A program made the position numbers and the translations under genes. The notes below the pieces were generated by a model. That model was not told the origin of the DNA, did no database searches, and worked only from the letters and a program-made list of their open reading frames with translations. Below, in pieces: positions 1-46,115 of a stretch of 46,115 nucleotides of DNA; the stretch's first letter is position 1; each line of letters opens with the position of its first letter. Source of the DNA: Thermotogota bacterium (GTDB lineage Bacteria > Thermotogota > Thermotogae > Petrotogales > Kosmotogaceae); contig JAYEJL010000100.1 of assembly GCA_034660555.1 (NCBI GenBank), positions 1-46,115 on the forward strand, in the 5' to 3' direction.

Positions 1-1
1 A

Positions 2-832
<831 letters not shown>

Positions 833-835
833 TAT

Positions 836-861
836 AAAGGGGAGCCCAGGACTCCCTTTTT
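836..861 (+). terminator. Terminator-like hairpin between gap and pgk
   Basis: AAAGGGGAG-cccagga-CTCCCTTTTT inverted repeat ending in a T tract directly after the gap stop. Confidence 0.65.
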
Positions 862-887
862 ACGTTCTAAATGAAGGAGTGAAATGA

Positions 888-2105
888 ATGAGCAAAAAAA
901 ATATAAAGGATGTTAACTTACAAGGTAAAAGGGTTTTAATGAGAGTTGATTTTAATGTACCCATTAATAAAGAAAGTGGTGAAGTTGCAGATGACACAAG
1001 AATAAGAGCTGCGTTACCCACAATAAAATATGTCATCGAAAATGGAGGCAAAGCAATACTAATGTCTCATCTGGGTAGACCCAAGGGAGAAAGAAAACCT
1101 GATTTCAGTCTCAGGCCGGTTGCAAAAAGATTAGAAAAATTAATCGGTAAACACGTAACTTTTGTTGAAGACTGCATAGGTGAAGCTCCAATGAAGGCCA
1201 TTAATGCGATGAACGATGGAGAAATAGTTTTACTGGAAAATGTAAGATTTTATCCTGGTGAAAAGAAAAACGATCCTTCTTTTGCAAGTGAGTTAGCAAA
1301 ATTTGGTGACATACACGTAAACGATGCATTTGGCACTGCTCATAGAGCACACGCTTCAAATGTTGGAGTGGCTGATCATATGGAAAGTATTGCGGGCTTT
1401 TTGATGCAAAAGGAAATTGATATGCTTGGAAAAGCCGTGAGTAATCCAAATCATCCTTATGTAGTAATTCTTGGTGGCGCAAAGGTTTCAGATAAAATTG
1501 GTGTCATTGAAAATTTAATGAATAAAGCTAACAAGATATTGATTGGTGGCGCAATGATGTTTACTTTCTTGAAATCTCAGGGCAAAAAAGTTGGTGATTC
1601 TTTAGTTGAAGATGATAAACTCGACCTTGCTAAATCTTTATTATCAAAGGCCAAGGAAAAAAATTTAAAGCTTGTGTTGCCCGTTGATACAGTTATCGCT
1701 AAGGAAATTAAAGCTGGTACTGAAAATAGAACAGTTTCATTCGATGAAGGTGTTCCAGATGGTTGGAAGGGACTAGATATCGGACCAAAAACAATCGAAC
1801 TTTTCAAAGAAGAGCTTGATGGAGCAAACACTGTGGTCTGGAATGGCCCGATGGGTGTTTTTGAAATTGAAGATTTTGTCGTAGGAACGGAGAAAATTGC
1901 AAGAGTGCTTGCTTCTATGAAAGCTGATACGATAATTGGCGGTGGAGACAGTGCAGCTGCCATTGCAAAGTTCGGACTTGAGAATGATGTTACTCATGTC
2001 TCTACTGGAGGTGGTGCTTCTTTGGCTATGCTTGAAGGTTCTGAACTGCCAGGCATCAAGTGTATTGCTGAAAAAAATTCCTCAAAAAAAAACTTAGAAA
2101 GCTGA
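888..2105 (+). CDS. pgk: Phosphoglycerate kinase (also N-terminal part of PGK-TPI fusion)
   Basis: [50 protein letters not shown] upstream. Confidence 0.98.
2072..2093 (+). other. Programmed -1 frameshift/slippage site joining pgk to tpi
   Basis: A_AAA_AAT (2072-2078) and an A9 run ending A_AAA_AAC (2084-2093) in the pgk frame; -1 frame is open from 2072 into tpi. Confidence 0.85.
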
Positions 2106-2854
2106 CTGTTGCTGGAAACTGGAAAATGAATAAAACACCAACAGAGGCAAAACTATTTGCCGGTCATATAGCATCATCTGTTGGAAACGAGAAGGAAATT
2201 GACATAATTGTTTGTCCACCGGCTATTGATCTACCTTTTGTTAGTGAAGTATTAAAGGATACCAGTATAATGATTGGTGCCCAAAATGTTCATGAGGAAA
2301 AAAGCGGGGCATTTACTGGAGAGATTTCGCTAAATATGCTGAAAGACCTTGAAATAACACATGTAATTATCGGGCATTCAGAACGCAGGCATGTTTTCGG
2401 AGAATCTAATTCACGTATAAACAAAAAATTAATTGCCACAATCAATGAAGGATTAACGCCCATATTTTGTGTAGGAGAGACACTGGAAGAAAGAGAAATG
2501 GGATTAACAAATAACGTTTTAGAGCGACAGATAAGAAAAGGACTAAAAGACATAGACAAAACTTCCGTTGAAAAGATGTTGATTGCATACGAACCTGTTT
2601 GGGCTATTGGTACAGGGAAGGTTGCCAAACCAGAGCAAGCAGATACAGCCATGGGCTATATAAGAAAGTTGCTTGGAGAAATATATGAAAAAGAACTGAG
2701 TGGAAAAATACGATTATTGTATGGTGGTAGTATAAAACCAAACAATATGGACAGTCTTATAAAAATGTCCAACATTGATGGAGGATTAATCGGCGGAGCA
2801 AGCCTCAAAGAAAGTTTTATGGAGCTTGTGTCAATAGTGAAGAAATATATATAA
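2093..2854 (+). CDS. tpiA: Triosephosphate isomerase domain, in -1 frame relative to pgk
   Basis: -1 frame reads [15 protein letters not shown] upstream of the ORF-track ATG (2126); [30 protein letters not shown]. Confidence 0.97.
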
Positions 2855-2868
2855 AAGGTTTTTTTCTT

Positions 2869-2898
2869 AAGGAACCGCTAAGGCGGTTCCTTTTATTT
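2869..2898 (+). terminator. Rho-independent terminator after tpi
   Basis: Perfect stem AAGGAACCGC-taag-GCGGTTCCTT followed by TTATTTT. Confidence 0.9.
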
Positions 2899-2915
2899 TA
2901 TATAATTACTTTCAA

Positions 2916-2924
2916 TGCTATAAT
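2916..2924 (+). promoter_or_regulatory. Extended -10 promoter element
   Basis: TGCTATAAT (TGnTATAAT consensus) between the terminator and the SD AGGGGGTG of the next gene. Confidence 0.65.
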
Positions 2925-2947
2925 TTTTAGACAAGGGGGTGAATTTA

Positions 2948-3196
2948 ATGGAAATATCTCAGCAGCTCGAGCATGTAGTAGACAAACTTGTGGATGAGTT
3001 TAGAAAGATAAATAAAGAAAACATTCAGCTTTGGAGTCAATTAGAAGAACAGGAAAAGAAGAATGAAGAACTTGAGAACAGGGTAAAAGAACTTAAAAAT
3101 AAACTGGAAGAAGAAAGAGAAGTACTTGAAAACTTAATAGAACGGGTAAAAGAAAGTTTAGATAAAGTGAGAACCAAAGAGGGAGAAGTAACATGA
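2948..3196 (+). CDS. Small coiled-coil protein, ZapB-like
   Basis: Heptad-rich E/K/L/Q sequence overlapping zapA; ATG 2948 chosen for SD spacing (ORF track starts at GTG 2939). Confidence 0.6.
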   Translation: MEISQQLEHVVDKLVDEFRKINKENIQLWSQLEEQEKKNEELENRVKELKNKLEEEREVLENLIERVKESLDKVRTKEGEVT

Positions 3197-3492
3197 GAAG
3201 ATATGTGAAATTACAACTGGGTGACAAAGAATTTGAGTTTCTTACTACTGATCCTGATGAGTTTGTAGAAAAGGTATTTAGCGAGATACAGAGAGAATAC
3301 GAACTGCTCGAAAAGCATTCGTCAAATGTAGGATTTGAAAAGATTATTGCTGGTATACTGGTTAACAAGGTAGGCGAATTAATAAAAACGGAAAGTGAGT
3401 TACAGAGATTAAAAGAAAAATACAATGATGTGCTTTCAGAGCTTAACAGAGGACGTGGAAAAATTGGCAAAAAAAAGGATAGGGATCTTTGA
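3193..3492 (+). CDS. zapA: Cell division protein ZapA family
   Basis: 99 aa; N-terminal VKLQLGDKEFEF strand pair, central helix, KIIAGILVN helix then coiled coil. Confidence 0.65.
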   Translation: MRRYVKLQLGDKEFEFLTTDPDEFVEKVFSEIQREYELLEKHSSNVGFEKIIAGILVNKVGELIKTESELQRLKEKYNDVLSELNRGRGKIGKKKDRDL

Positions 3493-4285
3493 TTCCGGGA
3501 TTGGTGGTATAACTGTATTAAAAGAACTTTTGGATAGCGATATAACAGGTGTGACTTTTATATATGTTGCAGATACTGCACACGTTCCATATGGTTCAAA
3601 ACCCAGGCGATTATTGCATGGATATATTAATAATATATTGGATTTTCTTATTAAATTTGATGTTTCAAGCATTATTTGTGCCTGTAATACTTCCGATTCA
3701 ATACTTTCAGATGAAGAAAAAAGCTCACTTGGCGTAGATTACATAAGTGTAATAGACAGTGCTGTTGGGTTTCTTTCGCGTATTCTCAAAGGAAAGAACA
3801 ATATCGCGATAATCGGAACAGAAACAACTGTTAGAAGATCGGTTTATTTGAGAAAACTCATTTCCCTTAAGCAAATAAAGAATGTTTATCAGAAAGCGTG
3901 TCCTCTTTTTGTACCTATGGTAGAGGAAGGTCTGTGGGAGGGAGAGCTTGTTGAAAAAATTGTTTCCTTCTATTTGAACGACATTAGAGATATCGGGGTC
4001 GACAGGTTGATACTTGGTTGTACCCATTATCCTTTTCTGAAAAAGGCTATAGTAAAGTTTATCGGAAGTGAAATTGCAATCGATGACCCATCAGTTTACC
4101 TTGCAAAACAATTTAAGCAAGAACCGGATAAAAATGAAGATGCTGAGATCGGAGTCGAATATTATGTTACTGGAGACCCCAAAATGTTCGAAGAGCAACT
4201 TTCAATAATAGATAATAATCTGCTCACATATCCTGTAAAAAAGATAGAAGAAGTTAACTCTGGCTTGGATATAAATGCCGGGTGA
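3464..4285 (+). CDS. murI: Glutamate racemase
   Basis: IGIFDSGIGG, DTAHVPYG, ACNT and LGCTHYP catalytic cysteines; TTG 3464 is the likely start (ORF track 3425). Confidence 0.95.
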   Translation: MAKKRIGIFDSGIGGITVLKELLDSDITGVTFIYVADTAHVPYGSKPRRLLHGYINNILDFLIKFDVSSIICACNTSDSILSDEEKSSLGVDYISVIDSAVGFLSRILKGKNNIAIIGTETTVRRSVYLRKLISLKQIKNVYQKACPLFVPMVEEGLWEGELVEKIVSFYLNDIRDIGVDRLILGCTHYPFLKKAIVKFIGSEIAIDDPSVYLAKQFKQEPDKNEDAEIGVEYYVTGDPKMFEEQLSIIDNNLLTYPVKKIEEVNSGLDINAG

Positions 4286-4291
4286 GATTAT

Positions 4292-5161
4292 ATGAAAAAA
4301 AGTGAATTATTTGTAATAACAGGAATGTCCGGAGCGGGGAAAACATCCGCTCTTAAAATACTGGAAGATTTTGGTATATTTTGCGTTGATAATGTGGCAC
4401 CATCAGTTATAAGAGATTTTGTTTCTGTTCTGATTGAATCTAAACTTAAAAGACTTGCCATTGTAATTGATGTTAGGGTGATTTTGAAGTTTGGAAGCTC
4501 CGAGGAAATTATAAACCAGCTAAAAAGTCTCGATAATGAGCTTTCTATCAAAATAATATTTCTTGATGCTGATGATGACATAATTATGTATAGATACAGG
4601 AAAACCCGAAGAGCTCACCCCCTTTCAAGAGATTATTCCCTAAAAGAAAGCATAGAAAAAGAGAGACAGCTAATAGCTCCGTTAATGCATGAAGCAAACT
4701 TCGTTTTGAACACTTCCAACCTTGAAATTCAGGATTTTAAAAACCACATCTTAAAATTAATTCGACCATCAGAAGGTGAAATTCCACCAATGAAACTGAT
4801 TATTGAGAGTTTTAGTTATAGTTACGGTATACCAACGGATGCAAATCTAGTGTTTGATGTAAGATTTCTCGCGAATCCATTTTACATACCAAAATTAGCG
4901 GAGCTGTCCGGTAAAGATCCAAGGATCAAAGATTTTCTTGAGAAGTCAAAGGTTTTGAAAAAATACATGAAATCTGTCAATTCAGTTATCAAAACTACAC
5001 TTTCGGAATTTAGCAGTACAGGTAGAAATCAGCTCAAAGTTGCAATAGGATGTACTGGCGGAAAGCATAGATCGGTTTATGTAGCAGAAAAAATATATGA
5101 AGAGCTGGGGGCCACCTTTGGTGATAATGTTGATATTATACTACAACACAGGGAGTTGTAA
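4292..5161 (+). CDS. rapZ: RNase adapter RapZ/YvcJ P-loop protein
   Basis: ITGMSGAGKT, FCVDN, TRRAHPL, FDVRFLANP, IGCTGGKHRSV. Confidence 0.95.
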   Translation: MKKSELFVITGMSGAGKTSALKILEDFGIFCVDNVAPSVIRDFVSVLIESKLKRLAIVIDVRVILKFGSSEEIINQLKSLDNELSIKIIFLDADDDIIMYRYRKTRRAHPLSRDYSLKESIEKERQLIAPLMHEANFVLNTSNLEIQDFKNHILKLIRPSEGEIPPMKLIIESFSYSYGIPTDANLVFDVRFLANPFYIPKLAELSGKDPRIKDFLEKSKVLKKYMKSVNSVIKTTLSEFSSTGRNQLKVAIGCTGGKHRSVYVAEKIYEELGATFGDNVDIILQHREL

Positions 5162-5163
5162 GT

Positions 5164-6123
5164 ATGTCAGATGTAGTAGTTATAGGAGGCGGCACGGGTC
5201 TAAGCACACTTGGACGTGTTCTTAAAAGGCTTCCAGTTAACTTAACATTTATTGTGACAATTACAGATGATGGAGGGAGTTCAGGTCGACTAAGAGAAGA
5301 TTTGGGTATGCCCCCTCCAGGTGATATAAGAAACAACCTTTTGGCTCTGGCAAATGATGAAAACCTTCTGGCAGAGGTGTTCAGTTATCGCTTCAAATCT
5401 GATAAACTATTGAGACACTCTCTGGGCAATTTGATTTTGGCAGGATTAACTGAAATGAAAGGAAGTTTTCCTGAAGCTGTTGCGGCAGCTTCTAAGTTAC
5501 TCCGAATAAGGGGAATAGTACTTCCGGTAGCAGATGCGCTTATACATCTGGTTGGAGAGTTCGATGATGGTACTATATTGAAAGGTGAAACGAATATTAC
5601 AAATAAAGGATGTTCGCCTAAAGAATTAAAACTTGATAGATCTGTGAAGGCATTACCGGAAGTTGTGGAAGCTATAGAGAAAGCTGACTACATACTACTG
5701 GGGCCAGGTAGTCTTTTTACGAGTGTAGTAAGCAATTTTCTTGTAGACGGAGTAGTGCAAGCAATTCAAAAAAGCAATGGAAAAAAAGTGTATATATCGA
5801 ATTTGATGACCCAGCCTGGTGAAACAAAAGGTTTTACCCTTAAGAACCATGTATCAATAATTGAAAAATATTCAAAAGTTAGTATTGATAAGATTTTTTG
5901 GGTTGATTTATCAAGTATTGAAAAAAGAGAGCCAGAGATTTTTGAAAACTACAGAAGTAGAGGAGCAGTACCGGTAAAAAACGATATGAAAGATGACAAT
6001 AGGGTCACTAGAATTAAAGCTTTCGAAGAAAAACAGTTAGAAACAAACGAGGAAAAGCTTGTATTAAGACATTCTGAAAAATCAATAATTGAAATAGCAA
6101 AAATATTGGGAATTTCGGAGTAG
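5164..6123 (+). CDS. yvcK: YvcK/CofD family UDP-GlcNAc-binding protein
   Basis: IGGGTGLS, DDGGSSGRLR, PPGDIRN, HSLGNL, GPGSLFTS, NLMTQPGET. Confidence 0.95.
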   Translation: MSDVVVIGGGTGLSTLGRVLKRLPVNLTFIVTITDDGGSSGRLREDLGMPPPGDIRNNLLALANDENLLAEVFSYRFKSDKLLRHSLGNLILAGLTEMKGSFPEAVAAASKLLRIRGIVLPVADALIHLVGEFDDGTILKGETNITNKGCSPKELKLDRSVKALPEVVEAIEKADYILLGPGSLFTSVVSNFLVDGVVQAIQKSNGKKVYISNLMTQPGETKGFTLKNHVSIIEKYSKVSIDKIFWVDLSSIEKREPEIFENYRSRGAVPVKNDMKDDNRVTRIKAFEEKQLETNEEKLVLRHSEKSIIEIAKILGISE

Positions 6124-6130
6124 AGAAATT

Positions 6131-7057
6131 ATGAGCTTTTCGGATAAGCTTAGAGATGAATTAAGTCATATAACAGTAAATAATCTTCTTGAGGTTAAAT
6201 CTGAGTTCTTAGGATTTGTAAAATCAAGAGGGAACCTATTAATTAGAGATAAGAAGAAATATCTCACAATTTATCTTTCGACAATGAGTTCGCTGAAAAG
6301 GTTATATATACTGGCAAAAAAGCTTGAAATAATGGTTTATGAAGGTCAGATAACTGAAGAAAAACGTTTTAATCATAGAAAAGGCGGAGAACTATCTTTT
6401 GAATATGAAGAAGTAGAAAGATTACTAAATAAAGCGAGCATATCAATCACAGATAATGATTTACCAAAATTCGTGAAGGAAGATCCAGCATATTTTGGGG
6501 CTTTTTTGAGGGGATTGTATCTGGCAGGTGGGTCAATAATTGATCCATCGAAGGGATACCATCTTGAAATTACGCTGGATACCAGTGAAAAATACATAGA
6601 GAAATTACAGAAGCATCTTTGGGATTCGTTTAATATAAAATCGGGTTTTGTAACGGTTAGAAGCCACTACAAGTTTTATATAAAATCAGCAAGAACAATA
6701 ATTGAATTCCTTTCATTAATGGAAGCGCATAATATTGTATCCTTACTCTTGAGAACCGTAGAAGTGAGACAGATTAGAGGAAATGTTAGCAGAACATTGA
6801 ATTTTATTACAGCAAATGCAAATAAATCAGGTCAGGCTATGGCTTCTCAGGTTAAAGCCATAAATAAAGTAGATGAGATTATTGGTCTTGACAGTCTCGA
6901 TAATGAACTTGAAGAACTTGCCAGGCTTAGATTAAAATACGAATATCTTTCTTTGAGAGAACTAGGAGAAATGATGGATCCTCCTATGACAAAATCTGAG
7001 GTTTACAACAGATTGAAAAAAATTAAGAAAATCGCTGGTGAATTGGGGGAAGAATAA
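6131..7057 (+). CDS. whiA: DNA-binding protein WhiA
   Basis: MSFS start, AFLRGLYLAGGSIIDP..YHLEI, SLRELGE...TKS; third gene of the rapZ-yvcK-whiA triad. Confidence 0.93.
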   Translation: MSFSDKLRDELSHITVNNLLEVKSEFLGFVKSRGNLLIRDKKKYLTIYLSTMSSLKRLYILAKKLEIMVYEGQITEEKRFNHRKGGELSFEYEEVERLLNKASISITDNDLPKFVKEDPAYFGAFLRGLYLAGGSIIDPSKGYHLEITLDTSEKYIEKLQKHLWDSFNIKSGFVTVRSHYKFYIKSARTIIEFLSLMEAHNIVSLLLRTVEVRQIRGNVSRTLNFITANANKSGQAMASQVKAINKVDEIIGLDSLDNELEELARLRLKYEYLSLRELGEMMDPPMTKSEVYNRLKKIKKIAGELGEE

Positions 7058-7521
7058 TGAAGTGCCCTTTTTGCAATCATGAAATTACGAGAGTAATAGA
7101 CACACGTTTAACAGATAATAATTCGGTTGTGAGACGAAGAAGAGAGTGTGAACATTGTAAAGGTAGATTTACCACCTATGAACGCTTTGAACGAAGGCCA
7201 ATATTCGTCATCAAAAAGGATGGCACAAAACAGAATTTTGATAGAGGAAAGATTCTTGGAGGTATTGCTAAAGCGTGCGAAAAACGGCCTGTTTCTCCTG
7301 AAGAAATGGAGCATTTGACTGAAGAGGTCGAAAATGAGATAATTCGAGAAGGAAAAACGGAGATAGAATCGCATGAAATTGGTGAATATGTTATGGAGAC
7401 ACTTAAGAAAAAAGATCGTGTCGCTTATGTAAGATATGCTTCAGTTTACAAAGAGTTCAGAGATTTGGATCATTTTATGGATATAATAGGTGAACTGAAA
7501 GATGAATTAAAGAATCGATGA
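7057..7521 (+). CDS. nrdR: Transcriptional repressor NrdR
   Basis: [24 protein letters not shown] cone [16 protein letters not shown]. Confidence 0.97.
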
Positions 7522-7534
7522 TGGAGGGATTTTG

Positions 7535-8011
7535 ATGGCAAAGAATGACGTAATATATTTAACGAAAGAGGGGTACGAAAATCTAAAAGAGGAGCTCAAT
7601 ACCTTAAGAAAGAAACTTATGTACGAAATTGCTGAAAGAATCAAGGAAGCAAGAGAACTTGGTGATCTTAGTGAAAACAGTGAGTATGATGAAGCAAAAA
7701 ATGAGCAGGGTCGAATTGATAGCCGCATTAAGGAACTGGAGAATATTTTAAATAATGCTGAGATTATCGAAGAAGAAGGCGATGGAAAAACGGTTAAGCT
7801 TGGTTCTAGAGTAGTTGTGAAGAATATGAAAACCAATGAAAAGAAAGAATTTCAGCTTGTCAATTCCCATGAAGCCAATGTTTTCAAAAACAAAATAAGT
7901 GTAGATTCCCCTATTGGTAGATCCATTTTGGATCGAAGTGTTAGTGAAAAGATAACAGTGAAAACACCTTCAGGATTGGTTAAGTATCAGATTCTTGCCA
8001 TTGAAAAATGA
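7535..8011 (+). CDS. greA: Transcription elongation factor GreA
   Basis: [31 protein letters not shown]. Confidence 0.97.
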
Positions 8012-8031
8012 ACAAGTGGGAGGATTTTTAA

Positions 8032-9537
8032 ATGAATGAAGAAATCAGACAACACAAATTAGCCGAGATCGAAGAAATGAAGGAAAAAGATATAGTTCCG
8101 TATCCTTATAACTTTAATAAAAAGGATAACATCAAGGACATTTTGGAAAGATTTAAGGATCTTGAAACTTCTGAAACACTTGAAGACGAAAGTGTAACCA
8201 CAGCTGGAAGAGTAATGGCTTTAAGGCATCATGGAAAATCGTCGTTTTTTGAAATTAAGGACGAAACTGGAAGAGTACAGGCTTATATAAGAAAGAATGA
8301 AGTTGGTGTGGAAGCTTTCAACAACTTCAAAAAGTATACAAGCCTCGGTGATTTTGTTGGAATAGAGGGGTTCCCCTTTAAAACGCATACGGGAGAGCTA
8401 TCAATATACATAAAAAGTTTTCAGATTTTAACAAAGGCAATAAGAACGCTGCCCGAAAAGTGGCACGGACTTAAAGACAAAGAGATTATTTATCGCCAGA
8501 GATACGTCGAAATGCTCTCAAATGACGAAGCACTAAAAAGAGTAAAAATGCGCTTTGAGATGATGAAATATGTAAGAGAATTTCTTAACGATAGAGGTTT
8601 TATTGAAGTACAAACACCCATATTGGAATCAGTGACAGGAGGAGCTTCAGCCAAACCTTTTATTACGCACATCAATCTGTTCGATGAGGATATGTATTTA
8701 AGAATTTCTCTTGAGTTATATTTAAAACGCTACCTAGTAGGAGGTATGGAAAAAGTTTACGAAATCGGAAAAAATTTCCGTAATGAGGGAATGTCTTATA
8801 AACATCATCCTGAATTCACCATGATGGAGCTTTATCAAGCTTATGCAGATTATAAAGACATTATGGAATTAACTGAGGAATTGATTAGTAAGGTAGTTGA
8901 AAAACTAATGGGCACAAAGAAGATCACGTATCAGGGTAAAGAAATCGATTTTTCCACACCCTGGAGAAGGGTGCGTTTTGTTGATTTTATTAAAGAAAAA
9001 CTGAATGTTGACGTACTTGAAGATACCAATGAAAGACTTATGGAGGTTCTGGAAGAGAACAATAGTATACCTGAACTTAAAGAGAGAAGTCATCTTATTG
9101 AAAAATTATGGGATCTGGTGGAAGATGACATTGTCCAACCTACTTTTGTTATGGACCATCCTGAAATAATATCCCCGCTTGCCAAGATTAATAGAAACGA
9201 TAAAAGATTAACGGAGCGCTTTGAGTCTGTAATATATGGTATGGAATGTGGAAACGCGTTTAGTGAACTTAATGATCCTGTAGAACAGTTAAAAAGATTT
9301 CGAAAGCAGGTTGAATTACGTGAAAGTGGAGATGAAGAAGCACAGATGATGGATCTTGACTTTATAAGAGCTCTTGAGTATGGTATGCCTCCAACAGGTG
9401 GCCTGGGTATAGGCTGGGACAGAATACTTATGCTTGTTTCCAATTCAACAAGCATAAGAGATGTAATACCATTCCCGCTTGTAAGGCCAAGACCTTTTGA
9501 AGAAGAAGAGTTTGAAGCAGAAAATGACAACACATAG
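8032..9537 (+). CDS. lysS: Lysine--tRNA ligase class II
   Basis: [41 protein letters not shown]. Confidence 0.98.
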
Positions 9538-9554
9538 TCATTGGGAGGTGCTCT

Positions 9555-10016
9555 ATGAAGTTATATGAAGAGCTACAGAATGAATTAAAGAAATCTTTGA
9601 AGAGCAGAGACAGTTTACGTGCAAATACAATAAGGTCAGTCATTGCCGCAGTGAAAAATTATCTTACATCTTCAGAGGAAGCAAAAGAAGAAGGGGCAAC
9701 AGATGAAATAGTACAAAAACTAATTATGAAAGAAGTTAAAAATAGAAAAGAATCTATAGAACAATACGAAAAAGCTGATAGAAAAGAACTTGCAGAAAAG
9801 GAGCAAAAAGAAATGGAAATTTTAAAGGAATTTATGCCAGAAATGTTATCTGAAGATGAAATAAGGAAGCTTGCAATAGAAACAATTGACGAGATCGACG
9901 CTAAGGACCCTTCAGATCTTGGAAACGTAATGAGAAATATTATGCCAAAAGTAAAGGGAAGAGCGGATGGAAAAGTTGTAAATAAAATAGTAAGAGAGTT
10001 GTTGGAGAGCCGTTAA
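9555..10016 (+). CDS. yqeY: GatB/YqeY domain protein
   Basis: KEVKNRKESIEQY, FMPEMLSEDEI, KVKGRADGKVVN. Confidence 0.92.
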   Translation: MKLYEELQNELKKSLKSRDSLRANTIRSVIAAVKNYLTSSEEAKEEGATDEIVQKLIMKEVKNRKESIEQYEKADRKELAEKEQKEMEILKEFMPEMLSEDEIRKLAIETIDEIDAKDPSDLGNVMRNIMPKVKGRADGKVVNKIVRELLESR

Positions 10017-11380
10017 TGAAGGTTGAGTATATCATTGCTGAAATCGGTAGTACAACAACGATGCTTTCAGCTTTTTCTACCGACGGAAGCGGGAAATTGA
10101 TTTTTCTTGGCCAGGGTGAATCCTATACCACAGTTAATGAAAATGATGTGACTATTGGTATTGAAAGGGCACTTAATAAGCTAAAAGAACGACTTGAAGC
10201 AAAGAATCTTACCTGGGGTTCCTTTTTGGCTACCAGTAGCGCTGCAGGAGGCTTAAGAATCACCGTTCATGGACTTGTATATGATATGACTGTAAAAGCT
10301 GCAAGAGAGGCAGCTCTAGGCGCTGGTGGAGTAATACAATATGTCACTGCAGGCAAGATCAGAGAAAAGAATCTTGAGTATATAAAAAAATACAATCCCA
10401 AACTTATTTTGTTTGCTGGTGGAGTAGATTATGGGGAAATGGAAACAGTGCTTCACAATGCTCGGTTACTATCGAAATTGGATATTGATGTCCCTATAGT
10501 ATATGCAGGTAATGTTGCTGCGAATGATGAAATAAACGATATATTTGAAGGAAATGGTAAGAACATTATCATCACAGAGAATGTCTATCCAAGAATTGAT
10601 CAGCTGAATGTGGAGCCTACAAAAGAAATTATTAGAAATGTATTTGCCAGAAATATTGTTAAAGCTCCCGGTATGGAAAAAATATATTCTGCAATTGATA
10701 AAGATATTATCCCAACTCCAGCAGCGGTTATGTTAACCACTGAATTGCTTGCTGAAAGTATGCACGATGTTATGGTTGTAGATATTGGTGGTGCAACTAC
10801 TGATGTGGATTCGTATACAAGCGGAGATTCTGAGATTCAAAATATGTTGATATCCCCTGAGCCTCTCGCAAAAAGAACAGTGGAAGGTGATCTTGGTGTA
10901 TTCATAAATGCTGAAAGAGTAGCCAAATATATTGGATTAGATAAGTTAAAACAGGAATTTTCAGCGTCAGAAGAATTACTAAAAAATGTATCACCGTATC
11001 CAAAAAGTAAAGAACAGGAAAGGTTTATATCAAGACTTGCAAGATATTGTTTCGAAGCTTCGGTTAGAAGACATGCAGGTAAAATAAGACGCCTTTTTGG
11101 TCCTCTCGGAAGGGTTGAAGTTGCTGAGGGGAAGGATCTAACTGCAATAAAACAGGTAATTGGTACCGGTGGGGTCTTAACTAAGTCGAAGTACAAATTG
11201 CAGATTATGAAAAATCTGGAAATTCTTTCAAGAAAATATCCGGATGAACTGTTCCCCAGAACAGATGTGAAAAAGGGAGTGGACAAAAATTATATTTTTG
11301 CTGCTATAGGAGTACTTTCAACTGTTGATAGACAGGGGTCCTTGGATTTACTATCTGGCGGTATTGAAATGATAGATTGA
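10016..11380 (+). CDS. GlmL/MutL-type (B12 mutase reactivase-like) actin-fold ATPase
   Basis: AEIGSTTT, TSSAAGGLR, AALGAG, VVDIGGATTDVDS, KRTVEGDLG, IGTGGVL. Confidence 0.8.
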   Translation: MKVEYIIAEIGSTTTMLSAFSTDGSGKLIFLGQGESYTTVNENDVTIGIERALNKLKERLEAKNLTWGSFLATSSAAGGLRITVHGLVYDMTVKAAREAALGAGGVIQYVTAGKIREKNLEYIKKYNPKLILFAGGVDYGEMETVLHNARLLSKLDIDVPIVYAGNVAANDEINDIFEGNGKNIIITENVYPRIDQLNVEPTKEIIRNVFARNIVKAPGMEKIYSAIDKDIIPTPAAVMLTTELLAESMHDVMVVDIGGATTDVDSYTSGDSEIQNMLISPEPLAKRTVEGDLGVFINAERVAKYIGLDKLKQEFSASEELLKNVSPYPKSKEQERFISRLARYCFEASVRRHAGKIRRLFGPLGRVEVAEGKDLTAIKQVIGTGGVLTKSKYKLQIMKNLEILSRKYPDELFPRTDVKKGVDKNYIFAAIGVLSTVDRQGSLDLLSGGIEMID

Positions 11381-11386
11381 ACAACA

Positions 11387-12460
11387 TCAATCAGGTCTCA
11401 AGAATCTTCGTGCTGATATTTGGATAAGAATAATCCCTGAGATCAAGAGGATTATGTTTACTCCAAAGAAATAATTCCAGCTAATATTTTCTACCCCCGT
11501 AACAAATCTCATCAATTCTGCAACATATTTTACAGGCATGAACATGGCTATATAACTGAAAACCTGTGGCAATAAATCCAGCGAAAAATATACTCCCGAG
11601 AAAAAGAGCATAACAACAAACAAAGCAGTCGCAACTGAATCAGCTGTTCTGGCCTTCGTAAAAATCATCACAAGAACCAAACCCAGTGACATCATACCTA
11701 ATGTAGAACATACGATGGTTAAAACAAAAGGGAACCACTTTACAGTGAAATGAGAACCAAAAAGATATCTGTTAAGTCCGAGCATTAAAAAAGCTGTCAG
11801 GAAGCTTATTAACAATCTTGAGATTGTAGCACCCATAACAAAATTCATTGGCTGTATAGGAGTTGCAATAATACGTTTTAAAACTCCTTTTTCTTTGTAG
11901 TATCCAAAAATAGAGATTACTGAAAATAGACCTGAAGAAAGAACAGATATTGCAATAACGCCAGCCATTATAAAATCGCTTTCTGAAACTTTTTCTGACT
12001 CACCTAGTGACACAGAATAGTTCTTAACTTCAATTGTTTTCTTTACCTGATTCACTGCTTCTTCAATTTGTGTTTTGTATGTATTTTGTAGTAATTTAAT
12101 TGTGCTGGTTTTCGAAATGTCTCCTTCTTTGTAAATAAATATGATTTTTCCATTTTCCACAATTATTCCGGTGTCAATTGAACCTTCTTGAACGTCTTTA
12201 TAAAGTGTTTCTTTTTCTTCGTAAGATGAAAGGGTAACCCCTTCTGAATGAAGATCATCTTGTGATATTTTTTCAATACTTTGGTCGATGTAAAAACCAG
12301 CACTAATGTTTGAAGGTTCTTCAGATCCTCCAAAAAAAGAACCAAACATTACCAAAAAGATCAGTGGGAAGAAGAAGGTAAAAAAGACCTCTACTTTATT
12401 ACGAAAAGTCTCTTTAGTAAAAGCATTGGAAATGGTTAAGAACTGTTTTATTCTATTCAT
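11387..12460 (-). CDS. ABC-2 type exporter permease
   Basis: One N-terminal TM, extracellular loop, five C-terminal TMs; KEKGVLKRIIATPI, FFSGVYF. Confidence 0.9.
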   Translation of the reverse strand: MNRIKQFLTISNAFTKETFRNKVEVFFTFFFPLIFLVMFGSFFGGSEEPSNISAGFYIDQSIEKISQDDLHSEGVTLSSYEEKETLYKDVQEGSIDTGIIVENGKIIFIYKEGDISKTSTIKLLQNTYKTQIEEAVNQVKKTIEVKNYSVSLGESEKVSESDFIMAGVIAISVLSSGLFSVISIFGYYKEKGVLKRIIATPIQPMNFVMGATISRLLISFLTAFLMLGLNRYLFGSHFTVKWFPFVLTIVCSTLGMMSLGLVLVMIFTKARTADSVATALFVVMLFFSGVYFSLDLLPQVFSYIAMFMPVKYVAELMRFVTGVENISWNYFFGVNIILLISGIILIQISARRFLRPD

Positions 12461-13631
12461 AACCCATCACCTTTTTAAAATTTGCAGTAAACAGTACAAT
12501 TGATGCAGTTAGCCAGATTCCGGGTATAAGGAATAAAAACGCAGTATTTATTGAAGAAACACCATACCCAATTGATGTTCTTAGTAACTCAACAAGATAT
12601 GTGGTCGGTAGTGCATAAACCAGCCATCTTAAACTCCAGGGAATGTCAAAAACTGGAAAATATAATCCACCTAAAAACATCAGTTTCTGATTCGCAATTT
12701 GGCTGAACACCATTGCTGTAGAACCTTTTTTAGTAAATGAAGCGATCATAAGACCGAATCCTAAAAGAACAATAGATGAGTAGAATATACTGAATAGGAA
12801 ACCAACGTTGAAAATAACTGAACCAAGGTCATAAAAAAGCAAAACGAAGGTATAAAAGATCACCAATGATATGAATATCAAAGAAAAAAGCTTTAAAATT
12901 TGTGCACCCAGATAAGTTATCGGGGTAATTGACGTTGTGTATAATTTTTTCGTGATACCACTTTCTTTCGTCTCTATCATAGATAATGGTCCATTGAACA
13001 ATGAAACAGCAAGAATCAACATTATGATTACACCTGGAAAGAGATATGTGACATAATCAAACGATTCTTCTGAAGATGAACTGGAAATAATTTCTTCATT
13101 CAATTCAAAATCAATATAACTATCGCTGCTTCTCTTTGAAATCTCAAGATTTACCTGTTGCATGATTTGGCTCATAATATTCGATGCAAGTATTGATATT
13201 TGTTTTCCAGCAGCATGATAAATTTCAGATGTAATTTTATCTTCAGAAATATCTCTGGTCATTAATGCTCTTGCCATTTTAATGTTTGTTCCTTCAGGTA
13301 TGACAAACAAAATATCAATTTGTTTATTTTTTAGAGCTTCGATTCCCTCAACTTTGTTTTCATAAGTCTGTTGTTTGTAAGGTCCGTTATCTCCGGATAT
13401 ATCGTCAAGTATTTGATCTATAATAGTGCCGAATCCGCTTAATTTTTCTTCTTTAACAACTCCAAGCTCAAGCACTGGCAAACCCGAGCTTTCAACACCG
13501 GCTATATTACTGAATATAGAGGTAAGAACAAAAAACAAAAACACTGGAAAGATCATGCACCATGCTATGGCCTGAAAATCTCTAATTTCATTTTTAAAAA
13601 GTCCTTTAAAAAGAGAGAAAAATGAATGCAT
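12453..13631 (-). CDS. ABC-2 type exporter permease
   Basis: Same topology; YLFPGVI, KESGITKKL, FLGGLYFP. Confidence 0.9.
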   Translation of the reverse strand: MHSFFSLFKGLFKNEIRDFQAIAWCMIFPVFLFFVLTSIFSNIAGVESSGLPVLELGVVKEEKLSGFGTIIDQILDDISGDNGPYKQQTYENKVEGIEALKNKQIDILFVIPEGTNIKMARALMTRDISEDKITSEIYHAAGKQISILASNIMSQIMQQVNLEISKRSSDSYIDFELNEEIISSSSSEESFDYVTYLFPGVIIMLILAVSLFNGPLSMIETKESGITKKLYTTSITPITYLGAQILKLFSLIFISLVIFYTFVLLFYDLGSVIFNVGFLFSIFYSSIVLLGFGLMIASFTKKGSTAMVFSQIANQKLMFLGGLYFPVFDIPWSLRWLVYALPTTYLVELLRTSIGYGVSSINTAFLFLIPGIWLTASIVLFTANFKKVMGYE

Positions 13632-13644
13632 TTTTAAACTACCC

Positions 13645-13782
13645 TCAATCTCTTAATGAATGTCCCGTGAGTGTAAGGAAGACATCTTCAAGATTCGGTT
13701 TTCTGATCATAATGTCATTTAACATGAAATTATTTTCTTTGGCAATATCAAATAGTTTAATGAGTGTTTTTTCAACGTGTTG
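13645..13782 (-). pseudogene. Out-of-frame C-terminal 40+ codons of the ABC ATPase
   Basis: Alternative minus frame reads HVEKTLIKLFDIAKENNFMLNDIMIRKPNLEDVFLTLTGHSLRD*, the typical C-terminus of this ATPase family. Confidence 0.8.
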
Positions 13783-14590
13783 TTATCGAGTAACGCATTT
13801 TATCAATTAACTTCAGACCACTGAATTTTTCTTTAATTGCATTTACTGAATTACTGTTCTTTATATTGGAAATACTAAATTCAACAATATTATCATGTTC
13901 GATTGAGTTAATTAATTCTCTTACAGTACCACTTGCAACTACTTTTCCATGATCAATTATTACAACTTTATCGGATAACTCTTCAGCTTCTTCCATATAG
14001 TGAGTTGTTAGAATCACTGTTTTACCGTTTTCTTTCATACTTTTTATAGTCTCCCATAACATTCTTCTAGCCTGAGGGTCAAGACCTGTAGTAGGTTCAT
14101 CTAAAAAAACTATTTCAGGATCATTTACCAAGGCGACAGCGACTGCAAGTCTTCGCAGCTGTCCACCCGAAAGTTCCTTTATCCTGTTTTTTCTCTTTTC
14201 ATTTAAGGAAACGGTTTCAATAAGCCTATTTGTCGATACCCGGGTTTCAAAAAGGCCACTGAAGAATTCTATTGTTTCGGTCACTGTAAGATTTTCCAAA
14301 AAGTTTGTGGTTTGTAACTGGACACCTATACGGCGCTTTATATTTCTATCAATCCTTTTAGTATTTTTCCCGAAGTATTCAATATCTCCTGAATCACGAT
14401 TTCTCAAACCAGCGAGAATTTCAACTGTGGTTGTTTTACCAGCACCATTGGGGCCGAGTATACTAAAACATGTTCCCTTGTCCACGGTTAAATCGATACC
14501 ATCTACCGCCTTTACACCGGGATAGTATCTTTTTAAGTTTTTGACTTTCAGTACCGGTGAATTCATTGCTGAACGTACCGGTAAATTCAT
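13772..14590 (-). CDS. ABC exporter ATP-binding subunit (C-terminally frameshifted)
   Basis: Walker A GPNGAGKTT, LSGGQ, VFLDEPT, TTHY; start at ATG 14590 after SD GGAGG. Confidence 0.9.
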   Translation of the reverse strand: MNLPVRSAMNSPVLKVKNLKRYYPGVKAVDGIDLTVDKGTCFSILGPNGAGKTTTVEILAGLRNRDSGDIEYFGKNTKRIDRNIKRRIGVQLQTTNFLENLTVTETIEFFSGLFETRVSTNRLIETVSLNEKRKNRIKELSGGQLRRLAVAVALVNDPEIVFLDEPTTGLDPQARRMLWETIKSMKENGKTVILTTHYMEEAEELSDKVVIIDHGKVVASGTVRELINSIEHDNIVEFSISNIKNSNSVNAIKEKFSGLKLIDKMRYSITTR

Positions 14591-14598
14591 TGCTGAAC
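14551..14598. repeat. 24-bp tandem duplication spanning the ATPase start codon
   Basis: GTACCGGTGAATTCATTGCTGAAC followed by GTACCGGTAAATTCATTGCTGAAC (1 mismatch). Confidence 0.93.
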
Positions 14599-14685
14599 CT
14601 CCCATGAATCATTGAAAAGAGTATATCACTTCTTTACATTAAGAGAAAGCAATTTAAAAAGTACAATAAGAATAGTCCAATAATA

Positions 14686-14761
14686 TGGAGCGGGCGACGG
14701 GACTCGAACCCGCGACTCCTAGCTTGGGAAGCTAGTGCTCTACCAGCTGAGCTACACCCGC
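14686..14761 (-). tRNA. tRNA-Gly(CCC)
   Basis: Reverse complement GCGGGTGTAGCTCAGCTGGTAGAGCA-CTAGC-TTCCCAA-GCTAG...GGTTCGAGTCCCGTCGCCCGCTCCA; 76 nt with CCA. Confidence 0.97.
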
Positions 14762-14770
14762 ATATGCAAA

Positions 14771-14799
14771 ATTTTAGCACCCTTCATATCACCTTTCAA
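14771..14799 (-). promoter_or_regulatory. Sigma70-type promoter of tRNA-Gly
   Basis: TTGAAA-17 nt-TAAAAT with TG extension; -35 overlaps the folA stop codon. Confidence 0.7.
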
Positions 14800-15329
14800 G
14801 CAAATGCATCACTGTATAGAATTTTGTAACGAATAATGATTGAGTTAGTTGTAAGGGCTTGAACGTCTATTTTTTTTAGCTTTATGTCGTTAATGAGTCT
14901 ATCAGTCATTCTAAAGCCTTCAGAAAGTAAAACTGGTTCAAAGGTTACATACAATTCATTCACCAGTTGCTGATTCAAAAACTGCGTATAGATACTTCTT
15001 CCTCCACCAATAACTACATGTTCGTAGTTGTTTTTTTCAAGATATAGGAGCAATTTATGGGGAGACATATTTGTAAAAAAAAGCTTTTCTTTGATTGACT
15101 CATACTTTTCCGGGTTACTTGTCATAACAATATTTAAACGTCCAGGCAGGGGTTTTCCAATATTATCAAAGGTTTTTCTACCAAAAATCACTACACCCGA
15201 TTCCTGTGTAATATTTTTGAAGAATGTTTTATCCTGTTTTGAACTCCAATCTATACTATCCTTCTTACCCTTTGAAATAACTCCATTTATTGAAGATACC
15301 ACTACCATTGAAATAATCAACGCATTCAC
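14796..15329 (-). CDS. folA: Dihydrofolate reductase
   Basis: WSSKQDKTFFK, VIFGRKTF, KPLPGRLNIVMT, VIGGGRSIY. Confidence 0.93.
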   Translation of the reverse strand: MNALIISMVVVSSINGVISKGKKDSIDWSSKQDKTFFKNITQESGVVIFGRKTFDNIGKPLPGRLNIVMTSNPEKYESIKEKLFFTNMSPHKLLLYLEKNNYEHVVIGGGRSIYTQFLNQQLVNELYVTFEPVLLSEGFRMTDRLINDIKLKKIDVQALTTNSIIIRYKILYSDAFA

Positions 15330-15393
15330 TTCCTTACGAATAAAAAGTATATTTTCCTGTTAGAATAATTATACAGGGTCAACAATATGGTTT

Positions 15394-17340
15394 ATGAAGG
15401 GTGTGAACCTTATCAGAAATAAAACTAAAACAGTTGTTGCAATATTGATTTTATTTTCTATCATTATATTTATTTCATGTTCAAAAAACAAATACACGAT
15501 AAGTATTAAAGATGTCACAGTAGATGGCACTGAATGTACATTTATTCTAACAACTGATGAAAGCAATATTGACGATATTACTGTACTTTTTACTGTAGAT
15601 CACGAACCAAGTACAGCTCAAGATGGCCACCTTTATGATAAGTTAAATTTCACACACACTTTTACAGAACCTGGAACCAAAACTGTTTATCTAACCCTCT
15701 TAAAGGACAAAAAAATGATAACTGAATCGTTAAAATATACGTTGAAACCATTTCACAAAGAAAAGTTATCACATTTAGAGTATCAAATAGAAAACGGAGT
15801 TTTAACGATTGACATATTTCCAAAACTTGAAAACACAGTTTATTCAGTAGATGTTAATGGTGACCTTTATGAAAACTACGCAGGAAAATTCAGTGTTCCT
15901 GTTTGTAAGGAAAATATTAGTATAAAAGCAACTGCCATTTATAATAATGAAGTGAAATTTGAGGGCATTTCATTAACTGTTCCAGCAAGTGCAGATGAAC
16001 CGCCTGAAATGTTCATACCGCTGCCAGAAAATGGTTATAAAGGAAAGTGGATCCCTTTTGATGTTAACGATGACTGGGATAAATATGAGAACCTTACTAT
16101 TAAAGCAAAAATTGACGAAATACCTTTACTTTTAAGTGATAGTAGATTGATTCCTGAATACGAAATCCCTGAAGGGGAGCACACTCTTAAGGCAAGTGTG
16201 ACAGACTCAGATGGTAATATGAAAACGATTAACAAAAAAATCAAGATTGTCAAGACGTTTGAAGAAAACGTTCCCGAACTATATATTGAAGAAGGTGGAT
16301 ACTTTAGGATTGCATCCTGGAAAAATGTTGAACCAGATACAGAAGTGAAGATTGAAAGTTTCAAGAATGGAAATTGGGAAGAAATAATAAAAACAGAAGA
16401 TGACAGTCCTATGAGGATTTCTGCAGAATTTGTTTCTGAAAACAAAGGAGACCTTTACAGAATAAGTCTTGCATCTACAAAAACGCATTACTTACCTTCA
16501 GTTCCGGTATTTGCAAAATCGGAACCATTAAGACGATTAACGTCAACTTATGTGATTTCATTGATGGGAGCGGACACACTTTTTAGTGCCGGGGAAGATT
16601 ATTATCTGCAGGGTCGCATAGCTGTGGGTGAAAATAAGCATTTGAGAATTGAACCTGAAGTAACCGTTAAGATTGGAAGGGGTAGTTCATTACTGGTTAA
16701 TGGTTCAATCGAAATGGATGGCAGAAGAGGAAAAATCAGTTTCATATCTCTTGCTTCATCTGATGGAATACGAGTTGGTTCTGGAGGGGTAATGCTAGCA
16801 AGGAATGTTGATTTTGGAAACACAAATATAGTTGGTGATAAAGGATCTATAATTATTTTAGATAACTGCAGTATCAATGGTTTATTGGATTTTTCAGGAG
16901 AATATTTGCAGATATATAATAGTAATTTGGATGACGGGCTGATCATTGAAAATTATGTTGATAGCGTTATATACAACTCTGAAATAAATAATGGTTTTGA
17001 AAACAAGTATGTGAAAAATGTTTTAATTGTAAACTCAAATATAAAATGTAATACGGGAACGATAATTTTTTCGAAAATGAGTTTTTATCAAAGTACAATA
17101 GAGATAGATGAGCTTTCCTTAAGGAATTTTTCCACGTTGAATCTCTATCACAGTAATTGCATGACAGATTTGATAAAAATAAACAATGGTTCAAGCATAT
17201 ACATAGACACCTGCGATTTTCAAAAAGGTTCTTTATCAATTGAAAAAATATCCAGAGCTGTAATTCCAGAAAAATTGAAAGATATATTAAGTGTTAAAAC
17301 GGATGACAAATCGACGCTTATTTTTTATAAAATTGAGTGA
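15394..17340 (+). CDS. Putative lipoprotein with beta-rich (Ig-like) repeats and C-terminal beta-helix-like region
   Basis: Basic N-region, hydrophobic stretch and lipobox FISC; EGEHTLKASVTDSDGN Ig-type motif; IEPEVTVK..LLVNGSI and I/N/S repeats at the C-terminus. Confidence 0.65.
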   Translation: MKGVNLIRNKTKTVVAILILFSIIIFISCSKNKYTISIKDVTVDGTECTFILTTDESNIDDITVLFTVDHEPSTAQDGHLYDKLNFTHTFTEPGTKTVYLTLLKDKKMITESLKYTLKPFHKEKLSHLEYQIENGVLTIDIFPKLENTVYSVDVNGDLYENYAGKFSVPVCKENISIKATAIYNNEVKFEGISLTVPASADEPPEMFIPLPENGYKGKWIPFDVNDDWDKYENLTIKAKIDEIPLLLSDSRLIPEYEIPEGEHTLKASVTDSDGNMKTINKKIKIVKTFEENVPELYIEEGGYFRIASWKNVEPDTEVKIESFKNGNWEEIIKTEDDSPMRISAEFVSENKGDLYRISLASTKTHYLPSVPVFAKSEPLRRLTSTYVISLMGADTLFSAGEDYYLQGRIAVGENKHLRIEPEVTVKIGRGSSLLVNGSIEMDGRRGKISFISLASSDGIRVGSGGVMLARNVDFGNTNIVGDKGSIIILDNCSINGLLDFSGEYLQIYNSNLDDGLIIENYVDSVIYNSEINNGFENKYVKNVLIVNSNIKCNTGTIIFSKMSFYQSTIEIDELSLRNFSTLNLYHSNCMTDLIKINNGSSIYIDTCDFQKGSLSIEKISRAVIPEKLKDILSVKTDDKSTLIFYKIE

Positions 17341-18035
17341 TGACCTTGTTTAATAAATTTAGAGAAACATACCTGAAGGATTTAAAGCTTGATTTAAGTT
17401 ACACTGAAGCAAAGCCAAATCATGCCACAGTTCTACTTGGATGGTATATTGAGATTTCGAAGAAAACTAAAAAGATTATTGAACTTGGTTGTGGAAGCGG
17501 AATAATTTCCCTCTATTTAGCAAAAGATAATGCAGTTGAAGTTACGTCAATTGATAAAAATGAGCAGCTAATTGAAATTGCCAGAAGAAATGTAATGAAT
17601 AATGATCTAAAGGGTAATATTAATGTAAAACAGCTGGACATTGGTTCTGTCAGAAATGAATTTCAATGCGGGAGTTTCGACATGGTTATATGTAATCCCC
17701 CACATTTTGCGCACTCGGGTTTAAAGAGCTCAAAGGAAACGAGAAATGAATGGAGAAGGCTCAACAAGAATTCTCTAATGGAATTTGCTAAAGCTACAAG
17801 ATGGTTGATAAAAAATCGAGGGGTGTTTTACTTTATTATTCATCCCAGAGATATGGCTGAATGGTTAAGAAGTTTTGATGATAATAAGCTGGGAATACAT
17901 AAAATGAAAATTGTTCATGGTAAATTAAAAAGACAAGCTCAACTTATCCTAATAAAAGGGAGGAGCAATTCAACGTCAGAAATTGTTATTGAACCTCCTC
18001 TAATTCTAAGAAAGGATGAAAGTGATGTTCATTAG
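17337..18035 (+). CDS. SAM-dependent methyltransferase, TrmN6/YabB family
   Basis: ELGCGSG SAM motif, CNPPH amino-methyltransferase motif, IEPPLIL. Confidence 0.85.
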   Translation: MMTLFNKFRETYLKDLKLDLSYTEAKPNHATVLLGWYIEISKKTKKIIELGCGSGIISLYLAKDNAVEVTSIDKNEQLIEIARRNVMNNDLKGNINVKQLDIGSVRNEFQCGSFDMVICNPPHFAHSGLKSSKETRNEWRRLNKNSLMEFAKATRWLIKNRGVFYFIIHPRDMAEWLRSFDDNKLGIHKMKIVHGKLKRQAQLILIKGRSNSTSEIVIEPPLILRKDESDVH

Positions 18036-18642
18036 TTTTGAGGGAATAGATGGCTCAGGGAAATCTACTCAGTTCAGATTATTTAAGAAATATCTGGAAA
18101 AAGAAAAAGAAGATTTTGTGGTTATTAGAGAACCTGGAAGTACTAGAGCGGGAGAAGATATAAGAGAAATCTTGTTGCATAAAGAATACAATCTTTGCCC
18201 GGAATCTGAACTACTACTGTTTTTAGCGTCAAGAGCCCAGATAGTTAGAGAAATTGTTATTCCAAGTCTTCAAGAAGGGAAGGTAGTTATCGCAGATAGA
18301 TTCCTGGATTCATCGCTGGCTTATCAGGCTTATGGTAGGGGACTTCCTGTTGATCTGGTGAAAAATATTAATAGTTTCGCGGTTGACAGTTGTTTACCAG
18401 ATTTAACATTTCTTATTGACATCTCTGCAAGAAAGGCTATTAAAAGAAAGCAGAAAAATACAAGAAATGATAAAATAGAGACAGAAGGAGCAGAATTTTT
18501 TGAAAGAGTGAGGAATGGTTATCTAACAATTGCTGAAGAAAATAGGGATCGGGTATACATATTTGACGGAGAAAAATCTCCGAACACACTTCATAAAGAA
18601 GTAGTCAGAATATTTAGGAAACAAAAAGGAGGTTTCGTGTAA
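18016..18642 (+). CDS. tmk: Thymidylate kinase
   Basis: FEGIDGSGKST, REPG, ADRFLDSSLAYQ. Confidence 0.97.
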   Translation: MKVMFISFEGIDGSGKSTQFRLFKKYLEKEKEDFVVIREPGSTRAGEDIREILLHKEYNLCPESELLLFLASRAQIVREIVIPSLQEGKVVIADRFLDSSLAYQAYGRGLPVDLVKNINSFAVDSCLPDLTFLIDISARKAIKRKQKNTRNDKIETEGAEFFERVRNGYLTIAEENRDRVYIFDGEKSPNTLHKEVVRIFRKQKGGFV

Positions 18643-18656
18643 CACACGGAGGTGAC

Positions 18657-21143
18657 ATGATGTATTTTGATAAATTCTCAGAAGGAGCAGCACAGGTTTT
18701 TGTAACAGCACAGGATGAAGCCAGAAGTTTGGGCCATCCTTATGTTGGTACCGAGCATCTACTTCTGGCAATATTAAAGATCGACAAAAGTAAAATAATA
18801 AAGGTTCTCCGAAATAACGGAGTAACCTATGATAGAGTTTTGAGAGAGATCACAACTATGGTAGGAACTAATGTACATCAATCAGTTGTGGGATCTCCTC
18901 AAATGACACCAAGAGCGAGAAGGGTTATTGAACTCGCTCATGATGAATCACGTATGCTAGGACAAAAGAAAATTGGAGTAGAGCATATTGTCCTTGGTAT
19001 TGTAAGAGAGGGAGAAGGAATAGCAGCTCATATACTGAAACAGATGAATATTAGCCTGACAAATTTGAGAAAGGAAATAATTGAAGGGGTTGCCGGTAGC
19101 ACGGATGAGCGCAGCAGCAATGAGTACTACAATTCTAAATCCTCCAGTATGCAAACCGATTTGAAACAACTGGAAGGTTTTGGGACTGATCTGACTGCTC
19201 TTGCAGAAAAGGATAAGCTTGATCCAATAATAGGTAGAGAAACTGAAAGAAAAAGGGTTATGGAAATACTATCAAGAAGAAAGAAAAACAATCCCGTACT
19301 AATAGGTGATCCTGGTGTTGGAAAAACAGCTATTGTAGAAGGATTATCACAAATGATTGTTAAAGAAGAGATTCCTGAAACACTTAAAGGTAAAACAGTA
19401 TTCGCTCTTGATGTTGCTTCACTTGTGGCTGGAACAAAATATCGAGGGGAATTTGAAAAGAGACTAAAAAAGCTGCTCCAAATAGTTACAAATAATGGTG
19501 ACATCATTTTGTTCATAGATGAGATGCATACTATTGTAGGAGCCGGGTCAGCTGAGGGTGCTGTTGATGCAGCAAATATTCTAAAACCTGCTCTGGCCAG
19601 CGGTGCCATACAATGTATTGGTTCTACTACACCGGATGAATACAGAAAATATGTTGAAAAGGATGCTACACTTGAACGACGGTTTCAGAAAATATATATA
19701 TCTGAACCAAGCGTCGAACAAACAATTAATATACTCCATGGTATAAAACATAGATACGAATCACACCACAAGGTTAAATATTCAGAACGAGCAATTGAAG
19801 CTGCAGTCATTATGTCAAACAGATACATAAGTGACAGATTTCTTCCAGATAAAGCAATAGATGTTATTGACGAAACCGGTGCAAGAGTAAGATTGAGAAA
19901 GCTTACCATGCCTGATAGATTAAGAAATATTAAGAAGCAGCTTGAGAAAATAAAAACAGAGAAAGAAAAGCCTTCGATTTCGAAAGGCAGTCAAAATGCT
20001 ATTCAACTTGAAGAAAAAAAGGAAAATCTTGATTCGCTTTTCAAGGGTAAATACAAAGAATGGAGAGAGAATGTAGACAATGAAGTAATAGAAATAAACG
20101 AAGAAGAGGTTGCAGAGATTATCTCTAATTGGACCGGAATCCCCTTGAGAAAATTAGAAGAATCGGATAGTGAAAAACTACTAACGCTTGAGAGCGCTTT
20201 GCATAAAAGGATCGTTGGTCAGGACGAAGCAATAACTGCGGTAGCAAAGGCTATTAGAAGGGCAAGAAGTGGGATCAAAGATCCAAGAAGACCCATAGGA
20301 ACATTTCTTTTCATGGGTCCCACAGGCGTTGGAAAAACTGAATTGGCTAAAGCCCTTGCAGATTATCTCTTTGATGATGAACGTTCTTTAGTTAGATTTG
20401 ATATGTCGGAATATATGGAACGTTTCTCCATGTCCAGGCTTATTGGTGCTCCACCAGGATATGTTGGATACGATGAAGGTGGCACACTTACCGAAATGGT
20501 TAGGAAGAAACCTTTCTCGGTAATACTCTTTGATGAAATTGAGAAGGCACATTCAGATATTTTCAATCTCTTATTGCAAATAATGGACGATGGTCATCTA
20601 ACGGATTCTCAAGGAAGATATGTGGATTTTAAAAACACCATAATTATAATGACAAGTAACCTGGGAGGAGAGTTTATAAATAAATCTAAAACCGCCATTG
20701 GTTTTGTTGATACGACTGATGCGAAATCTGTGGAATATGAATCAATGAAGCAATCTGTACTTAATGAAGTCAAGAAGACATTTAGACCTGAATTTCTTAA
20801 CAGACTTGATGAGATTGTTGTCTTCCATCAATTGACAAGTACACACATAAAACAAATAATACAGATTTTGATGAGGGATATCAGGAAGCGGCTAGAGGAA
20901 AAATCGATAACAATTGAACTCTCCGAAGAAGCTAAGAATTTCCTTGTCGATAAAGGATTTGATCCTGTATATGGTGCGAGACCTCTAAAAAGAGCAATGC
21001 AAAGATATGTTGAAGATCCGCTCTCAGAGGAGCTGCTCAAAGGTCGTTTTAACGAAGATGATCATATTATCGTTACCATAAAAGGAGAAAAACTGTCTTT
21101 TAGAAAACATTCTAAAAAAACCGAGGTTAACGCCAGTACATGA
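18657..21143 (+). CDS. clpC: ATP-dependent Clp protease ATP-binding subunit ClpC
   Basis: Two Clp-N repeats, GDPGVGKT and GPTGVGKT Walker A motifs, IGF ClpP-binding loop, YGARPL. Confidence 0.96.
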   Translation: MMYFDKFSEGAAQVFVTAQDEARSLGHPYVGTEHLLLAILKIDKSKIIKVLRNNGVTYDRVLREITTMVGTNVHQSVVGSPQMTPRARRVIELAHDESRMLGQKKIGVEHIVLGIVREGEGIAAHILKQMNISLTNLRKEIIEGVAGSTDERSSNEYYNSKSSSMQTDLKQLEGFGTDLTALAEKDKLDPIIGRETERKRVMEILSRRKKNNPVLIGDPGVGKTAIVEGLSQMIVKEEIPETLKGKTVFALDVASLVAGTKYRGEFEKRLKKLLQIVTNNGDIILFIDEMHTIVGAGSAEGAVDAANILKPALASGAIQCIGSTTPDEYRKYVEKDATLERRFQKIYISEPSVEQTINILHGIKHRYESHHKVKYSERAIEAAVIMSNRYISDRFLPDKAIDVIDETGARVRLRKLTMPDRLRNIKKQLEKIKTEKEKPSISKGSQNAIQLEEKKENLDSLFKGKYKEWRENVDNEVIEINEEEVAEIISNWTGIPLRKLEESDSEKLLTLESALHKRIVGQDEAITAVAKAIRRARSGIKDPRRPIGTFLFMGPTGVGKTELAKALADYLFDDERSLVRFDMSEYMERFSMSRLIGAPPGYVGYDEGGTLTEMVRKKPFSVILFDEIEKAHSDIFNLLLQIMDDGHLTDSQGRYVDFKNTIIIMTSNLGGEFINKSKTAIGFVDTTDAKSVEYESMKQSVLNEVKKTFRPEFLNRLDEIVVFHQLTSTHIKQIIQILMRDIRKRLEEKSITIELSEEAKNFLVDKGFDPVYGARPLKRAMQRYVEDPLSEELLKGRFNEDDHIIVTIKGEKLSFRKHSKKTEVNAST

Positions 21144-22471
21144 GTAAGAAAAGCAATCAGTATTATGTTTGTGATAATTGTGGTTACGAATCTCCAGTTT
21201 GGTTTGGGCGTTGTCCATCTTGTAAGGCCTGGAATAGTGCTGTAAGTTATAGAGTTCCCAATAAAGGTAAAAAAAACAATGAATTTCAAAAAGAAGAAAT
21301 TAAAAGCGTGTCATTAGATAAAATAGATGGGGGAAAAGGATTTAGATACAGAACGGGACTTGATGAATTAGATCGTGCTATGGGTGGAGGAATAGTCCCG
21401 GGAAGCGTTACCTTATTGAGTGGAGAACCAGGCATAGGAAAATCCACATTGGTTTTGCAGTTATCGGATAAAATATCAAAAGAAAAAAACGTTCTTTATG
21501 TGACAGGTGAGGAATCATTAAGGCAGATTAAGCTCAGGGCAGACCGACTGGATTTGCATAATACAAACAGAATTGATGTAATAACTTCAACAAATATCGA
21601 TTTTCTTGAAGATACTGATGTCGAGAAATACTCATTGATTATATTTGATTCTTTACAAACTTTGAAGCATCCTGAGGTTGCATCTCTACCTGGTAGTGTT
21701 GTTCAGGTTAGAGAATGTACAAATTACATAGTGGGAATTGCGAAGAAAATAGATGTGCCGGTCTTTATCGTTGGCCATATAACAAAAGGTGGACAAATAG
21801 CTGGTCCTAAACTCATCGAGCATCTTGTTGATACAGTGTTATATTTTGAAACGAACAAAACCGGTTTTAGATTCATACGAACGATAAAAAATCGTTTTGG
21901 ACCCGCAGATGAAGTTGCTGTTTTTGAGATGAAATCAAATGGACTTGATGAAATTAAGGATATATCAACGATTTTTCTTGATGACTTTTCTTCTGCACCT
22001 GGTAATATAATTACAGCAGTAAATGAAGGTTCCAAGATTTTCTTGATAGAAGTACAATCTCTTGTAAGCAAACCTATTTATGGAAATCCGAGAAGACTAT
22101 CTTCCGGGATTTCATTAGACAGAGTATTGCTTACATCGGCGGTATTAACTAGAAGAGCGAAGTTACCACTTGACAGCATGGATATCTATGTGAATGTTGT
22201 TGGAGGTATACAAATAACTGATCCTGGAGTCGATCTGGCAGTTGCATCATCATTAATCTCTGCTTTTCTTGATAAAAGTTTAGAACAGGGAACAGCTGCT
22301 TTTGGAGAGATCGGGCTTGATGGCTCAATACGCTCTGTTTCTTTTTCAGAGCGTCGTATAGAAAGATTAAAAGATTCAGGCTTTAAAAATATTTTATCTC
22401 CCGACAGAGGAGAAATCTCAAATATTGGTGAACTTGCAGAGGTAATTGGGGGAAAACATGGTTTATCATGA
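21140..22471 (+). CDS. radA: DNA repair protein RadA/Sms
   Basis: C4 zinc finger, GEPGIGKST, KNRFG, Lon-like C-terminus. Confidence 0.97.
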   Translation: MSKKSNQYYVCDNCGYESPVWFGRCPSCKAWNSAVSYRVPNKGKKNNEFQKEEIKSVSLDKIDGGKGFRYRTGLDELDRAMGGGIVPGSVTLLSGEPGIGKSTLVLQLSDKISKEKNVLYVTGEESLRQIKLRADRLDLHNTNRIDVITSTNIDFLEDTDVEKYSLIIFDSLQTLKHPEVASLPGSVVQVRECTNYIVGIAKKIDVPVFIVGHITKGGQIAGPKLIEHLVDTVLYFETNKTGFRFIRTIKNRFGPADEVAVFEMKSNGLDEIKDISTIFLDDFSSAPGNIITAVNEGSKIFLIEVQSLVSKPIYGNPRRLSSGISLDRVLLTSAVLTRRAKLPLDSMDIYVNVVGGIQITDPGVDLAVASSLISAFLDKSLEQGTAAFGEIGLDGSIRSVSFSERRIERLKDSGFKNILSPDRGEISNIGELAEVIGGKHGLS

Positions 22472-23528
22472 CGAGATGTTTGAGAAAATAAAGCAAGTCG
22501 CACCCGGGACAAGGATACGATATGCCCTTGATCTTGTAGTTGAGGGGGAAACAGGTGCACTTGTATTCTTTGTGGATGATTTTGAGAGTGTGAAGGAACT
22601 GTTACAACTTGGATTCATGATAGACGTTGACTTTAATCCAGAAAGATTTTACGAACTATCCAAGATGGATGGTGCAATTGTTGTTAGTGAAAATATGTCA
22701 AAAATAATTGCAGCAAATGTGCAACTTGTACCCGATCAGAAAATCGAAACCTCTCAAACTGGAATGCGGCACAGGACAGCCGAAAGAATGGCTAAGCAAA
22801 CCAATAATCTTCTTATAGCTGTTTCAAAAAGACGAAAAACCATAACTATGTTTTTGGGTAACAACACTTACTCGCTAAAATCCCTGGAACTCCTTCTTCC
22901 AAAGGTAAGCCAAATCATAAGAACAGTGGAGCAGTACAGCATGGTTTTTGACAGATCTCTTGATGAGCTCGATAAACTTGAGAAAGAGAATGTTTTAATG
23001 CTTTATGATGTGCTTGAAACTCTGCAAAAAGGTTTAATGGCTTTGAAAATATCTGATGAAGCAGATTACACAATTATCGAATTGGGTGATTATGGCAATG
23101 TCCCTAAAATGCAACTCTCTGAAATTGTATCTGGTATTAAAGAATCTCTTCAGTATTTAATTCTGGATTTCAATAAAGAGCTTATTCAATCTGATAAAGC
23201 CAGTGAAATTCTAGAAAAGATGCTTTCATTAAGTCAGAAGGAGATATCAAATCTTATAACTCTCGGAAGAACACTGGATTACGAATTATCTTCAACTTCT
23301 CAAGCTGTGGAAGTTCATGTGAAATCAAGGTGCATTAGATTCATAAAGAAAATTCCAAAGATTCCGATGCAGGTTGCTGTAAATATAGGCGCAAAATTTG
23401 GTTCTCTCTCCAGGCTCTTCAATTCTACTGAAGACGAATTAAAGGAAGTTGAAGGTGTTGGAGAAAAAAGAGCTACTTCCATTAAACATTCAATCGATGT
23501 TCATTTGAGGCAACGGGAGAACGAATAA
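22458..23528 (+). CDS. disA: DNA integrity scanning diadenylate cyclase DisA
   Basis: VAPGT, KMDGA, TGMRHRTAER, C-terminal HhH VEGVGEKRA; follows radA. Confidence 0.96.
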   Translation: MVYHDEMFEKIKQVAPGTRIRYALDLVVEGETGALVFFVDDFESVKELLQLGFMIDVDFNPERFYELSKMDGAIVVSENMSKIIAANVQLVPDQKIETSQTGMRHRTAERMAKQTNNLLIAVSKRRKTITMFLGNNTYSLKSLELLLPKVSQIIRTVEQYSMVFDRSLDELDKLEKENVLMLYDVLETLQKGLMALKISDEADYTIIELGDYGNVPKMQLSEIVSGIKESLQYLILDFNKELIQSDKASEILEKMLSLSQKEISNLITLGRTLDYELSSTSQAVEVHVKSRCIRFIKKIPKIPMQVAVNIGAKFGSLSRLFNSTEDELKEVEGVGEKRATSIKHSIDVHLRQRENE

Positions 23529-23530
23529 TA

Positions 23531-24814
23531 TTAATCGAACAATTCTACATTTTTATATATATCTTTGATCTCTTTGTTTGAAAACATCGTTGGTTTACCA
23601 TTATTAAGTACTTTATCGCCATTACTCCACACATCTGTTATATCAAAAGCTTTTAGAATGTTATTCATGAAAGAAGTAAAATTTGTATTGATCAATTCAA
23701 GACATGAAAAATCATTCTTCTTTTTGGCGTACACAATATCAGAAGGATAACCTTCACGAAGCAGACCAGTGACTTTGCCAAAATGCTTTTCAAGTAATTT
23801 GTAGTTATTTGTAAAAAGCAATTTTTGAACTTCGTAGTCCAGTACTCTTTGCGAAAAATGTTTTGATTGTCTTTCTGCCAGTATTAATGCTTGTACTTCA
23901 TTCTGCATATCGAAATCCAGAAATCCTGATCCAAGGCAAACCTTCATACCCCTTCCAAGCAAATCAGATACATTGGGTTCGAATATTTCGGAGTAAAGCT
24001 CTGATCTGGACGATTTAATGACAAAAAGATCTTTGTTTGCTAGAATGTCTTTATCCGTTTCAGTGAGGTTTCCACCATATATTAGACTGGTTCCGGAACC
24101 TAGTAATTCAGCTTTGATTATTCTATCAATTATGTGCTCTCCCCACAATGAGAGTGATTCTTTATCAATTTCCTCCATATCCAGTATTACAAGATTCAAG
24201 TTAACTCCGTTGATGTTTAATTTTTTAAGACTGGCTAACTCTTCCTTGCTAAAATATGGAAGCTCAACTACATACACAGTGGGATGAAAAAAAGCATCTT
24301 CTTTCTCTGTTACCCAGTTCTCTACAACATTGTTGATATTATCTTTAAAAACCACTGGACCAATGCTAAGTTGAATGTTACATTTATGAGCCAGTTTCTG
24401 AAGGGACTTTACTGAAAGACCCTCAGAATAAAATATTGGACCGTATAGTGTAGTTATACCGCATGATAAAGATTTTGCAATAGCGGTTTTTATTGTATAT
24501 AAATTTAGTTTTTCCCATGTTTTGCCCTTTGCTTTCTCGATAAGTGATTTGAAGAAATTAACTCCGCCAATGCTGTCTGATATCACATCATCATGGAAAC
24601 TTCTGAGAGATGTATAAATACTTGCGTGTGCGTTTACAAGAGCCGGAAAAACAATACCATCATGTCCATCAACTACTTTTTCTCCAGATGGGACATTCAT
24701 ATTAGCAACGGTTCCCACGGCTTTTATTCCATCATCATCGAACTGTATGTATCCCTTTTTTATAAATGGTAACTGGTGATCATTTGTAAAGATGTTCACA
24801 TTTTTAATGATCAT
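23531..24814 (-). CDS. Amidohydrolase-fold protein (SsnA-like) lacking most metal ligands
   Basis: MIIKNVNIFT, VFPALVNAH, GITT, VCLG, G.LREGYPSDIV, VWSNG framework retained; second His and later ligands substituted. Confidence 0.8.
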   Translation of the reverse strand: MIIKNVNIFTNDHQLPFIKKGYIQFDDDGIKAVGTVANMNVPSGEKVVDGHDGIVFPALVNAHASIYTSLRSFHDDVISDSIGGVNFFKSLIEKAKGKTWEKLNLYTIKTAIAKSLSCGITTLYGPIFYSEGLSVKSLQKLAHKCNIQLSIGPVVFKDNINNVVENWVTEKEDAFFHPTVYVVELPYFSKEELASLKKLNINGVNLNLVILDMEEIDKESLSLWGEHIIDRIIKAELLGSGTSLIYGGNLTETDKDILANKDLFVIKSSRSELYSEIFEPNVSDLLGRGMKVCLGSGFLDFDMQNEVQALILAERQSKHFSQRVLDYEVQKLLFTNNYKLLEKHFGKVTGLLREGYPSDIVYAKKKNDFSCLELINTNFTSFMNNILKAFDITDVWSNGDKVLNNGKPTMFSNKEIKDIYKNVELFD

Positions 24815-25553
24815 TTAGTCCCCCCCAATTTTTTGGGCGTTTTCTCTCAAATTTCCATACAGTAATTGCAAATCTTATCAATCTGAAAAGGACTTTCATT
24901 CTTCTTAAGGGATTTTTCAATATTCGATAAAGCCATTCCAGACCGTGCTCTCTCATCCATAAGGGTGCTCTTTTTGTAAGTTCTGCAAATACATCGAAAG
25001 ACCCACCCACACCCATTAATATGGAAACGTTCAATTCATCAAGATGATTTGATATCCATATTTCTTGCTTTGGAACTCCCATAGCAACAAAAATAATAGA
25101 TGGATTTGACTCGTTTATCTCTTTAACAATTCTATCACTTTCACTTTCATTAAAATAACCATGATGAATACCTGCAATTTTCAATGCTGGGAACTTTCTT
25201 TTAAGCTCTTTTGAAGCTCTTTTTACCGATTCCTGTGATGAACCAAGGAAGAAGACTTTTCTGTTTGTTTTTGAAACTTCTTTACATAAGTATTCCATTA
25301 ATTCGATACCGGGAACTCTATCGATTTTTCTTTTTTTTAGGATTTTTATCGCTTTTACTATTCCGAATCCGTCAGGTACGATATAATTTACTTTCTTCAA
25401 TGCTATTCTATATTCGGGTTTATGTAAATACTGATCTGCGATCAGTGTGTTTAAAGTCAAAACAAATTTTTTCTCATTGTTTATTGAGTTTAAGAGTCTT
25501 TTTGCATGTTCTTCTATTGTACCTTCTGCAATTGTAAAGTCCAGGAACTTCAA
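24804..25553 (-). CDS. WecB/TagA/CpsF family glycosyltransferase
   Basis: VPDGFGIV, RVPGIEL, HHGYF, VAMGVPKQE, GVGGSFDV, GLEWLYR. Confidence 0.95.
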   Translation of the reverse strand: MKFLDFTIAEGTIEEHAKRLLNSINNEKKFVLTLNTLIADQYLHKPEYRIALKKVNYIVPDGFGIVKAIKILKKRKIDRVPGIELMEYLCKEVSKTNRKVFFLGSSQESVKRASKELKRKFPALKIAGIHHGYFNESESDRIVKEINESNPSIIFVAMGVPKQEIWISNHLDELNVSILMGVGGSFDVFAELTKRAPLWMREHGLEWLYRILKNPLRRMKVLFRLIRFAITVWKFERKRPKNWGGLNDH

Positions 25554-25573
25554 ATGTACACCTCCTGTAAATT

Positions 25574-25597
25574 AAAAAAGGAAGGCCGCGCCTTCCT
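25574..25597 (-). terminator. Rho-independent terminator after tRNA-Leu
   Basis: Minus strand AGGAAGGC-gcg-GCCTTCCT-TTTTT. Confidence 0.8.
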
Positions 25598-25598
25598 C

Positions 25599-25688
25599 TG
25601 GTGCCGAGGGCGGGAGTCGAACCCGCACAGGGCTATCAACCCCAACGGATTTTGAATCCATCGCGTCTGCCAGTTTCGCCACCTCGGC
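25599..25688 (-). tRNA. tRNA-Leu(CAA)
   Basis: Reverse complement GCCGAGGTGGCGAAACTGGCAGACGCG-ATGGA-TTCAAAA-TCCGT, long variable arm, GGTTCGACTCCCGCCCTCGGCACCA. Confidence 0.96.
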
Positions 25689-25697
25689 TTACATAAT

Positions 25698-25726
25698 AAT
25701 TTACCACCAATGAACCATGCTGTCAA
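25698..25726 (-). promoter_or_regulatory. Sigma70-type promoter of tRNA-Leu
   Basis: TTGACA-17 nt-TAAATT with TG extension, about 10 nt upstream of the tRNA. Confidence 0.8.
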
Positions 25727-25734
25727 GATTTCAG

Positions 25735-26655
25735 TTAGAACTGAAAAAAGTATCTTAAAACTAAAAACATACCTGCTGAAATAAGCCCAGAGATAACCGG
25801 CGTTTCTAACCATCCAAAAAGTATTCTTTTTAAAGATCGTAGATTGAATGTTCTAGATCCTCTTGCATAACCAGCACCCGTAACGGAACCCACAATGGCC
25901 TGTGATGTTGAAACCGGGACTCCTATTAATGCGTAAATCCAGACAGTTACAGCCTCTCCAAAAACCGCAATAACTGATGAAAAGGAGTCGAGAGCAACAA
26001 TTTCCTTCCCCACTGTCATCATTACCTTTTTACTGTATATCAAAACACCCAATCCTATGCTTAAACCGCCTAAAAGAGCGGCGATTTCTATTGGAATTAT
26101 ATCAGCGAAAATCCCCGTTACATTACCTACGTTATTTGCACCAAGTGCATATGATCCATATGCTCCAATTACGATCGCTGAAAGTTTTAGGGTCGCATCC
26201 TGAACCTGCAATGATCTTATTTTATGAAAGAAGGTTGCAAAGAATTTGTAACCTATAAAACCGAAGAATATTCCCCCGATAGGTGTTCCAATCCAGCATA
26301 AAACAACTTTTAAAAGTATCGTCCAGTCAACGCTTCCCCTTATTAGTCCTATGCCAAGTATTGCGCCAACCATGGCTTGCGAGGAAGAAACCGGTAACCC
26401 TATTCGAGTCATCAATGTAACTGAAATCGCTGCTGCAAGAGAAGCTATTGAGGCGGTCCAAATAGTTTGTGAGCTGAGTTCGCTAATTGTCTCAAGACCT
26501 CTAGAACCACCAACCAGAGCACCCAACAATATAAAACCAGCTGATATAAGCGTGGCTACTCTAAATCTTACTATTCCATTGCTTACTGTTGTTCCAAAAA
26601 CATTTGAAGCATCATTAGCTCCAAGAGACCAGCCAAAAAATAAAGCAGGTAACAA
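25735..26655 (-). CDS. PiT family inorganic phosphate transporter
   Basis: GANDASN and GANNVGN signature repeats; PVSSSQA and PVSTSQA. Confidence 0.93.
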   Translation of the reverse strand: MLPALFFGWSLGANDASNVFGTTVSNGIVRFRVATLISAGFILLGALVGGSRGLETISELSSQTIWTASIASLAAAISVTLMTRIGLPVSSSQAMVGAILGIGLIRGSVDWTILLKVVLCWIGTPIGGIFFGFIGYKFFATFFHKIRSLQVQDATLKLSAIVIGAYGSYALGANNVGNVTGIFADIIPIEIAALLGGLSIGLGVLIYSKKVMMTVGKEIVALDSFSSVIAVFGEAVTVWIYALIGVPVSTSQAIVGSVTGAGYARGSRTFNLRSLKRILFGWLETPVISGLISAGMFLVLRYFFQF

Positions 26656-26710
26656 TGCTATATAAATTTTTATTCACTCCCAACAAAAACATTTCTTGAT
26701 ATAGTTAAGT

Positions 26711-26719
26711 ATTATAGCA
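26711..26719 (-). promoter_or_regulatory. Extended -10 element upstream of the PiT gene
   Basis: Minus strand TGCTATAAT. Confidence 0.55.
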
Positions 26720-26752
26720 TAACAATGCCTCTCAGAAACAATTCATAAATTG

Positions 26753-28108
26753 TTATGCATTTGTTAGTTTCTTACTTATTCGATTTTGTTCTTTTATATA
26801 ATTTTCTAAATCGTTGTCATTGATTTTTCCATTGATTATTCTCTGTTTTCCGTTAATCATCACAAAATCTACTTTACCGGGATCGCACATTACAAGAGAA
26901 GCAACAGGATCAGACAAACCACCTGCAAGTGAGAGTTTGTTTGTTTTAAAACCTATTATATCTGCTGCCTTACCCTCTTCAATTGAGCCAATATAATCGT
27001 CCATTCCAAGAACTCTTGCTCCTCCAATGGTTGCCATAATGAGAACATCTCTTGGTGTAAGGGCGTTTGCTCCTTTCACAACCCTTTGTAACATGAGTGC
27101 ATTTCGTATTTCCCATAACATATTACCTGAGTCATTTGAAGCACTACCATCAACAGCAAGCCCTATCTTCATGTTTTTGTTTTTCATTTCCATAACGGGT
27201 GCTATTCCAGAACCAAGACGCATATTTGATGTTGGACAATGAGCAAAGCCACATTCTGAGTCAGCAAGTTTTTTGATGTCTTGCTCAGAAAGCCAAACAA
27301 GATGTGCAAACCATGTTTCAGGTTTAAGCCATCCAACCTTTTCCATATAATCTACAGGTCTCAAACCCTTAGATTCAAGGCAGAATTCTTCTTCAGCTTT
27401 CGTTTCAGCAAGATGAGTGTGTAACAAAACACCGTATTCTTCAGCCAGCTCTCTTGTCTTTATCATTAATTCTTCCGTAACTGAAAAAGGAGAACATGGT
27501 GCAAGTGCTATTCTTAACATTGAATATCTACCTGGGTCATGATACTCATTTATAATTCTTTCAGAGTCCTCAAGTATTTCACGCTTACTCTGCACAACGC
27601 TATCGGGTGGTAAGCCTCCGTCTTTTTTTGAAAGAGACATTGATCCACGCGTTGGATGAAAGCGTATACCACAGTGTTCAGCTGCTTTTATTTCTGTGTC
27701 AATGAATCCTTCTTTACCTTTTGGATGAAGATAGAGCATATCTGTAGTAGTCGTGACACCGGTGGTCATCATTTCATATATACCTATTATTGCACTGTTA
27801 TAAATTGCATCGTTATCAATGTATTTCCAGATTTCATATAAAAATGTAAGCCAGTCAAATAGCTTAGATGAAGAAACATCGCGTATATTTCTGAAAAGAG
27901 ATTGAAATAAATGATGATGTGTATTTACAAATCCAGGTAAAACCACATAACCTTTTAGATCAATAACTTCGTCAATATTAGTGGATGGAGGATTACCCTC
28001 GCCTATCTTTGTGATAACATTATTATTGACAACAATATAAGCATCTGTTAATTCAGCTCCGTTCCTGTCCATAGTGGCCAGATAATCAATGTTTTTTAGT
28101 AAAATCAT
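26753..28108 (-). CDS. 8-oxoguanine deaminase-like amidohydrolase
   Basis: PGFVNTHHHLFQS, RGSMSL..KDGGLPPDSVVQ, APCSPFSV, HTHLAET, HCPTSNMRL, VDGSASND. Confidence 0.85.
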   Translation of the reverse strand: MILLKNIDYLATMDRNGAELTDAYIVVNNNVITKIGEGNPPSTNIDEVIDLKGYVVLPGFVNTHHHLFQSLFRNIRDVSSSKLFDWLTFLYEIWKYIDNDAIYNSAIIGIYEMMTTGVTTTTDMLYLHPKGKEGFIDTEIKAAEHCGIRFHPTRGSMSLSKKDGGLPPDSVVQSKREILEDSERIINEYHDPGRYSMLRIALAPCSPFSVTEELMIKTRELAEEYGVLLHTHLAETKAEEEFCLESKGLRPVDYMEKVGWLKPETWFAHLVWLSEQDIKKLADSECGFAHCPTSNMRLGSGIAPVMEMKNKNMKIGLAVDGSASNDSGNMLWEIRNALMLQRVVKGANALTPRDVLIMATIGGARVLGMDDYIGSIEEGKAADIIGFKTNKLSLAGGLSDPVASLVMCDPGKVDFVMINGKQRIINGKINDNDLENYIKEQNRISKKLTNA

Positions 28109-28251
28109 AAATCCACCTCCGGTAGAATTTTACCACGTTACATGATTGTAATTGTCGACTTATGAAATTTTTGTGTTTTGGTTGTTATGGTAGAACAGCG
28201 TATAATATAATGTTAATCAATATTTGTAGTAATGAAGAAAGGATGATATTT

Positions 28252-29442
28252 TTGAGCAGAAAAATCTTACAAAGAGCTAATGAGCTTAAGGATGAAGTTG
28301 CTGGGTTTCTAGTTGATCTTGTAAAAATCAAAAGCTATTCAGGACAGGAAAAGAAAGTTATAAAACGGATCGAGCAAGAAATGAACAAAGTGGGTTTTGA
28401 TGATGTGAAAATTGATGGAATGGGTAACATACTGGGTAAAGTAGGAAATGGAAAAAAAGTAATTGCAATGGATGCTCATATTGATACGGTGGAAGTAGGT
28501 AATCCTGATCTCTGGAAGGTGGATCCATTTTCCGGAGAAATAATTAACGGAATTATACATGGAAGAGGCGCATGTGATCAGAAAGCAGGAATGGCTTCAA
28601 TGATTTATGGAGTGAAAATAATGAAAGAACTGAACCTTTTGGATGATTTCACTCTATACATAACAGGAACGGTTATGGAAGAGGACTGTGATGGATTATG
28701 CTGGCAGTACATTGTCAATGAGGATGGAATTAAACCGGATTGTGTTGTTATAACTGAACCAACTAATTTAAACATCTACAGAGGTCATAGGGGTAGAATA
28801 GAACTACAGATAAAAACAACAGGAATGAGCTGTCATGCAAGTGCACCAGAAAGAGGAGAAAACGCAATATATAAAATGTCCAAAATAATAAACGAAATTG
28901 AGAAAATAAATGATCATCTTTATTCAGATGAATTTTTAGGAAAGGGAACCATTGCTGTTACCCAGATATACTTTCAATCTCCATCGCACAATGCAGTACC
29001 TGATGAATGTAGAATTCAGCTTGACAGGAGACTAACAGCAGGAGAAACGCGGGAAAAAGTAATATCGGAGCTAAAAAAGGCAATAGAAAAATCAGGCGAA
29101 AAAGCTGAGATACTAGAACTTGAATACAGTAAACCTTCTTATACCGGAAAAATCTATCCAACAAAGAAGTATTTTCCGTATTGGATATTACCTGAAGATC
29201 ATGAAATTGTACAAAAATCCTACAATACATTTGAAGAAGTTCTTGGTTACAAAACGAATATAGGTAAGTGGACATTTTCAACTAACGGGACAACGACAGC
29301 AGGGATGTTCGATATTCCCACAATTGGATTTGGCCCTGCAAATGAAATATATGCTCATAGCCCTGAAGATCAGGTGCCCGTTGAGCACCTTGTAAAAGCA
29401 GCGGCAGTATATGCTGCTCTGCCCAAGGCATTATCTGAATAA
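28252..29442 (+). CDS. ygeY: YgeY family M20 hydrolase
   Basis: MDAHIDTV, GRGACDQK, TVMEEDCDGLCWQYI, IYRGHRGR, KWTFSTNG; TTG 28252 chosen for SD spacing (ORF track 28162). Confidence 0.9.
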   Translation: MSRKILQRANELKDEVAGFLVDLVKIKSYSGQEKKVIKRIEQEMNKVGFDDVKIDGMGNILGKVGNGKKVIAMDAHIDTVEVGNPDLWKVDPFSGEIINGIIHGRGACDQKAGMASMIYGVKIMKELNLLDDFTLYITGTVMEEDCDGLCWQYIVNEDGIKPDCVVITEPTNLNIYRGHRGRIELQIKTTGMSCHASAPERGENAIYKMSKIINEIEKINDHLYSDEFLGKGTIAVTQIYFQSPSHNAVPDECRIQLDRRLTAGETREKVISELKKAIEKSGEKAEILELEYSKPSYTGKIYPTKKYFPYWILPEDHEIVQKSYNTFEEVLGYKTNIGKWTFSTNGTTTAGMFDIPTIGFGPANEIYAHSPEDQVPVEHLVKAAAVYAALPKALSE

Positions 29443-29464
29443 TTTATAAGTTAGGAGGTTACCA

Positions 29465-30454
29465 ATGAGTAGCTTACTTAGAGGTCGTAGTTTTATAACA
29501 ACGCAGGAATTCAGTAAAACAGAATTGGATTTGATGCTTGATCTTTCTAGCGATTTGAAGAGGCGTTTTGCTGTTGGAGAACCAACTCCATGGCTCAATC
29601 TAAAAACTCTATTTATGATTTTCTTTGATGAATCTACTAGAACAAGGAATTCCGTTGAAGCCGGGATGACACAGCTTGGAGGTCATGCACATTTCTTAAA
29701 TCCAAAAGTAATGCAAACCGCGCATGGTGAGGTTGCACGAGATACAGCTATGATACTTTCAAGATATGGTCATGGGATAGCCGTTAGACACTGCGCTTAT
29801 GGAATAGGAAATGCTTATCTCAGAGCACTGGAAAAATACTCCGATACACCCATTTTAAATTTACAGGATGATTATTATCATCCAATGCAGGTTCTTGCTG
29901 ATATCATTACAATTAGAGAAGTGTTTGGAAATAATCCAAGTGGACTAAAGGTTGGAATAAGCTGGGCATATGCGGAAAGTCATCTAAAGCCATTGTCTGT
30001 ACCACAGTCTCAAATACTGTTGTTCCCGAGATATGGACTTGATGTTACTCTCGCGTACCCCGAGGGATTTGATCTTATGCCTGAGATGGTAGAAACAGCG
30101 AAGAAAAATGCAGAAAAAAGTGGTACAAAATTCGATATTTCCCACAATATGGATGATGCCTTCAAAGATGCAGACATAGTAATACCCAAATCCTGGGGTG
30201 GATTCTTTGTATCTGAAGATGAAAGTGAGATAATGAACGAAACAAGAAAGCACAAGGACTGGATATGCACACCTGACAAGATGAAATTAGCCAATAAAAA
30301 TGCAATATACATGCATGCATTACCCGCTGATAGAGGCAAAGAAGTTGTAGATGAAGTGATAGATGGAGAACAATCGGTAGTCATTGATGAGGCAGAAAAC
30401 AGGTTGCATACAGCCAAGGCGGTGATGGCATTGACAATGGGCGGTCGTCCATGA
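29465..30454 (+). CDS. YgeW-like (knotted) carbamoyltransferase
   Basis: STRTR and HPMQ carbamoyl-phosphate motifs; WAY...KPLSVPQ and PKSW typical of YgeW rather than ArgF; HALPAD. Confidence 0.8.
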   Translation: MSSLLRGRSFITTQEFSKTELDLMLDLSSDLKRRFAVGEPTPWLNLKTLFMIFFDESTRTRNSVEAGMTQLGGHAHFLNPKVMQTAHGEVARDTAMILSRYGHGIAVRHCAYGIGNAYLRALEKYSDTPILNLQDDYYHPMQVLADIITIREVFGNNPSGLKVGISWAYAESHLKPLSVPQSQILLFPRYGLDVTLAYPEGFDLMPEMVETAKKNAEKSGTKFDISHNMDDAFKDADIVIPKSWGGFFVSEDESEIMNETRKHKDWICTPDKMKLANKNAIYMHALPADRGKEVVDEVIDGEQSVVIDEAENRLHTAKAVMALTMGGRP

Positions 30455-31818
30455 TCAGTGAGCTCTGTCTAAAAAATGGCTCAATTACAGATGGAACAAG
30501 CTGCATAAAAGGTGATATTCACATAAATGGCGATAAAATAGTTGCCATAACCCGTGCAGGTGAAATTGATTCTGAAAAGTATATAGATTGTGACGGTTTG
30601 AGCGTTATGCCCGGGTTTGTTGATCCTCATGTTCATTTTCAGCTGGATGTTGGTAATTACACGTCTCTTGATGATTTTTCTTCTGGTAGTGAAGCAGCAG
30701 TTTCAGGCGGTGTAACCACATTTATTGATTTTACCCAGCCTGTTAATCGATATTCTGATATCATAAAATCAATAGAAGAACGCAAGATGGTAGCTGGTAA
30801 TTCCAGAATTGATTATTCACTGCATTTAACACTGGCTGGAGATCCTGATTTTACTCCTGAAGAACTTATTGAGCTGGCAATCCGCGAAGGATTAACGTCT
30901 ATCAAGATATTTACAGCTTACGGTGATAGTAACAGACGTACCGATGACGGATATCTCAGCAGATTAGTTGAATTATCTGGTAAAAAGGGCGTCGTAATAA
31001 TGATTCATGCTGAAAACGATGAAATGATAAAACATAACATGAATTCTGCTAAAAGTTATTTGCCAAAGGAATTACCCGTGATAAGAAATTCAAAGAGTGA
31101 AATGCTTGATGCTGTAAAAATAGCAACGATGGCGGCAGAATCAAAAGGTCAATGCTATATGGTACATGTATCAAGCGGAAGAACAGTCGAATTTTTGAGT
31201 GAACATTTTAAAGAAACTCTTAATAAATATTTGTTTCTTGAGACATGTCCGCAGTACTTTTCGTTAAATGAGGAATCTCTTTCTGGAGATAAAGGCTTTC
31301 TTTACACATGTTGCCCACCCTTGCGAACTGAAACTGAAAGAAAGAAGATTATAAAGGGATTGATGGAAGAGAATATAAGGTCCATCGGTACCGACCACTG
31401 CCCTTTCAAGGTCGAAGAAAAGAAAGCCAATAAGGATGACATTAAAGAAATACCTTTTGGAATAGGAAGTATAGGATTTACATATAGTTTGTTCAGGACA
31501 TTTGTATCCAAATCTGCTATGGATGCAGCAAAGACATTGAGCAAAACACCAGCATTTTTAATGGGCCTGTATCCAAATAAAGGGTCTCTTTTGCCAGGAT
31601 CAGATGCAGATATTGTTATTGTAAACCCTGAAAAAGAATGGGTAGTAGGTAAGCCAGTTTATGGAAGATCTGAATATTCACCATATGAACATATGCGTCT
31701 AAAGGGTAAGGTTAAATTTACTATTTTAAGAGGAAAAATTGTTTTTGTTGGAAACAAGGTAACTGCAGATGAAGGTTATGGGGGATTTCTAAGCAGGGAC
31801 AGAATATTCTGGAGGTAG
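30451..31818 (+). CDS. Dihydropyrimidinase/hydantoinase (HyuA-like)
   Basis: PGFVDPHVH, GGVTTFIDF, HAEN, VHVSS, ETCPQY, PPLR, GTDHCPF. Confidence 0.88.
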   Translation: MISELCLKNGSITDGTSCIKGDIHINGDKIVAITRAGEIDSEKYIDCDGLSVMPGFVDPHVHFQLDVGNYTSLDDFSSGSEAAVSGGVTTFIDFTQPVNRYSDIIKSIEERKMVAGNSRIDYSLHLTLAGDPDFTPEELIELAIREGLTSIKIFTAYGDSNRRTDDGYLSRLVELSGKKGVVIMIHAENDEMIKHNMNSAKSYLPKELPVIRNSKSEMLDAVKIATMAAESKGQCYMVHVSSGRTVEFLSEHFKETLNKYLFLETCPQYFSLNEESLSGDKGFLYTCCPPLRTETERKKIIKGLMEENIRSIGTDHCPFKVEEKKANKDDIKEIPFGIGSIGFTYSLFRTFVSKSAMDAAKTLSKTPAFLMGLYPNKGSLLPGSDADIVIVNPEKEWVVGKPVYGRSEYSPYEHMRLKGKVKFTILRGKIVFVGNKVTADEGYGGFLSRDRIFWR

Positions 31819-31823
31819 AAAGC

Positions 31824-33125
31824 TTGATTGTAAAGGATGTTTCCATTTTCACAAACGATGGTTCTTTCATCGAGAAAGGCTATCTAAAAACTAACAATGG
31901 AGTAATTGAAGAGGTCTCTGAAGGGTCACCGGGTAGTACGGAAGAAAAGGTATATTCATTCCCCAATAGAATACTGATGCCCGGACTGGTTAATGCACAT
32001 ACGCATATCTATTCAGCGTTCTCAAGAGGTATGCCATTAAAAGGATTCTTGCCAAATACATTTACAGAGTTGCTTGAACAGATGTGGTGGAAGGTTGACA
32101 GAGCCCTAACTATGAAAGGGAATGAACTTAGCGCTTACCTTGCATCAATTGAATCGATGAAAGCAGGAGTAACCACACTAATTGACCATCACTCTTCCCC
32201 AAATGCTGTTAAAGGTTCTCTTGATACGATTGCTAACGCTGTTAATGAAACAGGATTAAGATGTTCGACAGCTTTTGAAATTTCTGATAGGAATGGCAAG
32301 AAAGTCCGTGATGAAAGCATTGATGAAAACTTCAAATTTGCTGAAACAAAAAATAAATTTAGAGCACCGTATATAGGTTTACATGCTTCTTTCACATTAT
32401 CAGATGAAACGCTTGAATTGATATCTGATGCAAATAAAAAGAGAATTCCGATACATGTTCATGTTGCTGAAGGACCGGAAGATGAGGAGAATTCAATTTC
32501 ACTACATGGTAAAAGAATAGTGCAGCGTTTTTATGATGCTGGTTTACTGACTGAGAATTCCTTGCTTGTCCATTGTATTCATACTGACGAGAAGGAAGAT
32601 GAAATAATTAGGAATAATGGGTGCTTTGTAGTGGTTAATCCCCAATCCAATATGAATAATGGTGTCGGTTATCCCGATTGGAAGGGAAAATTATCCAAAG
32701 GAACAAGAGTATGTCTTGGAAATGATGGGTTTGGATTTAACCTCTTTATAGACGGTCGTTTCCTGATACTTGGAATGCACAATGACACAAAAGATCCGAA
32801 AACTGCTGATCCTTTTGATTTGCAAAAAACCCTTTTCAATTACAATTATCAGCTTACTTCAAAGATTTTTGGATTGAAAATGGGAAAAATAAAGAAAGGA
32901 TATGCAGCTGATTTTGCTCTTTATGATTATAACCCGCCAACAGTTCTAAACAGTGAGAACTTTCCCGGACACCTTTTCTTTGGTATAGGAGATAATCCAA
33001 AGGTTACGGACGTTTTTGTACATGGTAGGCCCGTTATGAATTCTGGTGAAAGCGTGCTTATTGATGAGGAGAGATTATTTAAAGAATGCAGGGAATACAG
33101 CGCTGAGCTTTGGAAACAACTGTAA
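31824..33125 (+). CDS. ssnA: Aminohydrolase SsnA
   Basis: NAHTHIYSAFSRG, GVTTLIDHHSSP, GLHASFTLSDETL, HVHVAEG, NPQSNMNNGVG, LGNDG. Confidence 0.9.
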   Translation: MIVKDVSIFTNDGSFIEKGYLKTNNGVIEEVSEGSPGSTEEKVYSFPNRILMPGLVNAHTHIYSAFSRGMPLKGFLPNTFTELLEQMWWKVDRALTMKGNELSAYLASIESMKAGVTTLIDHHSSPNAVKGSLDTIANAVNETGLRCSTAFEISDRNGKKVRDESIDENFKFAETKNKFRAPYIGLHASFTLSDETLELISDANKKRIPIHVHVAEGPEDEENSISLHGKRIVQRFYDAGLLTENSLLVHCIHTDEKEDEIIRNNGCFVVVNPQSNMNNGVGYPDWKGKLSKGTRVCLGNDGFGFNLFIDGRFLILGMHNDTKDPKTADPFDLQKTLFNYNYQLTSKIFGLKMGKIKKGYAADFALYDYNPPTVLNSENFPGHLFFGIGDNPKVTDVFVHGRPVMNSGESVLIDEERLFKECREYSAELWKQL

Positions 33126-33143
33126 ATATGGAAGGATGATTGA

Positions 33144-34229
33144 ATGGATTTGACTACAACTGTCTTCAATATGGAACTAAAAAATCCAGTAATGCCAGCC
33201 TCGGGACCATTAACCGGTGATGATAAAAAAATGCTGTTTATTGCTAATCAGGGAGTTGGTGCAGTTGTGACAAAGACAATTTCTACAAAGGCAGCGGAAG
33301 TACCAAGGCCCTGTATAATCTCTGGAAACAACTATGTGATTAACGCTGAGTTGTGGAGCGAATTTAATTACGATAAGTGGATTGATGAATTTTTACCAGC
33401 TTTCAGAAATAAAAGCGATTTACCTTTGATTGTAAGTCTGGGTTATTCGGTTGAGGATCTTAAATTCCTGGTACCGAAATTCAACGATTTTGCCAGCGCT
33501 TTCGAGCTATCCACACATTATGTTGCAAACGATCCTGAACTAATGAGTGAATTGATTAGAACTGTCAAGTCTAAAACAGATAAACCTGTAATTATCAAGT
33601 TTGATCCTTCCGTAGAGGAACCTGGCAAAATGGCACGGGTAATTGAGAAAGCAGGTGGTGATGGAATAGCAGCGATAAATTCACTGGGTCCTGTTTATCC
33701 TCTGGATATTGATGAAAAACATTCACCACTTGGAAGTAAAGATGGTTTTGGCTGGATATCTGGTCCGGTAATAAAAATGCTTTCACTTGCTATGGTGAAG
33801 AAAATAGCGTCAAATTGCGAATTGCCCGTCATAGGAATAGGTGGCATCATCTCTGCTAAAGATGTCCTGAAATATCTTATGGCTGGCGCCACTGCAGTTC
33901 AATTGCTATCAGGAGCACTTATTAGAGGTAAATCAATCTACAAAAAAATCATTTCTGATCTGCCTTCTGTAATCGAAAAACATGGATTCAATTCTGTTAG
34001 AGAAACTATCGGGATTTCTAACAATGAAATGGAAATTTCCTATGCGAAAAAAACTCCCGTTATCGATCACGAAAAGTGTACTCTATGTGAATTATGTGTT
34101 GATGTTTGTCCATATCATGCTCTTTCCATTACAGATAAGGTTGAAGTAAACATTGATGATTGTTTCGGATGTGGTCTATGTCAGAGCAGGTGCCCTGTAA
34201 AAGCCATAGGAGGGGTGCTTTTTGAGTGA
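33144..34229 (+). CDS. DHODH/PreA-like FMN oxidoreductase with C-terminal 2x[4Fe-4S] domain
   Basis: LKNPVMPASGP, VTKT, AINS, ISGP, IGIGGI, GATAVQ; CTLCELCVDVCP and CFGCGLCQSRCP. Confidence 0.85.
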   Translation: MDLTTTVFNMELKNPVMPASGPLTGDDKKMLFIANQGVGAVVTKTISTKAAEVPRPCIISGNNYVINAELWSEFNYDKWIDEFLPAFRNKSDLPLIVSLGYSVEDLKFLVPKFNDFASAFELSTHYVANDPELMSELIRTVKSKTDKPVIIKFDPSVEEPGKMARVIEKAGGDGIAAINSLGPVYPLDIDEKHSPLGSKDGFGWISGPVIKMLSLAMVKKIASNCELPVIGIGGIISAKDVLKYLMAGATAVQLLSGALIRGKSIYKKIISDLPSVIEKHGFNSVRETIGISNNEMEISYAKKTPVIDHEKCTLCELCVDVCPYHALSITDKVEVNIDDCFGCGLCQSRCPVKAIGGVLFE

Positions 34230-35454
34230 ATACCGATTGAGATGTATCAGCTGTGGTAGAGAATTTAGTAAGGAAGAGGTTGAATACACATGTCCGGTAT
34301 GCGGTGACCGAAAAGGCACTCTTGAGGTCCTGTATGATTATGAATTTCTTTCGAAAAGAATTGATAAAAGTATCTTCCGTAAGTACTCCAATGAAGGAAT
34401 ATGGCAATTTAAAGATATTCTTCCTGTTAGTAAAGACACGACATTTCCTGCTTTGGAGGTAGGCAATACCCCCACCTACTTTGACAAGGATATTGCAAAA
34501 CAATTTAACTTGAATAGTTTTTCGGTCAAAGATGATGGACGCAATCCATCAGCCTCATACAAAGATAGAGCAAGTGCAGTAGCTGTGGTGAAAGCTAAAG
34601 AAAAGAATTACGACACCATTTTTTGCGCTTCTACTGGAAATGCAGCAAGTTCTCTGGCGTGTTTTTCAGCCGTCTCAAATCTTAAATGCATTATATTTGT
34701 ACCAGCAACATCTCCAGAAGCAAAACTGGCCCAAATGCAGGTATATGGCGCAAATGTAATCGCGATTGATGGATCATACGATATTGCCTTTGATATTTCT
34801 ATGAAAGTTGGGTTGACAAATGGGTGGTACTGCAGGAACAGTGCTATAAATCCCTATCTACTTGAAGGTAAAAAAACAGGTGCACTGGAGTTAGCTGTAC
34901 AGTATAGCTGGAAGCTTCCTGATTACGTGTTTGTGTCCGTGGGTGATGGAACTGTGTACAGCAGTTTCTGTAAAGGATTTTATGATCTTAAACAACTTGG
35001 ATTGATTGAAAAATCACCCATAGTAATTGGAGTTCAAGCGGAAAAAATTTCTCCCATAACAGATACCTTTCAAAAGGGGGAGCCTTTTGAACCGATAGAT
35101 GTAGAAGGGAATACGGTTGCTGATTCAATAGGTGTCGGGAAACCACGGGATGTCATAAAAGCAATAAAATATGCTAAAAGGTTTAATGGCAACTTTGTAA
35201 AGGTAACTGATGAAGAAATACTGGATGCAGTTGCTCAGTTAGCAAGGAAAACTGGCGTTTTTGCTGAACCAGCTGGGGCTGCATCATTTGCAGGGTTTAA
35301 GAAGTATGCGGGTTTGAATTCGCTGGAAGGCAAAAATGTTAGTATAATTGTAACGGGAAATGGTTTAAAGGATCTAAAATCAGCTATGAAGAAGGTCGGT
35401 TCTGTTAAAATATATCCAGCAGATGAAAAGGTTATCAGGGAGGCTTTCCGATGA
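34222..35454 (+). CDS. Threonine-synthase-like PLP enzyme (fold type II)
   Basis: N-terminal CxxC..CPxC, GNTP, NPSASYKDR, ASTGNAA, EGKKT, VGDG, EPAGA, TGNGLK. Confidence 0.85.
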   Translation: MSEYRLRCISCGREFSKEEVEYTCPVCGDRKGTLEVLYDYEFLSKRIDKSIFRKYSNEGIWQFKDILPVSKDTTFPALEVGNTPTYFDKDIAKQFNLNSFSVKDDGRNPSASYKDRASAVAVVKAKEKNYDTIFCASTGNAASSLACFSAVSNLKCIIFVPATSPEAKLAQMQVYGANVIAIDGSYDIAFDISMKVGLTNGWYCRNSAINPYLLEGKKTGALELAVQYSWKLPDYVFVSVGDGTVYSSFCKGFYDLKQLGLIEKSPIVIGVQAEKISPITDTFQKGEPFEPIDVEGNTVADSIGVGKPRDVIKAIKYAKRFNGNFVKVTDEEILDAVAQLARKTGVFAEPAGAASFAGFKKYAGLNSLEGKNVSIIVTGNGLKDLKSAMKKVGSVKIYPADEKVIREAFR

Positions 35455-35903
35455 ATATAACTTTCAGATTAAATGGTGATGAAATCACTGTGGATGTCAA
35501 AAGCAATCGAAGAGCTCTTGATTTTATAAGAGAAGATTTGGGGCTAGCAGGAACCAAAGAAGGTTGTGGTGAAGGTGAATGCGGAGCCTGCACCATAATA
35601 GTAGATGGAAAAGCTGTTAATTCCTGTCTAATGTTTGCTGTAGAGTTTGATGGTAAAGATGTTTTAACCATTGAGGGATTAGGAGAGAAAGAGCTGGATA
35701 AAATACAAAAGGCGTTTGTTGACAAAAATGGAATACAGTGTGGTTTCTGTACTCCGGGAATGATAATGTCGATAAAAGCATTGCTTGACAAAAATCCAGA
35801 ACCTGACGAGGAAGAAATAAAAACTGCTCTTGAAGGCAATCTTTGTCGTTGCACGGGTTACTATAAGATAATTGAGGCCGTTAAATATCTCAGTGGGAAA
35901 TAA
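35451..35903 (+). CDS. Xanthine dehydrogenase-family 2x[2Fe-2S] subunit
   Basis: GTKEGCGEGECGACT, QCGFCTPG, GNLCRCTGY. Confidence 0.93.
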   Translation: MNITFRLNGDEITVDVKSNRRALDFIREDLGLAGTKEGCGEGECGACTIIVDGKAVNSCLMFAVEFDGKDVLTIEGLGEKELDKIQKAFVDKNGIQCGFCTPGMIMSIKALLDKNPEPDEEEIKTALEGNLCRCTGYYKIIEAVKYLSGK

Positions 35904-36492
35904 AAAAACTGGGGGTGCCATACTTGCAGCTGGTTTTTCCAAAAGATTCATTGGAAAAAAACTTAGAACCTATCTGGGAGAGAAGCCTCTACTGCAATGG
36001 ATTATTGATGTAGTATCAGAATCATGTGTTGAAAGTTCAGTAATAATAATAAATGATACTTTTTCAAAGGATAAGTTTGATAATAAAAAGCTGGATATTA
36101 TAATAAACGAAAAGCCTCAAAAAGGAATATCCAGATCAGTTTTTTTGGCTTTGAATTGGGCATTAAAAAATAAGATAGACGGCCTATTTCTAACAACTGG
36201 GGATATGCCCTTCATAAAGCCAGAAGATTTTGAATTCTTAATTGAGAAAAGTGAATACTATCGAGACAATGTCCTAAGTTGTTCTTATAAGGGTACGAAA
36301 GGTTTCCCGACGTTTATTCCTGAGAAGTATTTTTATCTGATGAACGATCTTGAGGGAGACCGGGGATTTTCACAAATTATAAAAAAATATAAATTACCTC
36401 ATAAAATGATAGAAAGAACATGGCGAAATATTTTTGATATCGATACACAGAAGGATTTTGAAAAAGCAAAGGAATTATTGAAATATGTCTGA
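35872..36492 (+). CDS. Molybdenum cofactor cytidylyltransferase (MocA/YgfJ-like)
   Basis: ILAAGFSKRF, GDMPFI, LEGDRG, DIDT; true start may be GTG 35893. Confidence 0.85.
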   Translation: MRPLNISVGNKKTGGAILAAGFSKRFIGKKLRTYLGEKPLLQWIIDVVSESCVESSVIIINDTFSKDKFDNKKLDIIINEKPQKGISRSVFLALNWALKNKIDGLFLTTGDMPFIKPEDFEFLIEKSEYYRDNVLSCSYKGTKGFPTFIPEKYFYLMNDLEGDRGFSQIIKKYKLPHKMIERTWRNIFDIDTQKDFEKAKELLKYV

Positions 36493-37249
36493 TACTGTAG
36501 AAGATATTTTGAAGCAAAAGAATATTGTGGTTATTGCAACAGTATTTAATAGCAAAAGTTCAAGCTTTAGAAAAAATGGGCAAATGTTCGCATTAACAAG
36601 GCAAAATGAATTTATTGGTAATTATGAAGGAGAATTCGGGGTATACATCAAGGAGCGTTTGTTAGGAGCGAAGAAAAAAACGTTAAGTTTCATCGATACG
36701 TTTACTCAGAGTAGATCGAACGCAGCAGATTCAGGAGGCGTGTGTGGAGAGAGGACAAAGGTTTTCTTTAATTATATTGGTGAATCTCCTATGGTAATTA
36801 TATTTGGGTGTGGTGACCTTGGAAAGATATTAGCGGATATTATGAAAAGCACAGGTTATAGAGTTCTTGTTGTTGATGATGACGAAAGCTTTTTAAAAGA
36901 TATTGATGATCGATTTGATAAGAAATTGATAGACTATGACATAAAAGAAACATATCCGGACATTGAAGAAAAAGACTTTTGTGTGGTATTAACAAGAGGG
37001 CATCAAAGGGACCTTAAGGCATTAAAAGTAATTTTTTCTTACAATCCAAGATACATCGGAATGATAGGATCAGCAAGAAAGAATGAAGAGTTGCATGAAG
37101 AGTTTATCAAAAGCGGTTATTTTGAAGAACAATGGAAAATGATAAAAACTCCAATTGGACTAGAAATAAACGCACTAACGCCCGGTGAAATAGCTATAGC
37201 AATAGCAGCGGAAATAGTTGATGCAAAAAACAGAATAAGCCAGGAATAA
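36485..37249 (+). CDS. XdhC/CoxI family Mo-hydroxylase maturation factor
   Basis: GGVCG, IFGCG, TRGH..D, YIGMIGS, PIGLEI.A.TPGEIAIAI.AE. Confidence 0.88.
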   Translation: MSDTVEDILKQKNIVVIATVFNSKSSSFRKNGQMFALTRQNEFIGNYEGEFGVYIKERLLGAKKKTLSFIDTFTQSRSNAADSGGVCGERTKVFFNYIGESPMVIIFGCGDLGKILADIMKSTGYRVLVVDDDESFLKDIDDRFDKKLIDYDIKETYPDIEEKDFCVVLTRGHQRDLKALKVIFSYNPRYIGMIGSARKNEELHEEFIKSGYFEEQWKMIKTPIGLEINALTPGEIAIAIAAEIVDAKNRISQE

Positions 37250-37261
37250 GGGGGTACAGAA

Positions 37262-38104
37262 GTGGCATGCAAAGTATATGTACCGGAGAATGAAGAGGCG
37301 TTGCTTGACAGGTTGATGGAACCCGGAAATGTGATAATGGCTGGCGGTACTGATCTTATGGTTAGGTTAAGAAAGGGAATCGTACTTCCAGAATCAGTTG
37401 TTTGTATGACAAAGATACCCTGTATGAATGAAATAGAAGATCGTGGAAACAAAATAAGATTGGGTTGCAAGGTAACATATTCACAAATTCTTGGCTCAAG
37501 AATGCTTTTAGAAAAATCGCCTTTGCTTTTAAAGATAGTTAGAAAGATTGGAAGTACTCAAATAAGAAATAGAGGTACACTGGTTGGCAATATCGTAAAT
37601 GCTTCTCCTGCAGGAGACTCCATCATCGCGATGGTATTATCCAATGCGACAGTAAACATTAGAGGGCCTAAAGGTGATAGAAAAATGGATCTGGAAGATT
37701 TTATTTTTGGACCGGGAAAAACCGCATTGTCTGTTGGGGAGTTTGTAAGAAGTGTAGATTTTGAATCAACTGAGGACTGGAATAATATCTTTTTTAAAGT
37801 GGGTCAGAGAAATGCAATGACAATTGCTACAGCTTCAGTTGGAATACTTTACAATAGAAAAAATATTCGTGTCGCTTTCGGTTCAGTTTCTCCCACTGTT
37901 GTTAGAGCCACAAAAGCTGAAAGGCTTTTTGAACAGCATGGGATACAGGGAACGAAAAGAGAGGAATTCATTGATAAATGTCTTGAATATATTTCGCCAA
38001 TAGATGATGTTAGAGCGTCAGCATGGTATAGAAAGGAAGTAATAAAAGGTTTAATTGAACGTGCATTAAAGATTATCGAAAGGGGTGAAGGGGATGCTTC
38101 TTAA
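37262..38104 (+). CDS. Xanthine dehydrogenase-family FAD subunit (XdhB-like)
   Basis: AGGTDL, QIRNRGTLVGNI.NASPAGD, PIDDVRASAWYR. Confidence 0.92.
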   Translation: MACKVYVPENEEALLDRLMEPGNVIMAGGTDLMVRLRKGIVLPESVVCMTKIPCMNEIEDRGNKIRLGCKVTYSQILGSRMLLEKSPLLLKIVRKIGSTQIRNRGTLVGNIVNASPAGDSIIAMVLSNATVNIRGPKGDRKMDLEDFIFGPGKTALSVGEFVRSVDFESTEDWNNIFFKVGQRNAMTIATASVGILYNRKNIRVAFGSVSPTVVRATKAERLFEQHGIQGTKREEFIDKCLEYISPIDDVRASAWYRKEVIKGLIERALKIIERGEGDAS

Positions 38105-38924
38105 CGTAAAGGCATATCATAAACCTCGTAGTATAGATGAGGCATTCAATATCTGGAGCGACCACAAAGATGAAGCGGTTTTAATCGCGGGAGGTACAAA
38201 TGTTGCTTTAATGAAATCCCATATTCCAAAACATCTTATAGACCTTAAATCTCTGGCACTAAATGATGTAAAAGAAAAGGGTAATAAGATAGTTGTTGGA
38301 GCAATGATCGATATCGAAAGCTTCAGGAAAAACCAGATAATAAGAAAAAACTTTGGCGACTTTTTCTTTAAGTCATTCGATGACATAGCCAGCCCTCAGT
38401 TAAGAAATATGATAACTATTGGTGGTTCTGTAGCTGCAAAGGTAGGATGGTCCGATGTGACTACATGTCTTTTAGCCACTGAAAGTCGCTTAATGACTTT
38501 TGGAATAAATGGTTATCAGAATATCAACATAACTGAATTCAATCATTTACCAAGGGATAAAAAGCCCATTATAACCCACATAATACTAAACAAAGAAGAT
38601 TTTATATACGGGTTTAGAAGATTTACAAAATCCGCCTTTGATATTTCTATGGTTAACGTTGGAATTGCATTGAAGATCGAGTCAGATATTGTTAAACGAT
38701 CAAGGTTTGTTATAGGTTCAAGACCTCAAATGCCTGATAGATTTTCGGATGTGGAAGAAGGTATTGAAAATCTCAAATTAGATGACAATTTACCAAATAT
38801 TGCACGGAACCTTGTGTTCGAACATTTTACAGGCGGCAGTAATTATCTTGCTTCGGTTGAGTATAGAAGGCATCTCGCTTCAGTTCTTACTGAGAGGATA
38901 TTAACCGAATTGGGTGGTGTTTAG
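38085..38924 (+). CDS. Second Xdh-family FAD subunit (YgfM-like)
   Basis: YHKPRSIDEA, AGGT, QLRNMITIGGS, ASVEYR. Confidence 0.88.
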   Translation: MKGMLLNVKAYHKPRSIDEAFNIWSDHKDEAVLIAGGTNVALMKSHIPKHLIDLKSLALNDVKEKGNKIVVGAMIDIESFRKNQIIRKNFGDFFFKSFDDIASPQLRNMITIGGSVAAKVGWSDVTTCLLATESRLMTFGINGYQNINITEFNHLPRDKKPIITHIILNKEDFIYGFRRFTKSAFDISMVNVGIALKIESDIVKRSRFVIGSRPQMPDRFSDVEEGIENLKLDDNLPNIARNLVFEHFTGGSNYLASVEYRRHLASVLTERILTELGGV

Positions 38925-39395
38925 ATGAAAATCAAACTGACAGTTAACAAAAAGATTCATGAAGTCCAGATAGATCCCGGTGAAATGTTGCTGGACGTTT
39001 TAAGACGGTTGGGATACAAAAGCGTGAGAAGAAGCTGTGATTCAGCGAGCTGTGGTAATTGTACTGTTTTACTGGAAGGAAAACCAATTCTTTCGTGTAT
39101 AACATTCGCTGCATCAGTTGATAACTGCTCAATAGAAACTGTTGAAGGTCTCTCGGAAAAAGAAGAGCTTCATCCTATTCAGGAAGCGATACTTGAAGCA
39201 GGAGGCAGTCAGTGTGGATATTGTATAAGTGGGCTGACACTGACAATTAAATCTTTTCTTGCTGAGAATCCAGACCCGGATGATAAGGAGATAAAGAAAG
39301 CTCTGGTGGGCAATCTCTGCAGATGCACGGGATATGAATCCCAGATAAAAGCTGTCAGACTTGCAGCGGAAAAACTCAGGGATGAAAAGAGATGA
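38925..39395 (+). CDS. Second Xdh-family 2x[2Fe-2S] subunit
   Basis: CDSASCGNCT, QCGYC, GNLCRCTGY. Confidence 0.92.
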   Translation: MKIKLTVNKKIHEVQIDPGEMLLDVLRRLGYKSVRRSCDSASCGNCTVLLEGKPILSCITFAASVDNCSIETVEGLSEKEELHPIQEAILEAGGSQCGYCISGLTLTIKSFLAENPDPDDKEIKKALVGNLCRCTGYESQIKAVRLAAEKLRDEKR

Positions 39396-41713
39396 GTGAA
39401 AGAAAAGAATTCAATTATGTAAATAAGAATGAAATCAAGGTTGATGGTTCTGCAATATTAAAGGGCAAACCTGTTTATACAGATGATTTCGATTTTCCAG
39501 ACGCCTTGCATGTAGTTCTTGTTCGAAGTACATATCCTCATGCAAGGATAAAAAGCTTAGATAAACAAAAGGCATTGAAGGTACCTGGAGTGGTTGAAAT
39601 TCTGACATATGAAGATGTTCCTCAGAAGATTTTCACAAAGGCTGGTCAGGGTTTTCCAGAACCATCTCCTTATGATAGCTTCATTTTAAGTAGAAAGGTA
39701 CGCTATGTTGGTGACCCGGTCGCAATAGTTGCTGCAGAAACTATAGATGCAGCTAAAATTGCTGCGAGTAAGGTAAATGTTGAATATGAAAAGCTTGAAC
39801 CTGTACTTGATTTCAAAAAAGCTACCATGGATGGAGCACCGGTGATACATGATGAAGAAGGCACAAAAGATATACATGACCCTTCAAGAAATATTGCTTC
39901 TCATTACGAAATGGAAGTGGGAAATACTGATGAAGTAATGGGAAAATGTGATTATGTTGTTGAAAAAACCTATCATATAAATACCCAGCTTCATGCGATG
40001 ATGGAACCTCATGTGTCCATAAGTTATTATGATACGAATGGACGACTTGTTGTAATCACATCCACGCAGGTGCCTTTTCATGTCAGAAGAATCTTGTCGA
40101 TGATATTCGATATCCCTATAAGGAAAATTCGCGTTATTAAACCGCGAATTGGTGGTGGTTTTGGAGGGAAGCAAGCTGTTCATGTTGAACCATATGTGAC
40201 TGCTGTGACGCTTAAAACAGGGAGACCTGCCAGGATGATCTTTGAACGACCTGAGGTTTCCATGGCGACAAATATCCGACACGAAATGGAGTTTAAAGCG
40301 GCAGTAGGCGCATCAAAAGATGGAACGATCAAAGCGCTTTCACTTGATGGCCTTTCAAATACAGGTGCTTATGGAGAACATGCGCTAACCGTTTTCATGG
40401 TAGCCGGCTCAAAAACACTACCACTCTATAACAAAGTGGAAGCAGTAAGATTTAGAGGAGACGTTGTTTACACCAATTTACCACCCGCTGGAGCGTATAG
40501 AGGTTATGGGGCTCCACAAGGTCTTTTTGCACTTGACTGTGTTATCGATGAACTAGCCCAGGAACTGGGAGTTGATCCACTTGAACTGAAACGAAATAAT
40601 TCAATAAAAGAAGGAGAAACATCTCCTATATTTAAAATTATGGGAGAAGGAACAGAAGGCGTGGAACAGATAGTTCGTAGCTGTAAATTAGATGAGTGTG
40701 TAGAGAAAGGCAAGAAAATAATTAACTGGGATGAAAAGATAAATCGTAAAGAGAAGCCAGGTAAAAAGGTTAAAGGTGTAGGATGCGCGCTTGCAATGCA
40801 AGGTTCGGGTATTGCAAAAGTTGATATGGGCGCAGCATCTGTAAAAGTTAACGAAGATGGTTCCGTAAACCTTCATTTAGGTGCAACTGATCTGGGGACT
40901 GGCAGCGATACAATAATGGCTCAGATAGTTGCAGAAACCCTTGATATTCCTGTGAAAAAGGTAATTGTGTATTCTTCCGATACCGACATGACCCCCTTTG
41001 ATGTTGGAGCCTACGCGTCGAGTACCACCTATGTATCGGGTAATGCAGTAAAGAAAGCAGCTGAAAAGCTTAAGAACAGGATAAAAGAAAAGGCTGCTCA
41101 TTATCTGAACACAGATGTTGACAATATTGAGGTCAAGAATCAACACGTATTAAATAAAGAAAATGGCGAAAAAATATCTTTCAGCGATCTTTTTACCAAA
41201 CTGTTTTATACATTTGAGCAGGAACAGTTAATGGCATCAGCATCATACGTAGGTAATGAATCACCACCACCCTATCTGGCAACGTTTGCCGAAGTAGAAA
41301 TTGATCTTGAAACGGGTAAAATTGATGTTTTAAAGATCGTTTCAGTTGCTGATTGTGGTACTCCAATCAACCCGATTCAGGCAAAAGGGCAACTGGAAGG
41401 AGCCACCATGCAGGGACTGGGCTGGGCTCTGTATGAAGATGTTAAATATGATGGCAGAGGAAGAATGCTAACCAACGATTTCTTCACCTATAAAATTCCG
41501 TCAAGGATGGATTACGTGAGTATGGAATGTCATCTTGTTGACAGCTATGAACCTAGCGGTCCATTTGGCGCCAAGAGCATTGCAGAAATCGGAATCGATA
41601 CACCTATACCTGCTATAGCCAACGCAATATACAATGCAACAGGTATAAGATTGAGAGAAGCCCCCTTCAGTAGCGAAAAATTGCTTATGGAGATATTGAG
41701 GAAGGAGATTTGA
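39392..41713 (+). CDS. Xdh-family molybdopterin-binding subunit (XdhD-like)
   Basis: STQVPFH, IGGGFGGKQ, AYRGYGAPQG, DLGTG, YASS, GPFGAKSIAE. Confidence 0.93.
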   Translation: MSERKEFNYVNKNEIKVDGSAILKGKPVYTDDFDFPDALHVVLVRSTYPHARIKSLDKQKALKVPGVVEILTYEDVPQKIFTKAGQGFPEPSPYDSFILSRKVRYVGDPVAIVAAETIDAAKIAASKVNVEYEKLEPVLDFKKATMDGAPVIHDEEGTKDIHDPSRNIASHYEMEVGNTDEVMGKCDYVVEKTYHINTQLHAMMEPHVSISYYDTNGRLVVITSTQVPFHVRRILSMIFDIPIRKIRVIKPRIGGGFGGKQAVHVEPYVTAVTLKTGRPARMIFERPEVSMATNIRHEMEFKAAVGASKDGTIKALSLDGLSNTGAYGEHALTVFMVAGSKTLPLYNKVEAVRFRGDVVYTNLPPAGAYRGYGAPQGLFALDCVIDELAQELGVDPLELKRNNSIKEGETSPIFKIMGEGTEGVEQIVRSCKLDECVEKGKKIINWDEKINRKEKPGKKVKGVGCALAMQGSGIAKVDMGAASVKVNEDGSVNLHLGATDLGTGSDTIMAQIVAETLDIPVKKVIVYSSDTDMTPFDVGAYASSTTYVSGNAVKKAAEKLKNRIKEKAAHYLNTDVDNIEVKNQHVLNKENGEKISFSDLFTKLFYTFEQEQLMASASYVGNESPPPYLATFAEVEIDLETGKIDVLKIVSVADCGTPINPIQAKGQLEGATMQGLGWALYEDVKYDGRGRMLTNDFFTYKIPSRMDYVSMECHLVDSYEPSGPFGAKSIAEIGIDTPIPAIANAIYNATGIRLREAPFSSEKLLMEILRKEI

Positions 41714-41714
41714 T

Positions 41715-42845
41715 ATGAAATTTAAAACATTTCTGATATTTTTTATACTGCTTGGCAGTCTGTTAGTTTCTAAAAACCTTACTGTCTGGGTTAGCTGGGA
41801 AGGTTTGTCCTTTTTTGAAGAAAAAGCTGAAGAGTTTAATAAAGATACGGGTCATAACATAGAAATACTCTTTGTACCGAACATGGAAGAAAAATTACTA
41901 ACATCAATCAAAACAGGTAATCTACCAGATCTGGCATTGATTAAGGATGTGCATTCGGGATATTTGTCTCATGTAAATACTTTATACAGAATAAAAGATG
42001 AAGATCTCGAACAATTGGGTACATTCAGAAAAGATGATCTGAAAGTATTTTCGGTTAATAATGAAATTGTTGCAATTCCATATTATGCAGATCTTCAGGT
42101 TGCTTTCGTTAATCAGAAGATTTTGAAAGAGTCAGGTCATGAGCTTTCATTTGATTACACCATTGATGATATTAGAGAAATCAAAGATGATTTTGAAAAT
42201 AGTGAAATATTTCCCGCAGCCTGGGATTTCATGTCACCATATGTTTTTTATCCCTTTGCAGTGCATGACGCGGAGTTAATCGATGAAAATGGAAAACTAC
42301 AAATGGATACTGATTTTCTTGCTGAAACTATACGCAATATAAAAGAATTATTTGACGAAAATATATTTGAAAGATATGAGAGAGGTGCTCTTATTAAAGG
42401 TTTCAGTTCGGGAAAAATTGCTATAATACTTCAGGGAAGCTATCTTAGTCCTACTTTTGAACAAAATGAAACAAGCTTCGAAATTTTGCCTTTTCCAGTG
42501 ATGAATGATAAAAGGATTAAGGGACTTATTGATGCAAAGGGATTTGCGATACTTAACAGGACGAAACAAGACATTGCCCTTGAATTTATAGTTTTTCTAT
42601 ACAGCAATTCGAATTCTTATTGTGAAAAATACTATAAAGTACCGCTATGGACTGAATCCAACTCTGAAAAACTAAAGGATCTAAGAGCTGTCTTAAAAGA
42701 GAGTCAATACATGGAACAAAGTGAAAATTTTCAACGCTTATACTTTAGGGTTATGAGAACTGTTCTACAATCAGTTTATTCGGAAACAATGACTGTTGAA
42801 GAAAGCCTTCAGAATGCACAGGAATTTGTGAATAAGAATTGGTAG
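41715..42845 (+). CDS. ABC transporter substrate-binding protein (carbohydrate/CUT1-like)
   Basis: Signal peptide without lipobox, LTVW, GNLPDL, AIPYY, FSSGKIA. Confidence 0.8.
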   Translation: MKFKTFLIFFILLGSLLVSKNLTVWVSWEGLSFFEEKAEEFNKDTGHNIEILFVPNMEEKLLTSIKTGNLPDLALIKDVHSGYLSHVNTLYRIKDEDLEQLGTFRKDDLKVFSVNNEIVAIPYYADLQVAFVNQKILKESGHELSFDYTIDDIREIKDDFENSEIFPAAWDFMSPYVFYPFAVHDAELIDENGKLQMDTDFLAETIRNIKELFDENIFERYERGALIKGFSSGKIAIILQGSYLSPTFEQNETSFEILPFPVMNDKRIKGLIDAKGFAILNRTKQDIALEFIVFLYSNSNSYCEKYYKVPLWTESNSEKLKDLRAVLKESQYMEQSENFQRLYFRVMRTVLQSVYSETMTVEESLQNAQEFVNKNW

Positions 42846-42852
42846 ATAATTT

Positions 42853-44886
42853 ATGTCACTGTTTTTGATAGCAATATTACTCATTCTATTCTTATTGATA
42901 ATTATTCGGGGAAGGTATTTTTCACTTCCCATTCTTTTTGCTTTGTTACTGGTTGTAATTCTCCCAGTAATTTGGGCTTTTGGGGTTATGTTCCTCGACT
43001 ATGGTCTATTCAATGATCCTCCTAGATTCGTTGGACTGAGGAATTTACATCAGGCATTTAATGATAAAGGATTCAGACTGTCAGTTCAGATATCATCTTT
43101 GTGGACCTTATTAAAGACAACAATAGAGTTTTTTATAGCCTTCTTCCTTGCTGTTAGCCTAAGAAAACTATCTAAATCTGGAAAATTAATACTTTTCTTT
43201 CTTGGAACAGGCTGGTTTTTACCTTCATATATCAGTGTCTCTGCATGGAGAGCAATCATTCAGGGTTATGGGAGCCATTCGATACTGAATATTATTTTCA
43301 ATACAGGTATCGATATTTCGATGCAACCGATTTCAGCTTTCATTATTTCACTGTTTGTAAACATCTGGTTATCTGTTCCCATGACAACGCTCCTTATAAT
43401 AGCCATGCTGCAGTCTATTTCTAAAGAAACATTTGACAATCTTTCAGTTGATGGAGCAAAGGAATTTGTGGTGTCGAAAATTTGCTTTACCAGTATCAGA
43501 AACATACTCATACCTTTTTACTTTTTTCAACTCGCAAGAGGCTTAAAGGGTTTTACAGGCATATTTTTGCTCACCGGACAGGGACCACTCATACCAGGAG
43601 GGTTTACGCCGGATACAATTGTAGGCTCAACAACGGTTTTAAGCGTGGCGCTCTTTGAGAAATTCCAGATGTCTCAAAATTACGGTACTCTCGCAGCATA
43701 TAGTGTTCTTGTGAGTCTTGTGGTGCTACTATGGTCGATAGCAGCGCTTGTTTCCAGAACAAATAAACCTGAAAGACATAAAAAAACGTTTTATTTGGTA
43801 ATAATTGCTCATTTAGCTGGCATATTTTACCTGAATCTAAATCTGTCATGGTTGTTTGTTGTTCTGTTATATGCGATAAGTCTTGTCCTTTATTATAAAA
43901 AGATGAAGACATTCAGAATAGCAGCGTTACTCGCGGTTTTGCTAGAAATAGCATTATTAATAGTATTTATACTAAGCGATGGATGGCAGGGTATTAACCC
44001 TTCTTCAATGTTGAGTATTCCGCTGGTGGTGCTTTCGCTGAGGTTCCGAACAGCTTTATTGAATCTGGGTTTTCCTAGTTTAATAAAATGGATAATGAAA
44101 GCGGTTCTTCCTTTTTTATCGGGTTTTGTCCTATTATATGTGGCTTTGCTGGCACTTTCAAGTAATAACACAATTGTTCCAGATTTTAGTAATCTTACTT
44201 TTGAAAATTTTTCCCGTGTATTCTTTGACGATCAGCTCTGGATAAACATCTTGAACACATTGAAAATTGCGGGACTTACTGTGATGTTTCTTGTTTTCAT
44301 AATCTTACCTTTTTCATATAGCTTTTCACGTTTCAATAAACGATTGAATATGATAATAATGACAATTCTTCTGTTCGGAAGCGCTTACACAGGAATGCAT
44401 ACATTGCTACCGCTGTACATGCTCTTCGATAGACTCAATCTTGTTAATACTTTCAGCGGTATTGCTCTTGTGGTAGCTGTTCAGGTTTTACCCGTTGGGG
44501 TTATAGCTCTTAGTTCTTTTCTTAGGAGGATACCCAGAGAGTTTAGAGAAGTGGCTATGTTAAATGGCATGAAAGAGGGTTCGTATTTGCTCAAAATTAT
44601 TTTGCCATTGAGTTTACCGTTAATTGTCGGTATAGTTATCTTAGCAATAGTAAATGCCTGGAATGCCTTTACAGTTCCTCTCATCTTTATTGATAAAATG
44701 AATATGTTGCCATTTTCCATAAAAATATACGAGTATGCTGGTGAAATTGGTAGTTATTATACAAAGTGGAATCTTTTTGGAGCTGCTTCAATTATAGGTA
44801 TAATTCCATTGATTTTTCTGTATAGAAGAAGCCAGAAGTTTTTGTACGTTCGTTATCTGAGTGAAGGCGGTGTAAATTATGAGTAG
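42853..44886 (+). CDS. Fused double ABC permease (MalF-like plus MalG-like)
   Basis: FVGLRN and degenerate EAA loop (LQSIS...VDGA) in the first half; TFENF, IPREFREVAMLNG and AWN in the second half. Confidence 0.82.
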   Translation: MSLFLIAILLILFLLIIIRGRYFSLPILFALLLVVILPVIWAFGVMFLDYGLFNDPPRFVGLRNLHQAFNDKGFRLSVQISSLWTLLKTTIEFFIAFFLAVSLRKLSKSGKLILFFLGTGWFLPSYISVSAWRAIIQGYGSHSILNIIFNTGIDISMQPISAFIISLFVNIWLSVPMTTLLIIAMLQSISKETFDNLSVDGAKEFVVSKICFTSIRNILIPFYFFQLARGLKGFTGIFLLTGQGPLIPGGFTPDTIVGSTTVLSVALFEKFQMSQNYGTLAAYSVLVSLVVLLWSIAALVSRTNKPERHKKTFYLVIIAHLAGIFYLNLNLSWLFVVLLYAISLVLYYKKMKTFRIAALLAVLLEIALLIVFILSDGWQGINPSSMLSIPLVVLSLRFRTALLNLGFPSLIKWIMKAVLPFLSGFVLLYVALLALSSNNTIVPDFSNLTFENFSRVFFDDQLWINILNTLKIAGLTVMFLVFIILPFSYSFSRFNKRLNMIIMTILLFGSAYTGMHTLLPLYMLFDRLNLVNTFSGIALVVAVQVLPVGVIALSSFLRRIPREFREVAMLNGMKEGSYLLKIILPLSLPLIVGIVILAIVNAWNAFTVPLIFIDKMNMLPFSIKIYEYAGEIGSYYTKWNLFGAASIIGIIPLIFLYRRSQKFLYVRYLSEGGVNYE

Positions 44887-45625
44887 CATAATGGATAGAA
44901 TGATTGAGAAGGTTTGTAATGATTTTGGAGATCTTAAGGTAATCGATTACATTGTAGGAACGGGAATGACTGCTGTAAAATTGTCTGATGAAAGTGTTGG
45001 AGTGGCTCATATTTTTAGAGAGGAATTACCAGCTGGTTGTATGATATTTGATGAACTTCTGCCTTCACCAACGGGAATTAAGGATTTTATTAAACAATCT
45101 GATTTGTATCATCCAGTTACCGTCAGTCTGGCACTGGCGACGATAAATGCAGTTTTTAACAATATGAAAAGAGATAATGAAACAGAGAGGGATATTTTTG
45201 AACTTGCAGAGATACAGGGAAGTGACGTGGTTGGTTTTGTGGGTGATTTTCGTCCACTTACCAGAGCACTTAGAGATAAGGTCAAAAAGCTGATGGTTTT
45301 TGAGAGAATTCCATCAGAAGACTATCTACCTGACTGGGCTATTCCGTGGAAAATAAAAGAATGCGATGTAGCTATAATCACAGGTACCACCATAATGAAC
45401 AAAACCCTTGACAACATTTTACAATCCGTAGATACGGACAGAGTTTTCATATTTGGACCTTCCACCACATTATTGCCTGACATTTATCCTGAATGTGTGA
45501 AAGCCATTGGAGGAACAAGAATTATAGATGGAGACAAAGCAATGGATATAGCCTCAAAAGCTGGAGGAACAAAAAACCTTTACCGGATGAACGCTGCGAA
45601 AAAAATCACGGTTAGGATTCATTGA
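44879..45625 (+). CDS. DUF364 family (Rossmann-like) protein
   Basis: SLALATINA, VGFVGDFRP, VFER, IITGTTIMNKT, GPST. Confidence 0.8.
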   Translation: MSSIMDRMIEKVCNDFGDLKVIDYIVGTGMTAVKLSDESVGVAHIFREELPAGCMIFDELLPSPTGIKDFIKQSDLYHPVTVSLALATINAVFNNMKRDNETERDIFELAEIQGSDVVGFVGDFRPLTRALRDKVKKLMVFERIPSEDYLPDWAIPWKIKECDVAIITGTTIMNKTLDNILQSVDTDRVFIFGPSTTLLPDIYPECVKAIGGTRIIDGDKAMDIASKAGGTKNLYRMNAAKKITVRIH

Positions 45626-45629
45626 AAAG

Positions 45630-45741
45630 CCGAGAAGGACAAAGAAGACGAGAAGACGAGAATCTGAGAGCCAGATACCAGAACACGTCCATCGTCCATC
45701 AATGACGTTTCGTTCAACGCTTGCCGTTAGCAAGCTTCGTC
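45630..45741 (+). repeat. Intergenic stretch of short tandem repeats ending in a hairpin
   Basis: AGAAGACG x2.5 (45643-45662), CCAGATA/CCAGAAC, CGTCCAT x2 (45686-45699), hairpin GCTTGC-cgtta-GCAAGC (45719-45735). Confidence 0.6.
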
Positions 45742-46115
45742 GTGCGCCAAGAAGGCAAAGAGAAGAAGATTCTCTGAGCCATGCTTAATCAGAGATGAGG
45801 GAGGGCCCCTCGAAGTCGTCATGCAGGTGAAGGCTTCAAACCACCGTAAGCTGCTGTGGTAAAGAGCCATGGTGGTGAGCGTTACGGAAAAGGCAGGACA
45901 ACGATCTTGTCAGGTGAGTACCAGAGGAGACGAATACAAATGAACCACCGTGAACGTGTCGTAAGGAATTGTAGTGTCATCGAAACCGGATTGGGGCGAA
46001 GAATCCGGTATAAGTCTGGAAGGAACCTGCTTACTGTCCAGATGGTGGCCGGCATAGAGGTGGCGTGACCCTGGTACAGGCTCTGATTAGGAACTTGGGA
46101 ACCTGTTTCTGGATG
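45742..46115 (+). mobile_element. Group II intron, 5' portion (domain I), truncated by window end
   Basis: Begins GTGCG; GC content rises; stem ACCGGATT/AATCCGGT with loop GGGGCGAAG complementary to the 5' exon; TCTGGA/TCCAGA stem; GGAACTTGGGAACCTG motif recalled from IIB-type introns. Confidence 0.85.

Follow-up and report, generated by a model that had tools for sequence, protein, structure and literature searches.

A reductive urate (2,8-dioxopurine) pathway was published in 2025 (PMC12507026; 10.1101/2025.04.24.650524), and the E. coli cluster described in these two sources comprises ygeW-ygeX-ygeY-hyuA-yqeA, mocA and ygfK-ssnA-ygfM-xdhD. In the account of Li et al. 2025 (PMC12507026), residue E606 of XdhD is singled out, and a PF01180 flavo-FeS protein of C. 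difficile, UacX, is presented as a substitute for YgfK, its electron donor being left open in what that paper says of the enzyme. As far as the preprint of Liu et al. 2025 (10.1101/2025.04.24.650524) goes, SelD and YqeBC were found in every cluster-bearing strain of the gut library, and purine use by C. difficile, according to work cited there, requires SelD and YqeB.

The window analysed here is a 46,115-nt contig from a Kosmotogaceae-like metagenome-assembled genome (MAG) of a Thermotogota bacterium; the genome is 95.5% complete and is the basis of all genome-wide absences given below. Pfam and NCBIfam profile scans of 43 hand-picked window ORFs recovered, at their coordinates, all of the genes listed in a preliminary description of this DNA. 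Between 26753 and 45625 there is one divergent gene followed by 16 co-directional genes on the + strand, whose spacing ranges from a 32-base overlap to a 22-base gap. The tight packing described earlier stands, whereas the operon does not end at 41713: the array continues through an ABC substrate-binding protein (41715..42845, +; PF01547), a fused double ABC permease (42853..44886, +; PF00528) and a DUF364/DUF4213 protein (44879..45625, +; PF04016, PF13938), after which comes a group II intron. PDB matches of the substrate-binding protein are MalE-type and distant only, while those of the DUF364/DUF4213 protein, 3L5O and 3NPG, are both uncharacterised proteins. Synteny across all 17 genes is seen in locus L020, a 'Thermotogaceae' MAG contig, where the last three products have counterparts with 70%, 86% and 85% identity, respectively (the substrate-binding protein is also conserved in L021, at 36%). 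The nearest named homologues come from Kosmotogaceae and Petrotogales MAGs, which, together with L020, agrees with the earlier reading of an alternative purine/urate pathway in a Thermotogota organism. E. coli counterparts share 30-50% identity with the pathway proteins of the window. Five products do not reach their curated cut-offs, namely the Mo subunit, MocA, the carbamoyltransferase, SsnA and HyuA; SsnA, HyuA and YgeW-like are nevertheless the best family matches.

Judging from sequence comparisons, we consider it likely, if well short of certain, that this array is the principal operon for a reductive urate pathway of a Thermotogota type that does without selenium, in which a ThrC-like and a CysK-like enzyme stand in for YgeX. 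The scheme as a whole is drawn from homology and gene context, and it builds on observed gene identities, context conservation, an altered ThrC pocket, genome absences and the XdhD loop. Purines would first be converted to urate by an 8-oxoguanine-deaminase-like enzyme, encoded by the divergent gene, and by a classical XDH, composed of an orphan Mo subunit from contig C147 and the 'spare' window subunits FeS1 and FAD1. Next, FAD2-FeS2-Mo, the counterpart of YgfM-XdhD, would reduce urate to 2,8-dioxopurine; UacX, in place of YgfK, would reduce the ring with electrons from a low-potential donor, and the two rings would be opened by SsnA and then by HyuA. A short YgeW-like carbamoyltransferase might take off one ureido group as carbamoyl phosphate, from which carbamate kinase would make ATP, and YgeY would remove the other. 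Finally, the ThrC-like and CysK-like PLP enzymes, replacing YgeX, would jointly convert 2,3-diaminopropionate or its mono-ureido precursor to pyruvate and ammonia.

Neither ygfK, ygeX, carbamate kinase, selD nor an NCS2 permease occurs among the 43 scanned ORFs of the window, as had been noted. However, carbamate kinase is found beside a true OTC in the arc locus on contig C187, and two NCS2 permeases are on other contigs, so that these genes are missing from the window only. By contrast, no ygeX is present genome-wide (the best match reaches 39 bits, the cut-off being 532), and no ygfK scores above its cut-off anywhere in the genome, the best match being an NfnB/GltA-type protein; such canonical copies elsewhere would, according to the preliminary description, have refuted its interpretation. 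Overall, that interpretation is supported in part: the variant pathway is retained, but the UacX swap is not new. As for the selenium-trait genes, selD, yqeB and yqeC were not found in this genome, nor was selD found in the first 26 genomes with a ThrC-like gene (G001-G026, mostly Thermotogota and Bipolaricaulota), all of these absences coming from draft MAGs. Three points go beyond the preliminary description: the complete lack of selenium-trait genes, the CysK-like partner gene and a further Mo subunit encoded on a different contig.

The ThrC-like protein (34222..35454, +), a PALP/PLP enzyme with an N-terminal Cys4 ribbon, is our candidate for the replacement of YgeX. Of 80 loci with a homologue, which come from several phyla, 75 also contain one or more purine-cluster genes. 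In the 75 loci where the ThrC-like gene was called, it most often comes directly after an enzyme for ring reduction, which is UacX in 22 cases and YgfK in 9 (13 with fragments), and it less often adjoins YgeY or the carbamoyltransferase, an arrangement that would also fit an earlier step. As the gene follows canonical YgfK in 9-13 loci, it is not tied to UacX. Its mutual exclusivity with ygeX proved strong, though not strict: YgeX scores above cut-off in 5 of 50 genomes with a ThrC-like gene (coexistence in 5-6 of 50), and in 44 of them nothing comes at or near the cut-off. The same 50 genomes carry a CysK-like PLP protein in 49 cases, YgeY in 37 and selD in 19. We found no description of the ThrC-like/CysK-like pair in the literature. 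Since YgeX is kept in some of these genomes and YgeY is lacking in 13 of the 50, the pair may act otherwise than in diaminopropionate deamination. A rival reading, to which we give a chance of roughly one in five, is that the ThrC-like enzyme does not replace YgeX but works on another intermediate of the urate pathway, e.g., directly after YgfK/UacX-SsnA; in another form of this reading, it eliminates urea or carbamate from a ureido-alanine and the CysK-like or some other protein carries out the last deamination. The position directly downstream of UacX or YgfK (31-35 of the 75 loci) speaks for such roles, as do a bare module of KDD-like, UacX and ThrC-like genes in Thermotogota MAG loci L025, L026, L032, L034 and L045, the 13 genomes lacking YgeY and the 5 that keep YgeX. 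However, PLP chemistry needs a free alpha-amine, which in the scheme of PMC12507026 first appears after the loss of one ureido group; the 44 genomes without a YgeX candidate would still need a final step, and the bare-module genomes have YgeY and a CysK-like gene elsewhere.

The gene preceding the ThrC-like one, described earlier as PreA-like (33144..34229, +), encodes a PF01180 domain (FMN, DHODH-like) followed at the C-terminus by two 4Fe-4S motifs (Fer4), and it lies between ssnA and the ThrC-like gene in the window and likewise in 22 loci. Likened to the description by Li et al., it has the architecture of UacX and is predicted to take YgfK's place. The proposal that it replaces YgfK can be kept, but not as a new one, since the same swap has been published for C. 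difficile (PMC12507026).

Downstream, the Xdh subunits mentioned in the preliminary description turn out to be two FeS and two FAD subunits, but only one Mo subunit. FeS1 (2Fe-2S, XdhC/PucE type; 35451..35903, +; PF01799, PF00111) is followed by a MocA-like molybdenum cofactor cytidylyltransferase (35872..36492, +; PF12804; TIGR03310 106 bits, cut-off 186) and an XdhC-type maturation factor (36485..37249, +; PF13478, 111 bits), for which L020 holds the sole homologue in our survey. Then come XdhB-like FAD1 (37262..38104, +) and FAD2 (38085..38924, +), both with PF00941 and PF03450, the latter being the putative YgfM-like subunit of the urate-reducing enzyme; FAD1 is the best match of E. coli XdhB within this genome, and E. 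coli YgfM matches FAD2, not FAD1. FeS2 (2Fe-2S; 38925..39395, +; PF01799), directly upstream of the Mo gene, aligns with residues 1-151 of E. coli XdhD and would correspond to the N-terminal FeS part of that fused protein. The Mo subunit itself (molybdopterin, XdhD-type; 39392..41713, +; 37% identity to E. coli XdhD) has the XdhD-specific GEG loop, with Glu aligned to E606; neither E. coli XdhA nor the Mo subunit of C147 possesses this loop. It is our candidate for the reductase converting urate to 2,8-dioxopurine.

On contig C147, the orphan XDH-type Mo subunit lies beside adenine deaminase, a CysK-like gene adjoins, and neither FeS nor FAD genes were found within 17 kb around. In loci L077, L083 and L087, FeS1 orthologues (54-58% identity) adjoin C147-type Mo subunits (40-42% identity) and FAD subunits. 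A complementary split of subunits recurs in Bipolaricaulota (Mo genes viewed over 1.5 kb per side), in Atribacterota and in Thermotogota relatives, with orphan Mo genes in 5 of 5 genomes checked. Such a gene context suggests that FeS1 and FAD1 probably serve the C147 subunit. The same two proteins could instead form an electron-input module for UacX, passing electrons from NAD(P)H through FAD to 2Fe-2S, a reading we find unlikely. In its favour, FeS1 is directly downstream of the ThrC-like gene, close to the reductase, in 25 of the 75 loci, and UacX, whose donor Li et al. leave open, has FMN and 4Fe-4S domains only, lacking the FAD/NAD(P)H part of YgfK; yet the FeS1-mocA-FAD1 string also follows the canonical YgfK of Bipolaricaulota, which has its own FAD module, and the neighbours of FeS1 in L077, L083 and L087, like the orphan Mo genes, argue against it.

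The remaining genes are those for entry, ring opening and ureido-group removal. The divergent amidohydrolase (26753..28108, -; NF006055 591 bits, cut-off 532), whose homologues (44-60% identity) adjoin Mo/FeS or CysK-like genes in L077, L083, L087, L106 and L108-L110, is a probable entry point into urate for oxidised guanine or a similar aminopurine. YgeY, an M20 hydrolase (28162..29442, +; NF009555 584 bits, cut-off 321; 50% identity to the E. coli protein), would by homology cleave a ureido group to yield diaminopropionate. The carbamoyltransferase (29465..30454, +; 329 aa) is under every NCBIfam cut-off (OTC 242 against 306, YgeW 217 against 453); among solved structures it comes closest to E. 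coli YgeW (3Q98, 200 bits), with which it shares 40% identity, compared with 33% for the genome's own OTC. Its homologues in L067, L075, L082, L086, L096 and L098 lie near carbamate kinase, mostly adjacent, and we infer phosphorolysis of a ureido group to carbamoyl phosphate. The HyuA-like cyclic amidohydrolase (30451..31818, +; TIGR02033 305 bits, cut-off 393; 30% identity to E. coli HyuA) presumably opens a hydantoin or dihydropyrimidine ring, and SsnA (31824..33125, +; NF005540 424 bits, cut-off 444; 33% identity to E. coli SsnA) is expected by homology to open the ring of reduced 2,8-dioxopurine. M20 enzymes can serve as beta-ureidopropionases, UacX is kin to PreA/PydA and HyuA to dihydropyrimidinase, so one might think of an operon that uses a ureidopropionase route of the PydA/PydB/M20 type to degrade pyrimidines, hydantoins or some other N-heterocycle, and not purines. 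We regard this as very improbable: YgeY is far over its specific cut-off, SsnA is the best family match of its gene, the deaminase is above its cut-off, the Mo subunit carries the E606 loop, the second Mo subunit is linked to adenine deaminase, UacX reaches 152 of the 335 bits required by the PreA model, and no PreT-like partner occurs in the window.

Like canonical ThrC (6CGQ, 2D1F, 2ZSJ, 1UIM; 149-202 bits), the ThrC-like protein has a PLP core of fold type II with the PLP lysine motif, the lysine being retained. It differs in an extra N-terminal Cys4 ribbon of ~55 residues, in VGDGTV instead of VGNAGN, in its purine-cluster context and in A141, L213 and D242, which occupy the places of T, R and N in solved and lineage-own ThrC. 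These changes are invariant in 18 family members, and T, R and N, which we take to bind the substrate phosphate as in T. thermophilus ThrC, are conserved in all 8 canonical sequences compared; five canonical copies from related genomes keep them. Neither homoserine dehydrogenase nor homoserine kinase (thrB) was found above cut-off genome-wide, which argues that the gene is not making threonine. That it is an ordinary threonine synthase, present in the operon by chance, is hardly credible: it passes TIGR00260 (204 bits, cut-off 167), bears that name in databases and is the sole ThrC-family gene of this genome, but the altered pocket, the missing homoserine enzymes, the context kept across phyla and a further ThrC-family gene in 39 of 50 genomes with a ThrC-like gene all contradict it.

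YgeX (2,3-diaminopropionate ammonia-lyase, TIGR03528) is, like the ThrC-like protein, a PLP enzyme of the fold-type II superfamily, and its place in the pathway is the one to be filled; with 25 bits for a cut-off of 532, the ThrC-like protein is no YgeX orthologue. Like the E. coli cluster, the Thermotogota system has YgeY, a YgeW-like carbamoyltransferase, HyuA, SsnA and MocA, a carbamate kinase in the genome, and FAD2-FeS2-Mo equivalent to YgfM-XdhD, E606 loop included. Unlike it, the system has UacX instead of YgfK and the ThrC-like and CysK-like proteins instead of YgeX; the counterpart of XdhD comes from two genes, one for the FeS and one for the Mo part, and YgeW exceeds the carbamoyltransferase in length by ~65 residues. 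In addition, selD, yqeB and yqeC are absent, the operon has ABC transporter genes and no nucleobase permease, and the carbamate kinase gene lies away from it, in the arc locus of C187. With the C. difficile cluster, as described by Li et al. 2025 (PMC12507026), it has in common a PF01180 reductase next to ssnA that stands in for YgfK and contains FMN and 4Fe-4S parts but no FAD domain. However, it keeps a carbamoyltransferase where C. difficile has the D-aminoacylase-like UacY, has YgfM-like FAD subunits that the C. difficile XdhD is described as lacking, and is without ygeX, reported as conserved there, and without the SelD and YqeB that C. difficile needs for purine use. The 2,8-dioxopurine dehydrogenase of C. 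sporogenes, presented by Liu et al. 2025 as dependent on selenium, is likewise a molybdenum hydroxylase proposed for the step between urate and 2,8-dioxopurine, but SelD and YqeBC go with the cluster in every such strain of that gut library, whereas selD is missing from this genome and from the first 26 genomes with a ThrC-like gene, and an XdhC-type maturation factor is encoded inside the operon here. What we describe is probably a variant, without selenium genes, of a pathway for the anaerobic breakdown of urate and other purines described for gut bacteria, with an uncharacterised ThrC-like enzyme where the last enzyme would be expected.

The MAG that carries the window comprises 2.1 Mb in 188 contigs and is 95.5% complete; its nearest named relatives by protein are Kosmotogaceae and Petrotogales MAGs, and the window is one entire contig. 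Gene identities were assigned using Pfam and NCBIfam models with curated cut-offs. Sixteen plus-strand genes lie between positions 28162 and 45625, with a spacing that ranges from a 32-base overlap to a 22-base gap, and a divergent gene for an 8-oxoguanine deaminase (26753–28108, minus strand; above cut-off) is located 53 bases upstream of this array. The array opens with genes for YgeY (above cut-off), a 329-aa carbamoyltransferase (under every cut-off), a hydantoinase-like (HyuA-like) protein and SsnA (424 bits versus a cut-off of 444). These are followed by genes for a DHODH-like FMN protein with two 4Fe-4S motifs (33144–34229), a ThrC-like PLP protein (34222–35454), a 2Fe-2S subunit (FeS1, 35451–35903), MocA and an XdhC-type factor. 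Next come the subunits FAD1 (37262–38104) and FAD2 (38085–38924), a further 2Fe-2S subunit (FeS2, 38925–39395) and a single molybdenum (Mo) subunit (39392–41713), and then an ABC binding protein, a fused permease and a DUF364 protein. The gene list of the preliminary description was correct, since every gene was identified by Pfam or NCBIfam. The operon it outlined is real, but its end at 41713 was set too short, as the array goes on for approximately 3.9 kb; the Xdh subunits are indeed present, but form an uneven set of two FeS and two FAD subunits versus one Mo subunit.

The remaining genes of the contig are housekeeping ones. An Rfam scan of the entire window found two tRNAs and a group II intron and nothing else; no riboswitch or other regulatory RNA lay close to the operon. 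Sequence searches of the PDB gave distant MalE-type matches only for the ABC binding protein and uncharacterised matches only for the DUF364 protein, so that no ligand could be deduced for either. The 5' part (D1–D4) of the group II intron (45797–45915, plus strand; RF01999, 120.8 bits) begins 172 bases past the DUF364 gene, and the contig ends 200 bases beyond this fragment. An assembly break at this mobile element may have cut off the end of the operon, along with any ABC ATPase gene. A gene for a divergent 427-aa SsnA-like amidohydrolase (23531–24814, minus strand) lies next to one for a WecG-type glycosyltransferase, upstream of the cluster by approximately 2 kb; the amidohydrolase shares 26.5% identity with the SsnA of the operon, scores 99.5 bits with the SsnA model (cut-off 444) and has no Pfam match at 1e-5. 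One tRNA (25602–25688, minus strand; 54.5 bits) sits within an 87-aa ORF (25550–25813, minus strand), which is therefore probably spurious.

According to Li et al. 2025 (PMC12507026) and Liu et al. 2025 (10.1101/2025.04.24.650524), urate is reduced to 2,8-dioxopurine by XdhD, after which YgfK acts on the ring, also as a reductase; ring opening then falls to SsnA and HyuA, ureido removal to YgeW (with carbamate kinase) and YgeY, and YgeX converts diaminopropionate to pyruvate. We compared the window proteins with reference proteins from the E. coli locus and found 50% identity for YgeY, 40% for the carbamoyltransferase against YgeW, 33% for SsnA and 30% for the HyuA-like protein. With the NCBIfam models, YgeY scored 584 and 566 bits against a cut-off of about 321. 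SsnA was the top family match for its gene, yet remained below both cut-offs (424 versus 444, and 378 versus 455 with a second model), and the HyuA-like protein reached 305 bits against 393 (TIGR02033). The carbamoyltransferase scored 217 and 204 bits with YgeW models whose cut-offs are 453 and 500, and its top PDB match was YgeW (3Q98).

The Mo subunit of the window shares 37% identity with E. coli XdhD and 35% with E. coli XdhA. In a MAFFT alignment, it shares with its orthologues an XdhD-type inserted loop with a glutamate aligned to E606, which is missing from E. coli XdhA, from a second Mo subunit of the same genome (encoded on contig C147; see below) and from other XDH-type sequences. 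Glu606, which XdhD has and XdhA does not, is the residue highlighted by Li et al. (PMC12507026). E. coli YgfM matches FAD2, while E. coli XdhB matches FAD1 best. Judging from the shared loop and the YgfM match, FAD2–FeS2–Mo is the best candidate for the urate-reducing enzyme. As for the reductive pyrimidine route (PreT/PreA, PydB, PydC), PreA gave only 152 bits against a cut-off of 335, and no GltD/PreT-like partner gene was present among the window ORFs scanned. The cluster probably encodes the known reductive urate pathway, from urate through 2,8-dioxopurine to pyruvate, in a variant form, as the preliminary description had proposed, and we infer every substrate assignment within it. The absences this description noted for the window hold genome-wide for ygfK, ygeX and selD; carbamate kinase, however, is encoded on another contig (C187; above cut-off), adjoining a true OTC, and two NCS2 permeases are likewise present elsewhere.

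The protein encoded directly after ssnA, a PF01180 protein with two 4Fe-4S clusters, has the architecture of UacX from C. difficile as described by Li et al. (PMC12507026): PF01180 with Fe-S clusters but lacking an FAD domain, encoded beside ssnA. Homologues in Clostridia-type survey loci share 33–48% identity with it, its likeness to C. difficile UacX itself (Q181U4) being one of architecture and position. YgfK (TIGR03315) is missing from the whole 95.5% complete genome, the best match reaching 295 bits against a cut-off of 835. This match, on contig C178, was rejected as a hidden YgfK, being an NfnB/GltA-type protein that adjoins an NfnA-like subunit. The NfnAB-type pair, an NfnA-like FAD/NAD subunit and a GltA/NfnB-like subunit, occupies C178:3568–5786 (575–2793 of survey locus L001) and may supply the low-potential electrons on which UacX would depend. 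Substitution of UacX for YgfK in C. difficile was demonstrated by Li et al. (PMC12507026), so the replacement of YgfK, which the preliminary description had taken as part of the novelty, is already published.

The ThrC-like protein might at first sight be taken for a threonine synthase: it scores 204 bits with TIGR00260 (cut-off 167) and keeps the PLP lysine in S(Y/F)KDR. Alignment with the three best-matching solved threonine synthases (6CGQ, 2D1F and 2ZSJ) tells otherwise, since three motifs are changed: STGNAAS stands for STGNTSA, NPYLLEGKKT for NPYRxEGQKT and VGDGTV for VGNAGN. The resulting A141, L213 and D242 are invariant in 18 members of the ThrC-like family from several phyla, whereas T, R and N are kept in five canonical ThrC copies whose genomes encode the ThrC-like protein as well, four of these being Thermotogota MAGs. 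In T. thermophilus ThrC, the T, R and N at these positions bind the phosphate of O-phosphohomoserine. Supply of this substrate also appears to be lacking in the genome: homoserine dehydrogenase (PF00742) gave no match, while it was above cut-off in all 14 control genomes, and the best thrB match for homoserine kinase was 29 bits against a cut-off of 168. No other ThrC-family gene was found in this genome. Altogether, the pocket residues and the lack of O-phosphohomoserine supply genes indicate that the gene product does not make threonine.

What, then, does the pathway use in place of YgeX, for which the best match in the genome is 39 bits against a cut-off of 532? Neither a canonical ygfK nor a canonical ygeX was found anywhere in the 95.5% complete genome. 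A profile-guided scan, limited to one genome per species, yielded 80 ThrC-like loci, from MAGs and isolates labelled as Thermotogota, Bipolaricaulota, Atribacterota, Spirochaetaceae, Terriglobia, KSB1, Anaerolineae, Heimdallarchaeota and several Bacillota orders. Neighbourhood counts came from crude ORF calling and single-linkage clustering, which missed the ThrC-like ORF at 5 of the 80 loci and misplaced at least one UacX, that of L025. One or more purine-cluster genes were scored in 75 of the 80 loci, and L025, one of the five scored without any, does have UacX. Directly upstream of the ThrC-like gene were UacX in 22 of 75 loci, YgfK in nine (a representative, in L027, scores 1019 bits versus the cut-off of 835), YgfK fragments in four and a CysK-like PLP protein of 450–550 aa in nine; directly downstream were a 2Fe-2S subunit (25/75), an FAD subunit (11/75) or the CysK-like protein (10/75). 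The ThrC-like gene thus pairs with either type of ring reductase and is not specific to UacX.

Whole-genome searches covered 50 of the 80 source genomes, mostly short loci being omitted. The CysK-like protein (41–92% identity) was found in 49 of them, a further ThrC-family gene in 39 and YgeY in 37. YgeX was above cut-off in only five, with one further genome at 519 bits against 532, and it occurred in 3 of the 80 ThrC-like loci. Mutual exclusivity with ygeX, as raised in the preliminary description, is thus pronounced but not absolute: ThrC-like is mostly found where YgeX is missing, but five genomes have both. ThrC-like is an extra paralogue and a constant companion of the CysK-like enzyme. 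The two proteins are putative joint replacements for YgeX. Their chemistry may differ from that of YgeX, for example as D- and L-specific lyases or through urea or carbamate elimination from ureido-alanine. Complex prediction for ThrC-like (alignment A1) with CysK-like (A2) scored zero in both runs and is uninformative on binding.

Several loci of the survey deserve separate comment. YgeY is missing in 13 of the 50 genomes, mostly Bipolaricaulota (among G007–G030), and in such lineages a second phosphorolytic cleavage may replace it. In L098, labelled as an uncultured Thermotogae, two carbamoyltransferase paralogues adjoin carbamate kinase. Five loci from variously labelled Thermotogota MAGs (L025, L026, L032, L034 and L045) hold a bare module of a 3,5-diaminohexanoate-dehydrogenase-like gene, UacX and ThrC-like that sits apart from other purine genes; YgeY and the CysK-like protein are encoded elsewhere in the four of these genomes searched whole (all except that of L032).

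The CysK-like gene of the window's own genome belongs to a tightly coupled module on contig C147 (558–5963; L016), together with genes for an adenine deaminase and an XDH-type Mo subunit. The latter, of XdhB/PucD type, is only 31% identical to the Mo subunit of the window and lacks the E606 loop; its gene is flanked by those for the adenine deaminase and the CysK-like enzyme and overlaps the CysK-like gene by one base. No FeS or FAD genes are found in the 17 kb around this Mo gene, and the contig ends 557 bases beyond the module. Three lines of gene context tie FeS1 and FAD1 of the window to this orphan subunit. First, its orthologues (40–42%) in three loci with Halanaerobiales labels (L077, L083 and L087) adjoin an FAD subunit and an FeS1 orthologue (54–58%). 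Second, in 7 of 12 loci from Thermotogota relatives, the CysK-like gene comes immediately after an XDH-type Mo gene, with an 8-oxoguanine-deaminase-like gene next in four of the seven, and two of those genomes have ThrC-like loci (L029 and L042) that hold FeS1–mocA–FAD1 and no Mo gene. Third, in all five Bipolaricaulota and Atribacterota genomes checked, the C147-type Mo gene lies apart from the FeS1/FAD1 pair; in four of the five, a carbamoyltransferase homologue precedes it, with no FeS or FAD gene within 1.5 kb. On this gene context, FeS1 and FAD1 are most simply explained as the subunits that the C147 xanthine dehydrogenase lacks, an enzyme that would be assembled from subunits encoded at different loci.

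In the gut library of Liu et al. (10.1101/2025.04.24.650524), SelD and YqeBC were present in every cluster-bearing strain, and the C. sporogenes enzyme requires SelD. Unlike these gut strains, the 95.5% complete genome studied here has no match to selD, yqeB or yqeC. Across the survey, selD was found in 19 of the 50 ThrC-like genomes and in none of the first 26 (G001–G026). From these absences we infer that the pathway of the window is independent of selenium.

This evidence leaves room for a tentative joint reading, slightly less likely than not: that Thermotogota, Bipolaricaulota, Atribacterota and several Bacillota orders, among many non-gut anaerobes, run the reductive urate pathway in a form of their own. 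A previously undescribed PLP pair, one a remodelled 'threonine synthase' and the other a long 'cysteine synthase', would perform the last C–N cleavages instead of YgeX; in Thermotogota and Bipolaricaulota, both Mo hydroxylases would be free of the selenium cofactor; and the FeS and FAD subunits of XDH would be encoded away from its Mo subunit. UacX is already published, while a split XDH and a cluster without selenium genes were described in no paper found in the literature searched, supplements aside. Literature searches, and term searches within Li et al., Liu et al. and Barba et al. 2013, likewise returned no ThrC-like or CysK-like pathway member, although supplements may list such neighbours. 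Moreover, Li et al. (PMC12507026) counted any PF00291 neighbour of SsnA as 'YgeX', a scoring by which the difference between YgeX and the ThrC-like/CysK-like proteins would be hidden.

If this reading is true, a widespread mis-annotation as 'threonine synthase' and 'cysteine synthase' would be corrected, and predictions of threonine and cysteine prototrophy for MAGs resting on those names would need checking. Likewise, 'orphan' and 'spare' molybdenum hydroxylase subunits would gain a partner, and candidate selenium-independent urate-degrading enzymes, possibly thermophile-derived, would become available for the engineered uricolytic probiotics pursued by Li et al. (PMC12507026). Overall, the 2,8-dioxopurine pathway worked out in 2025 in gut bacteria (PMC12507026; 10.1101/2025.04.24.650524) is, as presented there, selenium-dependent and ends with YgeX, whereas the window and the 50-genome survey point to an environmental version, apparently selenium-free, whose terminal enzyme is replaced by two proteins.
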